From the NCBI GenBank assembly GCA_002423495.1, contig DIWN01000058.1, positions 4,080 through 68,079 of the forward strand: a stretch of 64,000 bases of DNA, written 5' to 3'. This DNA comes from Anaerolineaceae bacterium UBA6105. GTDB lineage: Bacteria; Chloroflexota; Anaerolineae; Anaerolineales; Anaerolineaceae. Positions within the stretch are counted from its first letter, which is position 1, and each line of letters opens with the position of its first letter. Both the position numbers and the translations under genes were made by a program. The notes beneath the pieces are model-generated. The model was given only the letters and a program-made list of their open reading frames with translations. It ran no database searches and was not told the origin of the DNA. Shown here in pieces: positions 1 to 64,000 of the stretch.

Positions 1-1
1 G

Positions 2-688
2 TCTTCAGTTTCGGTGCTGATCACCGGACCAACCGGCACAGGCAAGGAAGTGTTGGCACAATATATTCACCAGAACGGACCGCGTTCGGGCAAACCATTC
101 ATCGATATCAACTGCCCTGCTATTCAACCAACTATGTTTGAATCCGAGTTGTTCGGGCATGAAGCAGGTTCCTTTACCGGCGCGACCAGCAAACGCAACG
201 GTTTGATGGAAATCGCCGATGGCGGTATTCTCTTCCTCGATGAGATCTCCTCAATGCCGGTCGACCTCCAGGCAAAATTCTTACGTGCGCTTGAAGAACG
301 CGCTTTCAGGCGGGTTGGCGGATCGAACCTGATTCGCGTTGACGTTCAGGTGATCGCCGCTTCAAACCGCGACCTGAAGGAAATGATCGCAAAGCATGAG
401 TTCAGGGAAGACCTCTATTATCGTCTTAAGGTTGTCGACCTGGATTTGCCCTCATTGGCAGAACGCCGCCAGGATATCCCCGATCTGGTGGGTTATATGA
501 TCCGGAAGTTCAACAAACGCCTGGGCAATAACGTTCTGGATGTTTCGCCTGCCGCAATGCAAGCGCTGATCAACTATGATTGGCCGGGAAATATTCGGGA
601 ATTAAGCAATGCCATTCAACACGCGGTTCTTTTCTGCGACGAGGCCACAATTGACCTTAACCATTTGCCAAAAGACATCACCAAATAA
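2..688 (+). CDS. sigma-54-dependent enhancer-binding protein (NtrC-family AAA+ domain); 5' end cut by window edge; no C-terminal HTH
   Basis: Walker A GPTGTGKE, GAFTGA-loop variant GSFTGA, Walker B ILFLDEI, NIRELSN sensor-II region. The stop comes about 20 aa after the AAA+ lid. Confidence 0.85.
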   Translation, partial: SSVSVLITGPTGTGKEVLAQYIHQNGPRSGKPFIDINCPAIQPTMFESELFGHEAGSFTGATSKRNGLMEIADGGILFLDEISSMPVDLQAKFLRALEERAFRRVGGSNLIRVDVQVIAASNRDLKEMIAKHEFREDLYYRLKVVDLDLPSLAERRQDIPDLVGYMIRKFNKRLGNNVLDVSPAAMQALINYDWPGNIRELSNAIQHAVLFCDEATIDLNHLPKDITK

Positions 689-716
689 GCATTTTTGAAG
701 CTCAGGCTGGCAAGCT

Positions 717-732
717 TGGCATAGTAGTTGCA
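717..732 (+). promoter_or_regulatory. sigma-54 (-24/-12) promoter candidate
   Basis: TGGCAT-N5-TTGCA against consensus TGGCAC-N5-TTGCW. It begins 28 nt after the activator stop and ends 38 nt before ATG 771. Confidence 0.6.
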
Positions 733-734
733 AC

Positions 735-768
735 ATAACCTCCGATAAGTATTTTCATCGGAGGTTAT
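735..768 (+). promoter_or_regulatory. perfect 12-bp inverted repeat whose 3' arm contains the Shine-Dalgarno of ORF 771
   Basis: ATAACCTCCGAT-N10-ATCGGAGGTTAT; GGAGG at 760-764, ATG at 771. Confidence 0.55.
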
Positions 769-770
769 TT

Positions 771-1103
771 ATGTTAATTAATGGAGATCAGGTCCTTTTA
801 ATTGTTTCGATAGTGCTTTTTGCACTGGGCTTTCTTTGTTTGATTTTGAGCATAGTCATCCTGGTCAAGCAGTCACTCGGTCGGGGTATTCAAAGTATCG
901 CAGAATCGACAACGATATTGGCTGAGAAAGGGATCACCGAAGGAGTATCGGGGCTGGTTGGAAACGCCTCTTTGCTCATCAGCTCCCTCAACGACCTCGC
1001 CAAATCCAACACTGGCATTGGCATATTCTTTGTCTTCCTGAGCCTGGTCCTGTTTGCCGGCGCTTATTATATGCTTAAACCATTCATTGGAGCCATGCCC
1101 TAA
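771..1103 (+). CDS. small membrane protein, two predicted TM helices, unknown function
   Basis: Hydrophobic runs VLLIVSIVLFALGFLCLILSIVILV and IGIFFVFLSLVLFAGAYYML; GGAGG upstream. Confidence 0.6.
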   Translation: MLINGDQVLLIVSIVLFALGFLCLILSIVILVKQSLGRGIQSIAESTTILAEKGITEGVSGLVGNASLLISSLNDLAKSNTGIGIFFVFLSLVLFAGAYYMLKPFIGAMP

Positions 1104-1123
1104 TTTTCCTTGAAGGAGTGACA

Positions 1124-4100
1124 ATGTCGATTGAGAGATTGCTAGATCAGATCCGGGTCCGTTTTGATTCGCAGACTGCCCGCGCGGTGGTCAGCGCTTT
1201 TCGCGCAGAATCACTCGCGTGGCATTATCTTGATACTACACCCGACCTAGAACAATGGCTGGACTTTGCTTCCGATGACCTCTCCCGCTGGCAGCCTGGC
1301 GTCCTTGCGCTTTTCTCTCTCGACCACTGCCTGCCCGAACAGGATCTGACCGATCTAGAAACCAAGCTCCCTGCCGAACTGAATGAACGGGTTGCGAATG
1401 TTTTCGAAATGACCCGCCTGACCGGTCTCGAACCGACCAGCCTGGCAGATGCCGCCCTGCTTGCGCTACACCTGCGCGAATTCCGCCGCGATGAAGGCTC
1501 ATGGAAAGGACTTTCCGAAAATTTGCTCTCGGGCAAGTGCCGGCTGCCGGTTTGGAAGACGGCTTTCGCGATCCTTCCCCAACTTGTGCCTGATTTTGAT
1601 GCCGCCATGGACAGCCTGGTAACAGAACTTTCCCCTCAGTATGCAGAGACACTTGGCAGCCTGATCGTTCACCAGGTGATAATCAATCCAACCGACGAAA
1701 ATATCCGCTATCAAACCTATCGCCGCAGACTTCAAAAAGCTCCCATCGACCTGCAAATTTCCTCCCTGCGCGCTATGCGCTCGGTTGAAGACGAATCGCT
1801 GATCAAACTCCTTGCGAACAGCTTTTTGGCCCAGGTTCAGTCAGCTAACGGAGATTTCAATAAAAATGCTGGTCAATCAACTGTCGAATCTTTCCGGCAG
1901 CAGGCTGTTCTCAGCCAGATTGCCGGGCAGCCCGCGCAAGCCTCCCGCGCGATTGACCATGCCTTCAATGCACTGAACCGTCAACAAGCCGAAATACTGC
2001 GTAATCTCGCTTTTGAACTCGAGACCTCCAGCCCCGAAGAAGCCCGCAAGACCTGGGAAGAAATTCTTCGGCTGCAGCCAGACAACACGACTTACAAAAA
2101 AGAATACGCGGAATTCCTGATCGCGAATGATGATCCTGATTATGGCTACGAAATTCTGCAGGAGATCCCGGATGATGCCACCAGGGCGCTTTACGCCCTG
2201 CGCTATCCAGTCACCAGCGCGACTGACCCCGAAGGCACGCATTCGCTGGATAAAGCCCTCGAAAAGACAACGCTCCAAACCAGCAACTCGCGCTTTTCCT
2301 CCGAGTCCGACAATCTCAAGGCTGCCCGCTACGCCTTTGAAAACAAGAAGTATCAAACTGCCAGCAATTTCATCCGCAAAGCGCTGGCTGAAAATCCCAA
2401 CAATCTGGAAGCCATCAAGCTTTCCGGTCTGATTGACCGCCACTTGGCAAACATCGACGATGCGATTGAATCCAGCGCGCTGCTGGCGGTTTTTGAGCCG
2501 CAAAATCAAACCAACAAAAAAGATCTGGCCTCGCTTTACCTCCAATCGCAGCAGCCGGAAAATGCCCTCAAGATCTACCAGGATCTTATCCATGCTTCAA
2601 GTGAACCTTCACGCACTGACCTGCTCAACTTCGCTGAAATTTCCATCAAAGCTTCCCAAGCTGAAAAAGCCATTCCAATCGCGCAGGCTTTCCTGAAAAA
2701 GGACGCGTTTGACGGCGAAGCTTTGGTTTTGCTCTGCAATGCCCTGATCGTCACAGGCAAACACGATGAAGCCGTTGCTGTGCTCGAAAAAGCTTCTGCT
2801 GTTGCCCCGGAAAAGCCTGCCAGCTGGCTCTCGCTGGCACGAATCTGGACCAGCCTGGGTCAGGAAGAAAAAGCCATGCAAGCCCTGCGCAAGGCCAAAG
2901 CGGCCTTGCCGGATGACCCCGCAATTCTAAGCGCTCTCGGATCGCTATATCTTGCGAATGATCAGCCAACTGAAGCCATCAGCGTTCTCAGGCAGGCTTT
3001 TCAACTTGATCCATCCAGCTCTTCTGTTAGAAAGTCACTGGCGCAAGCCTATCTGACCCACGGCTACATTGACGAAGCCTGGACGACCATCGCACCGCTT
3101 GAGGACGATTACACTTCCGATCCGGAGTTGGCATACGTCCTGGGGCAAACACTGGCTGCCATGGGAGACCTGAATGGCGCCCGACCTGTACTGCGTTTTG
3201 CCTGGCAGTCAAACCGCTCAGACAATGCCTTAAAATCCTACGCGGAACTTTTAATCAAAAGCTACAGCGAGGGCGTAAAACCTGGAACTCAGGAAGTAAA
3301 AGAGATGTCCCAGTTACTTTCCATCATGGAAGAACGCCAACAGGAACGGGATGGGCTCTTTGACATGCGCCTGCTGCAGGCTGATCTAAAAGCAAGCCTC
3401 GGCATGCACGACGCTGCCTACCAGGACTACCTCCAGCTCCTTGACTTCCCGGAGGCAAGGTCTCCACGTTCGTATCATCACCTCCAGTTCCAAACCGGTA
3501 AAACAGCGCTTGCACTGGGGCTGACGGATATCAGCCTGGCATCGCTGCAGGAAGCGGTTCTGATCGACCCTGACGACCTGCCCTCCCGACATACCCTCGC
3601 GAAAGCCTATATGGAAGCCAATCTGGAAGACGAGGGCTTTGCAACTGCCCGCTCCGCCATGCAGATCGCTCCAACAGAAATAGAAAATGTGCTTTGGTAC
3701 AGCGACTTCATGGGCGGGCACAACAACGCCCGCGAGGCCATCCAGGTCTTGAAGGACACCATCCACCTCCGTCCGGATGACAAAGCGCTCTACCTGACGC
3801 TTGCGCGCACTTACGTCAATCTGAATCAAATAGAAGAAACCAAAGAAACTCTCAACCAAATGCTCGCATTGGAAGACATCGAGACTGAAGAATATGTCAA
3901 TGTGGCCAATCTCTACCTCCACATGAATCAGCCCGATGAAGCTTCGCTCATCATTAAAAAAGCGATTTCAGATAATCCCTTCCCGGATTTTGCTGAAAGT
4001 TGCGATTTGATTTATTCTGTCCTCAAACTTGGTGACTCCGCAGCGGCTTTACAGTTGATCACTGATCTTGAGCCGGCGCTTCAGGCTAACCTTGCCTACC

Positions 4101-6463
4101 CATTGCTAAAATCCGACGTGCTCGCAGCCAACCAGCAGTTCCTGCCAGCCCTCGCAGTCCTCGAGGACATCCTGACCAAATTGGAATTTGCTCCGGAGAT
4201 GCTTGGGAGTGTGGCTGGGGATGCGGCTGAACAGAACCTTGACTATCCTGCTTACAATCGCGCCGGACTCTACTACCGGGCTGCCCAACTCGAACGAATG
4301 ATTGGCGATCTGCTGGTTTCTCAAAAACATGCGGCTCTGGCCTTGAATGCTGACCCAGGCAACGAGCCTGCATTCCTGCTCCAGCTCGAACTTGCCCTGG
4401 CGGGCAGCGATTCCGAAAGTTTGTCCAACGCGCTCGATTTCCTCAACACCCAGGAAACCCGAACTCACACAGCAACCTCAACAGCTAACATCCTTGCTCT
4501 TGACGCGATGCTGAGAGATGACCTGCCAAAAGCGCGCTTGCTTTGGGAGCACTTCCTTTCTGATAAAACACACTCACCCACTGCCCGGGCGCTTGAAAGC
4601 TTATTTGCCCATCAGAGCGGCAGCGCGGAATCAGCTGCAAATGTATTAACAGAAGCGGTAGAGATGGTCGATGAGCTTGAGATCTACCTGCGGAGCCAAT
4701 CTTTCGATATTGCGAGCCATTTTAATTGGATCTGGCACACGCTTGCTGTGGCTAAAGCTGCGTGGCAGCTATCCATTTGGGATATTGCTGACCGCTTGCT
4801 TGAAGCAGCGCTTTCTGTTGCCAAGATTAACCCCATCGCCAATAAGCTCCTGGCAGAATACCTGACAGACAAAACCAGGCAGACGAACAACGCGCACTTT
4901 TTGCGCCTGCTGAGCCATGCCCCAAAGGCTTTCGATCCGCAGCATTCAGATTTCGACATAATCGAAGAGCAAATCTCGATTGCTGGTCGCGCAATCGCCC
5001 CTTCAGAACTTCTGCCAACCCTGAAGATCAACCAGGCGCTCAAAAATGGGTATTGGTCAGAGGAAAACGATTTGCACAAACTCGTCACAAACGGCAAACA
5101 AGCTGCCCAGGCTCTTTCTGTGCTGGTGGACGATGCATCCATTGCGGACATCCTTGCAGGTTTCAGCAAAAACGCAGACGTCAACTTTCAGCAGGCAATC
5201 CAAAGCCTCCATTCAGACCCTGGCAAATCAGCAGCAATCGCCTTAAAGTTGCTTGAATTCCAGCCTGAAGACCCTGCGCTGCACGTTCTGCATGCCATTG
5301 CCTCCCGCAAAAACCCCCTCCTGGCAGCCGAATCGCTTGAGACTGCCCTCGCGATCTGGCCGGACGAACCGGATTGGCACGCACTGGCAGCGGCGATGTA
5401 CCAGGATGCCGGTCAATATCCCGAAGCAGCCAAACACCTCGAAGAAGCCATCCGGATTGCCCCAAAAGAGGCGCAATACTGGCAAATGCTCGGGGATGTG
5501 AAACTGCTCGAAAAAGATTATCACGCAGCCAAGGACTACTTTGGAAAGGCAACTGATCTCTTCCCTTCCAACCCGGAAGCACTGCACTCACTGGCCATCA
5601 TCAACCAACAGCTGGGCGAGCACCAGATCGCTATTCAGTGCCTTCGCAAAGCCAGCCAGCTCGACCCCGGTAACATTGTCTACGAAGAAGGCATTGCCCA
5701 GTCGCTGCTTGCTAGGCAGGATCTTCCTGAAGCCATTCAGCAGGCTGATGCCATTCTGAAAACGGATCCAAAGAACGAAAACGCCTGGCAAGTAAAGGTC
5801 AAGGCACTGCTCAAGAGCGGCAAACCAGAGGAAGCCCGGCAGGCAATCCATTTTGCCCTGGCGGTCGTCGAAAACCCTGTGCCCTTTGAGCTGCAGAAAA
5901 TTGACCTTGACAATGCCCGTAATCCCCACCAGGCAATGTTGTCATCACAAAAAATTGCTGAAAATTACCCCGAAAACGTGGCTGTTCTCAATAATCTCGC
6001 GCATAAACAAATCCAGATTGGCGAGATCGAGAAAGCGGAGCAGACCTTACAGCGCAGTTTGGTTCTGGACCAGTCCAACCCTGAAACGCTGGTTGCGCTT
6101 GGCAAGGTGGACCGCGTTCGCGGTAATCTGGACCAGGCACTCGCGCATCTCGCCCAGGCGATTGAACTGCAGCCAGGATTAATGGAAGCCTACCTCGAGA
6201 TGGGGCTCACCTACCAGGATCGCCGTGAGGTCAACAATGCCATCCAGACCTACCATAAAGCGATTGCCATGGTCAGCAACGATCCCCGCCCTTACCTGCA
6301 GGCTGCAGCTGCCTACAAGGAAAGCCGAGACTATCGCAATGCTGAATTTATGCTGCGCCAGGCTTCACAGCTTTCTCCATCAGACCAAAACATCCGCCGG
6401 CAGCTTGCCGCGGTGGTAGCACTCAATATTGTCAATAATCTCCAGGAGGCTCCTAAAAGATGA
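1124..6463 (+). CDS. giant tetratricopeptide-repeat (TPR) protein, ~1779 aa, function unknown
   Basis: Uninterrupted 5.3-kb ORF with many 34-aa TPR-pattern units, e.g. PEALHSLAIINQQLGEHQIAIQCLRKASQLDPGN. AAGGAG lies before ATG 1124 (the track start is GTG 1118). Confidence 0.85.
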   Translation: MSIERLLDQIRVRFDSQTARAVVSAFRAESLAWHYLDTTPDLEQWLDFASDDLSRWQPGVLALFSLDHCLPEQDLTDLETKLPAELNERVANVFEMTRLTGLEPTSLADAALLALHLREFRRDEGSWKGLSENLLSGKCRLPVWKTAFAILPQLVPDFDAAMDSLVTELSPQYAETLGSLIVHQVIINPTDENIRYQTYRRRLQKAPIDLQISSLRAMRSVEDESLIKLLANSFLAQVQSANGDFNKNAGQSTVESFRQQAVLSQIAGQPAQASRAIDHAFNALNRQQAEILRNLAFELETSSPEEARKTWEEILRLQPDNTTYKKEYAEFLIANDDPDYGYEILQEIPDDATRALYALRYPVTSATDPEGTHSLDKALEKTTLQTSNSRFSSESDNLKAARYAFENKKYQTASNFIRKALAENPNNLEAIKLSGLIDRHLANIDDAIESSALLAVFEPQNQTNKKDLASLYLQSQQPENALKIYQDLIHASSEPSRTDLLNFAEISIKASQAEKAIPIAQAFLKKDAFDGEALVLLCNALIVTGKHDEAVAVLEKASAVAPEKPASWLSLARIWTSLGQEEKAMQALRKAKAALPDDPAILSALGSLYLANDQPTEAISVLRQAFQLDPSSSSVRKSLAQAYLTHGYIDEAWTTIAPLEDDYTSDPELAYVLGQTLAAMGDLNGARPVLRFAWQSNRSDNALKSYAELLIKSYSEGVKPGTQEVKEMSQLLSIMEERQQERDGLFDMRLLQADLKASLGMHDAAYQDYLQLLDFPEARSPRSYHHLQFQTGKTALALGLTDISLASLQEAVLIDPDDLPSRHTLAKAYMEANLEDEGFATARSAMQIAPTEIENVLWYSDFMGGHNNAREAIQVLKDTIHLRPDDKALYLTLARTYVNLNQIEETKETLNQMLALEDIETEEYVNVANLYLHMNQPDEASLIIKKAISDNPFPDFAESCDLIYSVLKLGDSAAALQLITDLEPALQANLAYPLLKSDVLAANQQFLPALAVLEDILTKLEFAPEMLGSVAGDAAEQNLDYPAYNRAGLYYRAAQLERMIGDLLVSQKHAALALNADPGNEPAFLLQLELALAGSDSESLSNALDFLNTQETRTHTATSTANILALDAMLRDDLPKARLLWEHFLSDKTHSPTARALESLFAHQSGSAESAANVLTEAVEMVDELEIYLRSQSFDIASHFNWIWHTLAVAKAAWQLSIWDIADRLLEAALSVAKINPIANKLLAEYLTDKTRQTNNAHFLRLLSHAPKAFDPQHSDFDIIEEQISIAGRAIAPSELLPTLKINQALKNGYWSEENDLHKLVTNGKQAAQALSVLVDDASIADILAGFSKNADVNFQQAIQSLHSDPGKSAAIALKLLEFQPEDPALHVLHAIASRKNPLLAAESLETALAIWPDEPDWHALAAAMYQDAGQYPEAAKHLEEAIRIAPKEAQYWQMLGDVKLLEKDYHAAKDYFGKATDLFPSNPEALHSLAIINQQLGEHQIAIQCLRKASQLDPGNIVYEEGIAQSLLARQDLPEAIQQADAILKTDPKNENAWQVKVKALLKSGKPEEARQAIHFALAVVENPVPFELQKIDLDNARNPHQAMLSSQKIAENYPENVAVLNNLAHKQIQIGEIEKAEQTLQRSLVLDQSNPETLVALGKVDRVRGNLDQALAHLAQAIELQPGLMEAYLEMGLTYQDRREVNNAIQTYHKAIAMVSNDPRPYLQAAAAYKESRDYRNAEFMLRQASQLSPSDQNIRRQLAAVVALNIVNNLQEAPKR

Positions 6464-9228
6464 GACCTTACAATGCCCGCAAAAGTGACGAGGTGCTGGT
6501 TGTCAGGCGCGGAAAGTTCCTGACTTTGCTTCAGACCGCGCTGAGCAACCGCGAATTCCAGTTTGCCCGCCAGGCTTCTTTGATCTGGCTGGCGAGTTAC
6601 CCAGGTGATCTTCTGATCAACTTTATCTACGCTTCCGTGTTGGCAGAACTTGGCGACACCGAAATGGCGGGTAAAAACCTGGCCAAACTCTTGGCATATG
6701 ACCCCGAGTTCGTGGAAGCTGCCAGCCTGCTGGATCGTCTCACCGGGGAAAGCAATCGCGACACCCACGCCAACCTGTTGTATTTGCAGCGCGGCACCTC
6801 CAGCGCGAAATCTCCGACCGCCTGGCTCGATGGCTTAATCGCTGCCCGCAACGCGTGGGAGAGCGGTGATCTGACCGGCGCGGAAAAGGCCATTCTCGAG
6901 TCCCTGGCGCACAACCCCCGTTCACCTTTACCCGCGGCTTTCCACATGCAGATCATCCACAAAACCAACAATACCACCCTGCTCGAAACCCTCGCGGGCA
7001 TTTACAGCAGCCGCTGGCCGGATTGTGTCCAGATCAAGGTCCTCTCAGCCATTGCCGATATTCAGCAGGGCAACGACACTGCCGGCGTCGAAAAAATGCA
7101 CTGGTGTGCTGCGCATGACGTCAGCGGGCAGGTCATCAACCGCCTGCTGGGACCCAATCACACCTACAAGCCCCTCTGGCCAGAAGATCTCAAGGTCTAT
7201 CTCGATCTGCCCGTACCAGCTACTGTCGCAGCGGATTTGGGATGGAATGTGCTTTCAAACGCGGATTTTGTTGCCTCGGATAGCGCTGGTAAGGAAGCAA
7301 CCCCGCAAACAGCTGAAGAAATCATCAACGACGATCCCACCCTGGCGCTTCACTTGCCAGATTACCTGGTTGACGAATTGGCTGAGTCTGGGGATGTGGA
7401 TTATTCCGAAGTCCCAACCAGCTCCTTCTTCCTCCAGGACATTGCCACACCTCCTCTGCCGGACGGACACACAAATGAGGTTCCTGCCCTTCATTCCCCC
7501 GATTCGCGAAAGTCAGCACCCATTTCCGAGGAATCACAGGCTACTGTCCTCGCGATGACCGAAATTCAAACTGAGTTTGAAAAAGTGGCCCGAAAAATGA
7601 ACAAATCCGAGCTCATCAATACCGATGGGCGTTTTCCCAGTTACGTAATTCTGACTTCCCGCGGAAATCTTGAGAAAAAGTACGGCGCGAACACGGCTGA
7701 TGTCGTGATCGAATCGATGCGCAAATTGAGTCTTAACATCGTCGACCTGCCGGGCTGGAACAGTCTCGTTTACGTACCTGATGACGAAACCAGCGCCCGT
7801 GAACAGGCTCTGGACCCCATTCAAGCCAGTGATGCCTGGAAGATCAAACTTTCTCTCACGGATCTGGATGCCAAACTCGCCTCCCAAGGAGAGATGATTG
7901 GCGCGCTGCTGATCATTGGCGGCAATGACATCGTACCTTTCCACATGCTACCCAACCCAACCGATGATTCGGATGTGAATGTGCCTTCCGACAATCCCTA
8001 TGCCACTCTCGATGAAAATTACTTTATCCAGCAGTGGCCTGTTGGTCGCATCCCGGATGAAGCAGGCAGCGATGCCGGCTATCTGCTCGAGCAACTGCGT
8101 TTCCTGACCAAAGAGTACGAGCTGAAAGTCAAGTCAAAAAAGAGTATTTCAACCAATATTCTCGCAAATCTGCTCCGCAGCCTGGCAGCCCGTTTCCAGA
8201 GTTTTAACGTTCGGTTTCAGAAGCCCGACAACATCGGTTGCACAGCTGAAGTTTGGAAGCCGGCTTCATCTGAAATCTTCGCTGTTATTGACCATGCAGA
8301 CCGCCTGCTGAGTTCTCCGCCAACCAACAATAACAACCTCCTCAACGGGCAGATATCTGACCCCAAATTTGCCTACTTCAATCTGCACGGACTCAAGGAT
8401 TCCCCCGAGTGGTATGGTCAGCGCGACCTTGCCAGGCCTTCAACCGATCCGGAATATCCGGTCGCGATGGAGCCCACCAACTTTAATCCCCAGACTTCTT
8501 CCCCTGAAATTGTGCTGAGTGAGGCCTGTTACGGCGCCAACATCCTCGATAAAAAGGTTAACGAAGCCATTTCGCTCAACTTCCTTGCCAGCGGTACGCG
8601 GGCCTTTGTCGGCTCAACTTGCATCGCCTACGGCTCCGTGAGCAAAAGTCTGGTGGCCGCAGATTTACTCGCCTATCACTTCTGGACCCACGTCAAAGCC
8701 GAAGTTTCCGTTGGCTACGCCCTGATGCGCGCCAAACTTGCCCTGGCAAAGAAGATGACCGAAGATCAGGGCTACCTGGACGGCGAAGACCAGAAAACCA
8801 TTCTTTCCTTCGTGCTCTACGGCGACCCACTGGCTTCCAGCGTGAATATTAAGGAAGTCACAAAACCAGCCATCCGCCCAACCACCACCCCGGAGCTCAA
8901 GACCATCAGCGACTCACGCGAAGAATTGATCGTGGCCGCTAATGAAATGCCGGATGAGATCCTGGAAAAGGTAAGGAAGGTCATCAGCAGTTACCTGCCG
9001 GGTTTGGATGACGCCACTGTCTCGCTCAACCCGCAACTGACCAACTTCAAGCTTGATCCAGCCATGGTCCAGGCACACCGCCAGAAGTTTGATTATGTCA
9101 GCCAAAGCCAGCGCTATGTGGTGACGCTTAAAAAGAGCTACGAATACCGCCAGCACAACCACAACCACTTCGCTCGCGTGACCTTTAACCAAAAAGGCGA
9201 CATGTTGAAATTGAGTATGTCGCGCTAA
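6460..9228 (+). CDS. TPR-like N-terminal region fused to a clan CD cysteine-peptidase-like domain (peptidase C25/gingipain-like)
   Basis: ATGA overlap with the TPR gene. LLIIGGNDIVPF...SDNPYATLDEN...WPVGRIP, then YFNLHGL (His codon 8386-8388) and LSEACYGAN (Cys codon 8527-8529), resemble C25 family signatures recalled from memory. Confidence 0.6.
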   Translation: MRPYNARKSDEVLVVRRGKFLTLLQTALSNREFQFARQASLIWLASYPGDLLINFIYASVLAELGDTEMAGKNLAKLLAYDPEFVEAASLLDRLTGESNRDTHANLLYLQRGTSSAKSPTAWLDGLIAARNAWESGDLTGAEKAILESLAHNPRSPLPAAFHMQIIHKTNNTTLLETLAGIYSSRWPDCVQIKVLSAIADIQQGNDTAGVEKMHWCAAHDVSGQVINRLLGPNHTYKPLWPEDLKVYLDLPVPATVAADLGWNVLSNADFVASDSAGKEATPQTAEEIINDDPTLALHLPDYLVDELAESGDVDYSEVPTSSFFLQDIATPPLPDGHTNEVPALHSPDSRKSAPISEESQATVLAMTEIQTEFEKVARKMNKSELINTDGRFPSYVILTSRGNLEKKYGANTADVVIESMRKLSLNIVDLPGWNSLVYVPDDETSAREQALDPIQASDAWKIKLSLTDLDAKLASQGEMIGALLIIGGNDIVPFHMLPNPTDDSDVNVPSDNPYATLDENYFIQQWPVGRIPDEAGSDAGYLLEQLRFLTKEYELKVKSKKSISTNILANLLRSLAARFQSFNVRFQKPDNIGCTAEVWKPASSEIFAVIDHADRLLSSPPTNNNNLLNGQISDPKFAYFNLHGLKDSPEWYGQRDLARPSTDPEYPVAMEPTNFNPQTSSPEIVLSEACYGANILDKKVNEAISLNFLASGTRAFVGSTCIAYGSVSKSLVAADLLAYHFWTHVKAEVSVGYALMRAKLALAKKMTEDQGYLDGEDQKTILSFVLYGDPLASSVNIKEVTKPAIRPTTTPELKTISDSREELIVAANEMPDEILEKVRKVISSYLPGLDDATVSLNPQLTNFKLDPAMVQAHRQKFDYVSQSQRYVVTLKKSYEYRQHNHNHFARVTFNQKGDMLKLSMSR

Positions 9229-9251
9229 ACCATTTCTTAGAGAATTCTGTT

Positions 9252-9284
9252 CGGCGGAATGCGCTTTTTATGCGCATTCCGCCG
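9252..9284 (+). terminator. 13-bp stem hairpin after the TPR/C25-like operon
   Basis: CGGCGGAATGCGC-TTTTTAT-GCGCATTCCGCCG. There is no clear 3' U-tract. Confidence 0.5.
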
Positions 9285-9407
9285 TTAAGGTTGAGCTTGT
9301 CGGAATTGTCTGCTTCCACGATAAACGACTTCAAAAACTGAGCATTCCGCTTTTCAATTATCTATTTCTCCCTGCAAGTTTACTCGCCAACTAAAATGGA
9401 TTAAATT

Positions 9408-9436
9408 CTGACACAATCAGCAGTTTAAGTTATACT
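9408..9436 (+). promoter_or_regulatory. sigma-70-like promoter candidate upstream of aor
   Basis: CTGACA-N17-TATACT, about 90 nt before ATG 9527. Confidence 0.3.
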
Positions 9437-9526
9437 TATCGCCGTGAACTACCTAAACCACATCTAATTAAACATGTCAAAGATGTTCATCAATTTCTTC
9501 CGACTTGACCACATACAGGAGTAAGC

Positions 9527-11413
9527 ATGCACGGATATAGTGGAAAAATCCTTCATATTGACCTGAAAACGAAGAAAAATTGGGTCGAAACCAAACCAGA
9601 GGAATGGTACAAAATTTACATCGGTGGGGTCTCAATGGCTTCACGGCTCTTATGGGAAAATATCACTCCCGGCTGCGATCCACTCGACGACGGCAACCCC
9701 ATTTGCATTGCAAATGGCATCTTCACCGGCACACCGGTGCCTGTTGGCGGCAAATTTGGTCTGGCTTCCAAATCGCCCCTCACCGGCTTCATCGGCGATA
9801 GTCTTTCCGGCAGCTGGTTCTCTATCGCATTGAAACGCGCTGGCTGGGACGGGCTGGTGTTGCACAACAGTTGCGACAGCTGGACTCAGCTTTTTATTGA
9901 TGACGAGCGCGTGCAGTTCAACGATGCCACTTACCTGCTCGGCAAAGGCACCTACGAAACCGAAGAAGCCATTCGCGCAAAACTCGGCGATGAACAGATC
10001 CGTTCCTGCACCATCGGTCCTTGCGGCGAAAATCTGGTGCGTTTTGCCAACGTCACCAATGATGGCCGCCAGGCTGGTCGTACCGGTCATGGCATGATTT
10101 GGGGGCATAAAAAACTCAAGGCAGTTTCTGTGCGTGGTACTCGCGGCGTAACCGTCTACGATCCCAAAACGCTCAATCAACTTTCTTTTGATATTTCCAA
10201 GAGTGCGCAAGGCAAAGACACTGAAAAATACCGCATTTACGGTACCTCCACCGGTTTACTATCCACTAACAAAATGGGCGTCTTACCTACCCGCAATTTC
10301 CAGGAAGGCGTTTTTGAGGATGCCGAACTAGTCAGCGGTGAATACTTGGATAAGCATCACAAAGTCAAGGTGATTGCTTGTGCCCAGTGCCCCATTGCCT
10401 GTGAGCAAATGTCGTTGGTCAAGACCGGACCCTTTGCTGGCGCGATGACAGGTATTGAATACGAATGTCTCTTTGCCAACAGTTCCAACCTGGGCATCTC
10501 GGATATCCGATCCTCCATCAAGCTCATCACCCTTGCGGACCACGATGGGATGGATGCCATCACCATGGGCGGCACAATCGGATGGGCGATGGAATGCTAC
10601 GAGCGAGGCGTGCTGAAGAAGGAAGACTTTGCCAGCAAAGCTCACCCCGAAGGGCTCGAATTAAACTTCGGCAATGGCGAAGCCGCTGTTGCCCTGGCTG
10701 AAATGATCCGTGATCAGGAAGGGATCGGAAAAATTCTTGCCCAGGGAACCCGCATCGCCAGCAGAACTATTGACGAGGAACGCGGGACAGAGACATTCAA
10801 ATGGGCTATGAACACTAAAGGTCTTGAAGCCGCTGGTTACGACGCACGCGCGCTCAAGACGTTTGCCGTCGGGCTTGCCACTGGCACCCGCGGCGGCTGC
10901 CACAATCGCTCTGCTGCATACGATCCGGACATGAAAGGCGAAACCAACCGTCTGACTGTTGATGAAACCCGCGGTCGGGTTGCAGCAGACTCAGAAGAAT
11001 ATGCTGCCGTTTACGACACTCTGCCCCTGTGCAAGTTCATCCGGCGCTGTTTCACCGGTAAAGCCGACCGGGCTGGTGCATGGCCTGCCATCGCCAAACT
11101 GATCAATGCCACTACTGGCTGGGACTTTGATTACGATGCCGTTGATTTGATCGGTGTGCGCGCTTGCACTATCAAAAAAGCTTTCAACATTCGCGAAGGC
11201 TGGACTGAGAAAGATGATGACTTGCCCTGGCGATGGAAGCACGACCCCTTCACTAAAGGTCCCAGTGCAGGCGTATTTGTGACCGATGAAGAACTTGAAT
11301 ATATGAAAGACCTTTATTACAAGGCCAAAGGCTGGACCGAGGAAGGTATGATCCCCAAAGAACTATTGATCAAACTCGGCATGTCCGACGTGGCTGAAGA
11401 AATCGGAGTCTAA
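9527..11413 (+). CDS. aor: tungsten-type aldehyde:ferredoxin oxidoreductase family protein
   Basis: Full-length AOR-family similarity (KSPLTGF, CAQCPIAC cluster motif, GIEYE, TRGGCH); SD AGGAG upstream. Confidence 0.9.
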   Translation: MHGYSGKILHIDLKTKKNWVETKPEEWYKIYIGGVSMASRLLWENITPGCDPLDDGNPICIANGIFTGTPVPVGGKFGLASKSPLTGFIGDSLSGSWFSIALKRAGWDGLVLHNSCDSWTQLFIDDERVQFNDATYLLGKGTYETEEAIRAKLGDEQIRSCTIGPCGENLVRFANVTNDGRQAGRTGHGMIWGHKKLKAVSVRGTRGVTVYDPKTLNQLSFDISKSAQGKDTEKYRIYGTSTGLLSTNKMGVLPTRNFQEGVFEDAELVSGEYLDKHHKVKVIACAQCPIACEQMSLVKTGPFAGAMTGIEYECLFANSSNLGISDIRSSIKLITLADHDGMDAITMGGTIGWAMECYERGVLKKEDFASKAHPEGLELNFGNGEAAVALAEMIRDQEGIGKILAQGTRIASRTIDEERGTETFKWAMNTKGLEAAGYDARALKTFAVGLATGTRGGCHNRSAAYDPDMKGETNRLTVDETRGRVAADSEEYAAVYDTLPLCKFIRRCFTGKADRAGAWPAIAKLINATTGWDFDYDAVDLIGVRACTIKKAFNIREGWTEKDDDLPWRWKHDPFTKGPSAGVFVTDEELEYMKDLYYKAKGWTEEGMIPKELLIKLGMSDVAEEIGV

Positions 11414-11423
11414 CGAGGAGCTT

Positions 11424-11936
11424 ATGGCAACCAGTACATCAAAATATGCATATATCGATTGCGATCCCAACCTTTGCGTGGGCTGTCAACTGTGTGAATA
11501 CATTTGTGCGTTCACAAAAACTGGAGAATACAACTCTTATCGCAGCCGCATCCGCACTGTTCGCGTTGATGAAGTCCTCATCACCGCCATCGCCTGCCGC
11601 ACCTGCGAAAACGCTCCCTGCGTGATTGTCTGCCCGCGCGATGCCCTGACCCAGGACCCTGTCACCGGCATCATCGACGTCAACGCCAGCAAGTGTGATG
11701 GCTGCGCCTGGTGCATCGAAGCCTGCGACTTCGGCGCCATCTCCATCAACCCGCAAACCACTCTGGCAGAGATCTGCGACCAGTGCAGGGACGAACCAGA
11801 TGGACCTCAGTGTGTAAAGTGGTGCCCCAAAGAAGCGCTCACCCTGACCACACCCGACCAGCGTGCCCAGAAGACTCGCCGCAATCTGATTACCGAATCT
11901 TTAAATATGCCCCAGAAAGCAACGGATCCTAAATGA
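11424..11936 (+). CDS. 4Fe-4S multi-cluster ferredoxin-type subunit (AOR partner; BamC/AorA-like size)
   Basis: Four Cys clusters: CVGCQLCEYIC, CRTCENAPCVIVCP, CDGCAWCIEAC, CDQC...CVKWCP. Confidence 0.8.
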   Translation: MATSTSKYAYIDCDPNLCVGCQLCEYICAFTKTGEYNSYRSRIRTVRVDEVLITAIACRTCENAPCVIVCPRDALTQDPVTGIIDVNASKCDGCAWCIEACDFGAISINPQTTLAEICDQCRDEPDGPQCVKWCPKEALTLTTPDQRAQKTRRNLITESLNMPQKATDPK

Positions 11937-14470
11937 GTGAAGACCCCATCACCAAGAGCCATGCCGCGGACTTCCCTGAGGATGAGCCGCGCATTGGTGT
12001 TTACGTCTGCCATTGCGGCAGTAACATTGCCGGCGTCATTCCCCCGGAAGAAGTCGTGGATTTTGCCGGCAAACTTCCTGGCGTCGTTCGTTCGATCGAT
12101 ACCATGTATGCCTGTGCCGACAGCGGTCAGCGTCTCATCAAAGAAGACATTGCCAAGTACGGCCTGAATCGCGTTGTTGTTGCAGCTTGTTCAGTGCGCA
12201 TGCACGAACCGACTTTCCGAGGTTGCGTGGCTGAAGCTGGTATAAACCCATTCCTGATGGAAATGGCGAACATCCGCGAGCAGTGCACCTGGGCGCATGG
12301 ACACGACCGTGCAGGCGCGCTTGAAAAAGCCAAAGACCTCACCGCAGCGGCAGTTGCAAAAGCCACATTCCTGACCCCGCTGGATATGATCAAAGTGCCC
12401 GTCACCAAACGCGCCTTGGTCATCGGCGGAGGTGTGGCTGGCATCACCGCAGCTCTCGACCTAGCTGAACAGAACATTCCGGTCACCTTAGTAGAAAAAG
12501 AACCAACGATTGGAGGGGTCATGGCGCAACTTAACAAGACCTTTCCAACGATGGACTGCAGTATATGAATTCTTGCACCAAAAATGGTTGACGCGGCGCG
12601 TCAGCCCCTGATCGAAGTAAAGACCTTTACCGAAGTTGAAAAAGTCGAAGGATATGTCGGCAATTTTGTTGTGACCCTTAGGGAAAAAGCCAAGTATGTG
12701 CGTGCTGACCGCTGCAATGGCTGCGGCGCCTGCACCAAGGCTTGCCCAATTGAAATCCCCAACTACTTTGAAATGGACCTTGCTCCGCGCAAGGCCGCGT
12801 ATATCCCCATGAGCCAGGCAGTGCCTCTCATTTACAACATCGACATGGACGCCTGTATCCATTGCTATAAATGTGTGGAAGCCTGCGGAGCCCTCGAAGC
12901 AATTGACTTCAGCATGGAAGACAAACTGGTGGAGCAGGAAATAGGCGCGATCGTGGTTGCCACCGGCTTCGGTCACTTTGACCCAACCCCCATGACCGAA
13001 TATGGTTATGGTCGCTTCCCTAATGTAATTACCGCTATGGAGATGGAAAGGTTGAATAACTCAGCCGGACCTACCAACGGCACCCTGATCCGCCCAAGTG
13101 ATGGAAAAGAACCGAAACGGATTGCTATCATCAATTGCGTCGGTTCACGAGACAAGCGCTTCAACCCAGGCTGCTCAAACTTCTGCTGCATGTACGCGAT
13201 AAAAAACGCGCTGTTGCTCAAGCAAATGCATCCCGATAATGAGATTTCAATCTACTACATCGACATCCGCACTCCCTCCAAGGGTTACGAAGAATTCTAT
13301 GACCGGGCACGCGAATCCGGCATCCACTTTATCCAGGGACGCCCTGCTGAAATCACGGAAAATCCCGATTCACACCAGCTCTTCATTGCCTCGGAAGATA
13401 TTGCGCTCGGAAAGGTAATTGAACGCGAGTATGACATGGTCATGCTCAATCAAGCCGCCATTCCCCAACCCGACCAGAACCACATGAGCTCCGTGCTGAA
13501 CGTGGCTCAGTCCCCCGGCGGTTGGTTCATGGAATATCACCCCAAATTGCGCCCAATGGACAGCCCCACCGACGGTATATTCTTCGCCGGCGCTAACCTG
13601 GGTCCCAAAGATATCCCGGCCAGCGTCGCCCAGGGTTCCGCAGCTGCCTCGCGCGCTTCGCGCATTCTGCACTCCGACAGCTGGCAGATCGAACCTACCG
13701 TAGCTGTGGTCTGGCCGGATCGCTGCGTCAGCGCCGATGGTCAAGCTTGTGGCATTTGTGCCCGCGCCTGCCCCTATGGTGCCATCGATTACACCAAGGG
13801 TCTCGCGGCGGAAGTGATCACGGCCAAGTGCCACGGTTGTGGCGCCTGTGTTGGCGAATGTCCGCATAACGCAATCACCCAACTCCACTACACCGACGCC
13901 CAGGTACTGGCACAAATCCGTACCCTGTTGGCAACTGAACCGGAGAAGAAAATTCTTGCTTTCCGCTGCCAGTGGTGCTCCTATGGCGGCGCAGACCTTG
14001 CCGGTACTTCGCATTTTGAATATAGCGCCAATGAACGTGGATTGCGCGTGATGTGTTCAGCGCGTATGGATGCTGACCTGATCTACGAGGCTTACCGCCT
14101 CGGTGCTGGTGGGATCCTCTATTCGGGATGTCATCCGCAGGACTGCCACTACATCACCGGTCAGATTGTCGGCGCTAAACGTGCAGCGCGGCTTGAAAAA
14201 ATGTTTGAGCGCATGCAAATGAGCCCGGGTCGCTTCCGCGTAGAGTGGATCAGCGCGGCTGAAGGCGATAAATATGCCCGTGTCATCAACGAAATGCAAG
14301 CCGCATTGGATGAAATTCCCGAGGATGTCCTCAAGGCCGAAATCGAACGCCTGCGCCCTGAAATGGCTAAGAAACTTGCCAAGCTGGATGATATTCCTGG
14401 TGTAGCTCAAGCAATGGTACAAGTCGACTTCATCGTCGAAGAAATGATTGGCAAGGAGAAAGTCGCATGA
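11933..14470 (+). CDS. hdrA: HdrA-like FAD/Fe-S flavoprotein with fused C-terminal MvhD-like domain; selenocysteine at in-frame TGA 12566-12568
   Basis: ORFs 11933..12568 and 12584..14470 are in the same frame. Read-through gives FPTMDCSI-U-ILAPKMV, the conserved HdrA motif. GGGVAGITAALDLA is the FAD fold. C-terminal AFRCQWCSYGGADLAG...YSGCHPQDCHY is MvhD-like. Confidence 0.8.
12586..12606 (+). promoter_or_regulatory. candidate bacterial SECIS stem-loop
   Basis: GGUUGACGC-GGC-GCGUCAGCC (one G-U pair), starting 17 nt after the UGA. Confidence 0.5.
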
Positions 14471-15060
14471 GTGGTTTTGCTGACCCCTACGCCCTTTCCG
14501 AACGCGTAAAAGCTATTCCTGGAGGGGACATGCTGATGATGTGCTATTCGTGTGGCACCTGCACCAGCAAATGCATGATCCAGACCAAACTTGAGAGCAG
14601 TTACAACCCGCGGCGCCTGATCCGTGAAGCAGTTTTCAACATGGACGATGCCGCCTTTGCAGACAAAACCACCTGGCTTTGCACCGCCTGTGACCTCTGT
14701 TACCCCGCCTGCCCGCAAAAAATCCACATTTCCGGCGTTATCAACGCAGTCAAGGCGCTGGCAGTCGAAAGTGGAAAAAAGACGCCCTACCAGGTTGCCA
14801 AAGTGGATGAATCCACCTGTGTCGCCTGCGGTTTGTGCGAAAAGATCTGCCCCTACGAAGCGATCAGCCTGGTTGAAAAGCGGGTTCCCTTCCGCGGTAA
14901 CATCACGGTTGCCTCTGTAGACTCGGGTAAATGCATGGCTTGCGGGTTGTGCACTGCTGCCTGTCGTTCGACTTCCATTCGCCTGACTGAGGAATACAAT
15001 GATGTCGAATTGATCAATTCGCTCTGGTCCTGGTTAGAAACAGAAAGGGTATCCTCATGA
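14467..15060 (+). CDS. HdrC-like 2x[4Fe-4S] domain fused to a second 2x[4Fe-4S] ferredoxin domain
   Basis: CYSCGTCTSKC...CTACDLCYPACP, then CVACGLCEKICP...CMACGLCTAACR. ATGA overlap with hdrA. Confidence 0.7.
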   Translation: MSGFADPYALSERVKAIPGGDMLMMCYSCGTCTSKCMIQTKLESSYNPRRLIREAVFNMDDAAFADKTTWLCTACDLCYPACPQKIHISGVINAVKALAVESGKKTPYQVAKVDESTCVACGLCEKICPYEAISLVEKRVPFRGNITVASVDSGKCMACGLCTAACRSTSIRLTEEYNDVELINSLWSWLETERVSS

Positions 15061-15497
15061 GCGAGACCCCTAAATTAGTTCTTTTTCAATGCCAATGGTG
15101 CCTTTTTTCGCCAGATGACCAGCAATGGGTCGACCATCAACTGCCTGAAAACATCCATCTTATAAAAGTTCCCTGCACCGGCCGCATCAATCCGCTTTAT
15201 ATTCTGAATGCAGTTCAGGGTGGCGCGGATGGCGTCATGGTCAGCGGTTGTCTGCCCGAACAGTGCCATTTCAAAACTGGCAACATTGGAGCCCGCCGGC
15301 AGTTGGAAGAGTTTTCCGATTATCTTGATCACATCGGCTATGAACAGAACAGGATACGTTTCCTCTGGCTGGATCTACAGGACAGGGGAATCATCCAGAA
15401 GGAACTGGCTGCCTTTGAGGCGCAAATAAAAGCGCTCGGACCTGCCCACAACCTTGCCACGCGCGTCACCGAACCAGCTGGAGGTGCCAATGCATGA
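15057..15497 (+). CDS. MvhD/FlxD-like protein
   Basis: FQCQWC...VPCTGRINPLYILNAVQGGADGVMVSGCLPEQCHF. ATGA overlap upstream. Confidence 0.8.
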   Translation: MSETPKLVLFQCQWCLFSPDDQQWVDHQLPENIHLIKVPCTGRINPLYILNAVQGGADGVMVSGCLPEQCHFKTGNIGARRQLEEFSDYLDHIGYEQNRIRFLWLDLQDRGIIQKELAAFEAQIKALGPAHNLATRVTEPAGGANA

Positions 15498-16443
15498 TTT
15501 AGACGCCCTCAAAGCTGAAGCCAAACGTCTTCTTGAGGAAGGTGTGGTGGAAATGATCATTGGCTTCAAAGCCGGCGATACTCCCCTCCACCCGCAGCCA
15601 GCGTTCTTCAAAACACCTGAAGAAGTGGATCAGCTTGTATACAACGCGCTTTGCCAGAACAATCTTGCCACCTACCTCACCCGCTTTCCAAAGACCCTGA
15701 AAATCGGCATGTTAGTGCGGGGCTGTGAGAACCGTTCTGTAAATGCCCTCGTTTTCGAAGGGCAGCATCCCAGGGAGGCTCTCTATCTGATCGGTGTTCC
15801 TTGCGAAGGCATCATCGACTGGCGAAAGATTGTCGCGCAAGCCGGTGAAGAGGTGATCAGCGTCACTGAACAGAGCGATAACACCATTTTGGTCGAATCG
15901 AAGTCAGGCTTCTTTACCCTCGAGAAAAACACCCTGCTACACGAAAGCTGCGCACGCTGCATTCATCCGAACCCTGTTTCTGCTGATATCGTCATCGGCG
16001 AACTTCTGCCCGAAGGCGATCCCGCCCTGGCGCGCGAGCAGGTTGCCGCTTTTGCGGAGCTCTCCCTGCCGGAAAGGTATGCCTGGTTTCGCCAGGAAGC
16101 AGAGCGCTGCATCCGTTGTTACGCCTGCCGTGAAGCCTGCCCGATGTGTTATTGCGAAGAGTGTTTTGTGGATCACATCTCCCCGCGTTGGACCGAAAGC
16201 GGCACAACCCCTGCTGGCATGCAAGGCTGGCATATTGTGCGCGCCTTCCATCAAACCGGACGCTGCACCAGTTGCGGCGCTTGCGAACGCGCTTGCCCGA
16301 TGGACATCAAGATGACTTATCTGACTGAGAAACTCAATGAAGATATGCGACAAAAGTACAACTTCGAAGTCGGGATGGACACCACCACTCCACCGCCATT
16401 CTCGACCATCACCCTGGACGATAAGTCCCGCTTTGTGGTTTGA
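15490..16443 (+). CDS. Fe-S subunit, FlxB/FlxC-like
   Basis: CIRCYACREACPMCYC and CTSCGACERACP motifs. Start moved to ATG 15490 (GGAGG upstream, 8-nt overlap) instead of track start 15454. Confidence 0.6.
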   Translation: MHDLDALKAEAKRLLEEGVVEMIIGFKAGDTPLHPQPAFFKTPEEVDQLVYNALCQNNLATYLTRFPKTLKIGMLVRGCENRSVNALVFEGQHPREALYLIGVPCEGIIDWRKIVAQAGEEVISVTEQSDNTILVESKSGFFTLEKNTLLHESCARCIHPNPVSADIVIGELLPEGDPALAREQVAAFAELSLPERYAWFRQEAERCIRCYACREACPMCYCEECFVDHISPRWTESGTTPAGMQGWHIVRAFHQTGRCTSCGACERACPMDIKMTYLTEKLNEDMRQKYNFEVGMDTTTPPPFSTITLDDKSRFVV

Positions 16444-16454
16444 GGAGAGCCAAC

Positions 16455-17474
16455 ATGAACCTTATCCTCAAAAAAGACCAACTCAATCACCTGCTTAATT
16501 CCTGGCGCCAGGATTATGAAGTTTACGCCCCGCAAGCTCTGCAAAATTACACCCATTTTCTGCCGCTGCAGGATGGTTTTGAACTTGCCTTCGATAAAGC
16601 CCACAACACGCGCATTCCGCCAAAAGCCCTCTTTTTACCGACATCGGAGGCACTGCTAAAATTTACAAAATTTGGCGGATACGAACAAGTCCCACTTGAA
16701 ACTGCTCCTCGTATCATCTTTGGCATCCGTCCCTGTGACGCGCATGCTATGACCATGCTCGACACCGTCTTTGAGCAGGAACGCTACACAGACCCTCACT
16801 GGAAAGCCCGCCGCGATGCCACGCTTTTGGTCGGCCTTGGCTGCCACGAACCCTGCCAGACTGGTTTCTGCACCACAGTCGGCTCAGGTCCCTTCAACCA
16901 CGCCGGTCTGGACGCGATCCTGACCGACCTCGGTGAGATTTTCCTGGTTGAAACGCTGACTGAGAAAGGTGAACAACTTTTCACCCAACTTGAAACTGCC
17001 ACTGAGGAGCAAAGCAAACAAGCAAGCGAGGTGCAGCAAGCTGCCGCAGCAAGCATGCCAATTGCCTTTGAAACGGAAGGGTTGAAAGAAAAACTCGATC
17101 AAAACTTCGACAGTCCCTATTGGGAAGAAATTTCGCGCTCCTGTCTTGGCTGCGGGGTGTGCACGTTCCTCTGCCCCACCTGCTTCTGCTTCGACATCGT
17201 CGACGAAGCCCAACGCGGCGAACGCGTGCGCAACTGGGACACCTGCATGTTCCGCACTTACTCGCTCGAAGCGTCCGGGCACAATCCGCGCCCCAGTCGT
17301 GTGGAGCGGACACGGCAGCGCCTGAGTCACAAATACACCCATTGGGTGGATCAAATCAACCAGATCGGCTGCACCGGTTGCGGTCGCTGCGTGCGATACT
17401 GCCCGGTCGGTCTGGATATTCGCGCTATGCTGCGCAAAGCAAGTCAACTTCCAAGTGAGGTAGCCCATGTCTAA
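16455..17474 (+). CDS. Fe-S subunit, sulfhydrogenase-beta/AsrA/FlxB-like
   Basis: CLGCGVCTFLCPTCFCFD and CTGCGRCVRYCPVGLDI. GAGGAG lies before ATG 16455. Confidence 0.65.
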   Translation: MNLILKKDQLNHLLNSWRQDYEVYAPQALQNYTHFLPLQDGFELAFDKAHNTRIPPKALFLPTSEALLKFTKFGGYEQVPLETAPRIIFGIRPCDAHAMTMLDTVFEQERYTDPHWKARRDATLLVGLGCHEPCQTGFCTTVGSGPFNHAGLDAILTDLGEIFLVETLTEKGEQLFTQLETATEEQSKQASEVQQAAAASMPIAFETEGLKEKLDQNFDSPYWEEISRSCLGCGVCTFLCPTCFCFDIVDEAQRGERVRNWDTCMFRTYSLEASGHNPRPSRVERTRQRLSHKYTHWVDQINQIGCTGCGRCVRYCPVGLDIRAMLRKASQLPSEVAHV

Positions 17475-18324
17475 TGAGGCTCACAGTCCTTATCTGCCTA
17501 TTCCCATGCATGTTTTGCATGCCTATTACGAGTCTAATGACCGCTCCCTCAAAACCCTGGAGCTGAGTTTTGACGACCCCCAGGATGCCCGCGAATTCTT
17601 CGCTGCCTACAACCCGGGTCAATTCTGCCTGTTGAGCGTTATTGGCAAGGGAGAATCCGCTCTCGGAATTGCCAGTGCTGCCTGGGAAGGGGACTTCGTG
17701 CGCTTTACCATCCAAAAGATGGGTTCTGTCACAACTGCACTGCATGAACTCAAACCCGGCGATCCGATAGGTATTCGTGGACCGCTTGGCAACGGTTTCC
17801 CGCTGGAAGACTGGAAGGGCAAGAACCTGGTCATCATTGGCGGCGGTTGTGCTTTCTCAACCCTATACGCCCTCACAAAACATCTGCACCATCCCTCCAA
17901 TCGCGGGGATTACGGCAAAATGACTGTCATTTACGGAACACGCACCTCTGGTCTGTGCATGTACAAGCAGGATATTGCCGCCTGGCATCAGCGGGATGAC
18001 ATGGAAGTGCATCAAGCCATTGACGTCCCGGAGCAGGATTGGCTTCACCATGTTGGCTATGTGCCTGATGTGGTCAAAGAGGTCAAACCATCTCCAGTCA
18101 ATAGCGTGGCAGTCGTTTGTGGTCCTCCCATCATGACCAAATACACCCTGCCAGCACTCGTCGAGCTTGGTTTCACCCCCGAAACCATTTTCACCTCGCT
18201 CGAAAAACGCATGAAATGCGGCGTCGGCAAGTGTGGTCGCTGCAATCTTGGTCCAAAATACATCTGCAAAGACGGTCCGGTCTTCAGCCTCGCTGAACTC
18301 AACGACCTGCCGGCAGACCTTTAG
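17467..18324 (+). CDS. FAD/NAD(P)H-binding [2Fe-2S] oxidoreductase, PyrK/AsrB/sulfhydrogenase-gamma/FlxA-like
   Basis: FAD-binding-like VRFTIQ, GGGCAFS nucleotide fold, C-terminal CGVGKCGRCNLGPKYICKDGPVF. Confidence 0.8.
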   Translation: MSNEAHSPYLPIPMHVLHAYYESNDRSLKTLELSFDDPQDAREFFAAYNPGQFCLLSVIGKGESALGIASAAWEGDFVRFTIQKMGSVTTALHELKPGDPIGIRGPLGNGFPLEDWKGKNLVIIGGGCAFSTLYALTKHLHHPSNRGDYGKMTVIYGTRTSGLCMYKQDIAAWHQRDDMEVHQAIDVPEQDWLHHVGYVPDVVKEVKPSPVNSVAVVCGPPIMTKYTLPALVELGFTPETIFTSLEKRMKCGVGKCGRCNLGPKYICKDGPVFSLAELNDLPADL

Positions 18325-18331
18325 GAGAAAA

Positions 18332-19315
18332 ATGAGTCGCGGTATTCCAAAGAAAACCAAAACCGAACACGAAATGACCATCGCGCGCCCAATGGTGACG
18401 CGTAATTACCTGATGCGGTGGGATCTCGACCGCTGTGTTGGCTGCCAAATTGGTCCGATTGTCTGTCCCAAAGAGGCTCTCACGCATGTTGAAGCGGAAC
18501 TGCAGGACGGACGCATCGTCAAACGCGCCTCGGTGGACGTAGACGAGACGAAATGCGTCAATTGCGGCATTTGCGTGGTATCCTGCCCCACCCATGCCAT
18601 TTCACTTACGGTCAATGGCAAACCTGAAATTCCGGTCATCGAGTACGGCGCTTACCCCGAATTCATTACCAAGACTATTTTTCGCAAGGAAAAGTTCGAT
18701 TTTTCGCTTAAAGAATTCCTGATCGACAACTGCCCCACCGGCGTCATCAGCTACGATGAAGTACGCGACACCATGCGGGTTGATTTTGATAACTGCATCC
18801 ACTGTCGCCAGTGTGAAGTTGCCAGTAAGGGTGCATTCGAGGTCCGGCAGGCCTGGGTCGGCTCAGTTGAGCTGCACCGTGAACGCTGCGTGGAAGGCTG
18901 CCTGGCCTGCGCCGATATCTGCCCCACCCGTGCCCTCCATATCGACGATTCCGGCGAGCTGGTTTTAGCGGATTATTACTGCATCAAATGCGGCGCCTGC
19001 ATGGAAGTTTGCCCCATAAAAGCCGAATATGCGGAAGAGCCCTTTGAGTTCGAATCGCAGGGCATGACCCTTCAACGGACATTAAAACGCCTGACGAACG
19101 AGAACGAACTGCCTATCAAAGTGGAACGCTGGCGGGTGAACCACACCGAAGTTTCGAGCGCATCCTGGATCGAGGCACTGCGCAAGGTATCGGATGATAA
19201 AGCCAAGTCCGTTGAGATTGACCGTAAGCGCGCATTGCGCCGGGCTGATCTGATTGACGCGCTGCGTGGTAATTTAACTGCAAAAACGCAACTCAAAAAA
19301 GAAATAGAAAAATAG
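18332..19315 (+). CDS. polyferredoxin-like multi-[4Fe-4S] protein with Cys-free basic C-terminal tail
   Basis: CVGCQIGPIVCP, CVNCGICVVSCP, CIHCRQCEV, CLACADICP, CIKCGACMEVCP. AGGAGA lies before ATG 18332 (track start 18233 overlaps the previous gene). Confidence 0.7.
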   Translation: MSRGIPKKTKTEHEMTIARPMVTRNYLMRWDLDRCVGCQIGPIVCPKEALTHVEAELQDGRIVKRASVDVDETKCVNCGICVVSCPTHAISLTVNGKPEIPVIEYGAYPEFITKTIFRKEKFDFSLKEFLIDNCPTGVISYDEVRDTMRVDFDNCIHCRQCEVASKGAFEVRQAWVGSVELHRERCVEGCLACADICPTRALHIDDSGELVLADYYCIKCGACMEVCPIKAEYAEEPFEFESQGMTLQRTLKRLTNENELPIKVERWRVNHTEVSSASWIEALRKVSDDKAKSVEIDRKRALRRADLIDALRGNLTAKTQLKKEIEK

Positions 19316-19340
19316 GTCTCTTCTCATCTGAGAGGATTTG

Positions 19341-19640
19341 ATGAAAATACCTCAGTTATTGATGTTAATACCCTTTCTCAAAAAGCTAATGGTTGAAACA
19401 TCAGCAGAAGCCTTCCATAAAGCTTGCAAAATCCTGGATCAAAATGGAATTCAGTACCGCATCCAGACGATCCGCCTGCGCGGAATCATTGGCACAGGAT
19501 TGGAATCCAGCAGCTATATGCGCTTCAATGTCAGCCAAAACAAATGGGGTTCACAATCAGCAACTTCTTATGCGATTTACGTTCGTCCCAAAGATTACGA
19601 AAGAGCCCGCCAGTTGACAGGCTCAATCAAAATGGAATAA
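19341..19640 (+). CDS. small hypothetical protein
   Basis: ORF with a GAGAGGA SD-like sequence. No family recognised. The 3' end overlaps the convergent gene by 18 nt. Confidence 0.35.
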   Translation: MKIPQLLMLIPFLKKLMVETSAEAFHKACKILDQNGIQYRIQTIRLRGIIGTGLESSSYMRFNVSQNKWGSQSATSYAIYVRPKDYERARQLTGSIKME

Positions 19641-21008
19641 GTCGTTCTGCTCTGGTGGCATTGCTCCAAAGCCGTGCCTTGCGGTAAAGTCAAAAGACCA
19701 ACCCGTCGGACGGTTGTATTCAGGATTCCGTTCGCCTTGTTTGAAAATCAGAACCCGTGCTTTCGAACGCAACCGCCCAAAGTCGCGTAAGTTCGGTGTA
19801 GCTGTGATGATATTTCTGAACGTGCCAGTATTAATGTAATAGGTCTCAACTCCTTTTTCCACTTTCATTAATTGCACCAAAGGATTGTGCGTGTGACCCG
19901 AGACGATACACCGTATAGGCGAGTTTGGCTTCTGCAAACATTCTTCTTTCGAGATCAATTCGGATTGATCACCTATTTTTGAACGGCGTGAAACCGGAGC
20001 CAACATAGCCTTGACCATCCAAAAAGGCAGCCCTTTTCGCCAGAGTCGTGTCTTCAATACTGCCTTCAAGGTTGCGCCAGATAAATTGGTCATGCCCGCA
20101 AGTGCAATCATCTGCTTGCCAATTTGCGGGGAAAAGGCGAGATCGTCAAGCATTCTAACGAAGACCGGCTCTATCGTCCGCCAAACTTCCTTCATGGAAA
20201 AACCTGGCGTAGAAAACAAAAAGTTGATCAAGGCGTTCGAGGGTCTGACGTTATCAAAATCAATCAATCGCTGGAACATGACAGAAAGATTCTGGTCCTC
20301 CAGGATACCTTCCTCGGTGTAGTATTCTTTAAAGAGAATTGGCAATTTTGCAGCAATTTCCGTGGTAATGATATCCCCGAAACAAGGGCTGTCGTAGTAC
20401 TTCTTGTCGATTAGGGTTGGAATTTCGGGCCACAAGCGCACATCCGCCCCAAAGTTGGCTGCATCATACTCATGGCCGTGGCGGATAAGTATCTTGGTCT
20501 CACCATTTGTACGATGCAGGTACTGATTTTCAAACGGCAGGTCGGATGGCTCCATCCCCAGGAAGCTGCGGGTGCGATTGCGCACCCGTCGGCTGGCATT
20601 TAATAGCCGATCGTGATTTCCGGGGATGAAATGGATTTGCACCGGACGACGCATTTGGACGGTCAGGTTGCGAAAAATTTCCAGGGTGGCAGCCACCCGG
20701 GGCTCAGCTGCAATGGCATCCATAATCTCGTTAATCCGCCCTTCAAGCTCACTGCCCTCGGTGACCTCATCGTTGTGCGCGTAAGGTCGCAGACGATCTT
20801 TAAGCCAAAGTGCTGAACGCGTAATCTCAAAGATATCTCCCGCTAAAACCAGGTCGATATCCTGGATATTGTCATAGCGGATAAACTCGAGAATTTCATT
20901 AAAGAACGCGCGGTAGACCTCAGGCGGAAGATTGTGATTGAATTGGTGCTCCCCAATCGTCAGGGAATTATTGTCCGCAAAGTGCAAATCCGACATTACG
21001 ATGATCAA
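19623..21008 (-). CDS. calcineurin-like metallophosphoesterase with large internal insertion
   Basis: Motifs SDLHF, AGDIFE, GNHD, RHGHEYD, SGHTHNP. Confidence 0.8.
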   Translation of the reverse strand: MIIVMSDLHFADNNSLTIGEHQFNHNLPPEVYRAFFNEILEFIRYDNIQDIDLVLAGDIFEITRSALWLKDRLRPYAHNDEVTEGSELEGRINEIMDAIAAEPRVAATLEIFRNLTVQMRRPVQIHFIPGNHDRLLNASRRVRNRTRSFLGMEPSDLPFENQYLHRTNGETKILIRHGHEYDAANFGADVRLWPEIPTLIDKKYYDSPCFGDIITTEIAAKLPILFKEYYTEEGILEDQNLSVMFQRLIDFDNVRPSNALINFLFSTPGFSMKEVWRTIEPVFVRMLDDLAFSPQIGKQMIALAGMTNLSGATLKAVLKTRLWRKGLPFWMVKAMLAPVSRRSKIGDQSELISKEECLQKPNSPIRCIVSGHTHNPLVQLMKVEKGVETYYINTGTFRNIITATPNLRDFGRLRSKARVLIFKQGERNPEYNRPTGWSFDFTARHGFGAMPPEQNDLFHFD

Positions 21009-21071
21009 AGTTTTTCTCCTGGGAGTATTGTATTACAAGACCCGCCTGATTTTGTTCATAGTAGCATCCAA

Positions 21072-23006
21072 CTACGGAACTTGAAGCCTGAATGCGCCAG
21101 ATTCTCTTGTGCCTATGATTAAAACATTCGTATCCACGGGATCAAATGCCAAAGCATGGACAGTCCATCCAATGCTATGCGCAGTCCAATTCACCCCACA
21201 GTCCCTTGTTACCCAAACCTTCGAATCCTCCCCTACTGCCCAGGTACAGCTTTCTGCTTTCGCAATTGCCATTGTGAGATGATTCAGTGACAAATTTTCC
21301 AACCTCTCAGGTAATCGCGTTAAATTCAAGGACGCGATAATTGCTTTATCTGCAGCAGTTTGCAATGTGCTGTCCGTCACCTGGCTCTCAGGCGCTACTT
21401 GCTCCCACTGATCTCCCCGCATTGCCCACAAGCCTGAGCCGGCAGTGCCCAGCAGAAGTTCGTCCTCGTGCCATGCTACGCCAGTCGGTTGGATCACACT
21501 TCCTGCCTCAGATATAAAAGCCTCATCAAGCAGCAAAACCCGCTCTTTCACCCAGTTTAACCCCGCCTCCAGGTCCTCCGGGTTGGCTTCAGGTAGCTCC
21601 ACAGATTGCCAGTTCTGGCCATCCCAAAGGTCCATCCAACCGCGCCCGATGGCAAAAAGCTGCTTACCAGTGCCTGCCAGCGCCACCACATCCAGGCTGG
21701 TCAAACCCTCGTTCATGGTCTCCCAGGTTTCACCTGAATCTGAAATCCTGAAAACTCCCTGCCCATAAACCGCCCCTGCCAGCACCTCAGCTTCACCAGG
21801 CATTTCTGTAAGACCAGTGATAGCCGTCAATCGCAAATCTGCCATGATACTGTTCCAGTTGGAGCCATAACTGCTCGAGCGGAAAATGCCATTGCTCTCA
21901 GTGGCAGCGTACCACCGCTGTGGGTTACCATCAGCGATCACGAAGTCATACAACCGCTGCCCGGACAGACCACGCGAAACCCAACTTGCCGCAAAATCAT
22001 CCGAACTGTACAAGCCATTGCCGTAAGTGCAGCTGAAGACCCGTTTTTGCTGCCCGCCAAAGGGGTCAAGATAGACTCTGTATACCTCCACGTCCATCGG
22101 CAGCCCTGTACCGCTCCAAGTCCATGAGACTCCGCCATTCCAGGTGCGATAAACCCCATCCCCATGCCAAACGCCGCCATAAACCAGCCCTGCGTAGGCA
22201 GAATCGATCGCAAAAGATCGCGCCGAGAGGTCAGCCACGCCGGCGTTGATCGGGCTGAAAGTCACGCCACCGTCCACGCTCTTGTAAAAACCGTGTTCGT
22301 GCGCCGTCAGATAGATGATATTGGAGTTGTTTGGGTCGATATCCACATCATAAAAATAGTCTGGCTTTGAAAAGCTGTTGCCAGTCAGCAGGATTGTCCA
22401 ATTAACCCCTCCGTCCATACTCCTGGCAAGATAACCAACCAGACTGCCATAAATCCTTGAGGCCACAAAGATCCGCTGCGGATTATTTGCATCAATTTCA
22501 ATATCGTAGATGATGTGGTTGTTGAGCACACCCCCACTGGATGCCTGCCAGCTTTCTCCGCCATTGGTTGACCTGTAAATCCCTCCCTTGTAGGTCCCCG
22601 CAAAAACAATCTCTGAGCTGCTTGGATGCGTCGCCAGCGATTGAATGACCAGGTTCCCCAATCCCACGCTTTTCCGGTACCAGGTTGTGCCCTGGTCAAA
22701 ACTCTTGTAAACACCACTGCCAAAATGCCCGGCATAGACGTTGTCGTTCTGACCCGGATCGATCGCAAAGGAGGTAAAGGTTCCTCCCACCGGCCCAACC
22801 GGCACCGGCGCTGCTGTACTTACGAGTGGAAAGTAATAAGTGTAACTACCCGTTGGGATTGATTGGCTAAAAACAGCACTGGTGCTTAGCGTGATTGCGA
22901 TCAGACTGATCAGAAACGCAAAAAAAATCAGCCCAGATACACTGAATCGCAGAGAATGAGAGCCCTGCAGATGATTTCGCATATTTCCTCGCAGTTTACA
23001 CTGCAA
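21072..23006 (-). CDS. secreted BNR/Asp-box repeat protein (Ycf48/sortilin-VPS10-like beta-propeller)
   Basis: N-terminal hydrophobic signal and repeated SxDxGxTW-type boxes (SFDQGTTW, STNGGESW, SMDGGVNW, SDSGETW, TRDCGVNW). The true start may be Met at 22982. Confidence 0.75.
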   Translation of the reverse strand: MQCKLRGNMRNHLQGSHSLRFSVSGLIFFAFLISLIAITLSTSAVFSQSIPTGSYTYYFPLVSTAAPVPVGPVGGTFTSFAIDPGQNDNVYAGHFGSGVYKSFDQGTTWYRKSVGLGNLVIQSLATHPSSSEIVFAGTYKGGIYRSTNGGESWQASSGGVLNNHIIYDIEIDANNPQRIFVASRIYGSLVGYLARSMDGGVNWTILLTGNSFSKPDYFYDVDIDPNNSNIIYLTAHEHGFYKSVDGGVTFSPINAGVADLSARSFAIDSAYAGLVYGGVWHGDGVYRTWNGGVSWTWSGTGLPMDVEVYRVYLDPFGGQQKRVFSCTYGNGLYSSDDFAASWVSRGLSGQRLYDFVIADGNPQRWYAATESNGIFRSSSYGSNWNSIMADLRLTAITGLTEMPGEAEVLAGAVYGQGVFRISDSGETWETMNEGLTSLDVVALAGTGKQLFAIGRGWMDLWDGQNWQSVELPEANPEDLEAGLNWVKERVLLLDEAFISEAGSVIQPTGVAWHEDELLLGTAGSGLWAMRGDQWEQVAPESQVTDSTLQTAADKAIIASLNLTRLPERLENLSLNHLTMAIAKAESCTWAVGEDSKVWVTRDCGVNWTAHSIGWTVHALAFDPVDTNVLIIGTRESGAFRLQVP

Positions 23007-23034
23007 CTCCCGTGCCCGGGAGACCCTGGCTGTT

Positions 23035-24075
23035 TTAGCTCAACACCTTCCTGAATGCTTCCAGGCTGGCTTCCACAGCCCTGTCAGAAATATCGTTATG
23101 GGTCACCATCCGATACTCCCCGGGGCCAGAATCCATCAACAAAATGCCTTCCTGCTTCATCGCTCCGAGGAATTCACCTACGGAAAGTGGAACACTCTCG
23201 TCCAAGGTGAAAAAGATCATATTAGTTTGGGGTGAATTCTTGGTCAGGTGGACTTTATTATTAGTCCTCAGCCCCTCCGCCAACATAGCCGCGCGTCGAT
23301 GGTCCTCCGCGAGCCTGTCCACCATCTCATCCAGCGCTACAATTCCAGCCGCCGCGATGATACCTGCCTGGCGCATGCCGCCGCCGAGCATTTTCCGCAA
23401 GCGCCGTGCTTTGCTGATAAACGCCGCATCGCCGCACAGAACCGACCCCACCGGGGCGCATAAGCCTTTGCTCAGGCAGAAGGTAATCGAATCAACGGGC
23501 GCCACCAATTTACTGGCGGGCAGTCCCAAAGCCACCACGGCATTAAAAATTCTCGCTCCGTCCAGGTGTAAAAGCAAATTATGTTCACTCGCGAAGGCAG
23601 CTACTTGTTCGGTATATTCCAGGCTGATCGGTACTCCGCCACAAAAATTTTGGGTGTTTTCGATAATCACCAGTTTTGAAACAGGTTCGTGTATGTCATC
23701 CGTATTACGCAATGCGTTCTGTAAATCCTGCAAAGCAAGCGTTCCATCCGCTTGGTTTGGAACCGTATGAATAACAACGCCGCCCACCGCCGAGACACCA
23801 CCAGCTTCATGCAAAAAGGTGTGCCCTTGCGTGCCCATGATCGCCTCTTCACCCCGCGCGCAGTGCGCCAAAACCGCCACCAGGTTGCCCATCGTGCCCG
23901 AGGTCACAAACAAGCCCTGCTCCTTGCCGAGCATATCCGCGGCTTTCTGTTCGAGCGCATTGACGGTTGGATCTTCTCCGTAAACGTCATCCCCCACCTG
24001 TGCGCTTGCCATTGCCTGCCGCATTTTCTCGGTTGGATGGGTGGTAGTGTCAGAGCGAAAATCAAAATATTGCAT
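23035..24075 (-). CDS. ltaE: low-specificity L-threonine aldolase
   Basis: FRSDTTTHPT...GDDVYGEDPTVNALE and SKGL PLP-Lys context typical of the family. Confidence 0.85.
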   Translation of the reverse strand: MQYFDFRSDTTTHPTEKMRQAMASAQVGDDVYGEDPTVNALEQKAADMLGKEQGLFVTSGTMGNLVAVLAHCARGEEAIMGTQGHTFLHEAGGVSAVGGVVIHTVPNQADGTLALQDLQNALRNTDDIHEPVSKLVIIENTQNFCGGVPISLEYTEQVAAFASEHNLLLHLDGARIFNAVVALGLPASKLVAPVDSITFCLSKGLCAPVGSVLCGDAAFISKARRLRKMLGGGMRQAGIIAAAGIVALDEMVDRLAEDHRRAAMLAEGLRTNNKVHLTKNSPQTNMIFFTLDESVPLSVGEFLGAMKQEGILLMDSGPGEYRMVTHNDISDRAVEASLEAFRKVLS

Positions 24076-24078
24076 GGT

Positions 24079-24993
24079 CTACTCCTTTTGTAGTGTAGTT
24101 AAAATTTTTTTGAGGTCTGCTGCCAATGGGGCCGTAAATTCAGTTGGCTCTTCATCGCCTGGCAGTTTGACAGTCAGTTTGTGCGCGTGTAAAAAGAATC
24201 TTGGAAGTTCCAGAGACTTTTTCCGCCGTCCGTAGATCTTATCCCCCGCAACCGGGCAGCCAAGAAAGGCCAAATGCACGCGAATTTGGTGAGTTCTGCC
24301 CGTCAGGGGCTGCACTTCCAAGAGGGTGTGATCCCGATAACTTTCAAGTGTGTAATACTCTGTGATGGCGGATTTGCCTTTATCACCGTAAACCACAGCC
24401 ATGCGCTGGCGAATTTTCTCATCCCGACCGATTGATGCCTCAATCCTTCCTGTGGGAGAAGGCGGTTCACCATCCACCAAAGCCATGTAGGTCTTTTTCG
24501 TCTTTCGCGATTTGAATTGCCGTACCAACCAGCTGTAAGCCGCTTCGTTGCGAGCTAAAATCAGGACTCCGGATGTGTCTTTGTCCAGGCGATGCACGAT
24601 ACCAGGGCGTTCAGCATCACCAACCTGCGCGATCTCTGGCCAACGGTGCAGAATTGCGTTCACCAGGGTATCCTGGGTATTGCCGGCACCGGGATGTACC
24701 ACCATGCCGGCAGGTTTATTGACGACAATCACATTTTCGTCAACATAGATCACATCCACCGCAATGGCTTGATGCAGCAGCTGGGTCTCCTCCTGGACTG
24801 GAATGGAGTAGGAGATCACACTTCCCGGTTCGAGCTTGAAGGAGGCTTTTTGCTGAACCTCCCCGTTTACAAGGACCTCACCTTCCGCAATCAGTTGTTG
24901 GAATTGCCCTCGCGAAACCTCAGGCTCAGACTGGGCAAGGAATTTATCGAGCCGCAAGCCAGAACCCCCTTCGTAGCGAATTTCCTTATGCAT
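24079..24993 (-). CDS. rluD: RluA-family 23S rRNA pseudouridine synthase (RluD-like)
   Basis: S4-like N-terminus (RLDKFL), catalytic HRLDKDTSG. Confidence 0.85.
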   Translation of the reverse strand: MHKEIRYEGGSGLRLDKFLAQSEPEVSRGQFQQLIAEGEVLVNGEVQQKASFKLEPGSVISYSIPVQEETQLLHQAIAVDVIYVDENVIVVNKPAGMVVHPGAGNTQDTLVNAILHRWPEIAQVGDAERPGIVHRLDKDTSGVLILARNEAAYSWLVRQFKSRKTKKTYMALVDGEPPSPTGRIEASIGRDEKIRQRMAVVYGDKGKSAITEYYTLESYRDHTLLEVQPLTGRTHQIRVHLAFLGCPVAGDKIYGRRKKSLELPRFFLHAHKLTVKLPGDEEPTEFTAPLAADLKKILTTLQKE

Positions 24994-25498
24994 CTTGGCC
25001 TGATTTCACTTCCGGATCTATTTCCGATCCATTTTTCTCTTTGATGATCATGTCCAGGAGCATCAGTCCGACGCCGATCGTGACGCAAGAATCAGCCACG
25101 TTGAAAATCGGGAATCTGCCCACCGCAATAAAATCGGTCACGAATCCCAGCGTAAACTGGTCTACCAGGTTTCCAAGCGCCCCACCCAACATCAGGCTCA
25201 AGGACACTTTAACCAACACGTCCTTTATTTCAGCTTTTTGATAAAAAACGATGATGAAGAGTACAATTGCGATCCTAACAATCGTTAGGATCGGACCGGC
25301 ATTCTGCAAAGTACCAAATGCCGCCCCACGATTTTGCCAGTACAAAAACCGGAAAAAATCCCCGATTGCCGGGATGGGTGACCAGGCTTCGCCTAAGGCG
25401 AGGTTCTGCCTAACCAGGGCTTTTGTGAGCTGATCCGCAACGATCACAGCCGCAGCAATCAGGAATAAAAGCCCATTATGCTTTAGGAATTTCTTCAC
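24986..25498 (-). CDS. lspA: lipoprotein signal peptidase II
   Basis: NRGAAFG and FNVADS motifs, four TM segments. Confidence 0.85.
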   Translation of the reverse strand: MKKFLKHNGLLFLIAAAVIVADQLTKALVRQNLALGEAWSPIPAIGDFFRFLYWQNRGAAFGTLQNAGPILTIVRIAIVLFIIVFYQKAEIKDVLVKVSLSLMLGGALGNLVDQFTLGFVTDFIAVGRFPIFNVADSCVTIGVGLMLLDMIIKEKNGSEIDPEVKSGQDA

Positions 25499-28400
25499 GC
25501 GCTCACTCCTTGCACGGTTTGCAGGGCAAAGTGTAATTCTTCTCCATCAAAAGCATCATGCGCCTGGGTCAGTCCATGCGGCAAGTCTTCATCCAGAACT
25601 GCCAGCGCCAAAGTTTCCGCGGCAATGTAGCTTTCATTCTGCTTCACGGCTTCACTTAAGGCCTCGCTGGCCTGGAAGTAAATCTTGATCCGGTCGGCGA
25701 TGTCCAGGCCGAGACTCTTGCGCTGATCCTGCACCCGGCGTACAAATTCCCGAGCCAGGCCTTCATAGAACAGCTCCTGGCTGATGGTGGTAACCAAGGC
25801 CGCCAGGTATGGACCATCCGTCGCGACGGCAAAACCTTCTTTTGCAGCGGCATGCACTTCCACTTCGTCCGGCAGTATCTCGTAGTGCTTGTCATCCACC
25901 TTGATCACCAGGTTCAAGCCGGCCAGCAATCTTTCAGCGCTTTCCTTTGCGGGCAAATCAAGGATAGCCTGCCGTACTTTTGGCAAGAGCCCCTTATACT
26001 TCTGACCCAATTGTTTTGGCAGTGGATTCAAGCTGTATTCAACAGCTTCTTCGCTGCCTCCCAAGGTCCTCACCTGCTTCACATTCAGTTCATCCTCGAG
26101 GATTTCCCTGAACTGATCCACCACTTCCATTTCATCTGCACTGCCAACAGCAAAGGCAACTTCCGAGAGCGGCTGGCGCACCTTGACGTTAGACTTGTTG
26201 CGTGCGGCATGCCCGAGCGAAGCGAGTTTCATCACAACCCCCATCTGGTGGTTGAGGGTTTCATCGATCATGCTTAGGTCAGCCTTTGGCCACTCAGCCA
26301 GATGCACGGAAATTGGCGCCTGGTCATTAGCAGAGCGCACCAGGTTCTGGTAGAGCGTCTCTGCCATGAAGGGCATCGAAGGCGCCAGCAGCTTGCTCAC
26401 GGTCACCAAAGCCCGATAAAGCGTCTCGTAGGCAGCTGCTTTATCAGCGTCCGATTCGCTTTTCCAAAAACGCCTTCGCGAGCGGCGCAAGTACCAGTTG
26501 GAGAGATTGTCCACAAAAGCCTCAATCGGGCGGGTCGCCCCAATCACGTCATAAGTCTCGTAGGCTTTGGTCACATCCCTTACCAACGTCTCTAAAGAAG
26601 AGAGCAGCCACCGGTCCAAATCTGAGAATTGGGGGATCACCGAAGAGTCAGGCGTCCAGTCATCCAGGTTGGCATAGGTCACAAAGAAGGAGTAGGTATT
26701 CCACAACGTCAACATGAAGCTGCGCACCACCTCCCCCACCAATTCCCTGCTGAAACGGCGTTCGTTGCCCGGAGGGCTGGAGGTGTAGAGATACCAGCGC
26801 ATCGCGTCGGCACCATAGCCGTCGATCACTTCCCAGGGGTCAACCACATTGCCCTTGTGTTTAGACATCTTCTGGCTTTCCCCATCCAGGATCAAGCCCA
26901 AGCAGATGACATTCTCGAAACAAAGATTGTCAAACACCAGCGTGCTGATCGCATGCAGGGAGTAGAACCAGCCGCGGGTCTGGTCAACCGCCTCACAGAT
27001 AAAATCAGCTGGAAACTGTTGCTTAAATTCATCCAGATTTTCAAAAGGATAATGCCACTGGGCAACTGGCATCGCGCCCGAGTCAAACCAGACGTCAATC
27101 AGCTCACTCACGCGGGTCATCCTGCCTTCTTTACACTTGGGGCAGTTAAAGTGCACATTGTCCACATAGGGTCGGTGCAGTTCGAGTTCGCTTTGGTCCT
27201 GCCCGGTCAGCTCGCTCAATTCCGCGACGGAACCGACACAGTGCTGATGCCCACAGCTTTCACAAACCCAAACCGGCAGCGGCGTGCCCCAGTAGCGGTC
27301 GCGCCCCAAAGCCCAGTCCACGTTGTTTTCAAGCCAGTTGCCAAAGCGTCCTTCCTTGATGTGCTCGGGCACCCAGTTGATCTCCCGGTTAAGTTCCACC
27401 ATACGTTCCTTGATCTTGCTGGTGCGGATGAACCAGGTGGATCTTGCCATGTATAAAAGCGGGGTGTCGCAGCGCCAGCAGAAGGGGTAAGTATGGGTTA
27501 CTGTTCCCCGATTGAAAAGCAGACCTCTTTGTTTCAAGTCCTCCATAATCAAGGGATCGGCATCTTTTACGAACATGCCAGCCCAAGGCGAAACCGCCGG
27601 TTTGAACTTGCCCTCATCATCGATCGTCAGCAAAACCGGCAGATCGTACACTTTAGATACTGCCATGTCGTCCATGCCAAACGCCGGCGCGATATGCACC
27701 AGCCCGGTACCGTCGCTGGTGGTGACGTAATCGGCGTTGACAACGTAGTGAGCTGGTTTGTCAGGCGGCAGGAAGGAATAGAGCGGAGCGTATTTCTTAC
27801 CCTCAAGCGCTTTGCCTTTCATGCTCTTGAGCACTTCCACCTTTTTGTCTCCGAAGACCAGCGGGACCAATTCCTTTGCCAGAATCAAGCGCTCATTCGC
27901 CTCACCTTCCACTCTGACCATGACGTAGTCCAGGTCAGGATGTGCTGCAACGGCGACATTGCCCGGCAGAGTCCAGGGTGTGGTAGTCCAGACCAGCAAA
28001 TAGGTGTTCGGTTCATCCACCAGAGGTAAACGCACCGTGATGCTCGGGTCAACCGCGTCGGCATAGCCTTGCGCAACTTCATGGTTTGAGAGCGGCGTGC
28101 CGCAGCGCGGGCAATATGGAACCACTTTGTAGCCCTGGTAGAGCAAGTCCTTATCCCAAATCTGGCGCAGCAACCACCAAACAGACTCGATGTAGGGGTT
28201 GGTGTACGTCACGTATGCCCGGCTCAGGTCCACCCAATAGGCGATCCTTTCGGTCAATTGCTCCCATTCCTGGATGCGCGAGAAAGCTGATTCGCGGCAC
28301 AGAGCATTGAATTTTTCGATGCCGTATTCTTCGATCTGGCTTTTCTCAGTAAAACCCAGCTTCTTTTCAACCTCGATTTCAACTGGCAGTCCGTGCGTGT

Positions 28401-28656
28401 CCCAACCACCGCGCCGGTCGACAAAGTAGCCTTGCATCGTGCGGAAGCGTGGGAACATGTCTTTGAAAGCGCGTGCCAAAACGTGATGCACGCCGGGTTT
28501 TCCATTGGCAGTCGGTGGGCCTTCAAACATCACATAAGGTTTGCGATCCTTGCGCTCGTCTGAGGATTTCTTGAAAATCTCGTTCGCCTGCCAAAAACGC
28601 AGGCGCGCCTCTTCCTCCTGCTGGATATTCAATCGCGATGACACTGGTTTGAACAT
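25495..28656 (-). CDS. ileS: isoleucyl-tRNA synthetase
   Basis: Full-length class I aaRS; KMSKHKGN (KMSKS loop), CP1 editing domain, Zn-type CxxC pairs. Confidence 0.95.
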   Translation of the reverse strand: MFKPVSSRLNIQQEEEARLRFWQANEIFKKSSDERKDRKPYVMFEGPPTANGKPGVHHVLARAFKDMFPRFRTMQGYFVDRRGGWDTHGLPVEIEVEKKLGFTEKSQIEEYGIEKFNALCRESAFSRIQEWEQLTERIAYWVDLSRAYVTYTNPYIESVWWLLRQIWDKDLLYQGYKVVPYCPRCGTPLSNHEVAQGYADAVDPSITVRLPLVDEPNTYLLVWTTTPWTLPGNVAVAAHPDLDYVMVRVEGEANERLILAKELVPLVFGDKKVEVLKSMKGKALEGKKYAPLYSFLPPDKPAHYVVNADYVTTSDGTGLVHIAPAFGMDDMAVSKVYDLPVLLTIDDEGKFKPAVSPWAGMFVKDADPLIMEDLKQRGLLFNRGTVTHTYPFCWRCDTPLLYMARSTWFIRTSKIKERMVELNREINWVPEHIKEGRFGNWLENNVDWALGRDRYWGTPLPVWVCESCGHQHCVGSVAELSELTGQDQSELELHRPYVDNVHFNCPKCKEGRMTRVSELIDVWFDSGAMPVAQWHYPFENLDEFKQQFPADFICEAVDQTRGWFYSLHAISTLVFDNLCFENVICLGLILDGESQKMSKHKGNVVDPWEVIDGYGADAMRWYLYTSSPPGNERRFSRELVGEVVRSFMLTLWNTYSFFVTYANLDDWTPDSSVIPQFSDLDRWLLSSLETLVRDVTKAYETYDVIGATRPIEAFVDNLSNWYLRRSRRRFWKSESDADKAAAYETLYRALVTVSKLLAPSMPFMAETLYQNLVRSANDQAPISVHLAEWPKADLSMIDETLNHQMGVVMKLASLGHAARNKSNVKVRQPLSEVAFAVGSADEMEVVDQFREILEDELNVKQVRTLGGSEEAVEYSLNPLPKQLGQKYKGLLPKVRQAILDLPAKESAERLLAGLNLVIKVDDKHYEILPDEVEVHAAAKEGFAVATDGPYLAALVTTISQELFYEGLAREFVRRVQDQRKSLGLDIADRIKIYFQASEALSEAVKQNESYIAAETLALAVLDEDLPHGLTQAHDAFDGEELHFALQTVQGVSA

Positions 28657-28690
28657 AATAGCTCCTCTTGCGGCTGATGTTTACCAGCCT

Positions 28691-28727
28691 GAAAATAAAA
28701 AGGCTCGTCCCACTACAGGGACGAGCC
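28691..28727 (-). terminator. T-box-controlled intrinsic terminator
   Basis: GGCTCGTCCC-TGTAGT-GGGACGAGCC followed by TTTTTATTTT on the minus strand. Confidence 0.8.
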
Positions 28728-28953
28728 GAAACTCGCGGTACCACCCCGCTTCCCAGCCATGCTGAGCGCTTGTTGCATGTTTTTTAATCATGCACCCTCT
28801 GTAACGGAAGGGCTGTCCGGCGCGCTTACTATCGTTGAACGGGTTCAGCTTGCGGCTCTGGAAGGATTTTCGCACAGGAGGTTCTGCCCGGCTTCCACCA
28901 TCCCGGTTCGCTATCAGTCTGCCTGCAGTACTCGTTTCCGTCTATGCCGATCA
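28691..28953 (-). promoter_or_regulatory. T-box riboswitch leader of ileS
   Basis: Minus strand reads AGCGGGGTGGTACCGCGAG (T-box sequence), followed by a terminator. AGTA / GAAAATCC specifier-loop-like elements include AUC (28865-28867). Confidence 0.8.
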
Positions 28954-28960
28954 AAAAATA

Positions 28961-28989
28961 ATTATCTCATAGCACTAAAAGCTTGTCAA
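28961..28989 (-). promoter_or_regulatory. sigma-70 promoter of the ileS leader
   Basis: TTGACA-N17-GATAAT on the minus strand. Confidence 0.6.
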
Positions 28990-28999
28990 ACCTTGCGAT

Positions 29000-29025
29000 A
29001 AAAAAAAGACCTTCTTGCGAAGGTC
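29000..29025 (-). terminator. intrinsic terminator after tRNA-His
   Basis: GACCTTC-GCAA-GAAGGTC followed by T8 on the minus strand. Confidence 0.75.
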
Positions 29026-29028
29026 CTG

Positions 29029-29101
29029 GGTGCCTGGAGGGGGTCGAACCCTCAACATCTTCATCCACAGTGAAGTACTCTGCCATTGAGCTACAGGCAC
29101 C
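29029..29101 (-). tRNA. tRNA-His (anticodon GUG) with encoded G-1:C73, CCA not encoded
   Basis: The manual cloverleaf is G-GTGCCTG-TA-GCTC-AATGGCA-GAGT-A-CTTCA-CTGTGGA-TGAAG-ATGTT-GAGGG-TTCGACC-CCCTC-CAGGCAC-C. Confidence 0.9.
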
Positions 29102-29173
29102 ATGTAGGCGGCAATTCTAACATACCCCTTGCAGTCTCGCAAGCATAATTTTTGATGATATTTCGTATCAGCC

Positions 29174-30436
29174 TTAGGGTCTCTGACGTAAGTGATCGAT
29201 CAACTTTGCGCGTTCAACGCTCACCTGCTCATAGCTGTGCAGATCTTTGACCACCACCGTGTTTGCCTCAATCTCCTCAGGTCCGAGCACCAATGCCCTG
29301 CTCAATCCAAGGCGGTCAGCATACTTGAACTGTTTTCCCAGTTTTTCGGGCTCTGCCTGGATCACTTTGAAACCTGCAGCACGCAGTTGACTTGCCAGGC
29401 GAATTGATTCAGCCAGAGTTTCTTCATTAAACACGGTCACAAACAGGGTTTCGGGATCCACGAGGTCTGCCGGGATCAAGCCATAGGCTTCCAAAACCAG
29501 CATGATCACCACATCCCCCATCGCAAAGCCCACCCCGGGCAAAGGATTTCCGCCGACATCTCCCACCAGGTTGGCGTAATGCCCGCCTCCCAAGATCGCC
29601 CGGAACTCACCATTGACGGCATGTGCTTCAAAAACAGTGCCAGTGTAATAATCCAATCCACGGATGATCTTCGGATCAAACGTTACGTATTCCTGAACGC
29701 CCAGATCTTCAAGCAAAGCAAACAGAGTTCTCATCTGCTCAGAATCCCGCCAGAGCTCCTGGTTTTCGAGTAATTTACGGATGGCCTCAAGCTGCTCAGC
29801 GTTCAGACCTTCTGCCAACACCTTCTCATCCCAAACATCTGCCGGCAATTTGTCAATCCGGTCAATCAGATGCAGCATCGCAGGCTTTTGTTCTGCATTG
29901 ATTCCAATCTTGCTTAGTTGCCCATCCATTAACTGACGATCGTTTACATAGAGCTTGACCTGGTTGGGGTTCAACCCGACATTTTCCAGAAAAGTTGCTG
30001 CCACAGCCAGTAATTCCGCGTCTGCCTGGATGGAATCGCTGCCAATCTGGTCAACATTCCACTGAAAGAACTCACGCGTGCGCCCTTTTTGCGGTCGTTC
30101 ATAGCGCCAAAACGGACCAAATGCCCACCATCTCAAGGGGTAAGTCAACTGGTTTTGTTTGGATGCAACCATGCGTGTCAGCGTGGGTGTGAGTTCAGGG
30201 CGCAAGGTGATCGGGTCACCGCCGCGGTCATTAAAGACAAAGGCCTGTTCCTTTACAAGCTCTTCCCCCGATTTCGCTGCGTAGAGATCAATCGTCTCCA
30301 GGCATGGTCCATCATACATCTGGTAGCCAAATGCTTCCGAAGCTTCAGTTAGCTTCTGAATCAACCACTGGCGTTTTGCCATCTCATCGGGGTAAAAATC
30401 GCGTGTACCCTTGACACTTTTGATCACATTCTTCAT
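29174..30436 (-). CDS. hisS: histidyl-tRNA synthetase
   Basis: N-terminal KGTRDF motif and class II aaRS core; 420 aa. Confidence 0.9.
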   Translation of the reverse strand: MKNVIKSVKGTRDFYPDEMAKRQWLIQKLTEASEAFGYQMYDGPCLETIDLYAAKSGEELVKEQAFVFNDRGGDPITLRPELTPTLTRMVASKQNQLTYPLRWWAFGPFWRYERPQKGRTREFFQWNVDQIGSDSIQADAELLAVAATFLENVGLNPNQVKLYVNDRQLMDGQLSKIGINAEQKPAMLHLIDRIDKLPADVWDEKVLAEGLNAEQLEAIRKLLENQELWRDSEQMRTLFALLEDLGVQEYVTFDPKIIRGLDYYTGTVFEAHAVNGEFRAILGGGHYANLVGDVGGNPLPGVGFAMGDVVIMLVLEAYGLIPADLVDPETLFVTVFNEETLAESIRLASQLRAAGFKVIQAEPEKLGKQFKYADRLGLSRALVLGPEEIEANTVVVKDLHSYEQVSVERAKLIDHLRQRP

Positions 30437-30520
30437 AACAACCTCTTTGTACTTAACTCATTAGTATAACATGTCGGGTTTCGAGTAAAATAAACCAAGT
30501 AACTTTTAAGAGGATGCGAA

Positions 30521-30892
30521 ATGAAATTTTTGGATGTAATTGCTATTTGTGAAGGCACGCTCGTCACACCAGATGTAGACCAAGTTCCAGAAATCAAAGG
30601 CGGCTTTGCTGGCGATCTGATGAGTGATGTGCTTGCTTCGATCCAGTCTGAAGCGGTGCTTATAACTGGTCTCTGCAATCCCCAGGTTGTTCGCACAGCT
30701 TTAATTGCAGATGTCCGCTTGATCATTTTTGCGCGGGGAAAGAAACCTGGCAATGATATCCTCCATCTTGCAAAAGAGGAAAACCTACCTGTTGCTACTT
30801 CGCACCTGGGTCTCTACGAGATTTCAGGCCGGCTCTCCCAAGCCGGATTACCCAGCTGTGAAGTGGAATTGAATCTCTTTCCAAACGACTAG
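30521..30892 (+). CDS. DRTGG domain protein
   Basis: AGDLMSDVL...VLITGL...VVRTA pattern typical of DRTGG domains. Confidence 0.7.
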   Translation: MKFLDVIAICEGTLVTPDVDQVPEIKGGFAGDLMSDVLASIQSEAVLITGLCNPQVVRTALIADVRLIIFARGKKPGNDILHLAKEENLPVATSHLGLYEISGRLSQAGLPSCEVELNLFPND

Positions 30893-30898
30893 GCTTTA

Positions 30899-31849
30899 AT
30901 GAGCGACCAGGCTACTGTCTCCGATAAAAATGCTGGCATGATCACCAGGGTTGAGGAACTTGGCTATGAACTAAAAATCGGCCAGGTGATGACCACAAAG
31001 GTTGTCACACTCTCCCCTGAGACAACCATTCTTGAAGCGCTTGATGTGTTCAAACAACATCGCATCTCGGGCACTCCAGTTACGGTTGAAGGCGAACTTG
31101 TTGGCATCATTTCCACCGAAGACCTGATCCGTGCTCTAAGGGACGGGAGAATCGATCGCAGCGTCTCAACCTACATGACTAAAGATTTGATCACTGTCAA
31201 AGCCACAGACTACATTGTGGAAGCCCTGAAGGTATTTGCAAAAACAAAAGTCGGACGCTTGCCAGTTGTGAATGAGAACAACAAATTGATTGGGCTGATT
31301 ACCAAAGGAGATATTACCAACGGCTTGTTAACCGCCCTTCAACGGGACTATCAGGCTGAGGAAATTATCCGTTATCGCGCTTCACACCTGTTTGAGGACA
31401 TCGAATCCGACCGCACCAGCCTCATCCTGCGGTATCGCATCATCAAAGATGACTTTGTCCACGGTGGTGCAGCTTCCAACAACATCAAAAGAGCCCTCCT
31501 GCGCCTGGGCGCGAACCGACAGATCGCCAGAAAATGTGGAATTGCTGTATATGAATCTGAGATGAACCTGATCATCCACACCAACAACGGCGGCTTCCTT
31601 AGGGTCGAAATAGAGCCACACAAAATTACGATAGAAGCTTATGATGATGGACCCGGCATTGATGACGTCGAAAAAGCCTTAACCCCTGGATATTCCACCG
31701 CCACCGAAGAGATCCGCGACAAAGGCTTTGGGGCAGGTATGGGTTTGGTCAACATTCGCTCCTGTGTCGATGAAATGAGCCTCAAGTCCTCAAAGGAAAG
31801 CGGCACAAATCTATTTATGACCATGTATTTGGACAAACCCGGAAATTGA
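30899..31849 (+). CDS. CBS-pair protein fused to HATPase_c (RsbW/SpoIIAB-like serine kinase fold)
   Basis: Two CBS units (VMTTKVVTLSPE.., YMTKDLITVKAT..), then DDGPGI and GFGAGMGLVNI G-boxes. Confidence 0.75.
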   Translation: MSDQATVSDKNAGMITRVEELGYELKIGQVMTTKVVTLSPETTILEALDVFKQHRISGTPVTVEGELVGIISTEDLIRALRDGRIDRSVSTYMTKDLITVKATDYIVEALKVFAKTKVGRLPVVNENNKLIGLITKGDITNGLLTALQRDYQAEEIIRYRASHLFEDIESDRTSLILRYRIIKDDFVHGGAASNNIKRALLRLGANRQIARKCGIAVYESEMNLIIHTNNGGFLRVEIEPHKITIEAYDDGPGIDDVEKALTPGYSTATEEIRDKGFGAGMGLVNIRSCVDEMSLKSSKESGTNLFMTMYLDKPGN

Positions 31850-31862
31850 GGTCCGACGATCC

Positions 31863-32222
31863 ATGTGCTCACTCCAGACTATTTTAGACACCATCGAACT
31901 TCAAGTTCTGACAGAACCACTCGAGTACTCGCAAATTGAAATCACATCCGGCTACACTTCGGACCTTCTCAGTTGCGTAATGACTGGCGCCCTGGCTGAT
32001 GGTATTTGGGTCACTTTGATTGCCAACATCAACATTGTGGCGGTTGCTTCCTTGTTGGAAATTCCCGCCATCATCATCACAGAAAATGCTCAACCGGATG
32101 CAGCCGCCATTGCCCGCGCAAACCAGGAAGGCATCGTGCTGCTCTCCACGCCCGTTGGAAGTTACCAGATCGTTGGAAGACTCTGGGAACTGGGGATTAA
32201 AGATACTGATCCAAACCAATGA
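31863..32222 (+). CDS. DRTGG domain protein (second copy)
   Basis: TSDLLSCVM...IWVTLIANINIVAVASLLEIPAIIITE pattern. Confidence 0.7.
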   Translation: MCSLQTILDTIELQVLTEPLEYSQIEITSGYTSDLLSCVMTGALADGIWVTLIANINIVAVASLLEIPAIIITENAQPDAAAIARANQEGIVLLSTPVGSYQIVGRLWELGIKDTDPNQ

Positions 32223-32932
32223 AAAGCCTCAAGGCAGAACTCCATATCCACACCGTGCTCTCTCCCTGTGCCACGTTGGAAATGCTGCCACCTTTTATTG
32301 TCGAACGCGCCCTCGAAACCCACACACACCTGATTGCGATAACTGATCATAACGCCAGTGCCAACGTACCCGCCGTTATCAAAGCTGCAGAAGGCAGCGA
32401 GCTGACCGTCCTGCCCGGGATAGAGCTTACCACTGCAGAGGAAATTCACGTTGTATGCCTTTTTGATACGTACTCACAACTGGCAGAGTTCCAAAAAATT
32501 GTCGATCAAAATTTGCCGAATATTCCCAATAATCCTGACTTCTTTGGCATGCAGTTGATCGTGGACTCAGAGGGGAATTATGTCGATACAGAAGAACGCC
32601 TTCTCAGCAACGCCACCTTTCTCTCGATCAACGAAGCTCAACGGCATGTGCAGCGCCTGGGAGGTATCTTCATCCCTGCCCACGTTAATCGGGAGGAGAA
32701 TGGTCTCTTGCCCCGCCTCGGCGGCATTCCTCCTGAACTGAATTTATCGGTCCTCGAGATTTACGGCATTTCCAAAGCTGAAGCTATCCAACGCTATCCC
32801 TGCCTTAAAGATTACCATCTCATCCCCAGTTCCGATGCCCATGATCTTGACGCAATCTCGGGCGTCCTGCGGTTGGAATTGGAGGAAATTTCCGTTGCGG
32901 CATTACTTCAGGCCTTTCAAACCCAATATTGA
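32219..32932 (+). CDS. PHP-domain phosphoesterase
   Basis: ELHIHTVLSPCA and ITDHN metal-binding motifs. ATGA-type overlap upstream. Confidence 0.75.
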   Translation: MKSLKAELHIHTVLSPCATLEMLPPFIVERALETHTHLIAITDHNASANVPAVIKAAEGSELTVLPGIELTTAEEIHVVCLFDTYSQLAEFQKIVDQNLPNIPNNPDFFGMQLIVDSEGNYVDTEERLLSNATFLSINEAQRHVQRLGGIFIPAHVNREENGLLPRLGGIPPELNLSVLEIYGISKAEAIQRYPCLKDYHLIPSSDAHDLDAISGVLRLELEEISVAALLQAFQTQY

Positions 32933-32974
32933 TAAGAAATGAATTGCTATCCTCATTGTATTGAAGTAAAATCA

Positions 32975-32992
32975 TTGTGAAAATTTTTGCAT
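32975..32992 (+). promoter_or_regulatory. Rex-like operator candidate (one perfect half-site)
   Basis: TTGTGAAaattTTTGCAT against TTGTGAAnnnnTTCACAA (11 of 14 specified positions). Confidence 0.3.
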
Positions 32993-33187
32993 TTAGATTA
33001 CTACAGAGACAATCTTGCCAGAGATTTGTTTTTTACTGCCTGGATGATCCTCTGTAGAAGGGAAAAAGATTGATTAATATAATTCAAACCCTGCGAGCAA
33101 CCTTTAACAATCCGGTAAGGTTTTTATCAACTGCTTATAGCAGATAATGTCAACGCACCTAGCGTAAAAAATCCACAAAGGAAGATC

Positions 33188-33679
33188 ATGGAAGAGAACC
33201 CAACCCTAACCAAGCCCACAACTGATGACCTCAAGCAGGAAATTTCATTAATCCTGCAAGGAATAAACAAGGACCGGGAGAATCTGATCCCAATTCTCCA
33301 CAAAATTACCCTACGATTTGGTTACATCTCCAGCCAGGCATTATACGAAGTTAGCGAACAAACAGCCATTCCACTTTCTGAAGTGTTCTCTGTCGCCACC
33401 TTCTACCGCATGCTCCCCACCGAGGAGCGCGGCAGGCATGTGATTCTCTTCTGCGAGAGCCTGCCTTGCCACGTTGTTGGAGGGCGGGAAGTATTGCAAG
33501 CCCTAAAGGCAGAACTCCAGCTTGAACCAGGCCAAACCAACCCGGATAAGAAGTGGACACTTCTGACCACCAGCTGCCTGGGTGTGTGCAATTTTGGTCC
33601 GGTCATCTCAATCGATGGCAACATCCACGGGAATCTAACACCGGAATCCCTTCCAGAAATCCTGAAAAAATACGAGTAG
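33188..33679 (+). CDS. NuoE/HoxE/HydC-like [2Fe-2S] subunit, copy 1
   Basis: CESLPCHV...TSCLGVCNFGPV thioredoxin-like 2Fe-2S motif. Confidence 0.85.
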   Translation: MEENPTLTKPTTDDLKQEISLILQGINKDRENLIPILHKITLRFGYISSQALYEVSEQTAIPLSEVFSVATFYRMLPTEERGRHVILFCESLPCHVVGGREVLQALKAELQLEPGQTNPDKKWTLLTTSCLGVCNFGPVISIDGNIHGNLTPESLPEILKKYE

Positions 33680-33687
33680 GAGCCGCA

Positions 33688-35304
33688 ATGAAAACAGTAC
33701 GTTCAATGGTTTTAGTATCGAACGATATCAAAAGCAAAGCCAACGCCTCGCAAGAAGTCATTGATGCTTTCAACCTGGCAATCAAAAAGCTGGATCTCGC
33801 CGATGAAGTGGCAGTTTCCACCATTCCTGAGGTTGGTACGGTCCGAAGCTTACCTTTGGTGGTGATTTTCCCGGAAGCCACGGTGTATGCTCCAGTGAAA
33901 CCCGAGGATGTTCCTCACCTGGTTGAAGAACATCTCTATAAAGGCCGTGAAGTTCCGGATCTGAAGGTGAAAGACGCTGACACTTTACGAAAAGTTGCCT
34001 GGCTCACCCAGCGGAAAGGAACCCTGCCTGCTGAGAATAAAATCGTTCTAAAAAATGTTGGCCTAATAGATCCTGAAAGCATTGATGAGTTCTTTGCGTA
34101 CGAAGGTGGACAGGCTTTTGCCACAGCCCTCCAGATGACCCCAGAGCTAGTTGTTGAGGTTATCAAAGCCTCTGGTTTGCGTGGTCGCGGAGGGGCTGGC
34201 TTCCCTGCCGGCATCAAATGGGATTCTGTTCGCAGAACGCCCGGCAAAAAGAAGTATGTGATTTGTAACGCCGATGAAAGCGAACCGGGCACCTTCAAGG
34301 ACCGCATCATCATGGAAGGCGATCCATTCACCATCATAGAGGCAATGTTGATTGCAGGCTATGCAGTCGGCGCAGATGAAGGGTACATCTATATCCGCGG
34401 AGAGTACCAACTTGCGCTCGAACGTGTGCAAAAAGCTATCCAACAAGCCCGTGAATACGGCGTGCTGGGAAAAGACATTTTTGGCTCAGGTTTTGACTTC
34501 GATCTTCACATTCATGCTGGTGCAGGTGCTTACATCTGTGGCGAAGAAACTGCCTTGCTCGAGTCTATCGAAGGCGGCCGCGGTGAGCCGCGTGTCAAGC
34601 CCCCATATCCCACCACTTCTGGTCTTTGGGCTATGCCAACACTGATCAACAACGTAGAAACTTTTGCCAATATCCCACCGATCATCCTCAACGGCGCAGA
34701 TTGGTTTAAATCCTTTGGCACACCTTCAAGCCCTGGCACCAAGGTCTACACCATCTTGGGCAATGTCAACAATACAGGATTGATTGAAGTTCCGATGGGG
34801 ATCACTCTACGTGAAGTCATCAACATTTACGGCAAAGGAACCAAGGGCGGGCAGTTTAAATTTGCCCAGACTGGTGGTTCCAGTGGATCGATCATTCCTG
34901 CTGCGCTGCAAGATACCCCAATGGACTTTGACTCTTTCAGAAAAGTTGGCGTAGCTTTGGGCTCTGGCGCGCTATTGATCTGCAATGATTCCAACTGCAT
35001 TGTTGACTCAGTACGTGTTCTAACCCGCTTCTTCCAGGAGGAATGCTGCGGAAAATGCGTTCCATGTCGCGTTGGCACGGATCAAGCCTGGAAGGTCCTG
35101 ACCGACATCTCAGAAGGGCGCGGAAAAATTGAAGATATCGCCCAATTGGAATGGCTCTGCAAAGGCATGGAAGAGTTTTCCAACTGCGGCTTGGGTCAGA
35201 CAGCAGGAACACCGATCAAAAATATGCTCGACCACTTCCGTGCGGAAGTTGAAGCCCATATCAAACTTGGTGTCTGCCCCACTGGCGTTTGCCCCATGAG
35301 CTGA
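33688..35304 (+). CDS. NuoF/HoxF-like FMN/NAD(H) subunit, copy 1, without C-terminal ferredoxin domain
   Basis: GRGGAGFPAGIKW, CNADESEPGTFKDR, ECCGKCVPCRVGT, NCGLGQTA. Start at ATG 33688 (AGGAG upstream) rather than track start 33553. Confidence 0.85.
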   Translation: MKTVRSMVLVSNDIKSKANASQEVIDAFNLAIKKLDLADEVAVSTIPEVGTVRSLPLVVIFPEATVYAPVKPEDVPHLVEEHLYKGREVPDLKVKDADTLRKVAWLTQRKGTLPAENKIVLKNVGLIDPESIDEFFAYEGGQAFATALQMTPELVVEVIKASGLRGRGGAGFPAGIKWDSVRRTPGKKKYVICNADESEPGTFKDRIIMEGDPFTIIEAMLIAGYAVGADEGYIYIRGEYQLALERVQKAIQQAREYGVLGKDIFGSGFDFDLHIHAGAGAYICGEETALLESIEGGRGEPRVKPPYPTTSGLWAMPTLINNVETFANIPPIILNGADWFKSFGTPSSPGTKVYTILGNVNNTGLIEVPMGITLREVINIYGKGTKGGQFKFAQTGGSSGSIIPAALQDTPMDFDSFRKVGVALGSGALLICNDSNCIVDSVRVLTRFFQEECCGKCVPCRVGTDQAWKVLTDISEGRGKIEDIAQLEWLCKGMEEFSNCGLGQTAGTPIKNMLDHFRAEVEAHIKLGVCPTGVCPMS

Positions 35305-35392
35305 AATTGAAAAGCTCTGATTAGAAAGACTCTGCGGGTTGGTCTGCAAGAGGCAAACTGACCTGCTTCATTTTATAAAGTAACTTAGAAGG

Positions 35393-35421
35393 TTGACCAA
35401 ACTACTTGAATTGAGTACACT
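35393..35421 (+). promoter_or_regulatory. sigma-70-like promoter candidate for the hydrogenase operon
   Basis: TTGACC-N17-TACACT. Confidence 0.45.
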
Positions 35422-35423
35422 AC

Positions 35424-35441
35424 GTGTAATATTTTTCACAA
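35424..35441 (+). promoter_or_regulatory. Rex-like operator candidate immediately after the -10
   Basis: GTGTAATatttTTCACAA against TTGTGAAnnnnTTCACAA (11 of 14; the right half is perfect). Confidence 0.4.
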
Positions 35442-35479
35442 AGGTAACAAGCCTTTGAGATATAGGAGCATGTAACAAA

Positions 35480-35992
35480 ATGACATCAACACCCATGCAG
35501 CTGGATCCCCTCGAGAATCCCAAAATGAGAGAAGTTATCGATAATACCATCTCAGAATTCGGAGATCAAAATGGCGCTTTGATGGTAGTTCTCAACCACC
35601 TCCAGGAGAGAGTGGGCTTTATCACCAAACCAATGCAAGCTTACGTTGCCGAAAAACTGGGTGTTCCAGTGAGCAAGGTCCATGGTGTGGTATCTTTTTA
35701 TTCTTTCTTCACCACAGAACCCCGCGGTAAACATGTTGTAAAATTCTGCATAGGTACTGCCTGCTACGTTGGCGGAGCTTCCCAATTGATTGATAAAGCC
35801 AAGCAAGTGCTGGCCATCGAACCCGGTCAAACTACTCCAGACGGGCTGATCACCCTCGAAGTCTGCCGTTGTGTGGGAGCTTGCAGCCAGGCACCTGTTG
35901 TGGTGGTGGACGAAGCCAATCATGGGCGAGTGAAGCCTTCTCAATTCGGTAAGGTTTTGACGGATATCCAAAAAAGCGAGGCGGCAGTTTGA
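35480..35992 (+). CDS. NuoE/HoxE/HydC-like [2Fe-2S] subunit, copy 2
   Basis: FCIGTACYV...EVCRCVGACSQAPV motif. Confidence 0.85.
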   Translation: MTSTPMQLDPLENPKMREVIDNTISEFGDQNGALMVVLNHLQERVGFITKPMQAYVAEKLGVPVSKVHGVVSFYSFFTTEPRGKHVVKFCIGTACYVGGASQLIDKAKQVLAIEPGQTTPDGLITLEVCRCVGACSQAPVVVVDEANHGRVKPSQFGKVLTDIQKSEAAV

Positions 35993-36567
35993 GAGAACTC
36001 TCGCTTCACCTTCTTGACATTGCCGAAAACAGCATCTCTGCTGGGGCAACAAGAATCGTGATTTCCGTGCATGAAGATCTGGTGGCTGACGAGCTGTGGC
36101 TTGCGGTCACCGACAACGGCAAGGGTATGTCCCCTGAGATGGTCGCCAACGTACTGGACCCCTTTTTCACCACCCGAACTACTCGTAAAGTCGGCCTGGG
36201 CATTCCTCTGCTTAAACAAGCAGCTGAAGCATGTAATGGATTCCTAACCGTGGAATCAGAGTTGGGTAAAGGTACAAAACTCACTACTAAGTTCCAACAC
36301 AGCCACATCGACCGCATGCCTTTGGGAAACCTCGAAGACACGATCATCACCCTGCTTTTAGGCACCCCTTCGGTAAACTGGGTTTTCGATTATCAATATA
36401 ATGACCAAAGCTTTGAATTTGACGATACTGAATTTAAGGAAGCTCTGGGCGATCTGCCCTTGAGTGATTTCCGTGTAATTGAATTTTTATCCAACACCAT
36501 CATCCATGGTATTACAAACGCAAAAAACATCACCACCGAAAAAGGAGTCGTGTATGCCAACCATTAA
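35989..36567 (+). CDS. stand-alone HATPase_c (histidine-kinase-like ATPase) protein embedded in the hydrogenase operon
   Basis: N-box HLLDIAENSISAG, G1 DNGKGM, G2 GLGIPL. No HisKA domain. TTG start overlaps the upstream stop. Confidence 0.75.
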   Translation: MRELSLHLLDIAENSISAGATRIVISVHEDLVADELWLAVTDNGKGMSPEMVANVLDPFFTTRTTRKVGLGIPLLKQAAEACNGFLTVESELGKGTKLTTKFQHSHIDRMPLGNLEDTIITLLLGTPSVNWVFDYQYNDQSFEFDDTEFKEALGDLPLSDFRVIEFLSNTIIHGITNAKNITTEKGVVYANH

Positions 36568-36922
36568 ATCTCTCGATGACCTCAAAAGACTGCGTGAGGA
36601 AGCCCAGAAAGTCAAGGAACTACGGGACCAGACAGGCAAAACTCAAATTGTAGTCGGAATGGGAACTATCGGTATCGCCGCTGGTGCCCGTGAAACTTTG
36701 AAGGCAATCCTCAACTATATCGAGGATCATCACCTTCCCGATATCATTTTGCGCCAGACCGGCAACATTGGTCTCGGAGGTCAGGACCCGGTTGTGCAAG
36801 TGATCCTTCCTGGTGCTGAAACTGTAACTTATGGCAAAGTTACTCCTGCTATCGCTGCCAGGATTATGGATGAACATGTCGTCAAGGGAAACATCGTCCA
36901 GGAATTCCGAATAGAAGCCTGA
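36554..36922 (+). CDS. thioredoxin-like [2Fe-2S]-ferredoxin-fold protein (HydD-like position) with no cysteines
   Basis: IVVGMGTIGIAAGA...RQTGNIGLGGQDPVV aligns by eye to the VCxGTCGxAAGA...TGCxGxCxxEP pattern. The 122-aa product has zero Cys. AAGGAG lies before ATG 36554. Confidence 0.65.
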   Translation: MPTIKSLDDLKRLREEAQKVKELRDQTGKTQIVVGMGTIGIAAGARETLKAILNYIEDHHLPDIILRQTGNIGLGGQDPVVQVILPGAETVTYGKVTPAIAARIMDEHVVKGNIVQEFRIEA

Positions 36923-36958
36923 GTTTGGGCTTAATCAATTAGGAAGGTAAGTATAGAT

Positions 36959-38743
36959 ATGGCGTACTATCGTTCAACCGTGCTTGTCTCTATGGATCCT
37001 GCTTGTATTGACAAAGGGGCGTTAGCTGTCAAGGAACAACTGATCAACGAGTTGGCAAACCTTAACCTGTCGGAAGAAGTCCAGGTTATGGATATCCCCA
37101 GAATTGGAGACCCCGAAACTGAAGGTCCTGATATTCTGGTCTACCCTGAAGGTAGCCACTACATCCAATTGACCACAGCAACCGTTGGTCCCATTGTGAT
37201 TGAACACTTCATCAAAGGTCGCGAGCTTCAACAATATAAAGCTCAAATGCGCGATGTCACCGATGAGGAGCTCCGTGAACCCAAAGACAAGGAAATTCGT
37301 GTCATCCTTGAAAACATTGGAAAGATTGATCCTCGAAATATTGAGGATTACATTGCGGTCGATGGCTACCAAGCTCTGGCAAAGGTCCTTGGTGAGATGA
37401 GTCCGGAAGAAGTTATCCAGACTATTCTCGATTCCAAATTGCGTGGTCGCGGTGGCGCTGGTTTTCCAACCGGTTTAAAGTGGAAATTTGCCCGGCAATC
37501 ACCGGATACTCCAAAATACATGGTTTGCAACGCTGACGAAGGCGACCCCGGCGCGTTCATGAACCGTAAGGTTCTGGAAGGCGATCCTCACTCAGTACTC
37601 GAAGGCATGACTATCGGCGCGTACGCCGTAGGCGCCAACCAGGGCTATGTTTACTGCCGTGCTGAATATCCCATCGCCGTCAGCACGCTCAACACAGCCA
37701 TCGAACAAGCCAGGGAATACGGCCTGCTCGGCAAAGATATCCTCGGATCCGGTTTTGATTTTGATATTGAAGTCCGCATGGGTGCAGGCGCGTTTGTTTG
37801 CGGTGAAGAAACCGCATTGCTGGCTTCCATTGAAGGCGCTCGCGGTGAACCTCGCGTTCGCCCTCCCTTCCCTGCCTCAAAAGGCCTGTGGGGCAAACCC
37901 ACCAATATCAACAATGTAGAAACTTATGCTAACGTTCCAAAGATCATCCATCGCGGTCTTGAGTGGTACACCAGCATGGGTTCCGAGAAAAGCAAGGGCA
38001 CAAAAACATTTGCCCTCGCCGGCGATCTCGTCCACACTGGTCTGATTGAAGTACCTTTCGGCACGACGCTGCGCGAGATTATCAACGACATCGGCGGCGG
38101 CATCAAAGATGGAAAAGCCTTCAAGGCCGTCCAAACTGGTGGTCCAATGGGTGGATGTTTGCCCGAAGAGTTCCTTGATCTTCCTGTGGATTACGAAACG
38201 CTCGGTGCTGCTGGCTCCATCATGGGCTCGGGCGGGATGATCGTGATGGACGAAGAAACTTGCATGGTGGACATTGCCCGTTTCTTCATGGAATTCACTC
38301 AGGATGAATCCTGCGGCAAGTGCGTTCCCTGCCGTGTTGGCACGCGCCGTCTACTCGAGATCCTTGAGCGCATTTGCGCTGGCAAGGGCGTCCCCGAAGA
38401 CATCCCTCTGCTCAGGCAGCTTTGCGACGAGATCATCCAGGATAGCCTTTGCGGTCTGGGGCAAGGCGCGCCAAATCCAGTCATATCCACGATGAAACAC
38501 TTCATGGATGAGTACGAGGCGCACATCTACGAGAAGCGCTGCCCCGCAAAGGTCTGCCGAAGCCTGATCACCTTCGAAATTCTGGCAGATAATTGCACCG
38601 GCTGCACCGTTTGCGCGCGCAACTGCCCGGTCAACGCAATTAGTGGTGAGAGAAAACAAACCCACGTAATTGATACAGAGCTTTGTATACGCTGCGGTAT
38701 CTGCAAGCAAGTTTGTAACTTTGATGCGGTTGTCATCAATTAA
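36959..38743 (+). CDS. NuoF/HoxF/HydB-like FMN/NAD(H) subunit, copy 2, with C-terminal 2x[4Fe-4S] ferredoxin domain
   Basis: GRGGAGFPTGLKW, CNADEGDPGAFMNR, ESCGKCVPCRVGT, LCGLGQGAP, then CTGCTVCARNCP and CIRCGICKQVCNF. Confidence 0.9.
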   Translation: MAYYRSTVLVSMDPACIDKGALAVKEQLINELANLNLSEEVQVMDIPRIGDPETEGPDILVYPEGSHYIQLTTATVGPIVIEHFIKGRELQQYKAQMRDVTDEELREPKDKEIRVILENIGKIDPRNIEDYIAVDGYQALAKVLGEMSPEEVIQTILDSKLRGRGGAGFPTGLKWKFARQSPDTPKYMVCNADEGDPGAFMNRKVLEGDPHSVLEGMTIGAYAVGANQGYVYCRAEYPIAVSTLNTAIEQAREYGLLGKDILGSGFDFDIEVRMGAGAFVCGEETALLASIEGARGEPRVRPPFPASKGLWGKPTNINNVETYANVPKIIHRGLEWYTSMGSEKSKGTKTFALAGDLVHTGLIEVPFGTTLREIINDIGGGIKDGKAFKAVQTGGPMGGCLPEEFLDLPVDYETLGAAGSIMGSGGMIVMDEETCMVDIARFFMEFTQDESCGKCVPCRVGTRRLLEILERICAGKGVPEDIPLLRQLCDEIIQDSLCGLGQGAPNPVISTMKHFMDEYEAHIYEKRCPAKVCRSLITFEILADNCTGCTVCARNCPVNAISGERKQTHVIDTELCIRCGICKQVCNFDAVVIN

Positions 38744-38763
38744 GAGAAGCGAGGAGAATATTT

Positions 38764-40692
38764 ATGATTCAACTAACAGTAAACGGTCAAGCCGTTGAAG
38801 TCGAAGCTGGTTCCACGATTCTGGATGCAGTCCGCAAAGCTGGTTTTAACGTTCCTACCCTGTGTTATCACCCCAAGCTGGTTTCCTATGGGTCCTGCCG
38901 CCTCTGCCTGGTGGAAGTCGAAGGCGCCCGCACCCTCCAGCCATCTTGTGTTGTGCCGGCAGCAAATGGCATGATTGTTCATACTGACACAGAAAAGACC
39001 AAATCCTCTCGGAAATTCATTCTTTCAATGATTTTCAGCGAACGCAATCACTTCTGCATGTATTGCCAGGATACCGACGGAGATTGCGACCTCCAGCAAG
39101 CTGCCTATGATGAGAATATGACTCACTGGCCGATCACTCCAGCCTACAAATCCTTCGTAGTGGATGCTTCTCATCCGGATTTCTTCCTGGACAACAACCG
39201 ATGTATCCTTTGCCGCCGTTGCGTGCGCGCGTGCACAGAACTAGTTGGCAACGCTACCCTTGGTTTTGAAGAACGCGGCTCCGGCAGCATCCTGATTGCC
39301 GACAACAACGTGCCCCTTGGCGAAAGCACCTGCATCTCCTGCGGCAACTGTGTGCAATTCTGCCCGACTGGTGCCCTCATTGATCGGCGGAGTGCCTACC
39401 AGGGTCGTGAAACAGACCTGACCCATACCAATTCTGTTTGCCTGGACTGCAGCCTCGGTTGTGAGCGTGTGATCAAGACCCGCGATAACCGCCTGGTGCG
39501 CATCGATGGGAATGAAGAGATTGGTTTCAATGACAGTTTGCTATGCTACGACGGTCGCTACAAGCCGCTGAAAGAAGATCGTGAACGCGTCACCAGCCCC
39601 ATGGTGCGACGGAACGGTCAGCTGGAACCAATCAGCTGGGATGAAGCGCTCACCGCTATCTCCGTGCAGCTGAAAGCCCATGCCAGTAGCGAAATCAGTG
39701 CCCACATTTCTCCGAGGCAGCCTGTTGAAGCTTTGAGCGCTTTCCATGAGTTTTTTACGGAGCACTTTAAAGCCGGGCAGGTCACGCTTCTTGGGCATGA
39801 TCAAACCGCCCTCACCAGTGCGAAACTTGCTGCGGAAATCGGCGCCTTTGAATCCGATCTTTCTATTTTGAAGGACTGCGACACAGTAATCGTCCTCGGC
39901 ACTGATATGGTCAAGGACCACCAGGTTGCCGGATTCTTCCTCAAGCGCCAGGCAATGCAAGACCTCAATATTTTCATTGCCAACAGCACCCGCACCCATA
40001 TCGGCGACTGGTCTTCCAACAAATTGGAATACGTTGGCTCCGATTACGCGGCAGTAGTGGACCTGCTGAAGAGTTTCGCAATGGTTGAGACCACTGATCT
40101 GACCCCACAGCTTGAAAACCTCGGGCTCAAACCCGCGCGTGCCGAACAAGTGCTTGGAAAGCTAAATCAAAGCCAAAAACCAGTCTTTGTGGTTGGTAAG
40201 GAATTTGCCAAAGCAGAGAATCTGCCTGCTTTTCGCAAGCTTGTGGAACTTGCGCGTGAAATCGGCGCGAAAGTTGTTTCCCTCAAGGGCAAAGCCAACA
40301 ATTTTGCCGGAGCTCTGCTTGGTTACGAACTGGATGCCCAGCCGAAATCCACACCTGTCTTCTACCTGGCGCTCGGCGATGGTCATGCGTGTGATCACAC
40401 CCGTGATGCCCTCGCTGGCAGTGAATTCAAGATCGTGCAGTCAAGCTACGTCTCGGAATTCACCGAAATGGGAGATATCGTTCTGCCCTGCACAATCTGG
40501 GCTGAGCAGATCGGACATTACCTGACTTCAGAAGGCAAGCTTGGGCTCAATCAGCAAGCCATACAAGCTACCGATGGCAATCTACCTGTCTTGGATGTCA
40601 TGAAAAGCCTCGCTAATAAATCGGGACTAACTCTCTCCGAAACATGGCGCACCGCTGTTGAAGAAAAAGTTGCTGCAATCGTTTTGTCCTGA
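38764..40692 (+). CDS. NuoG/HydA-like Fe-S subunit (HoxU position) with molybdopterin-oxidoreductase-like C-terminal extension
   Basis: N-terminal 2Fe-2S (CYHPKL..CRLCLVEV..C), HFCMYCQDTDGDC, CILCRRCVRAC, CISCGNCVQFCP, CLDCSLGC. It is 642 aa in total. Confidence 0.85.
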   Translation: MIQLTVNGQAVEVEAGSTILDAVRKAGFNVPTLCYHPKLVSYGSCRLCLVEVEGARTLQPSCVVPAANGMIVHTDTEKTKSSRKFILSMIFSERNHFCMYCQDTDGDCDLQQAAYDENMTHWPITPAYKSFVVDASHPDFFLDNNRCILCRRCVRACTELVGNATLGFEERGSGSILIADNNVPLGESTCISCGNCVQFCPTGALIDRRSAYQGRETDLTHTNSVCLDCSLGCERVIKTRDNRLVRIDGNEEIGFNDSLLCYDGRYKPLKEDRERVTSPMVRRNGQLEPISWDEALTAISVQLKAHASSEISAHISPRQPVEALSAFHEFFTEHFKAGQVTLLGHDQTALTSAKLAAEIGAFESDLSILKDCDTVIVLGTDMVKDHQVAGFFLKRQAMQDLNIFIANSTRTHIGDWSSNKLEYVGSDYAAVVDLLKSFAMVETTDLTPQLENLGLKPARAEQVLGKLNQSQKPVFVVGKEFAKAENLPAFRKLVELAREIGAKVVSLKGKANNFAGALLGYELDAQPKSTPVFYLALGDGHACDHTRDALAGSEFKIVQSSYVSEFTEMGDIVLPCTIWAEQIGHYLTSEGKLGLNQQAIQATDGNLPVLDVMKSLANKSGLTLSETWRTAVEEKVAAIVLS

Positions 40693-40729
40693 CCGATTAA
40701 ACGAATAAATGCAGGTTGAAAGGAAACGT

Positions 40730-41272
40730 ATGACAAAACCAAAAGTTGCATCAGATTGGCTCGCTGGCTGTGCCGGTTGCCACATGTCTTTCCTTGATAT
40801 GGACGAACGTATCATTGAACTGCTCAAACTGGTCGATTTACGCTCTACGCCGATCACCGATCTCAAAGAACCGGATGAGGAAGGTGTGGATGTCGGCATT
40901 CTTGAAGGCGGTATTACAAACACCTACAATGAAGAAGTCGCGATCAAGATGCGCGAACGCTGCAAGATACTGGTTGCACTTGGTGACTGCGCTGTGTTTG
41001 GTGGTGTACCTGCCATGCGCAATTTCCCCGGTGCCGAGGAAGCCCTCAAACGCGCTTACATCGAAACCGAAAGCACCGATGAAAGCGGCATGATCCCCAA
41101 CGATCCGGAACTTTCCACACCTGTGCATGTTCGACCGGTCAGCGATGTCGTCAAAGTTGATGTATTCCTGCCCGGCTGTGCGCCAAGCGCAGACGCGATT
41201 TTTTATGTTTTATCTGAATTAGCCCAGGGCAGAATGCCTAAAGTCGACGGCGAATTCAATAACTGGCATTAG
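40730..41272 (+). CDS. [NiFe]-hydrogenase small subunit (HoxY/HydS-like, NuoB fold)
   Basis: WLAGCAGCHMSFLD, ALGDCAVFGG, LPGCAP. AGGAAA lies before ATG 40730. Confidence 0.85.
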   Translation: MTKPKVASDWLAGCAGCHMSFLDMDERIIELLKLVDLRSTPITDLKEPDEEGVDVGILEGGITNTYNEEVAIKMRERCKILVALGDCAVFGGVPAMRNFPGAEEALKRAYIETESTDESGMIPNDPELSTPVHVRPVSDVVKVDVFLPGCAPSADAIFYVLSELAQGRMPKVDGEFNNWH

Positions 41273-41281
41273 GAGAATTGA

Positions 41282-42706
41282 ATGGGTACACAAAAAATTA
41301 CTATCGAACCAGTCACCCGCATCGAAGGTCACGCCAAAGTGACCGTCCACATGAATGAAGATGGCTCAGTTGAGCACGCTTACTTCCATGTAAACGAATT
41401 CCGGGGCTTCGAAAAATTCTGTGAAGGTCGCCTCGTCACCGAGATGCAGCAGATCACTCCCCGTATCTGCGGCATTTGCCCTGTCAGTCACCACCTTGCT
41501 GCAGCTAAAGCCGGTGATGTCGTCCTGGGCTGCCCGCCACCCCGCCCTGCAAGTTTACTTCGCGAACTCATGCACATGGGTCAGATCATTCAGAGTCACG
41601 GTATGCACTTCTTTGAGCTCGCCGGACCTGATCTGATTCTTGGTTTCGACGCCGATCCCGCCATCCGCAATGTGGTTGGGCTGATCCAGGCTGACCCTGA
41701 CCTTACCGTCAAGGCAGTTCGCCTGCGCAAGTTCGGTCAAGCGATTATTTCTGAGTTGGGTGAACGCTCGATCCACCCTACCTTCGCAATTCCTGGCGGT
41801 GTAAACCGCACTTTGACCGCTGAAGGTCGCGACCGCATCCTGGCTGATCTCGATGCCCAAATTGAGACCACCAAAATTGGTATCAAGATCGTCAAAGACT
41901 GGGCAGAAGCCAACCAAGAAACAGTTGATAAGTTTGCTGTCTTCCCCACCGGTTATCTCGGTCTGATCACCCCTCGCAAAGGCCTCGAGCTTTATGATGG
42001 CAATATCCGCCTTAAGAGCCGCACTGGTGAAGAGTTGGAGATCTTCAGTGCTCAAAATTATCTCGATTACATAGCCGAGCACGTTGAGCCCTGGTCTTAT
42101 CTGAAATTCCCCTATTACAAGAAACTTGGCTACCCGGGTGGTGTCTATCGCGTGGGTCCGCTCGGTCGGCTCAACATGATTGAACAGATCGAAACCCCGA
42201 TGGCGAATGAAGAAATGAAGATCTTCAAAGCCATCAACAATGGCGCGCCGGTTGAGAACACGCTTTATTATCACTACGCCCGCATGATCGAAGCTCTATT
42301 TGCAGCTGAACGGGTACGTGTGCTGCTTGACGATCCGGATATTCTGAGCAATGACATCCTGAACACACGCCAGAATCCAGTTGGGCACGGCGTTGGCGTC
42401 ATCGAAGCCCCACGCGGCACCCTGATCCACGACTACACTGCCAACGAAAACGGCCAGCTTACCAAGGTGAACCTGATCGTCTCAACCGGGCATAACAACT
42501 ATGCCATGAGCAAGGCTGTTGATATGGTTGCCAAGGAATACGTCCACGGTCCTGATGTTAAAGAAGGCATGCTCAACCGGGTCGAACACGCCATTCGCGC
42601 CCACGACCCCTGCCTCTCCTGCTCCACCCATGCAGTTGGGCAAATGCCCCTGGAGATCACGATCTTCGACCACCAGGGCAACCTGACCCAGACCCTGCGG
42701 CGGTAG
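41282..42706 (+). CDS. [NiFe]-hydrogenase large subunit (HoxH/HydL-like)
   Basis: RIEGH, L1 [11 protein letters not shown]2 [10 protein letters not shown], followed by a 23-aa C-terminal extension. Confidence 0.9.
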
Positions 42707-42726
42707 ATCGAACCAAACCAAGTTAT

Positions 42727-42758
42727 ACCTCCCCGCTGAACGGGGAGGTGTTTTTTTT
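42727..42758 (+). terminator. strong intrinsic terminator between the large subunit and the maturation genes
   Basis: ACCTCCCCG-CTGAA-CGGGGAGGT then G and T8. Confidence 0.75.
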
Positions 42759-42770
42759 GCAGAAGGGTAT

Positions 42771-43262
42771 ATGCGACAAAAAACGCTCATAATTGCCTAC
42801 GGAAACCGCGACCGTGAAGATGATGGCGCTGGTTGGCACATCCTCGATAAACTTGCGCAAAGGCTTGGGCTTGAAACACCGCAATTTCCGGGAGACAAGA
42901 TTACAACCCCCGATGGCGAGCTGACCTTGCTCTACCTTTTCCAGCTTTTACCTGAAATGGCGGAGGATATTGCTGATTTTGATGAGCTTGTTTTTATCGA
43001 CGCTCACAATTCCCCCAGTTTACCAAATCTGATCTTTGAGGAAGTATCCCCTGACCGAACACATTCCGCTTTCACTCACCATATGAACCCGGGTGAGCTG
43101 CTTGCCATTGCGCAAGTACTTGAAAAAAGATTACCTGAAGCCTGGATGCTGAGTGTACGTGGTTTTTCATTCCGTTTTGAACCATCCCTTTCCTCCAAGA
43201 TGACTGAGTTGGTCGACCAGGCCTTCTCACACCTCCAATCGCATCTTTTCCGGGCGGTATAA
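42771..43262 (+). CDS. hydrogenase maturation endopeptidase (HoxW/HycI family)
   Basis: LIIAYGNRDREDDGAGWH motif. Confidence 0.8.
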   Translation: MRQKTLIIAYGNRDREDDGAGWHILDKLAQRLGLETPQFPGDKITTPDGELTLLYLFQLLPEMAEDIADFDELVFIDAHNSPSLPNLIFEEVSPDRTHSAFTHHMNPGELLAIAQVLEKRLPEAWMLSVRGFSFRFEPSLSSKMTELVDQAFSHLQSHLFRAV

Positions 43263-43269
43263 TACCTAC

Positions 43270-43623
43270 ATGCACGAATTGGCAATTACCGAAAGCATCC
43301 TGTCTATTGCCGATCAGGCTGCAAAGGAAAACAACGGCACAAAAGTCACGGACATTTACCTGATACTTGGACAACTATCCTCGATCGTCGATGATTCAGT
43401 CCAATTTTATTGGGACCATATCAGCCTCGGAACCGTTTGTGAAGGCGCTGTACTTCACTTTGAACGCCGCCCTGCTATGTTGCGCTGTAAAAGCTGTAAT
43501 CACCAGTATCCATTGGGTGAAATCCTTCAGACTTGCCCAAACTGCCAGAGTCCTGACGTCTTCATTGAAGCTGGCGAAGAAATGCTGGTGCACCATATCG
43601 ACATACTACGAGAGGAACCTTAA
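43270..43623 (+). CDS. hypA: hydrogenase nickel incorporation protein HypA
   Basis: MHELAITESIL N-terminus; CKSC...CPNC zinc site. Confidence 0.9.
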   Translation: MHELAITESILSIADQAAKENNGTKVTDIYLILGQLSSIVDDSVQFYWDHISLGTVCEGAVLHFERRPAMLRCKSCNHQYPLGEILQTCPNCQSPDVFIEAGEEMLVHHIDILREEP

Positions 43624-44282
43624 TGTCACAACGTGTTGAAATTGTAAAAAGGATCATGGATTCCAACGATCGCCTGGCACAAAATAACCAGGCTATCCTG
43701 GACCAAAATCACATCTTTGGAATTAACCTTATGGCTTCTCCTGGAGCTGGAAAAACCAGTTTCATTTTGGAGACCATTAAGCGATTGCCTGCTGAAATTA
43801 AGCTTGGTGTGATCGAAGGTGACACCGCCCCGGTCACGATTGACTCGGATAAAATTGCAGCCGCCGGCATCCCAGCAGTTCAGATCAACACAGGCGGTGA
43901 GTGTCATCTCGATGCAAATATGATCGAAATGGCATTGGATGAGCTCCCCTTAGAAGACCTGAATCTAATCATGGTTGAAAATGTTGGCAACCTCATTTGC
44001 CCCGCCGCTTTCCAGCTCGGCACGCACGCCAACATCCTGATCGCTTCCATTCCCGAAGGGGATGACAAGCCCTACAAGTACCCCAACATCTACCGCGGGC
44101 TGGACGTGTTGATCCTCAACAAGATCGATCTAACCCCCTATATCGACTTTCGCATGGACTACTTCCAGCAGGGTGTCGAGATGCTCAATCCAGGTCTGAA
44201 AACTTTTGCTCTGAGCGCCAAAACGGGTGAAGGTTTTGACGCCTGGATCACGTGGCTAACCGATAAAGTCACCACAAAGTAA
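43623..44282 (+). CDS. hypB: hydrogenase nickel-insertion GTPase HypB
   Basis: GSPGAGKTS-type P-loop (ASPGAGKTS), ENVGNLICPA, NKIDL. Confidence 0.9.
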   Translation: MSQRVEIVKRIMDSNDRLAQNNQAILDQNHIFGINLMASPGAGKTSFILETIKRLPAEIKLGVIEGDTAPVTIDSDKIAAAGIPAVQINTGGECHLDANMIEMALDELPLEDLNLIMVENVGNLICPAAFQLGTHANILIASIPEGDDKPYKYPNIYRGLDVLILNKIDLTPYIDFRMDYFQQGVEMLNPGLKTFALSAKTGEGFDAWITWLTDKVTTK

Positions 44283-44288
44283 GGACCT

Positions 44289-46586
44289 ATGCCAGTCATC
44301 AACAAGCGGATCCACATCACCGGCATCGTGCAGGGTGTGGGCTTCAGACCAACAGTTTACAACCTGGCTAAAAGGTATTCTCTTGCCGGCTGGGTTCTCA
44401 ACAACGCGCATGGCGTGGAGATTGAGCTGCATGGGTCTGAGGTAAATGTGCAGGCTTTCATCAAGGACCTGCAGCAAAACCCGCCGCCGCTTGCGGTGAT
44501 TGACAGCTTCACTGTTGACGACTCTGAAAACCAGGTTTTTGTGGGCTTTCAAATCCGTCACAGTGAGGATGATCCAGCCGACTTTCTGCCCGTTTCACCC
44601 GACTTGAACATTTGCCCGGATTGCCACCGCGAGCTTTTTGACCCATCCAACCGCCGTTATCGCTATCCCTTCATCAACTGCACCAATTGTGGCCCCCGTT
44701 TCTCGATTGTTACTGGCATCCCATACGACCGCCCCAATACCAGCATGGCGGGTTTCGCGCTCTGCCCGGATTGCTCGAAAGAATACCAGGATCCAAGCAA
44801 CCGGCGCTTCCATGCCCAGCCGATTGCCTGCCCGGTTTGCGGTCCGCAGGTCTGGTACGAAGAGCATGGTCAGAAGCTGGCGGAACGTCAAGATGCTATC
44901 CAGGCAGCCCGACAAGCCCTTGCTGAGGGCAAAATTCTGGCTGTAAAAGGCTTGGGTGGCTTTCACCTGGCTTGCGATGCCCAAAACCCGCAAACCCTTG
45001 AAAAATTGCGTTTGCGCAAACGCCGCAGTGGCAAACCCTTTGCTTTGATGGCTTTTGACCTTGAAAAGATAAAGGAGTTTGCCAGCGTCAACCCGGAGGA
45101 GGAAAAACTGCTCACCTCACCCATGGCGCCTGCCGTTTTGCTCGAAACGACTGAAGCCGGTAAAGTATTGGCACGCCTGGTCGCGCCTGATCAAAACCGA
45201 CTGGGCTTCATGCTGCCCTACACGCCACTACATCTTCTGCTGCTGGAACCTGCTGAAGGTTTTCTAAAAGTGCTCGTGATGACCAGCGGGAATCTGAGCG
45301 AAGAACCCATCGCATATTCCAACGCTGAGGCCCAAAGACGCCTTTCAGATCTGGCAGATGGCTTTCTTCTGCATGACCGCCCGATCCACACCCGCATCGA
45401 TGACTCGGTAGTCTCAGTCATTGAAGGCCTTCCTCACATTCAGCGGCGAGCCCGCGGTTATGCGCCTTTACCGCTGCAAATCACCACCAGCACGATTCCA
45501 ACATTGGCTTGCGGCACGGAACTCAAGAACACCTTTTGCCTTGTGCGCGACCGCTACGCTTTCGTCAGCCACCATATTGGAGACCTCGAAAACCAGGAAA
45601 CCCTGACCGCGTTTGAAGATGCCGTCAGGCATTACGAGAATATTTTCCGCATCAAACCGCAGCTCCTGGCTGCCGACATGCACCCCAATTACCTCGCCAG
45701 CCGCTACGCCCATCAACGCTCAGCAGATGAAAACCTGCCCTTGGTTGAGGTGCAGCATCACCATGCCCACATCGTTTCCTGCATGGCAGACAACGGTTTG
45801 AATCAGAAGGAAGCAGTGATTGGCCTGGCATTCGACGGCACGGGTTATGGTACTGATGGCGCTATCTGGGGTGGAGAAGTTCTTATATCGAATTGGGAAA
45901 AATTCGAACGTCCATATCACCTCGAATATGTTTCATTACCAGGCGGTGACGCGGCAGTGCGAAAGCCCGCCCGCATGGCCCTCAGCCTGATCCTCCATGC
46001 CGGCATTAATCCTGAGAGTTACGCTTTCCCCTTCCACCAGTCTCTGGATCAGGATGAGCGCGCAGCAGTCGCAAACCAGGTTCGCACCGGTTTTAATACG
46101 CCAAAAACGAGCAGTCTTGGGCGCCTTTTTGATGGCGTGGCGGCTTTGATCGGTCTCCACCAACAGATCAGTTACGAAGCCCAAAACGCCATCGCGCTTG
46201 AAACTATTGCCGACCCCGAAGAGCAATCCCGCTACGATTTCCCAATCGAAAACGGTCAAATCCTGGTTTCACCTGCGATCCGGACCATTGTTCGGGATAT
46301 CGAACAAAAAACCGCTCCAGCGGTCATTTCTGCCCGCTTTCACAACGGTCTGGCGGATTGTGCCGTGCATGTTTCTGAACAGATCAGAACTCAGACCGGT
46401 TTGCGGCAAGTGGTATTATCCGGTGGAGTGTGGCAAAATAAGATCCTGATCAAGCGAACCATCACCGCGCTCAACGCGTCAGGCTTTGAGATCTTCTGGC
46501 CTCACAAGCTGCCCACCAATGACGGTGGAGTATCATTAGGTCAGGCGCTGGTGGCGCTGGCAGTCAGCGGAAATTTGAAGGAGTAA
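44289..46586 (+). CDS. hypF: carbamoyltransferase HypF
   Basis: Acylphosphatase N-terminus, two CxxC-x18-CxxC zinc fingers, YrdC-like and Kae1-like domains. Confidence 0.9.
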   Translation: MPVINKRIHITGIVQGVGFRPTVYNLAKRYSLAGWVLNNAHGVEIELHGSEVNVQAFIKDLQQNPPPLAVIDSFTVDDSENQVFVGFQIRHSEDDPADFLPVSPDLNICPDCHRELFDPSNRRYRYPFINCTNCGPRFSIVTGIPYDRPNTSMAGFALCPDCSKEYQDPSNRRFHAQPIACPVCGPQVWYEEHGQKLAERQDAIQAARQALAEGKILAVKGLGGFHLACDAQNPQTLEKLRLRKRRSGKPFALMAFDLEKIKEFASVNPEEEKLLTSPMAPAVLLETTEAGKVLARLVAPDQNRLGFMLPYTPLHLLLLEPAEGFLKVLVMTSGNLSEEPIAYSNAEAQRRLSDLADGFLLHDRPIHTRIDDSVVSVIEGLPHIQRRARGYAPLPLQITTSTIPTLACGTELKNTFCLVRDRYAFVSHHIGDLENQETLTAFEDAVRHYENIFRIKPQLLAADMHPNYLASRYAHQRSADENLPLVEVQHHHAHIVSCMADNGLNQKEAVIGLAFDGTGYGTDGAIWGGEVLISNWEKFERPYHLEYVSLPGGDAAVRKPARMALSLILHAGINPESYAFPFHQSLDQDERAAVANQVRTGFNTPKTSSLGRLFDGVAALIGLHQQISYEAQNAIALETIADPEEQSRYDFPIENGQILVSPAIRTIVRDIEQKTAPAVISARFHNGLADCAVHVSEQIRTQTGLRQVVLSGGVWQNKILIKRTITALNASGFEIFWPHKLPTNDGGVSLGQALVALAVSGNLKE

Positions 46587-46588
46587 AT

Positions 46589-46849
46589 ATGTGTCTGGGT
46601 ATTCCTGGTAAAGTCACAAAAATTTATGAACAGGATAGCACTTCTATGGCGTCCGTCGATTTTGACGGGGTGGAACAGGCGATTTGCATTGCCACCACGC
46701 CTGAAGTCGTGCTCGGGCAATACGTTTTGGTGCACGCTGGCTTCGCTTTGAACGTTCTGAGCGACACAGAAGCTGAGGAGACCCTCAAGATACTGCGCGA
46801 TTTGCAGGAATTCAATAACCGCCTGACTGAAGAAGACCAAACCAAATGA
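46589..46849 (+). CDS. hypC: HypC/HupF chaperone
   Basis: [10 protein letters not shown]-terminus. Confidence 0.9.
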
Positions 46850-47940
46850 CCGAATCACCCACAAACCTGCGGGACGCCTCGCTGACCAAAGCCATCATGG
46901 CTGAAATTCGCCGCATCACGACCCAAGCCTGGAACATTATGGAAATTTGCGGAGGGCAGACGCATGCCATCATGCAATACGGGCTCGACCAACTGCTGCC
47001 CCCTGAAATCACCCTGATCCACGGACCAGGCTGTCCGGTTTGCGTTACCTCACTCCAGGCAATCGAACAAGGTCTTCAGATTGCCTGCCAAAATGAAGTA
47101 ATTTTCACCACTTTTGGCGACATGCTACGCGTGCCTGGCAACCAGGCGGATCTTTTCAGCGCCCGTTCCCAGGGAGCAGACGTACGCGTGGTTTACTCGC
47201 CCTTGGATTCCCTCAAAATTGCCAACGCAAACCCCGACAAACAGGTGGTTTTCTTCGCGATTGGTTTTGAAACCACCGCTCCCACCATCGCCAGCACGAT
47301 TCTAACCGCCAGTAAGTCTGGAATCGATAATTTTTCGATCCTCCCGGCAAATGTCTTGGTGCCGCCGGCGATGCACACTATCCTTTCAAACCCGGCCAAC
47401 CGTGTGCAGGGCTTCCTGGCAGCGGGTCACGTCTGCGCGGTGATGGGTTACCATGAATACCTGCCAATCGCTGAGCAGTACCAAATCCCGATCGTTGTAA
47501 CTGGCTTTGAGCCGGTTGATTTGGCTGCGGGCATCTTGATGACCGTCCAACAGCTCGAATCTGGGCAGCACCAGGTGGCCAACGCCTATCCGCGTTTTGT
47601 TACCCGTGAAGGCAACCAGGTTGCCCAACAAATAATCTCACAGGTTTTTGAACCGGTAGACCGCCAATGGCGCGGCATCGGCACCATCCCGCTTTCAGGG
47701 CTTGGTCTGCGACCGGAATACGCCAACTTCAACGCACTCTCCCGCTTTGAGCTGTCCGAGACACCCCTGAACGAATCGCCGCTCTGCATCGCTGGCAAAG
47801 TGTTAAGTGGGGTTGCCAAACCGCTTGATTGCCCGGCTTTTGGCAAAGATTGCACCCCCACCCACCCGCTTGGCGCACCCATGGTTTCTTCCGAGGGGGC
47901 CTGCGCCGCTTACTACCGCTATCACAGGACGCGCGAATGA
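46846..47940 (+). CDS. hypD: HypD Fe-S maturation protein
   Basis: [22 protein letters not shown] motifs. ATGA overlaps on both sides. Confidence 0.9.
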
Positions 47941-49007
47941 CTCAACCAGAGATGCCCATTCTCGAAAGCCCCAACTGTCCGCTCCCCATCGCTGATCGGG
48001 GTCAGATCGTACTCGGTCATGGAAGCGGTGGGTTGATGACTCACGATCTCATTCGCGATGTCTTCCAGAGCCGTCTTTCCAACCTTATCCTCAACAGTGC
48101 TAATGACGCAGCAAAGATCACAGAAGCGCCTCCTGGAAAACACCTGGTAATCTCAACCGATGCGCACATCATTTTCCCCCTCTTTTTTGCGGGAGGAGAT
48201 ATCGGTCGCCTGGCAGTTTGCGGTACGGTGAATGATGTCGCGATGCTCGGCGCGGAACCGCGTTTCCTGACAGCCACCTTCATCCTCGAAGAAGGTTTCG
48301 CGATCAATGAACTTGAAATGGTTATCGATTCCTTTGCCGAAGCCTGCCAGGAAGCCGGCGTGGAGTTGATCGCAGCTGATACCAAGGTCACCGAAAAAGG
48401 GAAGTCCGACAAGCTCTTCATCAGCACCACCGGCTTTGGTTGGGCAGATAGCAATCTCCGGATTGGAGGAGAACAGGCCAAACCGGGCGACGCGGTCATC
48501 ATTTCAGGGCCGGTTGGCAACCACGGCGTCGCGGTGGCTGAGGCACGCGGCAACCTGGGCTTTTCCAGCCAGGTGCGCTCGGATATCGCCCCGCTCAACC
48601 ACATGGTTAAGGCACTTTTGGACGCCGGTTTGGATGTGCACGTGCTGCGTGACCCGACCCGCGGAGGGCTGGCAACCACCCTGGTGGAAATCGCCCGTCA
48701 GAGCGGGGTTAATATCGAATTGGATGAGGAAAAAATCCCTGTCGACAAGCCGGTGCTCAAAACCTGCGAACTATTGGGGCTCGATCCACTATACATGGCC
48801 AATGAAGGCAAGCTGATCCTGATCTTGCCTACAAACCAGGCTGAAGACGCTCTGCGCATCATGCGCAGCACGCTTTATGGCGAGCAAGCCAGGTTGATTG
48901 GGCAGGTACTTGAACCCTCGAAAGGACAGATTTGGCTCAAAACACCCTTTGGGACCACCCGGGTTCTCGAGATGCTCGCCGGCGAGATGCTGCCGCGCAT
49001 TTGTTGA
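47937..49007 (+). CDS. hypE: HypE carbamoyl dehydratase
   Basis: PurM-like fold and C-terminal PRIC. Start at ATG 47937 overlaps the hypD stop (the track start 47829 lies inside hypD). Confidence 0.9.
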
Positions 49008-49021
49008 ATTTGGAAGCACAC

Positions 49022-49948
49022 ATGTTGCCCCTTCGTCCCAAGTTCGCGATCATTTTCTGGCTTCTCATTCTCTTCCTGTCGGCATGCCAGACAAACACAT
49101 CACCCGTAGCCCCCACTTCTGAGCCCACAACCGTCATTCCAGCCACGCCAACCCTGATCCTTCCCACTAAGATCCTTGCCAGCCAGACTCCTTCAGCGAC
49201 CCCCTCACCGACAGCTGTCATGACTGCTTTGGCAGATTTCTCCAACCTTGAGAGTGAGCTGATTGAAGGCGTGGATTGGTTCATTCTAGTCCAGGATGCC
49301 AACAGCGACGAAATCCTTTTTGAACGCAACCCCGACACCTCTTTTCCCCCTGCTTCGTTGATCAAAATCCCGACCGCCATGGCAGTGCTGAGCATCCTTG
49401 AAGACCAGGGTCGTACGCTTGAAGAATTGAAAACCTACGGCATTTCAGATCGCAACTTTGATAGTCTGCTCGAAGCCATGGTCGTTTACAGCGAGGAATC
49501 CGCTGCCGAAGCGCTGGAATACTTTGCCCGGGGAGATAACCAACTGCGGAAAAAACTAGACGCCTGGGGATTGACCAACACCAAGTATGACCCCCGCACC
49601 AGCACCTCCAGCGAACTCCTGGCCTCCCTGGAGTTGTTAAACACAGGAGCGGCACTTAACGAGGAAAACAGCCAGTACTTGCTGAATTTGATGGGTTCCT
49701 ATACCGAGAACGATCAAATCCTGCTGGGAAAGCTACTAGATCAATTGCCGGATTGTGCTTTTCTCAATAAACGGGGAACGATGCTTGGTCCAACCATCGT
49801 TTCGGACATGGGCATCCTGATGTGCGGCGAGCGCGGCTGGTATTTGGTAGTTGCCGGCACGCCCGCAGTTGATTCCCAGGCTACCTTTGAGGACATCCAG
49901 GCCTCCATTGAAGCCTTCGCCGTTGCCTTCGCCAGCCTGGTGAAGTAG
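49022..49948 (+). CDS. lipoprotein, class A beta-lactamase-related serine hydrolase
   Basis: Lipobox LFLSAC after a hydrophobic leader, P/T/S-rich linker, SLIK (SxxK) motif. Confidence 0.55.
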   Translation: MLPLRPKFAIIFWLLILFLSACQTNTSPVAPTSEPTTVIPATPTLILPTKILASQTPSATPSPTAVMTALADFSNLESELIEGVDWFILVQDANSDEILFERNPDTSFPPASLIKIPTAMAVLSILEDQGRTLEELKTYGISDRNFDSLLEAMVVYSEESAAEALEYFARGDNQLRKKLDAWGLTNTKYDPRTSTSSELLASLELLNTGAALNEENSQYLLNLMGSYTENDQILLGKLLDQLPDCAFLNKRGTMLGPTIVSDMGILMCGERGWYLVVAGTPAVDSQATFEDIQASIEAFAVAFASLVK

Positions 49949-50060
49949 CAGTCTGGCTTGAGATGAAATTTCACTCCGGCGCCACCCTTACCTCCAGCTT
50001 GAAACTTGCCCATCCGCAATGTATACTTAGATGAACATTTGACACAACAATGAGGAAACT

Positions 50061-50861
50061 ATGAAAATTGATTTTCAGGAAACCACCGACGACCTTGCCA
50101 AACGCATTGACATTCACAGTCGTTTCGGCTCAAAAGATATTGACGCATGGATGCTGGATGTGCTCAACCTGCAGCCCGGAATCAAAATCCTGGATGTTGG
50201 CTGCGGCTCTGGCAAGCAGTGTTTCTCTTTTTTCCACCATTTGAATGGAAACGCAGAGATCACCGGCACAGACGTATCCGAATCTCTGCTTGCTGACGCC
50301 CGCGAAAAGAACAAGGCTATTGATAACGCCGTGGATTTCAGGCATCTTGACTTCAACCAGGAGTTCGACCTGCCCTCAGATCACTTTGATCTGATCTCTG
50401 CCTGCTTTGCTATTTACTACGCGCAAGACATTCCCTTCACCCTGGGTGAAATGCACCGCGTACTAAAACCAGGCGGACGCCTCTTCACAACCGGTCCCAT
50501 GCCCACCAACAAACAGGTTTTCTACGATATCATCCGCGAAGCCACCGGCAAACCCATCCCCCCCATGCCCGGTAGTTCGCGCTACGAATCTGGTATCTAC
50601 GCTACCATGCAGGATCTCTTCAATAAAACTGAACAGCATATTTTCGAAAACCCGCTGACCTTCGAATCAGTGGAGCCTTTCATGGTTTACACCCGTGCCT
50701 CAATGTCTGAAGATCGCCGTTTATGGAATTCTCTCTTTCAGACCCACGACGAGTTCGAAATTGTCATGAACCAGATTGAAGAGGTCGCTCAAAAACGTCT
50801 TGAGGCTGATGGCAGTCTTGTGATGACTAAAGTCGTTGGCGGCTTCATCGCCACAAAGTAG
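50061..50861 (+). CDS. class I SAM-dependent methyltransferase
   Basis: ILDVGCGSGKQ motif I, LKPGGRL post-II region. Confidence 0.8.
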   Translation: MKIDFQETTDDLAKRIDIHSRFGSKDIDAWMLDVLNLQPGIKILDVGCGSGKQCFSFFHHLNGNAEITGTDVSESLLADAREKNKAIDNAVDFRHLDFNQEFDLPSDHFDLISACFAIYYAQDIPFTLGEMHRVLKPGGRLFTTGPMPTNKQVFYDIIREATGKPIPPMPGSSRYESGIYATMQDLFNKTEQHIFENPLTFESVEPFMVYTRASMSEDRRLWNSLFQTHDEFEIVMNQIEEVAQKRLEADGSLVMTKVVGGFIATK

Positions 50862-50866
50862 GCAAT

Positions 50867-51511
50867 ATGAAAAACATGACCTTTTATGGTGCGTCGCTGC
50901 TGTTTCTGGGAGCTCACCCGGACGACATTGAGCTTGGCTGTGGTGCTTTCATTTCTGACATGGTTGGCAAGGCTGACATCCATTGCATGACATTTTCAGA
51001 TAACCAGAAGAACCCTGATCTAAAACATCTTGTCAGTGAACATTACGACAGCATGCACCAGCTTGGTCTTACAGATGATCAAATCGAGCTTGGGCAGTTT
51101 GAAACCCGCCGTTTTCCAGATTTAAGGCAGGAAATCCTCGAGAAGATGCTGGAACTTCGACGCCAATACCAGCCGGAGATCGTTTTTGTCCACACCTCGC
51201 AGGACATCCACCAGGATCACCAAACCATCACCCAGGAAGCCACGCGCGCTTTCCGCGGCACAACCGTTTTGGGTTTTGACGTTCTTCGCAGCAGTTATGG
51301 CTTCTTCCCGCACTTTCTGGCAGAAGTCTCAGAGCAAGCCGTTGAGAACAAAATTGCGGCACTGAACAAATACAAGACCTATTCCGACCGCTACTATTTT
51401 TCTCCCGACATTATGCGCGCCACCGCCATCCGCCATGGCGCCCTCGCTGAGCGGCCCTTTGCCGAAGGTTTCGATATCATTCGTATTGTTGGCGCATTTG
51501 GAAAAATGTAA
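50867..51511 (+). CDS. PIG-L/LmbE family deacetylase
   Basis: GAHPDDIELGCG and HQDH metal-site motifs. Confidence 0.8.
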   Translation: MKNMTFYGASLLFLGAHPDDIELGCGAFISDMVGKADIHCMTFSDNQKNPDLKHLVSEHYDSMHQLGLTDDQIELGQFETRRFPDLRQEILEKMLELRRQYQPEIVFVHTSQDIHQDHQTITQEATRAFRGTTVLGFDVLRSSYGFFPHFLAEVSEQAVENKIAALNKYKTYSDRYYFSPDIMRATAIRHGALAERPFAEGFDIIRIVGAFGKM

Positions 51512-51526
51512 CAAAAGAAAAAATAC

Positions 51527-51564
51527 AAAAAGAGGTTGATTTTCTCAAATCAACCTCTTTTTTC
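51527..51564. terminator. bidirectional intrinsic terminator between convergent genes
   Basis: AAAAAGAGGTTGATTT-TCTC-AAATCAACCTCTTTTTT. Confidence 0.8.
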
Positions 51565-51604
51565 TTAATTGTAAATCCGATTACACTGCTGCTTTACAAA
51601 ATCA

Positions 51605-51931
51605 CTACAGGTTCGCCACTTTGGCATTGATGTCCGATTTTCTCGAACGCGGTGATTTGTATGGGCGTACATTGGCCGAGTCATACGGAAACCAGAGAAT
51701 CTTATCGGGCACCATCCAACCATCCGTCAGATAGATGCTTTCTTTAAACTGCACAGCCAGGAGTTTGTTTTCGACTTGCACCACAGTGCCCCTCAACCAA
51801 CCCCGGATACGCTGGCCAGCTTTATCAATATGATCGCAATTCACTTCCACACGATCACCAACTTCATACACCCTTTCCTCTTCTGGAGGTCGCATGTAGT
51901 TCCCGCTCTTCATCATAATTAGCTCCTTCAA
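51605..51931 (-). CDS. hypothetical protein coupled to sufD (possible small beta-barrel fold)
   Basis: The ORF starts 3 nt after the sufD stop. No family recognised. Confidence 0.5.
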   Translation of the reverse strand: MKELIMMKSGNYMRPPEEERVYEVGDRVEVNCDHIDKAGQRIRGWLRGTVVQVENKLLAVQFKESIYLTDGWMVPDKILWFPYDSANVRPYKSPRSRKSDINAKVANL

Positions 51932-51934
51932 TTG

Positions 51935-53227
51935 TTAGCTTGCCTCAAACTTCTTTATCAGGCGTTCGCCTAATTTATTTCTTGTCTTTTCGTCAGGAAT
52001 TTGCTCGATTATCTCGGCAAAAAACCCTTCCACAATCAGCCTTTCAGCTTCAACGAGCGGTATTCCCCGGGCTTGCAGGTAAAACAGTTCTGTCGCGTCG
52101 ATGCTGCCAACCGTAGCGCCATGCGAGCAGCTGACATCATCAGCACAAATCTCAAGCCCGGGAATAGACTTGATCTCGGATTGCTCCCCTAAAAGAAGGT
52201 TCTGATTGGATTGATAACCGTCCGACTTTTGTGCAACAGGATCCACGTAGATCATCCCGCGCCAGATTGCTTCGCCATTGCCAATTGCAGCCCCTCTGAA
52301 AAGCAGGTTACTCTTAGTATGCGGTGCGAGGTGATTCTGGACGGTGTCCACGTTGACCTTTTGCCCTTCAGCAGGAAAATAAACACCCCTAACCTCAGCT
52401 TCCGCGCCTTCGCCTTCAAGGTTCACTTCCAAACTTTGCTTAACAAGGGTAGTCGCGCAGGCATCGTAAATCCAATCCAACTTCGCTCCACGTTCAAGCC
52501 TTGCCTGGTTGTAGCACAGGTTGGTAACTTCCTGCTCGAAGATGGAAACATCCGTAAGGTGCAAAAGCGCGTCTTCCTCGAGCACCAGGTCTGTCTTTGC
52601 CAGGTGGAACAAGCTCTCCGTCATTGATTTTGAGTTACTCTGCACATTCAAAACAAGTTTAAGCTCCGCGCCGGGTTCAAGCCAGATGAGTGAACGTAAT
52701 ACGTTCATCCCCGGTTTGATCTCGCCTTGCAAGTTTGCCACGGCAAGCCTCTCCAGCTTTACTCCCCGTGGAACAAACACAAACAGACCTTCCCTTGCCA
52801 ATGCTTCCGCAAGGGCTTGAAACTTGTCTGTTGAAGGGCGATTTAAGCGCTGCAGCAGGCGGGCAATCAGCTCAGGATAGCGCTGCAGTCCATCTTTGAA
52901 AGTGGTGATCACCAGCCCTTGTGGCAAAACAAATTCCTGCTCGGATTCTTCTTTTCCATCCGAAATAAATTTGACTTCCAGGTCAAATTCTGGCTCTGTC
53001 CAGACTTGAGCATCCGCGAGTCCTAATTGCGAGAAGTCCAGCCAGCGCCATTTTTCGAGCTTGATATGAGGCATTGGCAGCTCTGATGCCATCTGCCAGG
53101 CGGGTTCCAGGGCTTCCAACAGCTCGCTTTGAAGACCGACGTTTCCTTGTTCGAATGCAGTTTCCCACTGAGGCGGGTTTTGCTCAATGCCAAAAACGGA
53201 ACGGTAAGTTACTTTAGGATCATGCAT
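51935..53227 (-). CDS. sufD: Fe-S cluster assembly protein SufD
   Basis: SufB/D beta-helix core and C-terminal LFYLQARGI...EGFF. Confidence 0.85.
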   Translation of the reverse strand: MHDPKVTYRSVFGIEQNPPQWETAFEQGNVGLQSELLEALEPAWQMASELPMPHIKLEKWRWLDFSQLGLADAQVWTEPEFDLEVKFISDGKEESEQEFVLPQGLVITTFKDGLQRYPELIARLLQRLNRPSTDKFQALAEALAREGLFVFVPRGVKLERLAVANLQGEIKPGMNVLRSLIWLEPGAELKLVLNVQSNSKSMTESLFHLAKTDLVLEEDALLHLTDVSIFEQEVTNLCYNQARLERGAKLDWIYDACATTLVKQSLEVNLEGEGAEAEVRGVYFPAEGQKVNVDTVQNHLAPHTKSNLLFRGAAIGNGEAIWRGMIYVDPVAQKSDGYQSNQNLLLGEQSEIKSIPGLEICADDVSCSHGATVGSIDATELFYLQARGIPLVEAERLIVEGFFAEIIEQIPDEKTRNKLGERLIKKFEAS

Positions 53228-53231
53228 TTGC

Positions 53232-54647
53232 TTATCCTACCGATCCGACCATCTGCAATTGAACCAAGCGGTTCATCTCGACAGCGTATTCCATGGGCAA
53301 TTCTTTCACCAATGGTTCAATAAAACCCGAAACTACCATGGTCGTGGCTTCTTCATCGCTGAGTCCACGGCTGTTGAGGTAGAAAAGCTGCTCCTCACCG
53401 ATTTTGCTGACCGTCGCTTCGTGACCAATTGTCACATCTTTCGAACCGCTTTCAATCGTCGGATAGGTATCCGAGCGTGAAGTCGGGTCAAGCAGAAGCG
53501 CGTCGCAAACCACGTTTGATTTAATATTCTTGAGCCCCCTGGCTACCTTCACCAGTCCCCGATACGAGGATTGTCCATCGCCTCTCGAAATGGACTTGGA
53601 AGTGATCTTGCTGCTGGTGTTATCCGCAAAGTGGACCATCTTTGCTCCCGCATCCTGAACCTGCCCCGGTCCAGCAAATGCCACTGAGAGCATTTCCCCA
53701 TGGGCGCCTTCACCACGCAGGAAACAGGCTGGATATTTCATGGTCACTTTTGAGCCCAGGTTGGCATCCACCCACTCCATCGTCCCGTTCTCCCAAACCG
53801 AAGCACGCTGCGTTACCAGGTTATAGACATTGGAAGACCAGTTTTGAATGGTGGTATAACGCACCCTGGCATCGCGTTTGACCACGATCTCGATAACACC
53901 GCTATGGAAAGATTCTGTCGTATACAAAGGCGCCGTGCAGCCCTCAACGTAATGGACCTGCGCGCCTTCATCCGCAATGATCAGCGAGCGCTCAAACTGC
54001 CCCATGCTGGCATTATTCAACCGGAAATAGGCCTGCAGTGGTAAATCCACTTTTACCCCTTTAGGCACATAAACGAAGGAACCACCCGACCAAACCGCGC
54101 TGTTGAGTGCCGCGAACTTGTTATCCTGGATCGGTACCACCGTTGAGAAATATTCGCGGAACAATTCCGGATATTGCTTGAGTCCGTTCTCGATGCTGAG
54201 GAAGATCACCCCTTGTTTCTCCAGCGCTTCCTGTATGTGATGGTAGACCATTTCCGAGTCGTACTGCGCGCCAACACCCGCAAGGAATTTCTGTTCAGCT
54301 TCGGGAATACCCAGCTTATCAAAAGTGGTCTTGATCGTTTCGGGCACGTCTTCCCAGGATTTTTGATCAATCTGTTCTGGACGAACGTAATAGTAAATAT
54401 TGTCAAGATTCAAACCACTCAGATCCGGACCCCAGGTGGGCATTGGTCGTTGGATGTAGTGCTTATAGGCCTTCAAGCGAAATTTCAGCATCCACTCAGG
54501 CTCTTCTTTGTAGGCTGAGATCTGACGGACTACATCTTCTGATAAGCCTCTTTGGCTTTTGAAAGAGGATGTTTCCGGGTCATGAAAGCCGTAGTGATAA
54601 TCGCTGCCCAGTTCGTTCAGGAATTCGCTACGAGGTACATCAGCCAT
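53232..54647 (-). CDS. sufB: Fe-S cluster assembly scaffold SufB
   Basis: Full-length SufB similarity; [10 protein letters not shown]...GFIEPL. Start at ATG 54647 overlaps the sufC stop by 8 nt (the track start 54704 lies inside sufC). Confidence 0.9.
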
Positions 54648-55422
54648 TGCCGTTTTCCGACTCCCCGTAGACCTCACGAATCCAGTCATAACCGCTCTCT
54701 TCAAGTTTCAGCGCAAGTGCTGCCTGACCTGTTTCGACGATTCTGCCTTGATACATAATGTGAACGAAGTCTGGCTTCAAGAAATTCAACATGCGCTGAT
54801 AATGGGTTATCACCAATACGCCAAGCTTATCACCCACGAGTGAGTTGACGCCTTCAGAAACGATACGCACAGCGTCGATGTCCAAACCGCTATCCGTCTC
54901 ATCAAGGATTCCGAATTTTGGCTCAAGCATTGCCAGCTGTAGGATCTCAGCGCGCTTTTTCTCCCCTCCAGAAAAGCCCTCATTCAAATAACGCGCAGCA
55001 AAGGAATAATCCATCCCCAAAAAATCCATCTTTGCTTTCATCGCTTTACGAAAAGCCACCAGTGACATGCCTTTTGAATCTGGATCGGCTGCTTTCAGCT
55101 TGGAATTAACGGCTACACGCAAAAAATTAGCCAATGTGACTCCGCTGATGGAAACTGGATATTGAAAAGCTAAAAAGAGACCCCTGTTCGCTCTTTGGTC
55201 AGTCGAAAGACCAAGAATGCTCTCACCATCCAGCAGGATATCTCCGCTCGTGATTTTATAGCGGGGGTGACCCATGATGGCATAGGATAGCGTTGATTTA
55301 CCCGTTCCGTTTGGCCCCATCAGAGCGTGAATTTCGCCTTGTCTCATAGTCAAATTGAAGCCTTTGAGGATCTCATTCCCATTAACTTCAACATGCAGGT
55401 TTTTGATTTGTATGCTCGCCAT
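54640..55422 (-). CDS. sufC: Fe-S cluster assembly ATPase SufC
   Basis: GPNGTGKST Walker A, FSGGEKKR signature, [10 protein letters not shown] Walker B. Confidence 0.9.
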
Positions 55423-55455
55423 TATGTCCTGATTTTCGTTAGAATTTATCGGTCA

Positions 55456-55484
55456 ATTGTAGCACGCAGGCTCTTGAAAGTCAA
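55456..55484 (-). promoter_or_regulatory. sigma-70 promoter candidate for sufCBD
   Basis: TTGACT-N17-TACAAT on the minus strand. The -35 lies inside the palindrome TTGACTTTCAA. Confidence 0.5.
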
Positions 55485-55662
55485 TTTTTTATAATATACC
55501 TTAACTTATTAACATTTCTACTTATACCTTCGACAGACCGCAGCCGGGCCGTGCTGCATGAGATATACTAATTCTTAGTAGCAGAGTTATTTATTTTTTA
55601 CATGTGGCTATCCAATCAAAGCCCATTCTGGGTTAATTAACAATAATTTAAGGAGACAAGAA

Positions 55663-56163
55663 ATGGCAGAAAAAAGTTTATTTGACAAGCTCTTTGGTAA
55701 AAAAGAGTCCAAGGAAGAATTAGAAGAAGCGGCTCGCAAAGCTGCTGAAGCAGCAAAGCGCGAAGCTGAAAAGGTTGCTGAAAAAGCAAAAAGTGAAGCC
55801 AAACTGGCTGCTGAAAAAGCAAAAAGTGAAGCCGAAGTCAAGGCTAAAGAAATCGCTGAAGCCAATAAAAAACGTGTTGAACAAGCCGAGCGTTACAAGG
55901 CTGAAGCTGAAGCTCGCAAAGCCGAGCACGAAGCTCGCCGCGCCGCTGAAGAAGCCGCCCGCGCAGCCGCATTCATTGGTGAACACACCGTTACTGCTGA
56001 TGACACTCTCAGCCATATTGCGCTGAAATTCTACGGAAAAGCCTTACCCCCCTATTACAAACTCATCTACGAAGCCAACAAAGACATCATTGGCGACAAC
56101 ATGAACATAATCGTGCCTGGTCAGGTTCTTAGAATCCCTGCACTGCCCGAAGACCTGAAGTAA
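55663..56163 (+). CDS. LysM-domain protein with K/E/A-rich coiled-coil N-terminus
   Basis: HTVTADDTLSHIALKFYG...VPGQVLRIP is a LysM domain; AAGGAG upstream. Confidence 0.75.
   Translation: MAEKSLFDKLFGKKESKEELEEAARKAAEAAKREAEKVAEKAKSEAKLAAEKAKSEAEVKAKEIAEANKKRVEQAERYKAEAEARKAEHEARRAAEEAARAAAFIGEHTVTADDTLSHIALKFYGKALPPYYKLIYEANKDIIGDNMNIIVPGQVLRIPALPEDLK
55777..55830 (+). repeat. perfect 24-nt direct repeat at 30-nt period inside the LysM gene
   Basis: GCTGAAAAAGCAAAAAGTGAAGCC at 55777-55800 and 55807-55830. Confidence 0.9.
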
Positions 56164-56179
56164 AAAACAGACCGGTCAC

Positions 56180-57187
56180 ATGGCAGAAAATTTTGATCTA
56201 AGCACTGTTTTTAAGGCGGTTACTGAAGCCTTGAAAGAGAATCAGTCCGCCCTTGATGCCGCGGATGAATACAACGGCGATCATGGCACTCACATGGTGG
56301 AAACTTTCAATTTGATCCAACAAGCTGTTGCATCCAAATCTGACAGACCTGCTTCCGACCAACTGGCATTTGCCAGCAAACAGTTGCGTGCATCCACCAC
56401 AAGCGGTTCAGCCAAACTTTATGCCGAAGGGCTCCAAGAAGCTGCTGAGCAATTTAAGGGGAAGGAATTTACCCAAAAATCTGCCGGCACGCTGATTAAT
56501 GCCCTTATGGGCAGCAAGCCTTCAGCGGAAGGTGGTTCTGGTGATTTTCTTTCGACCTTGCTCGGCGGTCTCACCGGAGGCTCACAAAGCACACCCCAAC
56601 CCCAGGCGCAGCAACCTGCTCCTCAGCAACCGGATGATTTGGTAGGTTCTCTGCTTGGGAACATCCCGCAGCAAACCAGCAATCAGCCGCAATCCCAAGC
56701 CGGTGGCGATCTGCTGAGCACATTGCTTGGTGGATTGGGTGGATCTCAAGCCCAGCAACAGCAGCAACCCCCTCAGGAAGCTGATGGCGACCTGCTGAGC
56801 ACCTTGCTTGGTGGATTGGGCGGCTCTCAAACCCAACAACAACCTCAACCAAGCCAGTCAGGTGGCGGTGATCTGCTAAGCACACTTCTCGGTGGGCTCG
56901 GTGGCGGCACTTCTTCCTCGCAGGGCTCTGGCGGGGGTATGGGAGATTTGCTCTCCACCCTTCTTGGCGGTCAAAGTTCCAGTCAAAGTGGCTCCAGTGG
57001 TTTGGATGCCAAAGATCTTCTGAGCGCCGCATTGGCATATTTCTCGGCCAAACAAAGCGGTCAGTCTAACATGCAATCAATTATGCAGGCCATTTCGGCT
57101 GCAAGTCGTTTTGGTGGCAGCGCGGACCGTGCTCAATCTGGCGCGGTAGTGGTCAACACCATTCTTGATATGATCGGGTCCAATTAG
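56180..57187 (+). CDS. repeat protein: DhaL/DAK2-like N-terminal segment followed by (G)DLLSTLLGGLGG + Q/S-rich repeats
   Basis: ALDAADEYNGDHGTHM resembles the DhaL xLDxxxGDGDHGxNM motif. Seven DLLSTLLGG-like units follow. Confidence 0.6.
   Translation: MAENFDLSTVFKAVTEALKENQSALDAADEYNGDHGTHMVETFNLIQQAVASKSDRPASDQLAFASKQLRASTTSGSAKLYAEGLQEAAEQFKGKEFTQKSAGTLINALMGSKPSAEGGSGDFLSTLLGGLTGGSQSTPQPQAQQPAPQQPDDLVGSLLGNIPQQTSNQPQSQAGGDLLSTLLGGLGGSQAQQQQQPPQEADGDLLSTLLGGLGGSQTQQQPQPSQSGGGDLLSTLLGGLGGGTSSSQGSGGGMGDLLSTLLGGQSSSQSGSSGLDAKDLLSAALAYFSAKQSGQSNMQSIMQAISAASRFGGSADRAQSGAVVVNTILDMIGSN
56538..57040 (+). repeat. in-frame coding tandem repeats (DLLSTLLGG units separated by Q/S/G-rich spacers)
   Basis: GDFLSTLLGG, DDLVGSLLGN, GDLLSTLLGG x3, GDLLSTLLGGQ, KDLLSAALAY. 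Confidence 0.8.
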
Positions 57188-57215
57188 CCTCGGCGTTGGA
57201 TCAATCCGGATAAGC

Positions 57216-57241
57216 AAAAAGCCCCTTTTGAGGGGCTTTTT
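57216..57241. terminator. bidirectional intrinsic terminator
   Basis: AAAAAGCCCCT-TTTG-AGGGGCTTTTT between convergent genes. Confidence 0.85.
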
Positions 57242-57259
57242 GTTGACACCTCTTAGCTG

Positions 57260-57754
57260 CTAACCAAGCGGGTACTTATCCGCAATTCGGAGAAGGTCCT
57301 CTTCATTGTGGACGTTGTCCATTAAATCCTGGAGCAGATCGTCGTCTCCCAGCATCTCTGCCAGCTGACTCATGTTGGCAAGATGTTCAGTGGGGTTGAC
57401 GGACGCCAGGGTAAAAAAGAGAGTGGCATATTTATCAGGGTCATTTTCATCAAAAACAACAGATTTTTCGACCTTCATAAATCCAATTTCCGTCTTAAAG
57501 ACGCCCACCGCACCCTGCTGAGCATGCGGCATCGCTACACCAGGAATCAAAACGATGTAAAAACCAAATTCTTCTACATTCTGAATAACTCTTTCCTGAT
57601 ATCGCTCATCGATCGTGCCATCTGCCAATAATGGCTTGCATCCGATTCTAATAGCTTCGCGCCAATCTGGTGCTTCTTCGATGAAAATGCAGTGTTTCTT
57701 TTCCACAAAATCATGCAGTAATGACATATAGATGGTCTCCTTTTTGCCCTTCAT
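57260..57754 (-). CDS. PTS EIIA-2 family protein (ascorbate/mannitol/Ntr type), orphan
   Basis: IPGVAMPHAQ active-site His context. Alternative start at Met 57727 (MSLLHDF). Confidence 0.75.
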   Translation of the reverse strand: MKGKKETIYMSLLHDFVEKKHCIFIEEAPDWREAIRIGCKPLLADGTIDERYQERVIQNVEEFGFYIVLIPGVAMPHAQQGAVGVFKTEIGFMKVEKSVVFDENDPDKYATLFFTLASVNPTEHLANMSQLAEMLGDDDLLQDLMDNVHNEEDLLRIADKYPLG

Positions 57755-57823
57755 TCACTTTTGATAATCTTATCACCACGCTCAATACAATCGAGCCGTT
57801 ATTGCCTTTTTGCAATTTTGTTC

Positions 57824-57854
57824 AAAAAAGCCTCTCGTGCTTGGCAGGAGAGGC
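57824..57854 (-). terminator. intrinsic terminator after the DUF4332 gene
   Basis: GCCTCTC-N11-GAGAGGC followed by T6 on the minus strand. Confidence 0.55.
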
Positions 57855-57901
57855 ATTCTTAATAAACCTTAATAAGGTTTGCAGTAAACTATAACCAGGG
57901 C

Positions 57902-58306
57902 TTAGTGAGTGACAACCCTTGGTAATTCTTTTGCCTGCATCACCCAGTCTGCAACCATCTTGGCGCTTGGTGGACGGCGAACCAGCTTTTTGGCTTTGTT
58001 CACTTCCTGGATCTTGGCATACAAGTTCTCAGGATTGCGGGTGGCAAGTTCCACCACGGTGTCAACGCCGGCTTCCTCGAGCAGGTCAGAATATTCCTGA
58101 CCAACGCCCTTGATCCGATAAAGATCGGCATGGTTAACCCATTCCAGGATCAGTTTGCGATCAACACCAGCTTTTTCAGCCAGTTCTTCGCGACCCTTGG
58201 CACCAGCACCGACTTTCAGCAATTGAGCTACAGTTGTAACTCCAGCTTCGGTCAACTTCTTAGCATATACAGGTCCAATTCCCTCAATATCCTCGATTTT
58301 TGGCAT
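57902..58306 (-). CDS. DUF4332-type tandem helix-hairpin-helix protein
   Basis: IEGIGPVYAKKLTEAGV and IKGVGQEYSDLLEEAGV HhH units. Confidence 0.65.
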   Translation of the reverse strand: MPKIEDIEGIGPVYAKKLTEAGVTTVAQLLKVGAGAKGREELAEKAGVDRKLILEWVNHADLYRIKGVGQEYSDLLEEAGVDTVVELATRNPENLYAKIQEVNKAKKLVRRPPSAKMVADWVMQAKELPRVVTH

Positions 58307-58438
58307 GTTTATCTCCTTAGTTTACTAATTAGAATTTTGAATATTATAGCATAGCTCCTTAGTGATGAAAGTCTTGCTTCGACACTTATTCAATGTAGAT
58401 AAACACAACACGCTTAGTTGCCATATAATATCGGTAAT

Positions 58439-59059
58439 ATGAATAATACAAAAGACAATATTCTAAATCAGGTCCTCCTGCTCCGAAAAGCTACCGTCAC
58501 GCAGCTTTCGGAAAAGCTTGCGATCAGTGAGATTTCCGTTCGCCACCACCTGATTAAGTTGGAAGCAGAGGGCCTCGTTTCCTCCTCGGAAGAACGCCAT
58601 GGCGTTGGCAGACCGCGCTTTATCTATAGCCTGACTGAAAAGGGCTACCAAGTTGCCCCTACCGATTACTTCAGGTTAACCGATCAAGCCCTGATCTCCA
58701 TGAAAAATTTCCTTGGACCTGAAACCTTCCTGGAGCTGCTGATACAATTCGGCTCAGATCTTGCGGAAGCTTATACGCGCTCCATCAGTTCGCAGAACCC
58801 TGAACAAATTCTTGAAGAAGTAGCCAGCAGTCTGACCCGGGATGGCTTTGTGTTTTCGTGGACCACATCAGGAGAAAGATTTGTACTTACCACGCATCAC
58901 TGCCCTGTCCATCACCTTGGACAAAAACACCCCGAAGTTTGTACTATCAACCACGCTCTGTTAGAATCCCTCATCCAACACCCGCTCAACCACGACACCT
59001 GCATTTTGCATGGTGACGCCGCCTGCACATACACTTACGAGGTCCTTGATGGAAAATAA
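58439..59059 (+). CDS. winged-helix (ArsR/DeoR-like) regulator with Cys-rich C-terminus, SufR-like
   Basis: N-terminal wHTH (ATVTQLSEKLAISEISVRHHLIKLEAEGLV). C-terminal Cys residues in HHCPVHH, EVCTIN, DTCILHGDAACTY. Track start TTG 58418 is also possible. Confidence 0.5.
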   Translation: MNNTKDNILNQVLLLRKATVTQLSEKLAISEISVRHHLIKLEAEGLVSSSEERHGVGRPRFIYSLTEKGYQVAPTDYFRLTDQALISMKNFLGPETFLELLIQFGSDLAEAYTRSISSQNPEQILEEVASSLTRDGFVFSWTTSGERFVLTTHHCPVHHLGQKHPEVCTINHALLESLIQHPLNHDTCILHGDAACTYTYEVLDGK

Positions 59060-59393
59060 AGCGAAGTTTACCTGGGAAATCCAAAACACTGATCCGGAAA
59101 AATACAATGATTTGATTGAAGGATTATCAGGAATCACTGATCCTGAGTTGGGCTACTCTGTTATTGAGCTTGGTTTGGTACGGGAAATCAAGCTGACCGA
59201 TCAGGGAGCTTATGTTCGCATGATCCTGACCACACCCTATTGCCCCTACGGTCCAGCGATGCTCGAAGAAACCCGCAATAAAGTTGAAAAGACCCTTGGC
59301 GTTCCAACCAGCATGGAGTTTGGCGTGGAGCCCTGGACACCCGACATGATGGAAGATGACCTGTTCGACCCGGAATGGGGTTTGTTGCCTTAG
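59049..59393 (+). CDS. DUF59/MIP18 (SufT-like) Fe-S assembly protein
   Basis: ITDPELGYSVIELGLVREI...TTPYCP motif. ATG 59049 overlaps the upstream stop. Confidence 0.75.
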   Translation: MENKAKFTWEIQNTDPEKYNDLIEGLSGITDPELGYSVIELGLVREIKLTDQGAYVRMILTTPYCPYGPAMLEETRNKVEKTLGVPTSMEFGVEPWTPDMMEDDLFDPEWGLLP

Positions 59394-59394
59394 A

Positions 59395-59715
59395 TTACTG
59401 CTTCAGCAGGCTAAACAGCTTCATTCCCAATGCCATATCGCCGGATATCTTTATCTTGCCGGTCATGAACGCCATCATGGGGTTCAGACTACCCCTTAGC
59501 AATTTCTCAGCAACTTCCGTACTGGTGTTCACTGTCAACTCAGGTGCTGCCATCGTTCCCTGGCTAACGCTCACCTTGAGATCGCCCAACACCAAACCCC
59601 ACTTGCCGCCACCTTGACCAGTCAGGTTAAATTGTATCCGTCCGCTCAAATCTTTTATTTCCTCAGCATCCACCATGGCTGGTAAAGAATTCATCAACGC
59701 ATGGAAATCGGTCAT
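59395..59715 (-). CDS. SCP2 sterol-carrier-like domain protein
   Basis: AFMTGKIKISGDMALGMKL C-terminal SCP2 signature. Confidence 0.7.
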   Translation of the reverse strand: MTDFHALMNSLPAMVDAEEIKDLSGRIQFNLTGQGGGKWGLVLGDLKVSVSQGTMAAPELTVNTSTEVAEKLLRGSLNPMMAFMTGKIKISGDMALGMKLFSLLKQ

Positions 59716-59854
59716 TTCAACTCCTTTTTTATTAGAACTATATAAAGTTAATCGTTTTTTTTAACCGCGCGCACTTAAGCTGTTGTATAATACTATCAGT
59801 CAAAGCAGGAGAAGTGACTCCTGTAAATTTAGTATAAGCTTTTTAAGGAGAAAA

Positions 59855-60016
59855 ATGGACAAATACGAATGCATCGCCTGTGGTTATATCTACGATCCAG
59901 CTATTGGTGACCCCACCGCCGGGATCGAACCTGGCACATCATTTGAAGACTTGCCCGAAGATTGGGTCTGCCCCGATTGCGGCGTTGGCAAGGATCAATT
60001 CGAGAAAATTAGCTAA
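59855..60016 (+). CDS. rubredoxin
   Basis: [15 protein letters not shown]...[19 protein letters not shown] lies before ATG 59855. Confidence 0.9.
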
Positions 60017-60039
60017 CAACAATCAATCATTCAAATAAA

Positions 60040-60071
60040 ACGGCCTGAACCACAACCTTCAGGTCGTTTTT
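60040..60071 (+). terminator. intrinsic terminator after rubredoxin
   Basis: ACGGCCTGAA-N8-TTCAGGTCGT then TTTT. Confidence 0.7.
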
Positions 60072-60227
60072 ACTTTCCGGATGAGCGGGCGATTCGAGGC
60101 TAAGCAGATCCCCTTTAGCCTGTGGTTCCAGGCAAGATACTGGTAAAATATACCTGCCCTCAGACTACTCACTTAATGCTCGACCTGAGAGGTAAAAAAG
60201 AAAATATCACAAAAAAGGAGCTTGTTA

Positions 60228-61646
60228 ATGTTTCAAGATTTTGGAGAGGCATTGAAATTCATTCAGGAAAACGAGGTGCGAATAATCGACCTCAAATGGG
60301 GCGACCTGTTTGGTCGTTGGCATCATGTTTCGCTATCGACTGAATCTTTTACGCCCCAGATGATGCGGGACGGTATTGGCTTTGATGGCTCTGCCGTTGG
60401 ATTTAAACATGTCACAGGTGGGGATATGATCCTCATTCCTGATCTTTCAACTGGCTTCATGGATCCGTTTTTCAAGCGTCCGACTCTCTCCTTCCTGGCA
60501 GATATCTACGAAGCAGACAGCAAGGCGCGATTTGATTTTGATCCACGCCAGATTGTGGCCAAGGCTGAAGCTTATCTGAAACAGACCGGCGTTGCCGATC
60601 GTTCTGTCTGGGGTCCGGAATACGAATTCTTTATCCTGGATGAAGTCAGCTATGATAACCGCTTGAACGCCAGCTCTTATTCAATCGTCTCATACGAATC
60701 CGATTGGATGGAGAATCCAACCACCAACGGCTACCTGGTTTCCAACCACAAGGGATACCATCAAATTGCGCCGGGTGACCAAAACCAGGATCTGCGCAAC
60801 GAGATTTCGTTGATGATGGAAGATTTCGGCTACAAAGTCAAGTACCACCACCACGAAGCGGGTGGTCCCGGACATGGCGAAATTGAACCCCCTCTGCAGG
60901 ACATTTTCAAATCCACCGATGGATCCATGATGGTCAAGTACCTGGCGAAAAATCTGGCTTACGGCGAGGGAAAAACTATCACCTTCATGCCAAAACCGTT
61001 TTTTGGCGCTGCAGGCAGCGGAATGCACTTCCACCAATTCCTGACAAAAGGTGGTGTAAATGTTTTTTATGACGGCAAAGGTTATGCTAATCTGAGCGAA
61101 ACGGCTTTGTATTACGTGGGCGGCATTCTCGACCACGCCAGGGCACTTTGCGCACTCACCAATCCCTCAACCAATTCCTTCAAGCGCCTTGCTCCAGGCT
61201 TTGAGGCCCCCACCAGCTGTTTCTTTGGTAAGGGCGATCGCAACGCCGCTGTCCGTGCCCCCAAGTATGCCACCGACCCAAGTGAAGTCCGGGTGGAATA
61301 CCGCACACCGGATGGCACCTGCAATCCCTACCTGGCAATCCCCGCCATGCTCCTGGCTGGGCTGGATGGCATTGCCCGAAAAGTGGACCCTCGCGAAGCA
61401 GGCTATGGACCTTTTGATGACGACGTCCTGGCCTGGCCGGAATCGGAACAAAAACGCATCAAGAAAGTCCCCTTCTCGCTTAACGAAGCCCTGGATGCCC
61501 TCGAGCAGGATCACGACTTCCTGACGAACTCCGGCGTATTCTCTGAAGAGTTTATTAATTTCTGGGTGAAAACGCTGCGCAAAGAAGCGATCGACATTCT
61601 GACCCGTCCGATCCCAATCGAAATCGAGCGTTACCTGGATTGCTAA
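60228..61646 (+). CDS. glnA: glutamine synthetase type I (no adenylylation-site Tyr motif seen)
   Basis: GFDGSA, GPEYEFF, HHHEAG..GHGEIE, NPYL. AAAGGAG lies before ATG 60228. Confidence 0.9.
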   Translation: MFQDFGEALKFIQENEVRIIDLKWGDLFGRWHHVSLSTESFTPQMMRDGIGFDGSAVGFKHVTGGDMILIPDLSTGFMDPFFKRPTLSFLADIYEADSKARFDFDPRQIVAKAEAYLKQTGVADRSVWGPEYEFFILDEVSYDNRLNASSYSIVSYESDWMENPTTNGYLVSNHKGYHQIAPGDQNQDLRNEISLMMEDFGYKVKYHHHEAGGPGHGEIEPPLQDIFKSTDGSMMVKYLAKNLAYGEGKTITFMPKPFFGAAGSGMHFHQFLTKGGVNVFYDGKGYANLSETALYYVGGILDHARALCALTNPSTNSFKRLAPGFEAPTSCFFGKGDRNAAVRAPKYATDPSEVRVEYRTPDGTCNPYLAIPAMLLAGLDGIARKVDPREAGYGPFDDDVLAWPESEQKRIKKVPFSLNEALDALEQDHDFLTNSGVFSEEFINFWVKTLRKEAIDILTRPIPIEIERYLDC

Positions 61647-61663
61647 CATATCCAATAGCTGTG

Positions 61664-61694
61664 AAAGCACCTGCCTCTTGGCAGGTGCTTTTTT
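61664..61694 (+). terminator. intrinsic terminator after glnA
   Basis: AAAGCACCTGCC-TCTT-GGCAGGTGCTTT then TTT. Confidence 0.85.
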
Positions 61695-61810
61695 AATTTC
61701 GATCAATTATTGATAATTCCATGGAAATTCGTCTTGAAAAACCTACTATTTTTCAAATTATTGACGTATAATGATGTCACTATACTCGTTCAAGATTGGA
61801 GGAAATTCTT

Positions 61811-62923
61811 ATGGCAAGTGTTACGTACGATCATGTTTGGAAGCGTTTTGGTGACGTAGTCGCCGTGCAAGACTTAAGTCTTGCAATCGAAGATAAAGAG
61901 TTCTTAGTCCTTGTTGGCCCTTCCGGCTGCGGCAAGACGACAGCTCTGCGCTGTCTTGCTGGCTTGGAAGAAATCTCAGAGGGTGAAGTGCTCATTGGCG
62001 ACCAGGTCGTCAACGACATTGCCCCCAAAGATCGTGACATCGCAATGGTTTTCCAAAGCTATGCCCTCTACCCCCACATGTCTGTCTACGACAACATGGC
62101 ATTTGGCTTGAAACTGCGCAAATTTGACAAAGCTGACATCGATCGGCGTGTCAAAGAAGCAGCTCAGATTCTCGGTATCGAAGGCCTGCTCAAGCGCAAG
62201 CCCAAGGAACTCTCTGGCGGTCAGCGTCAGCGTGTGGCTGTTGGGCGTGCTATCGTGCGTGAGCCAAAGGTTTTCCTCTTTGATGAGCCCTTGTCAAACC
62301 TCGACGCAAAACTTCGTGTCCAGACCCGCGCCGAGCTTTCCAAGCTCCACAAGCGCCTTGAGACCACCTTCATCTATGTCACCCATGACCAGACTGAAGC
62401 CATGACCATGGCAACCCGGATTGCCGTCATGAACAAAGGCAAGCTGCAGCAGCTCGATACACCGCAGGTGCTCTATGATCATCCCGCGAATCTCTTCGTT
62501 GCCGGCTTTATTGGCTCCCCTGCCATGAATTTCTTCAATGGCAAGGTCTACATCGAAGAGGGCGTGATGTTCGTGGATATGGGCTCCTTCCGCGTTCGTG
62601 TCCCGGACCATGACATCCCTCGCTACGAGAGTGTTATCGGTAAGGAAATCATCTTCGGCATTCGCCCTGAAGACATTCACAATCCCGAGTTTGCCCCTCC
62701 CAGCATCATTGCTGAGCCTGTGGACGTAACCGTGGATGTGACCGAACTGATGGGTAACGAAATCTTCCTTTACCTGGTCCAAGGCGACCACACTTTCATC
62801 GCCCGGGTTGACCCCCGAACTCATGTTGAGTTTGGTGACAAGATGCAGGTTGTCTTCAACATGGACAACTTCCACATCTTCGATCCCAGCCTCGACCCGG
62901 AAAATCCGCCCGTCGTCTTGTAG
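61811..62923 (+). CDS. sugar-type ABC transporter ATP-binding protein (MalK/UgpC/MsmX-like), no cognate permease in window
   Basis: [29 protein letters not shown]-terminal TOBE-like domain. GGAGG lies before ATG 61811. Confidence 0.85.
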
Positions 62924-62933
62924 ATATCACAAC

Positions 62934-62962
62934 AAAAGACCCCCGGTTTCGGGGGTCTTTTT
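62934..62962. terminator. bidirectional intrinsic terminator
   Basis: AAAAGACCCCCG-GTTT-CGGGGGTCTTTTT between convergent genes. Confidence 0.85.
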
Positions 62963-62964
62963 GC

Positions 62965-63633
62965 TTAAGCAACAGTCTTTGACTTACGCTTGCGTGTCAA
63001 TAACACCAGCATAATCCCAATAACCAGTGCGAAAATCAGCACAAGCGCGAAAGCATCCCGCCAGAACACGAAGGGAAAGAGGCGGATGAGCGTACTGGAT
63101 TCATCAAACAGCCAGGTGCCATCCGCAAAAAAGAGGCGGTGGAAGCGGTCGAAAAGAGTATCGAAACTTACCAGCAAAAAGATCAGCAACGCTCCAATAA
63201 AGCCTAAAGTCACCCAGGCTGCAGCCTGAAATGCCTGCCGCAGCGAGCTCCACTGCGCCATGATCAGGAACCAGCCGAGAATTGCAATACTTAGTCCGAT
63301 GATAATGTACCAGGCGAGCAAGGCTCCCTGCACTACCTCCTTGACGTCCACCATGTGCGAAAGTTCAGATTCGGTAAAAATCTTTTGCCCTTGGAAATTC
63401 TGCAGGTTGCCAAGGTAATCAATCGGCTCGTTGTTGGTCAGATAGCGGATGGAATAGTCGGCCCACTGCTTGCGCTCGTGGGTTTCCATGCCGTAGGGGT
63501 CAAGCGGGAAGCCGGCGCGGGTATATTCGAACTCGGCGAAGGCCGGGCTCATGATCAGCCTCACCCCACCCATCAGAATGATGAACAGGATGAACAATGC
63601 CAGAATAACAACCAGGATCTTATTTATTTTCAT
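62965..63633 (-). CDS. integral membrane protein, TIGR01906/DUF1461-like
   Basis: N-terminal TM, extracytoplasmic region, three C-terminal TMs, FDRFHRLFF..GTWLF motif. Confidence 0.55.
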   Translation of the reverse strand: MKINKILVVILALFILFIILMGGVRLIMSPAFAEFEYTRAGFPLDPYGMETHERKQWADYSIRYLTNNEPIDYLGNLQNFQGQKIFTESELSHMVDVKEVVQGALLAWYIIIGLSIAILGWFLIMAQWSSLRQAFQAAAWVTLGFIGALLIFLLVSFDTLFDRFHRLFFADGTWLFDESSTLIRLFPFVFWRDAFALVLIFALVIGIMLVLLTRKRKSKTVA

Positions 63634-63803
63634 GAGATTTCCTTTTCCTAAATCAGGTTAATTATAGCCGGTCATTGAAAATGAGGTTTAAGAAAATTTT
63701 TTGGACCCATATGGATCAAGACATGAGCGATTCTGTTCTCGCCGGTGTCAGCACCGTGCGAGGTATTTGACCGCCAGGTCTCCAAAAATGTCCTTATCGC
63801 AGC

Positions 63804-63935
63804 CGTAGGTCAGGTTGCGCAGCCTGCCCCGTTTTTTTTGGCGGGGTTCAACCTGACGTCGGAAACCTACCTTTGTCGAGGATGTTATTTGCCAATATAC
63901 GTGATGTCAGGTTCAGAAGAAGAACCTGACCTACG
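63804..63935. repeat. cluster of four GTCAGGTT/AACCTGAC cores forming two hairpins and a 13-nt long-range inverted repeat
   Basis: CGTAGGTCAGGTT (63804-63816) against AACCTGACCTACG (63923-63935). Local stems are 63809-63817/63849-63857 and 63906-63914/63922-63930. Confidence 0.6.
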
Positions 63936-64000
63936 CGATGTCACCGCATGTAACGAATGTAGAGGCGACGCAGTGCAAAGCCTCCCCTTGCGGGATGCGT

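Follow-up and report, generated by a model that had tools for sequence, protein, structure and literature searches.

The locus described here raises the question of why a single [NiFe] hydrogenase should be accompanied by two sets of NuoE/NuoF-like flavoprotein genes. It lies in a 64-kb (64,000-nt) stretch of Anaerolineae DNA, called the window below, and consists of one [NiFe] catalytic unit and two electron-input modules, one of the bifurcating type and one of the plain NADH type. Pairing of both module types is retained across about 80 related species, which suggests that one hydrogenase can run in two energy-coupling modes. All genes of the initial annotation were recovered in their places, and the features are collected in Table 1.

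Table 1. Features of the hydrogenase locus and its upstream cassette, in window positions.
Feature	Position	Strand	Basis or remark
DRTGG-domain protein, first of a conserved upstream four-gene cassette	30521..30892	+	PF07085; syntenic in at least 61 Anaerolineae loci
Two-CBS and HATPase_c protein, putative nucleotide-sensing kinase-like regulator	30899..31849	+	PF00571 twice, PF02518/PF13581; synteny kept
Second DRTGG / HPr-kinase-N-like protein	31863..32222	+	PF07085, PF02603
PHP-domain phosphoesterase-like protein, last cassette gene	32219..32932	+	PF02811; always 5' of the first flavin set
Promoter-like TTGCTA-17-TAAAAT, then degenerate Rex-box-like element TTGTGAAAATTTTTGCAT, 5' of E1	32944..32992	+	Weak call
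E1, NuoE/HydC-like [2Fe-2S] subunit	33188..33679	+	PF01257, 8e-42
F1, non-bifurcating-type NuoF-like flavoprotein	33688..35304	+	Nuo51 FMN domain, SLBB, NADH_4Fe-4S
Weak terminator-like hairpin after F1	35350..35369	+	Doubtful
Promoter TTGACC-17-TACACT, then Rex-box-like palindrome GTGTAATATTTTTCACAA	35393..35441	+	56 nt 5' of E2
E2, NuoE/HydC-like [2Fe-2S] subunit (BfuC)	35480..35992	+	PF01257, 6.6e-45; Cys ligands retained
Stand-alone HATPase_c protein	35989..36567	+	PF02518; occupies the A. mobile 'HisK' position
FdxL, HydD/HndB-like thioredoxin-fold protein, 122 aa	36554..36922	+	Cys-less in the window organism
F2, BfuB/HydB-type flavoprotein	36959..38743	+	782 bits to A. mobile HydB (7t2r_B)
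G, NuoG-like Fe-S scaffold, 642 aa (BfuA/HydA position)	38764..40692	+	Pfam
HoxY/HydS, [NiFe] hydrogenase small subunit	40709..41272	+	PF01058
HoxH/HydL, [NiFe] hydrogenase large subunit	41282..42706	+	PF00374
Strong intrinsic terminator after HoxH	42725..42751	+	11-bp stem, 7 GC pairs, then T8
Putative maturation endopeptidase (HoxW/HydP position)	42771..43262	+	Conserved position and GN..DDG motif
hypA, hypB, hypF, hypC, hypD, hypE maturation genes	43270..49007	+	Pfam

Set 1 comprises E1 and F1. The four [2Fe-2S] cysteines of E1 are residues 89, 94, 130 and 134, and the ligand pattern C-x4-C...C-x3-C is retained in 81/81 orthologues. The E1-F1 gap is 9-26 nt among relatives, the exception being L038 with an aligned gap of 94 nt. 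For F1 itself a GTG start at 33553 was rejected; the true start is the ATG 8 nt past the E1 stop. F1 is built from a Cys-less N-terminal thioredoxin (Trx)-like domain, an FMN/NADH site, the B1 [4Fe-4S] ligands and a B2-type C/S/H/C/C site, and a Pfam search found no Fer4 domain in it. The protein does end in ...CPTGVCPMS, as first described, but the final C-x4-C does not belong to the N3 cluster, as had been assumed; it represents two ligands of the Cys/His site named B2 in Acetomicrobium mobile HydB. In all 82 orthologues read to the C-terminus, the tail beyond the B2 motif is 9-25 aa long and a C-terminal ferredoxin domain is absent.

Set 2 has the composition proposed for it, that is, a NuoE, an HATPase, a small protein and a NuoF with an extra C-terminal 2x[4Fe-4S] domain. 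The label 'ferredoxin-fold' for the small protein needs correction. FdxL has no Pfam match and is homologous to the N-terminal Trx-like [2Fe-2S] domain of HydB/NfnB (E = 8e-14); in the window I, N and G stand in place of all its Cys ligands, and its orthologues have 0 Cys in 27 cases, 1 in 6 and 3 in 37. F2 consists of a Cys-poor N-terminal Trx-like domain, the FMN/NADH site, B1, a full B2 site (C435, C473, H522, C528, C533) and a C-terminal domain with two [4Fe-4S] motifs and 8 Cys (B3 and B4). The cluster cysteines of the N-terminal Trx-like domain have been lost in F1 and F2 alike, and F2 is without the B5 cluster ligands that are called invariant in the Bfu papers.

F1 and F2 are true paralogues, as had been judged by eye (46% identity over 538 residues, E = 7e-174; 35% for E1 versus E2). 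Judged from sequence, the pair is old and functionally differentiated and not a recent tandem duplication; F1 forms its own long-branched clade with a non-bifurcating signature. Sequence criteria that tell bifurcating beta subunits from non-bifurcating ones have been published (Losey 2020 PMC7311640; Feng 2022 PMC8880783). F2 falls on the bifurcating side, with AFM, Phe and GGPxG (AFM / F / GGPMG in the window) as well as its C-terminal 2x[4Fe-4S] domain and the Cys/His site B2; the extra domain marks it as BfuB/HydB-like, as suggested earlier, and the flavin site agrees. AFM, F, GGP[MAL]G and the C-terminal domain are found in nearly all of 69 F2 copies, with AFA in five. F1 instead carries TFK, Y and GGSSG and no C-terminal domain, in 75/81 copies by regular expression and in every aligned case. 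Among 150 representative homologues, the C-terminal domain occurs in 0/52 non-bifurcating-type proteins, and experiments on HydB proteins without B3/B4, in S. wolfei and S. aciditrophicus, showed them to be non-bifurcating and to use NADH only. The B2 Cys/His site is reported to be absent from non-bifurcating homologues (Schut et al. 2022). F1 keeps a B2-type site and is therefore not a textbook non-bifurcating subunit; such a site is also present in 10 of the 52 non-bifurcating-type representatives.

The catalytic unit begins with G, whose N-terminal part contains [2Fe-2S] and [4Fe-4S] domains and whose C-terminal half is molybdopterin-oxidoreductase-like. Its best solved-structure match is A. 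mobile HydA (7t2r_A, 290 bits, residues 2-340 only). HoxH matches A. mobile HydL best (7t2r_D, 573 bits, vs 387 for HoxH of the H. thermoluteolus soluble hydrogenase). On these matches of G and HoxH a classical Hox enzyme was rejected, and the hydrogenase is assigned to the NiFe-HydABCSL (Bfu) kind. The HoxY start may be 40730, from the gene call in one relative (L001). The protein encoded beyond the terminator has no Pfam match; its GN..DDG motif we take to be the sign of a maturation endopeptidase.

The 175-nt spacer between the sets (35305-35479) is real and does contain promoter-like signals. The -35/-10 pair (35393-35421) and the palindrome (35424-35441) are kept in 13/13 window-clade loci, where the conserved core blocks are GTTGACCAA, the -10 hexamer and the palindrome; the signals are therefore beyond chance. 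The site 5' of E1 is partly kept, in the closest relatives only, and the hairpin after F1 is doubtful because it occurs only in the window and its nearest relative. The palindrome at the start of the E2 transcription unit matches the Rex operator consensus TTGTGAA-W4-TTCACAA at 15-17/18 positions, with TTGTAA instead of TTGTGAA as its left half-site. Rex is an NADH/NAD+-sensing repressor that governs hydrogenase genes in Caldicellulosiruptor; no Rex gene lies within the window or the fetched loci. A Rex-like palindrome likewise marks operon starts in related loci. Candidate operators stand 5' of E2 in 33 loci, at 0/56 F2-E1 junctions and at 0/47 F1-G junctions. Separate promoters, and with them separate regulation, are thus not a general feature: most relatives have no operator or usable spacer between F2 and E1 (the two genes can lie just 24-40 nt apart), which makes co-transcription of the two sets probable.

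Both sets occur together in 70/72 informative Anaerolineae species loci, in varying order, and the catalytic partner may be NuoG-like/[NiFe], the formate dehydrogenase FdhA, both, or neither. In most relatives E1F1 lies directly 5' of the catalytic genes, within an operon headed by E2 and the Rex-box-like operator. The set that adjoins G is F2 in the window clade, in which set 2 separates E1F1 from G, and F1 in most others. E1F1 is immediately 5' of G-HoxYH in about 47 loci, 40-120 nt from G and with no FdhA between, and immediately 5' of FocA-FdhA in about 13. Set 1 is thus not confined to the company of enzymes other than hydrogenases. One relative (L060) has an FdxL-E1-F1-FocA-FdhA unit and lacks set 2 in the 5.8 kb preceding it, and another (L074) has FdxL-E1-F1-G-HoxY, with only about 1 kb visible upstream; E1F1 can therefore be the sole input module beside a NuoG-like catalytic subunit. 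L037, like L060, has E1F1 with no set 2 nearby. The initial annotation had proposed either alternative flavin modules for one [NiFe] dimer or service of set 1 to another partner. The loci with G-HoxYH lend comparative support to the former, and those with FocA-FdhA, L060 among them, to the latter; in neither case does this amount to proof.

From gene content, cofactor ligands, signatures, conservation and gene-order variation, we infer docking, substrate specificity and physiological rationale as follows. The reading we prefer, which holds about half of our confidence, is that an NADH-only and an NADH-plus-ferredoxin module each dock on the same catalytic scaffold. HoxY/HoxH on the NuoG-like G would then receive electrons from two different NAD(H)-linked modules. 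E2 and F2 would be a BfuBC bifurcating core that forms with G-HoxYH a NiFe-HydABCSL-type enzyme, coupling NADH and reduced ferredoxin to H2, or the reverse, with ferredoxin contacting the C-terminal 2x[4Fe-4S] domain of F2. E1 and F1 would be a non-bifurcating diaphorase of the NuoEF/HoxEF kind, lacking that contact domain and docking on the same NuoG-like N-terminal domain, of G here and of FdhA in relatives. This form would be a simple NADH-to-H2 (or formate) enzyme, which could operate only while H2 or formate pressure is low. Both modules would be expressed together under the NADH-responsive Rex-like candidate operator, so that two enzyme populations with a common catalytic module would coexist in the cell. 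The NADH/NAD+ ratio, the redox state of ferredoxin and H2 pressure would govern how flux is divided between them. Counting against this two-module reading are the B2-type site of F1, the missing B5 ligands of F2 and a C-terminal half of G unlike that of A. mobile HydA. So does the co-retention of the sets whichever catalytic gene follows, a pattern that an obligate two-module complex or a stand-alone role could explain as well.

It is unlikely, though worth serious weight, that E1F1 in the window serves a partner other than the adjacent hydrogenase and owes its position to syntenic legacy, the candidates being an FdhA encoded elsewhere or an 11-subunit complex I without its own NuoEFG. E1F1 adjoins FocA-FdhA in the loci noted above and persists with FdhA where HoxYH is absent (L017, L018, L026, L040, L060); the E-F-FdhA order mirrors NAD-dependent FdsGBA enzymes (solved-structure matches 6tg9, 6vw7), and in the window clade it is also split from G and has its own promoter-like site. 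However, the 64-kb window contains no FdhA or FocA, E1F1 most often precedes G-HoxYH directly, and six loci show FdhA with an F2-like pair of its own and E1F1 still with G-HoxYH. These six loci also tell against the two-module reading, as modules can be dedicated and not shared. Rather improbable is one fixed heteromeric enzyme that could toggle between or combine the two couplings, either as a mixed dimer of pentamers (an E1F1 half and an E2F2 half) or as a seven-subunit complex. Near-constant co-occurrence and probable co-transcription are consistent with it, and the A. mobile NiFe-HydABCSL enzyme likewise consists of two pentamers, which meet via HydB and HydL; yet E1F1 stands without set 2 nearby in L060 and L037, set order relative to G varies, and in solved homologues each NuoG-like subunit carries a single NuoF/NuoE site and electrons do not pass between the dimer halves. 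No complex with two different NuoF-type subunits was found described in the literature searched.

We give little credence to the view that E1F1 and E2F2 form a stand-alone pyridine-nucleotide/ferredoxin oxidoreductase or transhydrogenase without a NuoG-like subunit (for example, if one flavoprotein took NADPH as substrate and the second took NADH plus ferredoxin), or, in a variant, that E1F1 senses redox state and passes the signal to the adjacent HATPase/CBS/PHP regulators. Both sets occur in L052 and in L056, a MAG of Anaerolinea thermophila, with no G-HoxYH or FdhA within 10 kb, but their catalytic partners may lie elsewhere in the genome, and L056 still has hyp genes. 'Type 4' Bfu enzymes without a BfuA subunit have been proposed, and kinase-like and CBS proteins always adjoin the sets; against this, no direct electron path between two NuoF B1 clusters is known, and the sequences give no apparent hint of NADP specificity. 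Hardly credible at all is a set 1 that is a decaying duplicate without present function. F1 does evolve faster than F2 (within-clade distances 0.25-0.42 vs 0.11-0.36) and has lost the C-terminal domain and the N-terminal cluster ligands. Nevertheless, it is 63-98% identical across 80 species, its reading frame is unbroken in each of the 80 species loci fetched, all FMN/NADH motifs, B1 ligands and E1 cysteines are retained, the C-terminal end is uniform, and the non-bifurcating motif triad is invariant, unlike random decay. By these sequence features F1 is a working protein.

Among the closest known systems to the proposed two-module hydrogenase is NiFe-HydABCSL of A. mobile, a Type 3 Bfu enzyme (PDB 7T2R/7T30; Feng et al. 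2022), in which F2, the N-terminal half of G, and HoxH all find their best solved-structure match. The numbering of its genes (Anamo_1681 to 1675) points to the order hydC-hisK-hydD-hydB-hydA-hydS-hydL, which equals E2-HATPase-FdxL-F2-G-HoxY-HoxH; hisK lies between hydC and hydB and its product is outside the holoenzyme. F2 shares with A. mobile HydB the B1 cluster, full B2 site, B3/B4 domain and bifurcating flavin-site motifs. The differences are the extra E1F1 pair of the Anaerolineae locus, the [2Fe-2S] Cys ligands (B5, HydD cluster) missing from window F2 and FdxL, and a C-terminal half of G that is NuoG/formate-dehydrogenase-like and not [FeFe]-HydA-like. A survey of Bfu enzymes lists NiFe-Bfu for Synergistetes and Halorhabdus, with no mention of Anaerolineae.

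F1, for its part, fits every beta-subunit sequence criterion of S. wolfei Hyd1ABC and S. aciditrophicus HydAB (T..K, Tyr, no GGPSG, no extra Fe-S domains), which form H2 with NADH as the only donor when H2 pressure is low (Losey et al. 2017, 2020). Those are [FeFe] hydrogenases with their own alpha subunit and operon, whereas the Anaerolineae pair shares its locus, and probably its [NiFe] catalytic module, with a bifurcating pair, and F1 retains a degenerate N-terminal Trx-like domain and the B2-type site. The E1-F1-G-HoxY-HoxH order of most Anaerolineae mirrors hoxE-F-U-Y-H of the bidirectional group 3d [NiFe] enzyme HoxEFUYH, in which the flavoprotein is likewise a plain NAD(H) one. E1, E2 and G score on the NCBIfam HoxE/HoxU models, all below curated cut-offs; G is far longer than HoxU (model 238 positions, solved chain 242 aa) and has a molybdopterin-like domain, and the HoxH of the window stands much nearer to A. 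mobile HydL than to its counterpart in the NAD-reducing soluble hydrogenase of solved structure. The E1-F1-FocA-FdhA order of relatives resembles that of the NAD-dependent formate dehydrogenase FdsGBA, and their FdhA has a NuoG-like N-terminus; the window itself differs in having no FdhA. Finally, some relatives join FdhA and hydrogenase behind shared flavin modules, as does the bifunctional formate dehydrogenase/hydrogenase HytA-E/FdhA of Clostridium autoethanogenum, which differs in using a single NuoF-type subunit and an [FeFe] site.

The cluster holds two flavin-module sets that appear to differ in kind, one bifurcating and one non-bifurcating, beside a single catalytic module. Set 1 consists of a NuoE-like protein (E1) and a NuoF-like protein (F1). 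Set 2 consists of their counterparts E2 and F2, with a HATPase and FdxL between them. The initial annotation had described the genes of both sets correctly, and gene calls together with Pfam matches confirm the layout summarized in the table.

Features of the hydrogenase cluster and of a second redox cluster (window positions). All cluster genes from 30521 through hypABFCDE are on the + strand.
Feature	Position	Strand	Remark
Four-gene cassette	30521-32932	+	DRTGG, CBS-CBS-HATPase, DRTGG, PHP
E1	33188-33679	+	NuoE-like
F1	33688-35304	+	NuoF-like
F1-E2 spacer			175 nt
E2	35480-35992	+	NuoE-like
HATPase	35989-36567	+	stand-alone HATPase_c protein
FdxL	36554-36922	+	122 aa
F2	36959-38743	+	NuoF-like
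G	38764-40692	+	NuoG-like scaffold, 642 aa
HoxY	40709-41272	+	[NiFe] small subunit
HoxH	41282-42706	+	[NiFe] large subunit
Strong terminator	42725-42751	+	after HoxH
Putative endopeptidase	42771-43262	+	HoxW/HydP position, conserved; GN..DDG-like motif
hypABFCDE		+	after putative endopeptidase; end of cluster
Aldehyde:ferredoxin oxidoreductase	9527-11413		tungsten-type
MvhD/FlpD-polyferredoxin fusion	12584-14470
FAD/NAD-binding protein	17467-18324		DHOD-B-like

Pfam (E ≤ 0.1) gave no match for the gene in the endopeptidase position. The four-gene cassette lies between hisS and the first NuoE gene in essentially every related locus, and probably acts as a regulatory unit that responds to nucleotides or redox state. 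On the minus strand, at 28714-29100, a tRNA-His(GTG) is found directly downstream of hisS, and a T-box leader precedes the isoleucyl-tRNA synthetase gene (25495-28656); the leader scores 80.7 bits, where the Rfam gathering threshold is 93. An Rfam scan of the spacers found no RNA element, the T-box and tRNA elsewhere being the only matches. The second redox cluster (9527-19315) also contains several Fer4 proteins, and its products may work with the Bfu enzyme through ferredoxin. A 1781-aa TPR-repeat protein followed by a 922-aa ORF without a Pfam match occupies 1118-9228.

In bifurcating beta subunits the NADH site has A/E..M, the FMN site has Phe, and the SLBB region has GGPSG; non-bifurcating ones carry T/S..K/S/A, Tyr, no GGPSG, and fewer Fe-S domains (Losey 2020, PMC7311640; Feng 2022, PMC8880783). 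F2 reads AFM / F / GGPMG at these sites, the Pro being kept and the Ser replaced by Met, and the bifurcating pattern fits all 69 F2-type copies, with AFA instead of AFM in five. It has the FMN/NADH core of BfuB/HydB (PF01512 and PF10589) and all four Cys of the B1 [4Fe-4S] cluster (C452, C455, C458, C498), B1-B5 being the Fe-S/metal sites of Acetomicrobium mobile HydB. When ligands are assigned as in Feng et al. 2022 (PMC8880783), the B2 site is also complete: C435, C473, H522, C528, and C533 in F2, and C438, C476, H525, C531, and C536 in A. mobile HydB. The C-terminal 2x[4Fe-4S] domain (B3/B4) is seen as Fer4 matches at residues 541-590; in all 66 complete orthologues the tail is 66-67 aa long and holds 10 Cys (11 in one), of which two belong to B2 and eight are additional. 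The N-terminal thioredoxin-like fold is kept, yet the B5 [2Fe-2S] ligand set is missing, with 1 Cys in the first 100 residues and 1 or 3 in the same domain of the orthologues. The best solved structure for F2 is the A. mobile NiFe-HydB (7t2r_B), matched over the full length at 782 bits. The assignment of E2 and F2 as a bifurcating-type core is, at the level of sequence, well supported.

The same structure is the best match for F1, but only up to residue 537 (557 bits). The flavin-site motifs of F1 are TFK / Y / GGSSG, found in 75 of 81 copies by regular expression and in all aligned cases, so that the motif split between F2 and F1 copies is essentially invariant. F1 has the features that Losey 2020 (PMC7311640) gives for non-bifurcating beta subunits, and its Fe-S content is B1 only, plus a possible B2 site that reads C, S, H, C, C. 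The protein ends 3 residues past the last B2 Cys, and all 82 orthologues read to the C-terminus end 9-25 aa after the B2 motif, without a B3/B4 domain. Orthologues of F1 read C, S/T/A, H, C, C at the B2 site; in true Bfu proteins, too, the second position varies, being Cys or Thr (Feng et al. 2022, PMC8880783). Within 150 homologues, taken as representatives of 50%-identity clusters, the C-terminal domain occurs in none of the 52 non-bifurcating-type proteins, and 10 of these 52 keep B2-type ligands; therefore F1 represents a recognisable, if minority, class. The N-terminal Trx-like domain is retained in F1, with no Cys there in 77 of 80 orthologues, and neither F1 (33688-33990) nor F2 (36959-37260) keeps the four B5 Cys in this domain. 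E1 and F1 are thus well supported, as far as sequence can tell, as a non-bifurcating NADH-type diaphorase.

The two sets read as old paralogues, with 46% identity between F1 and F2 and 35% between E1 and E2. In a neighbour-joining tree of 169 homologues, built without support values or named references, F1 forms a long-branched monophyletic clade that joins short TFK-type proteins and not F2. A recent tandem duplication is rejected on these identities, along with the position of F1 outside a sister relation to F2. F1 is also not a C-terminally truncated F2, since the non-bifurcating motif triad is present throughout F1. The nearest relatives of F1 outside Anaerolineae come from clusters with merely generic labels, 'NuoF' or 'HndC', and the representative-library search gave no close relative outside the clade, the top match being 49% identical.

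The catalytic module resembles that of the A. mobile enzyme. For HoxH, the score is 573 bits with A. mobile HydL (7t2r_D) and 387 bits with the solved NAD-reducing soluble hydrogenase (5xf9_D). Scores with the NCBIfam models are below the cut-offs: 120 and 155 bits for HoxE (cut-off 224) and 222 bits for HoxU (cut-off 333). The purified A. mobile enzyme contains Anamo_1675-1678 and 1681, with hisK, hydD, and hydP in the operon but outside the holoenzyme (Feng et al. 2022, PMC8880783; Schut et al. 2022). From these gene numbers we infer the order hydC-hisK-hydD-hydB-hydA-hydS-hydL, which is the order of E2-HATPase-FdxL-F2-G-HoxY-HoxH in the window. As a result of this gene order and the structure matches, set 2 with G-HoxYH is assigned to the NiFe-HydABCSL (Bfu) type, and this classification of the catalytic unit by sequence appears well supported.

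G departs from this type, since it is not the [FeFe]-HydA-like HydA without an H cluster. Among solved structures its residues 2-340 match A. mobile HydA (7t2r_A) best, and only that part aligns. Residues 275-603 match the Pfam Molybdopterin model, the C-terminal half being molybdopterin-oxidoreductase-like, as in NuoG and in the formate dehydrogenase alpha subunit FdhA. This half is 26-34% identical to the adjoining FdhA of relatives, and G may descend from a formate dehydrogenase subunit and have lost the cofactor. FdxL shows homology to the N-terminal Trx-like domain of HydB/NfnB, with every Cys ligand substituted. It has no Cys in the window, and across 70 loci it has none in 27, 1 in six, and three (MGTCG...GCIGLC) in 37; its good conservation even without Cys suggests a non-redox role in lineages without the cluster. 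In four loci (L024, L037, L060, L074) FdxL accompanies E1F1 and not set 2.

A scan of one genome per species found 80 Anaerolineae loci with an F1 orthologue (63-98% identity), onto which all window proteins, FocA, and FdhA were mapped. The closest F1, at 98%, is from an Anaerolineaceae MAG of an anaerobic membrane bioreactor. E1 adjoins F1 in every locus. Both sets occur together in 70 loci; F2 comes before F1 in 56 of these, and the order is reversed in 14. For nine more loci, the upstream contig is too short to judge set 2. Where enough flank is available, set 2 is absent only in L037 and L060. In L060, FdxL-E1-F1-FocA-FdhA lies behind unrelated genes; L037 is similar, but a phage-type integrase gene (12757-13704) follows FocA in the expected place of FdhA. 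In L007, an insertion of ~1.8 kb separates PHP from E1 (7706-9504). The integrase and this insertion are signs of a rearrangement hotspot at the flavin-set locus. An extra 'G-like' gene in relatives is not an [FeFe] hydrogenase; it encodes a 920-aa formate dehydrogenase alpha subunit, and FocA precedes it.

Spacer sequences bear on how the two sets are transcribed. In the window clade, the F1-E2 spacer contains GTTGACCAA, ~15-16 nt, TA[C/A]ACT, 2 nt, and TTGTAA-N6-TTCACAA, and these core blocks are kept in 13 loci whose proteins have diverged to ~70% identity. The Rex operator consensus is TTGTGAA-W4-TTCACAA. The palindrome at 35424-35441, with 3 mismatches to TTGTGAA-N4-TTCACAA (1-2 in relatives), is by resemblance a candidate Rex operator. 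A scan of all fetched loci, allowing ≤ 2 mismatches, gave 51 matches, of which 33 are just upstream of E2 (20/50 PHP|E2 and 13/15 F1|E2 junctions) and 12 more upstream of the DRTGG cassette. At this threshold none was found at F2|E1 (0/56), F1|G (0/47), or F1|FocA (0/13) junctions, and F2-E1 spacers can be as short as 24-40 nt; therefore most species probably have one E2-led operon containing the catalytic genes as well as both sets. E1F1 has moved ahead of the E2 promoter in the window clade, where a weaker promoter-like site precedes it; the box there is degenerate and lies at 32975-32992 in the window. The two promoter regions of the window are only ~50% identical, and no promoter duplication is claimed. 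A terminator-like hairpin after F1 was rejected, as its conservation extends to the nearest relative only. Searching the window and the fetched loci with a Rex query sequence found no Rex gene.

How the parts combine can be read in several ways. Cultured Anaerolineae are fermenters whose growth is helped by hydrogen-consuming partners. Experiments show that HydB proteins lacking B3/B4 are non-bifurcating and produce H2 from NADH at low H2 pressure (Losey 2020, PMC7311640). With about even confidence, we infer that the NuoG-like N-terminal domain of G would be the docking site of either module, one or the other at a time. E1F1 docked there would make an NADH-only enzyme, E2F2 on the same domain an NADH plus ferredoxin enzyme, and the two would share one catalytic module; in relatives, the N-terminal domain of FdhA would be an alternative docking place. 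Alternative docking explains least well the near-universal co-retention of both sets, even without an adjacent catalytic gene.

Another NuoG-like partner may be served by E1F1, FdhA being the obvious candidate, and this is unlikely though worth serious consideration. FdhA occurs without HoxYH in L017, L018, L026, and L040, and follows the sets as FocA-FdhA, ahead of G-HoxYH, in Thermanaerothrix and Bellilinea; most loci have G-HoxYH alone after the flavin sets. Among cultured relatives, the same modules occur in Thermanaerothrix daxensis, which has FocA-FdhA too, and in Bellilinea and Levilinea. In six Leptolinea-like loci (L030, L031, L034, L042, L047, L053), a third pair, E3-F3, lies directly upstream of FdhA and after HoxW (about 16480-18610 onward). 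F3 is ~70% identical to F2, with the C-terminal 2x[4Fe-4S] domain and without the N-terminal Trx-like domain, and E3-F3-FdhA looks, from its sequence, like a dedicated Fdh-Bfu, i.e., a third NuoEF-type set in one locus. The set adjoining G can be either one, and E1F1 is able to stand alone before FdhA. Co-retention and the E2-led operon would suit one fixed complex of both sets, and the loci with E1F1 and without set 2 would not; we regard such a complex as rather doubtful. A somewhat smaller chance is given to both flavin modules in one enzyme, as a mixed (E1F1-G-YH)(E2F2-G-YH) dimer or on shared scaffolds, so that a single [NiFe] hydrogenase or formate dehydrogenase would switch between bifurcating and non-bifurcating modes or link NADH, a second pyridine nucleotide, and ferredoxin. 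We know of no such built-in 'gearbox' in any Bfu or Hox enzyme. Least probable of these readings is that the two sets work on their own or as a sensor. It would fit L052 and L056, where no G-HoxYH or FdhA is found within 10 kb of the flavin sets (11600-21600) and the hyp genes follow the sets; in L056 (an Anaerolinea thermophila MAG) a small ORF comes directly after the sets, ahead of the hyp genes.

Anaerolineae are a class of abundant fermenters in anaerobic digesters and sediments. Bfu bifurcating enzymes and their non-bifurcating cousins are now treated as separate, each with its own catalytic subunit, and the features that cause bifurcation at the flavin site are still debated. Both sub-types are known from one genome, but as separate complete clusters. 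In the Anaerolineae loci, bifurcating-type and non-bifurcating-type pairs lie beside one catalytic module, and the pairing has been retained through the diversification of the whole class; it is a naturally occurring matched pair on which the determinants of bifurcation at a Bfu flavin site can be tested. A literature search found nothing specific on two NuoEF sets in Anaerolineae hydrogenase loci; the limited literature that could be searched describes neither flavin modules of both kinds beside one catalytic module nor NiFe-Bfu in Anaerolineae. If both sets dock on the same scaffold, they would be a test pair for the C-terminal domain, the AFM/F/GGPxG motifs, and the B2 site as bifurcation features, and would explain NADH disposal by semi-syntrophic Anaerolineae at low and high H2/formate pressure. 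Such docking would also extend the range of NiFe-Bfu, placed so far in Synergistetes and Halorhabdus only (Schut et al. 2022), to Chloroflexota. The Bfu literature calls the B1-B5 set, the B5 cluster included, invariant, and the loci described here show that B5 is dispensable in a conserved lineage. Compared with A. mobile NiFe-HydABCSL, set 2 with G-HoxYH appears to be an enzyme of the same type with lineage-specific departures.

Follow-up and report, generated by a model that had tools for sequence, protein, structure and literature searches.

A probable electron-bifurcating [NiFe] hydrogenase of the NiFe-HydABCSL type in Anaerolineaceae, with a second NuoE/NuoF pair in its gene cluster

We analysed a 64-kb window, that is, the whole stretch of 64,000 nucleotides presented above. 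Seven ORFs, all on the + strand, occupy positions 35480-42706 in the order hydC, histidine-kinase-like ATPase gene, hydD, hydB, hydA, hydS and hydL. The first-pass annotation had given their coordinates exactly to the base, and our domain matches bear out the layout it described (NuoE-like, HATPase, ferredoxin-fold, NuoF-like with a C-terminal ferredoxin domain, NuoG-like). The host belongs to the Anaerolineaceae (Chloroflexota), a group absent from the listed holders of NiFe-HydABCSL-type enzymes. The hydrogenase of Anaerolineaceae is commonly annotated as "Hox"; in public annotation the large subunit is a "NAD-reducing hydrogenase", and studies of Anaerolineae MAGs use the name HoxEFUHY.

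HydC (BfuC; 35480..35992, +) is the NuoE-like subunit that carries the [2Fe-2S] cluster C1 (PF01257, 153 bits). In the PDB it matches T. kivui HydC (8A6T_C, 1.5e-38), the HydC of A. woodii and that of Acetomicrobium mobile (7T2R_C, 7e-34), and the C1 ligands C90, C95, C131 and C135 were kept in 61/61 orthologs. The accessory HisK-like ATPase (35989..36567, +; HATPase_c, 62 bits) is encoded at the hisK position of the A. mobile and A. hydrogeniformans operons. In A. mobile the hisK product is no part of the holoenzyme (PMC8880783). HydD (36554..36922, +), a small protein with a thioredoxin-like ferredoxin fold, starts at an ATG inside ORF 36479-36922, matches an NCBIfam 2Fe-2S ferredoxin model weakly (30 bits) and aligns with the N-terminal domain of HydB. 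The HydD sequence here contains zero cysteines, as do 30 of the 56 Anaerolineae orthologs; Synergistota HydD has three.

HydB (BfuB; 36959..38743, +) is the NuoF-like FMN/NAD(H) subunit, and its Fer4 dicluster forms a C-terminal 2×[4Fe-4S] ferredoxin-binding domain. The best structure match was A. mobile HydB (7T2R_B, 781.8 bits), followed by A. woodii HydB (780.4 bits). The B1 ligands (C452/455/458/498), the Cys/His "B2" site (C435, C473, H522, C528, C533) and both C-terminal CxxCxxCxxxC motifs (at 546 and 576) are retained. The signature motifs of the flavin pocket are CNADEGDPGAFMNR, GAGAFVCGE and GGPMG. Cluster B1, the B3/B4 motifs, the AFM and Phe motifs and the Cys/His site were each kept in 59-60 of 60 Anaerolineae orthologs. 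Alignment against the Bfu cluster ligands, which the first-pass annotation had proposed as a check, thus comes out in favour of the Bfu type for HydB and HydC, with one caveat: the ligands of the N-terminal [2Fe-2S] cluster B5 are lost. Positions 11, 16, 48 and 52 are S, C, R and P, so that three of the four cysteines are gone. B5 is part of the first mechanism proposed for NiFe-Bfu (PMC9304861). Li et al. (2025) showed that NfnABC of C. saccharolyticus can bifurcate without B5 (PMC11829005).

HydA (BfuA; 38764..40692, +) is a NuoG-like Fe-S subunit of 642 aa with clusters A1-A5 (Fer2_4, NADH-G_4Fe-4S_3, Fer4 and Molybdopterin domains, the last being a molybdopterin-like C-terminal domain). 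The best PDB match was 7T2R_A (289.6 bits), and the A1-A5 ligands were kept in 70-71 of 71 orthologs. A search of HydA for the H-cluster motifs CCP, MPC and CxxGCxxG found none. HydS (40709..41272, +; PF01058, 103 bits) is the [NiFe] small subunit, a short form that has a single [4Fe-4S] cluster and cysteines at 21, 24, 94 and 157. Translation may begin at M8 (40730), and the protein is 180 aa long in public gene calls. It is most similar to 7T2R_E (184 bits, 52% identity). The [NiFe] large, catalytic subunit HydL (41282..42706, +; PF00374) has the ligand cysteines C63, C66, C444 and C447, and the two large-subunit motifs quoted earlier lie at HydL 61-70 and 442-451. Its best structure match was A. 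mobile HydL (7T2R_D, 572.8 bits, 55% identity), against 393-397 bits for Mvh group 3c chains and 387 bits for the Hox group 3d chain (42-44% identity). In a neighbour-joining bootstrap with a small reference set, Anaerolineae HydL grouped with A. mobile in 187/200 replicates. The large subunit therefore stands nearer to A. mobile HydL than to Mvh or Hox.

Directly 3' of hydL lies a hairpin resembling an intrinsic terminator (42725..42751, +), with an 11-bp stem of which 7 pairs are GC, followed by TTTTTTTT; it was the top terminator match in our scan. The maturation genes that the first-pass annotation had noted downstream are present as well. It begins with the maturation endopeptidase HydP (42771..43262, +; TIGR00072, 51.7 bits, cut-off 47.45), whose gene is at the hydP position of the A. 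mobile operon. The genes for [NiFe] cofactor maturation follow on the + strand (43270..49007): hypA (43270-43623, Pfam HypA), hypB (43623-44282, Pfam cobW/HypB), hypF (44289-46586, HypF domains), hypC (46589-46849, Pfam HupF_HypC), hypD (46846-47940, HypD, 501 bits) and hypE (47937-49007, AIRS/HypE).

NiFe-HydABCSL (NiFe-Bfu, Type 3 Bfu) is the heteropentameric electron-bifurcating [NiFe] hydrogenase of A. mobile (PDB 7T2R/7T30; Feng et al., 2022, PMC8880783). The first-pass annotation had read our locus as an enzyme of this type. This reading is supported by the fact that HydL, HydS, HydA and HydB all have their best solved-structure matches in 7T2R (chains D, E, A and B), and by the ligands of HydB and HydC. 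The five structural subunits and the accessory genes hisK, hydD and hydP are shared with A. mobile, and the gene order of its operon, which also contains these three (PMC8880783), is identical. The order hydC-hisK-hydD-hydB-hydA-hydS-hydL-hydP also matches the A. hydrogeniformans locus (L081). The A. mobile and Anaerolineaceae enzymes have in common clusters A1-A5, B1 and C1, the B3/B4 domain, the AFM/Phe motifs and the Cys/His site. However, some differences exist between them. The A. mobile host belongs to the Synergistota. HydB of A. mobile has four Cys at B5 in place of S, C, R and P, and the Anaerolineaceae HydD has no Cys. HydA is 50 aa shorter here, and its divergent C-terminal domain resembles that of A. 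mobile HydA weakly (25 bits), which counts against the reading, as does GGPMG in the place of GGPSG as third signature motif of HydB. The hypABFCDE genes are adjacent to the operon, unlike in A. mobile.

The locus could instead encode a classical non-bifurcating NAD-reducing hydrogenase of group 3d with a superficial likeness to HydABCSL. The generic annotation of the large subunit agrees with this, and HoxE is the best NCBIfam model for HydC and HoxU matches the N-terminal part of HydA, both below cut-off. However, no NCBIfam Hox model reached its cut-off, and every comparison at the subunit level favoured 7T2R. The non-bifurcating HoxF of C. necator has neither the AFM/Phe motifs nor the Cys/His site of HydB, and it lacks the C-terminal 2×[4Fe-4S] domain too. 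We regard a classical group 3d enzyme as very improbable; the 7T2R matches and the Bfu features of HydB disfavour it. The group 3d enzymes HoxEFUYH and HoxFUYH (H. thermoluteolus, 5XF9; Synechocystis) do resemble our locus in their link to NAD(H), in their cytoplasmic NuoEFG-like diaphorase and in their small subunit, which is short and has one cluster. They differ in that HydL and HoxH are only 42.5% identical, and in that the Anaerolineaceae locus also holds a full Bfu-type HydB/HydC pair. According to a 2026 preprint, cyanobacterial HoxEFUYH itself bifurcates (10.64898/2026.06.25.734504). Thus, the contrast between a bifurcating HydABCSL and a non-bifurcating Hox is less sharp than the first-pass annotation assumed.

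The [FeFe] HydABC enzymes (T. maritima; A. woodii, 7Q4V; T. kivui, 8A6T) have HydB and HydC modules nearly as similar to ours as those of A. mobile; A. woodii HydB scored 780 bits, and T. kivui HydC was the best HydC match. The layout hydC-hisK-hydD-hydB-hydA is common to both. However, the Anaerolineaceae HydA is without H-cluster motifs, and catalysis is assigned to the separate [NiFe] subunits HydS and HydL.

By analogy with A. mobile, we infer that the Anaerolineaceae enzyme couples both NADH and ferredoxin to H2. In a fermenter the direction would be confurcating, as the structure and biochemistry of the A. mobile enzyme suggest. A hydride from NADH would pass to the FMN of HydB, and reduced ferredoxin would dock at the C-terminal 2×[4Fe-4S] domain of HydB. 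The ferredoxin electrons would then reach the [B1-FMN-C1] site by way of the mobile [2Fe-2S] cluster C1 of HydC. The merged electrons would run through B1-A1-A2-A3 (HydA) and S1 (HydS) to the [NiFe] site of HydL, where protons would be reduced to H2. The five-subunit homology, the gene order, all ligand sets on the electron path and the flavin-pocket signature motifs can be read directly from the sequence.

Immediately upstream, a second NuoE/NuoF pair (33188-33679 and 33688-35304) forms part of this conserved cluster; it had been overlooked in the first-pass annotation. NuoE2 (33188..33679, +) is a [2Fe-2S] subunit (PF01257, 143 bits) with 35% identity to HydC, and its cluster cysteines C89, C94, C130 and C134 were all kept in 30/30 orthologs. 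NuoF2 (33688..35304, +; 538 aa) is an FMN/NADH subunit with Complex1_51K, SLBB and NADH_4Fe-4S domains and 46% identity to HydB. It lacks a C-terminal ferredoxin domain, and its N-terminal domain is free of cysteines. NuoF2 retains the C-[S/T/A/C]-H-C-C site and stops just beyond it; the B1 cysteines were retained in 54/55 loci. NuoF2 is as well conserved as HydB (mean pairwise identity 0.69 vs 0.73).

The motifs CNADESEPGTFKDR, GAGAYICGE and GGSSG of NuoF2 occurred in 53/54 loci, and its clade in the neighbour-joining tree is entirely of the TFK/Y type. Its NADH and FMN motifs are of the non-bifurcating type. The pocket motifs ESEPGTFKDR and GAGAYICGE are common to NuoF2, complex I NuoF/Nqo1, S. 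wolfei Hyd1B and C. necator HoxF. However, NuoF2 differs from the non-bifurcating, NADH-dependent hydrogenase flavoproteins (Hyd1B, HoxF) and complex I (T. thermophilus Nqo1) by its cysteine-free, thioredoxin-like N-terminal domain and by the Cys3His site at its C-terminus, which is of the Bfu type. Among PDB entries, NuoF2 still matches Bfu HydB chains best (557 bits, against 395 for Nqo1).

The pair was conserved in 57 of 80 related loci. In 47 loci it sits between hydB and hydA, with a short hit-to-hit gap from NuoF2 to hydA (median 52 nt), and in 10 it is upstream of hydC. At least six loci whose upstream region is fully covered lack it, and it is missing from the Synergistota and Fundidesulfovibrio operons. 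The 47 loci have the order nuoE2-nuoF2-hydA-hydS-hydL, which mirrors hoxEFUYH, and NuoF2 and HoxF both end without a ferredoxin domain. The working enzyme might accordingly be a Hox-like complex of these five subunits that couples H2 solely to NAD(H), or that works as cyanobacterial Hox does, with HydC/HydB as an alternative or separate module. The TFK/Y and GGSSG pocket of NuoF2 and the public Hox names would suit such a complex. However, the preprint assigns AFM, Phe and GGPSG motifs to cyanobacterial HoxF, and NuoF2 has none of them. Every locus that extends far enough upstream has HydB and HydC, even where NuoE2/NuoF2 was lost, and the purified A. mobile enzyme includes both (PMC8880783). 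HydA is of the long NiFe-HydA type (642 aa, against roughly 240 aa in HoxU), and HydL clusters with A. mobile HydL rather than HoxH. We consider this Hox-like arrangement improbable.

Another explanation is that NuoE2/NuoF2 is unrelated to the hydrogenase and is carried along in the operon as an NADH-dehydrogenase module. It would then serve a partner with genes at another place, for example a formate dehydrogenase or an 11-subunit complex I. NuoF2 exceeds the cut-off of the NCBIfam NuoF model PRK13596 (427 vs 389 bits) and NuoE2 falls just short of that for NuoE (140.1 vs 141). The position of the pair varies by lineage, and some loci are without it. In the window, the pair and hydC are set apart by 175 nt with promoter-like and weak terminator-like matches. 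This gap and the loci without the pair also count against our preferred reading. However, no nuo membrane-arm gene and no catalytic subunit of formate dehydrogenase was found among the scanned ORFs of the window. Complex-I NuoF lacks the Cys3His site of the pair, and the 47 loci insert the pair, with short gaps, between structural genes of one enzyme. We therefore think an unrelated module possible but unlikely.

Our preferred reading, to which we give a probability of about 75%, is that the locus is the Anaerolineaceae ortholog of NiFe-HydABCSL and that the second NuoE/NuoF pair is tied to the same HydA-HydS-HydL core. The pair may form a second NADH-linked flavoprotein module that works with this core, the least secure step of our proposal. 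The single known docking site for NuoF on HydA (A1 beside B1) would argue against two modules on one core. The earlier proposal of an A. mobile-type bifurcating enzyme thus holds for the structure matches and the HydB/HydC ligands, and less well for the lost B5 and the extra pair of non-Bfu type. Judged from sequence, the kind of enzyme is already known, and the loss of B5 in HydB and the complex-I-like flavoprotein pair in the operon appear to be new departures in Anaerolineae.

Four further genes on the + strand precede the pair and form a putative regulatory set. The first encodes a DRTGG-domain protein (30521..30892; PF07085, 28.6 bits), and related loci keep it ahead of the operon too. 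A putative regulator with CBS-CBS-HATPase domains (30899..31849; PF00571, 114.9 bits, PF02518/PF13581) is present upstream in most Anaerolineae loci. A second DRTGG gene (31863..32222; PF07085 and Hpr_kinase_N, both weak) was conserved in 48 loci, and a PHP-domain gene (32219..32932; PF02811, 30.8 bits) in 49. Upstream DRTGG/PHP genes are also shared with [FeFe] HydABC loci, and the Acetomicrobium locus has a PHP gene at the matching position.

The hydrogenase genes of the window form a co-linear operon. Seven tightly packed open reading frames (ORFs) on the + strand at 35480-42706 were confirmed by ORF and domain checks (Pfam and NCBIfam) exactly as they had first been described. They encode HydC, a NuoE-like, thioredoxin-like [2Fe-2S] protein (35480-35992); HisK, with a histidine-kinase-type ATPase domain (35989-36567); HydD, a 122-aa thioredoxin-like protein with a ferredoxin fold (36554-36922); HydB, NuoF-like with a C-terminal dicluster ferredoxin domain (36959-38743); HydA, NuoG-like and 642 aa long, whose C-terminal domain resembles molybdopterin oxidoreductases (38764-40692); HydS, a short [NiFe] small subunit (40709-41272); and HydL, the [NiFe] large subunit (41282-42706), in which the two quoted motifs were found at residues 61-70 and 442-451. 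Just 3' of hydL is a strong hairpin of terminator type (42725-42751), which is followed by a maturation endopeptidase gene and then by hypA, B, F, C, D and E, so the hyp set reported downstream is also present. The co-linear hydC, hydB, hydA, hydS and hydL with the accessory genes hisK, hydD and hydP make up the gene set of a NiFe-HydABCSL (NiFe-Bfu, Type 3 Bfu). Feng et al. (PMC8880783) described the operon of Acetomicrobium mobile as five structural genes with hydD, hydP and hisK, and its gene order is identical to that of the window, as is the order on the A. hydrogeniformans contig.

We compared the subunits with solved structures. HydL, HydS, HydA and HydB all found their best match in the A. 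mobile enzyme (7T2R chains D, E, A and B, with 572.8, 184.1, 289.6 and 781.8 bits, respectively), and HydC matched its counterparts from T. kivui, A. woodii and A. mobile, ranked from best downward. Hox and Mvh large subunits scored at most 397 bits against HydL. Over 407 ungapped columns HydL was 55% identical to A. mobile HydL, whereas identity was 42-44% for three large subunits of group 3c and for the group 3d HoxH of H. thermoluteolus (42.5% for HoxH 5XF9_D). A neighbor-joining (NJ) tree on this small reference set of just five PDB entries served as a surrogate for HydDB classification, and 187 of its 200 bootstrap replicates grouped the Anaerolineae sequences with A. mobile HydL. The large subunit is thus nearer to A. 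mobile HydL than to Hox or Mvh. HydL has the four [NiFe] ligands (C63, C66, C444 and C447), and HydS, at 180-187 aa, has four ligand cysteines for a single proximal [4Fe-4S] cluster.

The A. mobile ligands were mapped by HMMER alignment and checked in 59-71 orthologs from related loci. In HydB, the B1 ligands are kept (C452, C455, C458 and C498), and so is the Cys3-His (plus Cys/Thr) site after B1, called B2 (C435, C473, H522, C528 and C533; 59/60 orthologs), which later work assigned to Zn (Li et al. 2025, PMC11829005). The C-terminal 2x[4Fe-4S] domain (B3/B4) is present as CTGCTVCARNC at 546 and CIRCGICKQVC at 576, again in 59/60 orthologs. The C1 ligands of HydC (C90, C95, C131 and C135) are kept in all 61 orthologs, and the A1-A5 ligand sets of HydA, including A3, in 70-71 of 71. 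The bifurcating flavin pocket is marked by an AFM motif, a single Phe and GGPSG (Schut et al. 2022, PMC9304861, Suppl. Fig. 10; 2026 preprint 10.64898/2026.06.25.734504). HydB carries the first as GAFMNR and the second as GAGAFVCGE, both in 59/59 orthologs; in the third, which is GGPMG, Met takes the place of Ser. The expectation that the Bfu-specific ligands would be found therefore held for B1, the Cys/His site, B3/B4, C1, AFM and Phe, and failed for cluster B5, which is lost, with the third motif altered. Because the cluster ligands and flavin-pocket motifs are otherwise kept, the interpretation in the first-pass annotation is supported.

A classical group 3d Hox enzyme would have a short, HoxU-type NuoG homolog, a HoxF without a C-terminal ferredoxin domain, and a large subunit of the HoxH clade. 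However, HydA in the window has 642 aa and a molybdopterin-like domain, the ferredoxin domain is present on HydB, and HydL groups with A. mobile. Lack of the ferredoxin domain is matched only by NuoF2, of a second NuoE/NuoF pair discussed below, and no Hox NCBIfam model reached its cut-off in the hydrogenase ORFs of the window. Structure matches, gene order, the ligands other than those of B5, and the AFM and Phe motifs support the proposed likeness to A. mobile NiFe-HydABCSL rather than to classical Hox. The initial finding is genuine and its interpretation correct. This kind of enzyme is already known, and the window holds a lineage-wide variant of it from a phylum to which it had not been attributed before.

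Two other assignments were considered for HydA and rejected. It lacks the Fe_hyd_lg_C domain, and a search of HydA for the H-cluster motifs CCP, MPC and CxxGCxxG found none, so it is neither an [FeFe] hydrogenase nor part of an electron-bifurcating [FeFe] HydABC. Judged by its domains, it is not a formate dehydrogenase either; of the molybdopterin fold it has the PF00384 part alone, a state shared with NuoG and with HydA of A. mobile.

In HydB of A. mobile, A. hydrogeniformans, Aminivibrio and A. woodii, the ligands of the N-terminal [2Fe-2S] cluster B5 are four cysteines (C11, C16, C48 and C52), and B5 is part of the mechanism proposed in 2022 (PMC9304861). In the window, positions 11, 16, 48 and 52 are S, C, R and P. 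Among 60 HydB sequences of Anaerolineae, this SCRP pattern occurs in 33 and CCRC in 17, and none of the operon copies has the four-cysteine B5, whereas Synergistota HydB keeps all four cysteines. A similar difference was observed in HydD, which has three cysteines in Synergistota and none in 30 of 56 Anaerolineae orthologs. In NfnB of C. saccharolyticus, Zn occupies the B5 position and the minimal bifurcating site is reduced to [B1-FMN-C1] (Li et al. 2025, PMC11829005). Since B5 can be replaced by Zn and lies outside this minimal site, its loss neither excludes membership of the Bfu family nor opposes bifurcation. Anaerolineae HydB would add another natural example that lacks B5, and its cysteine-poor site offers an independent natural test of the minimal site.

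In its homology, architecture, ligands and motifs the sequence shows a HydABCSL-type path that links FMN with the [NiFe] site, together with a ferredoxin-domain branch on HydB. Judging from the biochemistry and structures of A. mobile, NADH and reduced ferredoxin would be confurcated to H2 in Anaerolineae fermenters, and H2 turnover would be tightly coupled and dependent on both NAD(H) and ferredoxin.

Directly upstream of hydC lies the second pair, NuoE2 (33188-33679) and NuoF2 (33688-35304; the listed ORF start is too early). Among 80 related loci, the pair is upstream of hydC in 10, which represent the lineage of the window, and between hydB and hydA in 47, giving the order nuoE2-nuoF2-hydA-hydS-hydL; it is absent from at least six despite full upstream coverage. 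Gaps from hit to hit around the pair are short in these loci. NuoF2 is 46% identical to HydB and equally conserved across the class (mean pairwise identity 0.69 for NuoF2 and 0.73 for HydB). It keeps the B1 ligands and the Cys3His site, and it ends 3-15 residues beyond the latter and is therefore without the ferredoxin-binding domain. Its N-terminal domain is free of cysteine. The pocket motifs of NuoF2 are CNADESEPGTFKDR, GAGAYICGE and GGSSG, the same pattern as in non-bifurcating Nqo1, C. necator HoxF and S. wolfei Hyd1B (Schut et al., PMC9304861). In an NJ tree of 150 representatives drawn from a 1.84-billion-protein library, the NuoF2 clade was nested in a clade of 29 members, all of the TFK/Y type.

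The pair could be read as an unrelated NADH-dehydrogenase module. NuoF2 passes the NCBIfam NuoF model (427 bits, cut-off 389), and NuoE2 falls slightly below that for NuoE (140.1, cut-off 141). An N-module of complex I would also be expected in genomic association with the nuo membrane and Q-module genes. NuoE2/F2 is located within a hydrogenase operon; of the ORFs that were scanned in the 64-kb window, none was identified as a nuo gene, and the best PDB matches of NuoF2 are HydB chains of Bfu enzymes. The representative nearest to NuoF2 outside Anaerolineae, among 1.84 billion searched, is an ordinary Bfu HydB with 49% identity, and a few TFK-type proteins with a Cys3His tail also occur outside the class (e.g., P0165, P0179, P0226, P0246 and P0263). 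Only one NuoE/NuoF pair is found in the operons of Synergistota and Fundidesulfovibrio; thus the second pair is specific to the Anaerolineae version.

Because the pair is conserved and sited between two structural genes, we argue that NuoE2/F2 may work with the same HydA-HydS-HydL core, and this is the least secure step of our argument. Against a shared core, HydA has one known docking site for NuoF, the position of the pair varies, and some lineages have lost it. NuoE2/F2 could bring in NADH electrons by a second, non-bifurcating route, or it could belong to a larger complex as an additional module. A rival and less likely reading, a Hox-like enzyme composed of NuoE2-NuoF2-HydA-HydS-HydL, agrees with the gene order in the 47 loci and with the pocket of NuoF2. 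The label "Hox-like" no longer implies "non-bifurcating", since HoxEFUYH of Synechocystis was itself reported to bifurcate (2026 preprint, 10.64898/2026.06.25.734504). We looked for a correlation between loss of B5 cysteines and the presence or position of NuoE2/F2 in the related loci and found none.

A more far-reaching reading is tentative, and we give it a probability of about one in four: a [NiFe] hydrogenase of seven subunits or of two forms in Anaerolineae, in which Bfu-type HydBC would confurcate NADH and reduced ferredoxin onto the HydA-HydS-HydL core and complex-I/HoxF-like NuoE2F2 would feed it electrons from NADH without ferredoxin. Cells with such an enzyme might switch between confurcating and NADH-only modes when the partial pressure of H2 shifts in syntrophic consortia, and the enzyme would be a natural bifurcating Bfu with a metal-free B5 position. 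The conserved second NADH-flavoprotein pair is a lead on how bifurcating and non-bifurcating H2 routes might be combined.

Operon variants were also observed. Five related loci (L058, L059, L063, L074 and L080) have a second hydC-hydB-hydA-like set at about 12300-15800, directly 3' of hydP and before the hyp genes, which is absent in the window. This set may be an [FeFe] HydABC, because its HydA part is just 26-29% identical to the window HydA over 67% of the latter. Another locus (L055) may be a further variant, as two tandem HydB-like genes (2469-4130 and 5557-7335), both CCRC at B5, replace HydB and NuoE2/F2. Upstream in the window, at 30521-32932, are putative regulatory genes encoding DRTGG, CBS-CBS-HATPase, DRTGG and PHP proteins. 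The equivalent set of A. hydrogeniformans (L081, 793-4005) has a sensory-type [FeFe]-hydrogenase-like gene (Fe_hyd_lg_C, 1600-2919) beside a small HATPase protein. In the Anaerolineae set the corresponding position is taken by the CBS-HATPase protein, and a hydrogenase-like gene is absent.

We investigated the distribution of the enzyme in species-representative genomes, where the scan returned 387 stretches with HydL relatives. The best 80 of the 387 were 74-97% identical and all from Chloroflexota/Anaerolineae, including Anaerolinea, Leptolinea, Levilinea, Pelolinea, Brevefilum and Mesolinea. Public contigs, one of them from a hydrocarbon metagenome, carry the identical HydL sequence, and the named close homologs are Anaerolineaceae. 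Anaerolineae are abundant primary fermenters in anaerobic digesters and sediments. Annotations usually label the main cytoplasmic [NiFe] hydrogenase of these bacteria Hox; its electron donors, and with them the H2 thresholds, energy yield and syntrophy models that build on it, may therefore be misassigned in this class. One study of metagenome-assembled genomes names the Anaerolineae enzyme HoxEFUHY, and in the literature library searched we found no paper linking Anaerolineae to HydABCSL. In 2022 NiFe-Bfu had six members, from Synergistetes and Halorhabdus (Schut et al. 2022, PMC9304861). Fundidesulfovibrio butyratiphilus (Desulfobacterota) has a HydC-HydB-HydA-HydS-HydL-HydP operon (L082, 5024-11980 and 13912-21437), with HydL 70% identical to that of A. 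mobile, adjoining genes for CoA-transferase, acyl-CoA dehydrogenase, ETF and beta-oxidation. NiFe-Bfu thus reaches beyond the phyla listed in 2022.

Elsewhere in the window, the + strand carries a redox gene cluster at 9527-19315 that may encode a further electron-transfer or bifurcating system of several subunits. It comprises a tungsten-type aldehyde:ferredoxin oxidoreductase (9527-11413), a 4Fe-4S dicluster protein, an HdrA/MvhD-like gene, further polyferredoxins and an NAD-binding DHODB-type Fe-S protein (17467-18324). Two of its ORFs (11933-12568 and 12584-14470) are one reading frame split by a single TGA (12566-12568) in the context TFPTMDCSI*ILAPKM. HdrA proteins have a conserved Cys/Sec after "DCS", which matches the TGA position, and the joined product (11933-14470) would be an HdrA-like FAD protein fused to a polyferredoxin and an MvhD/FlpD domain, with a probable selenocysteine. 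A 1781-aa protein consisting almost entirely of TPR repeats (1118-6463) precedes a 922-aa ORF without a Pfam match (6460-9228). Downstream of the hyp cluster are two SufB/SufD Fe-S assembly genes (51935-54704, - strand), and upstream of the hydrogenase region tRNA-His(GTG) (29028-29100) adjoins the gene for histidyl-tRNA synthetase (29174-30436).
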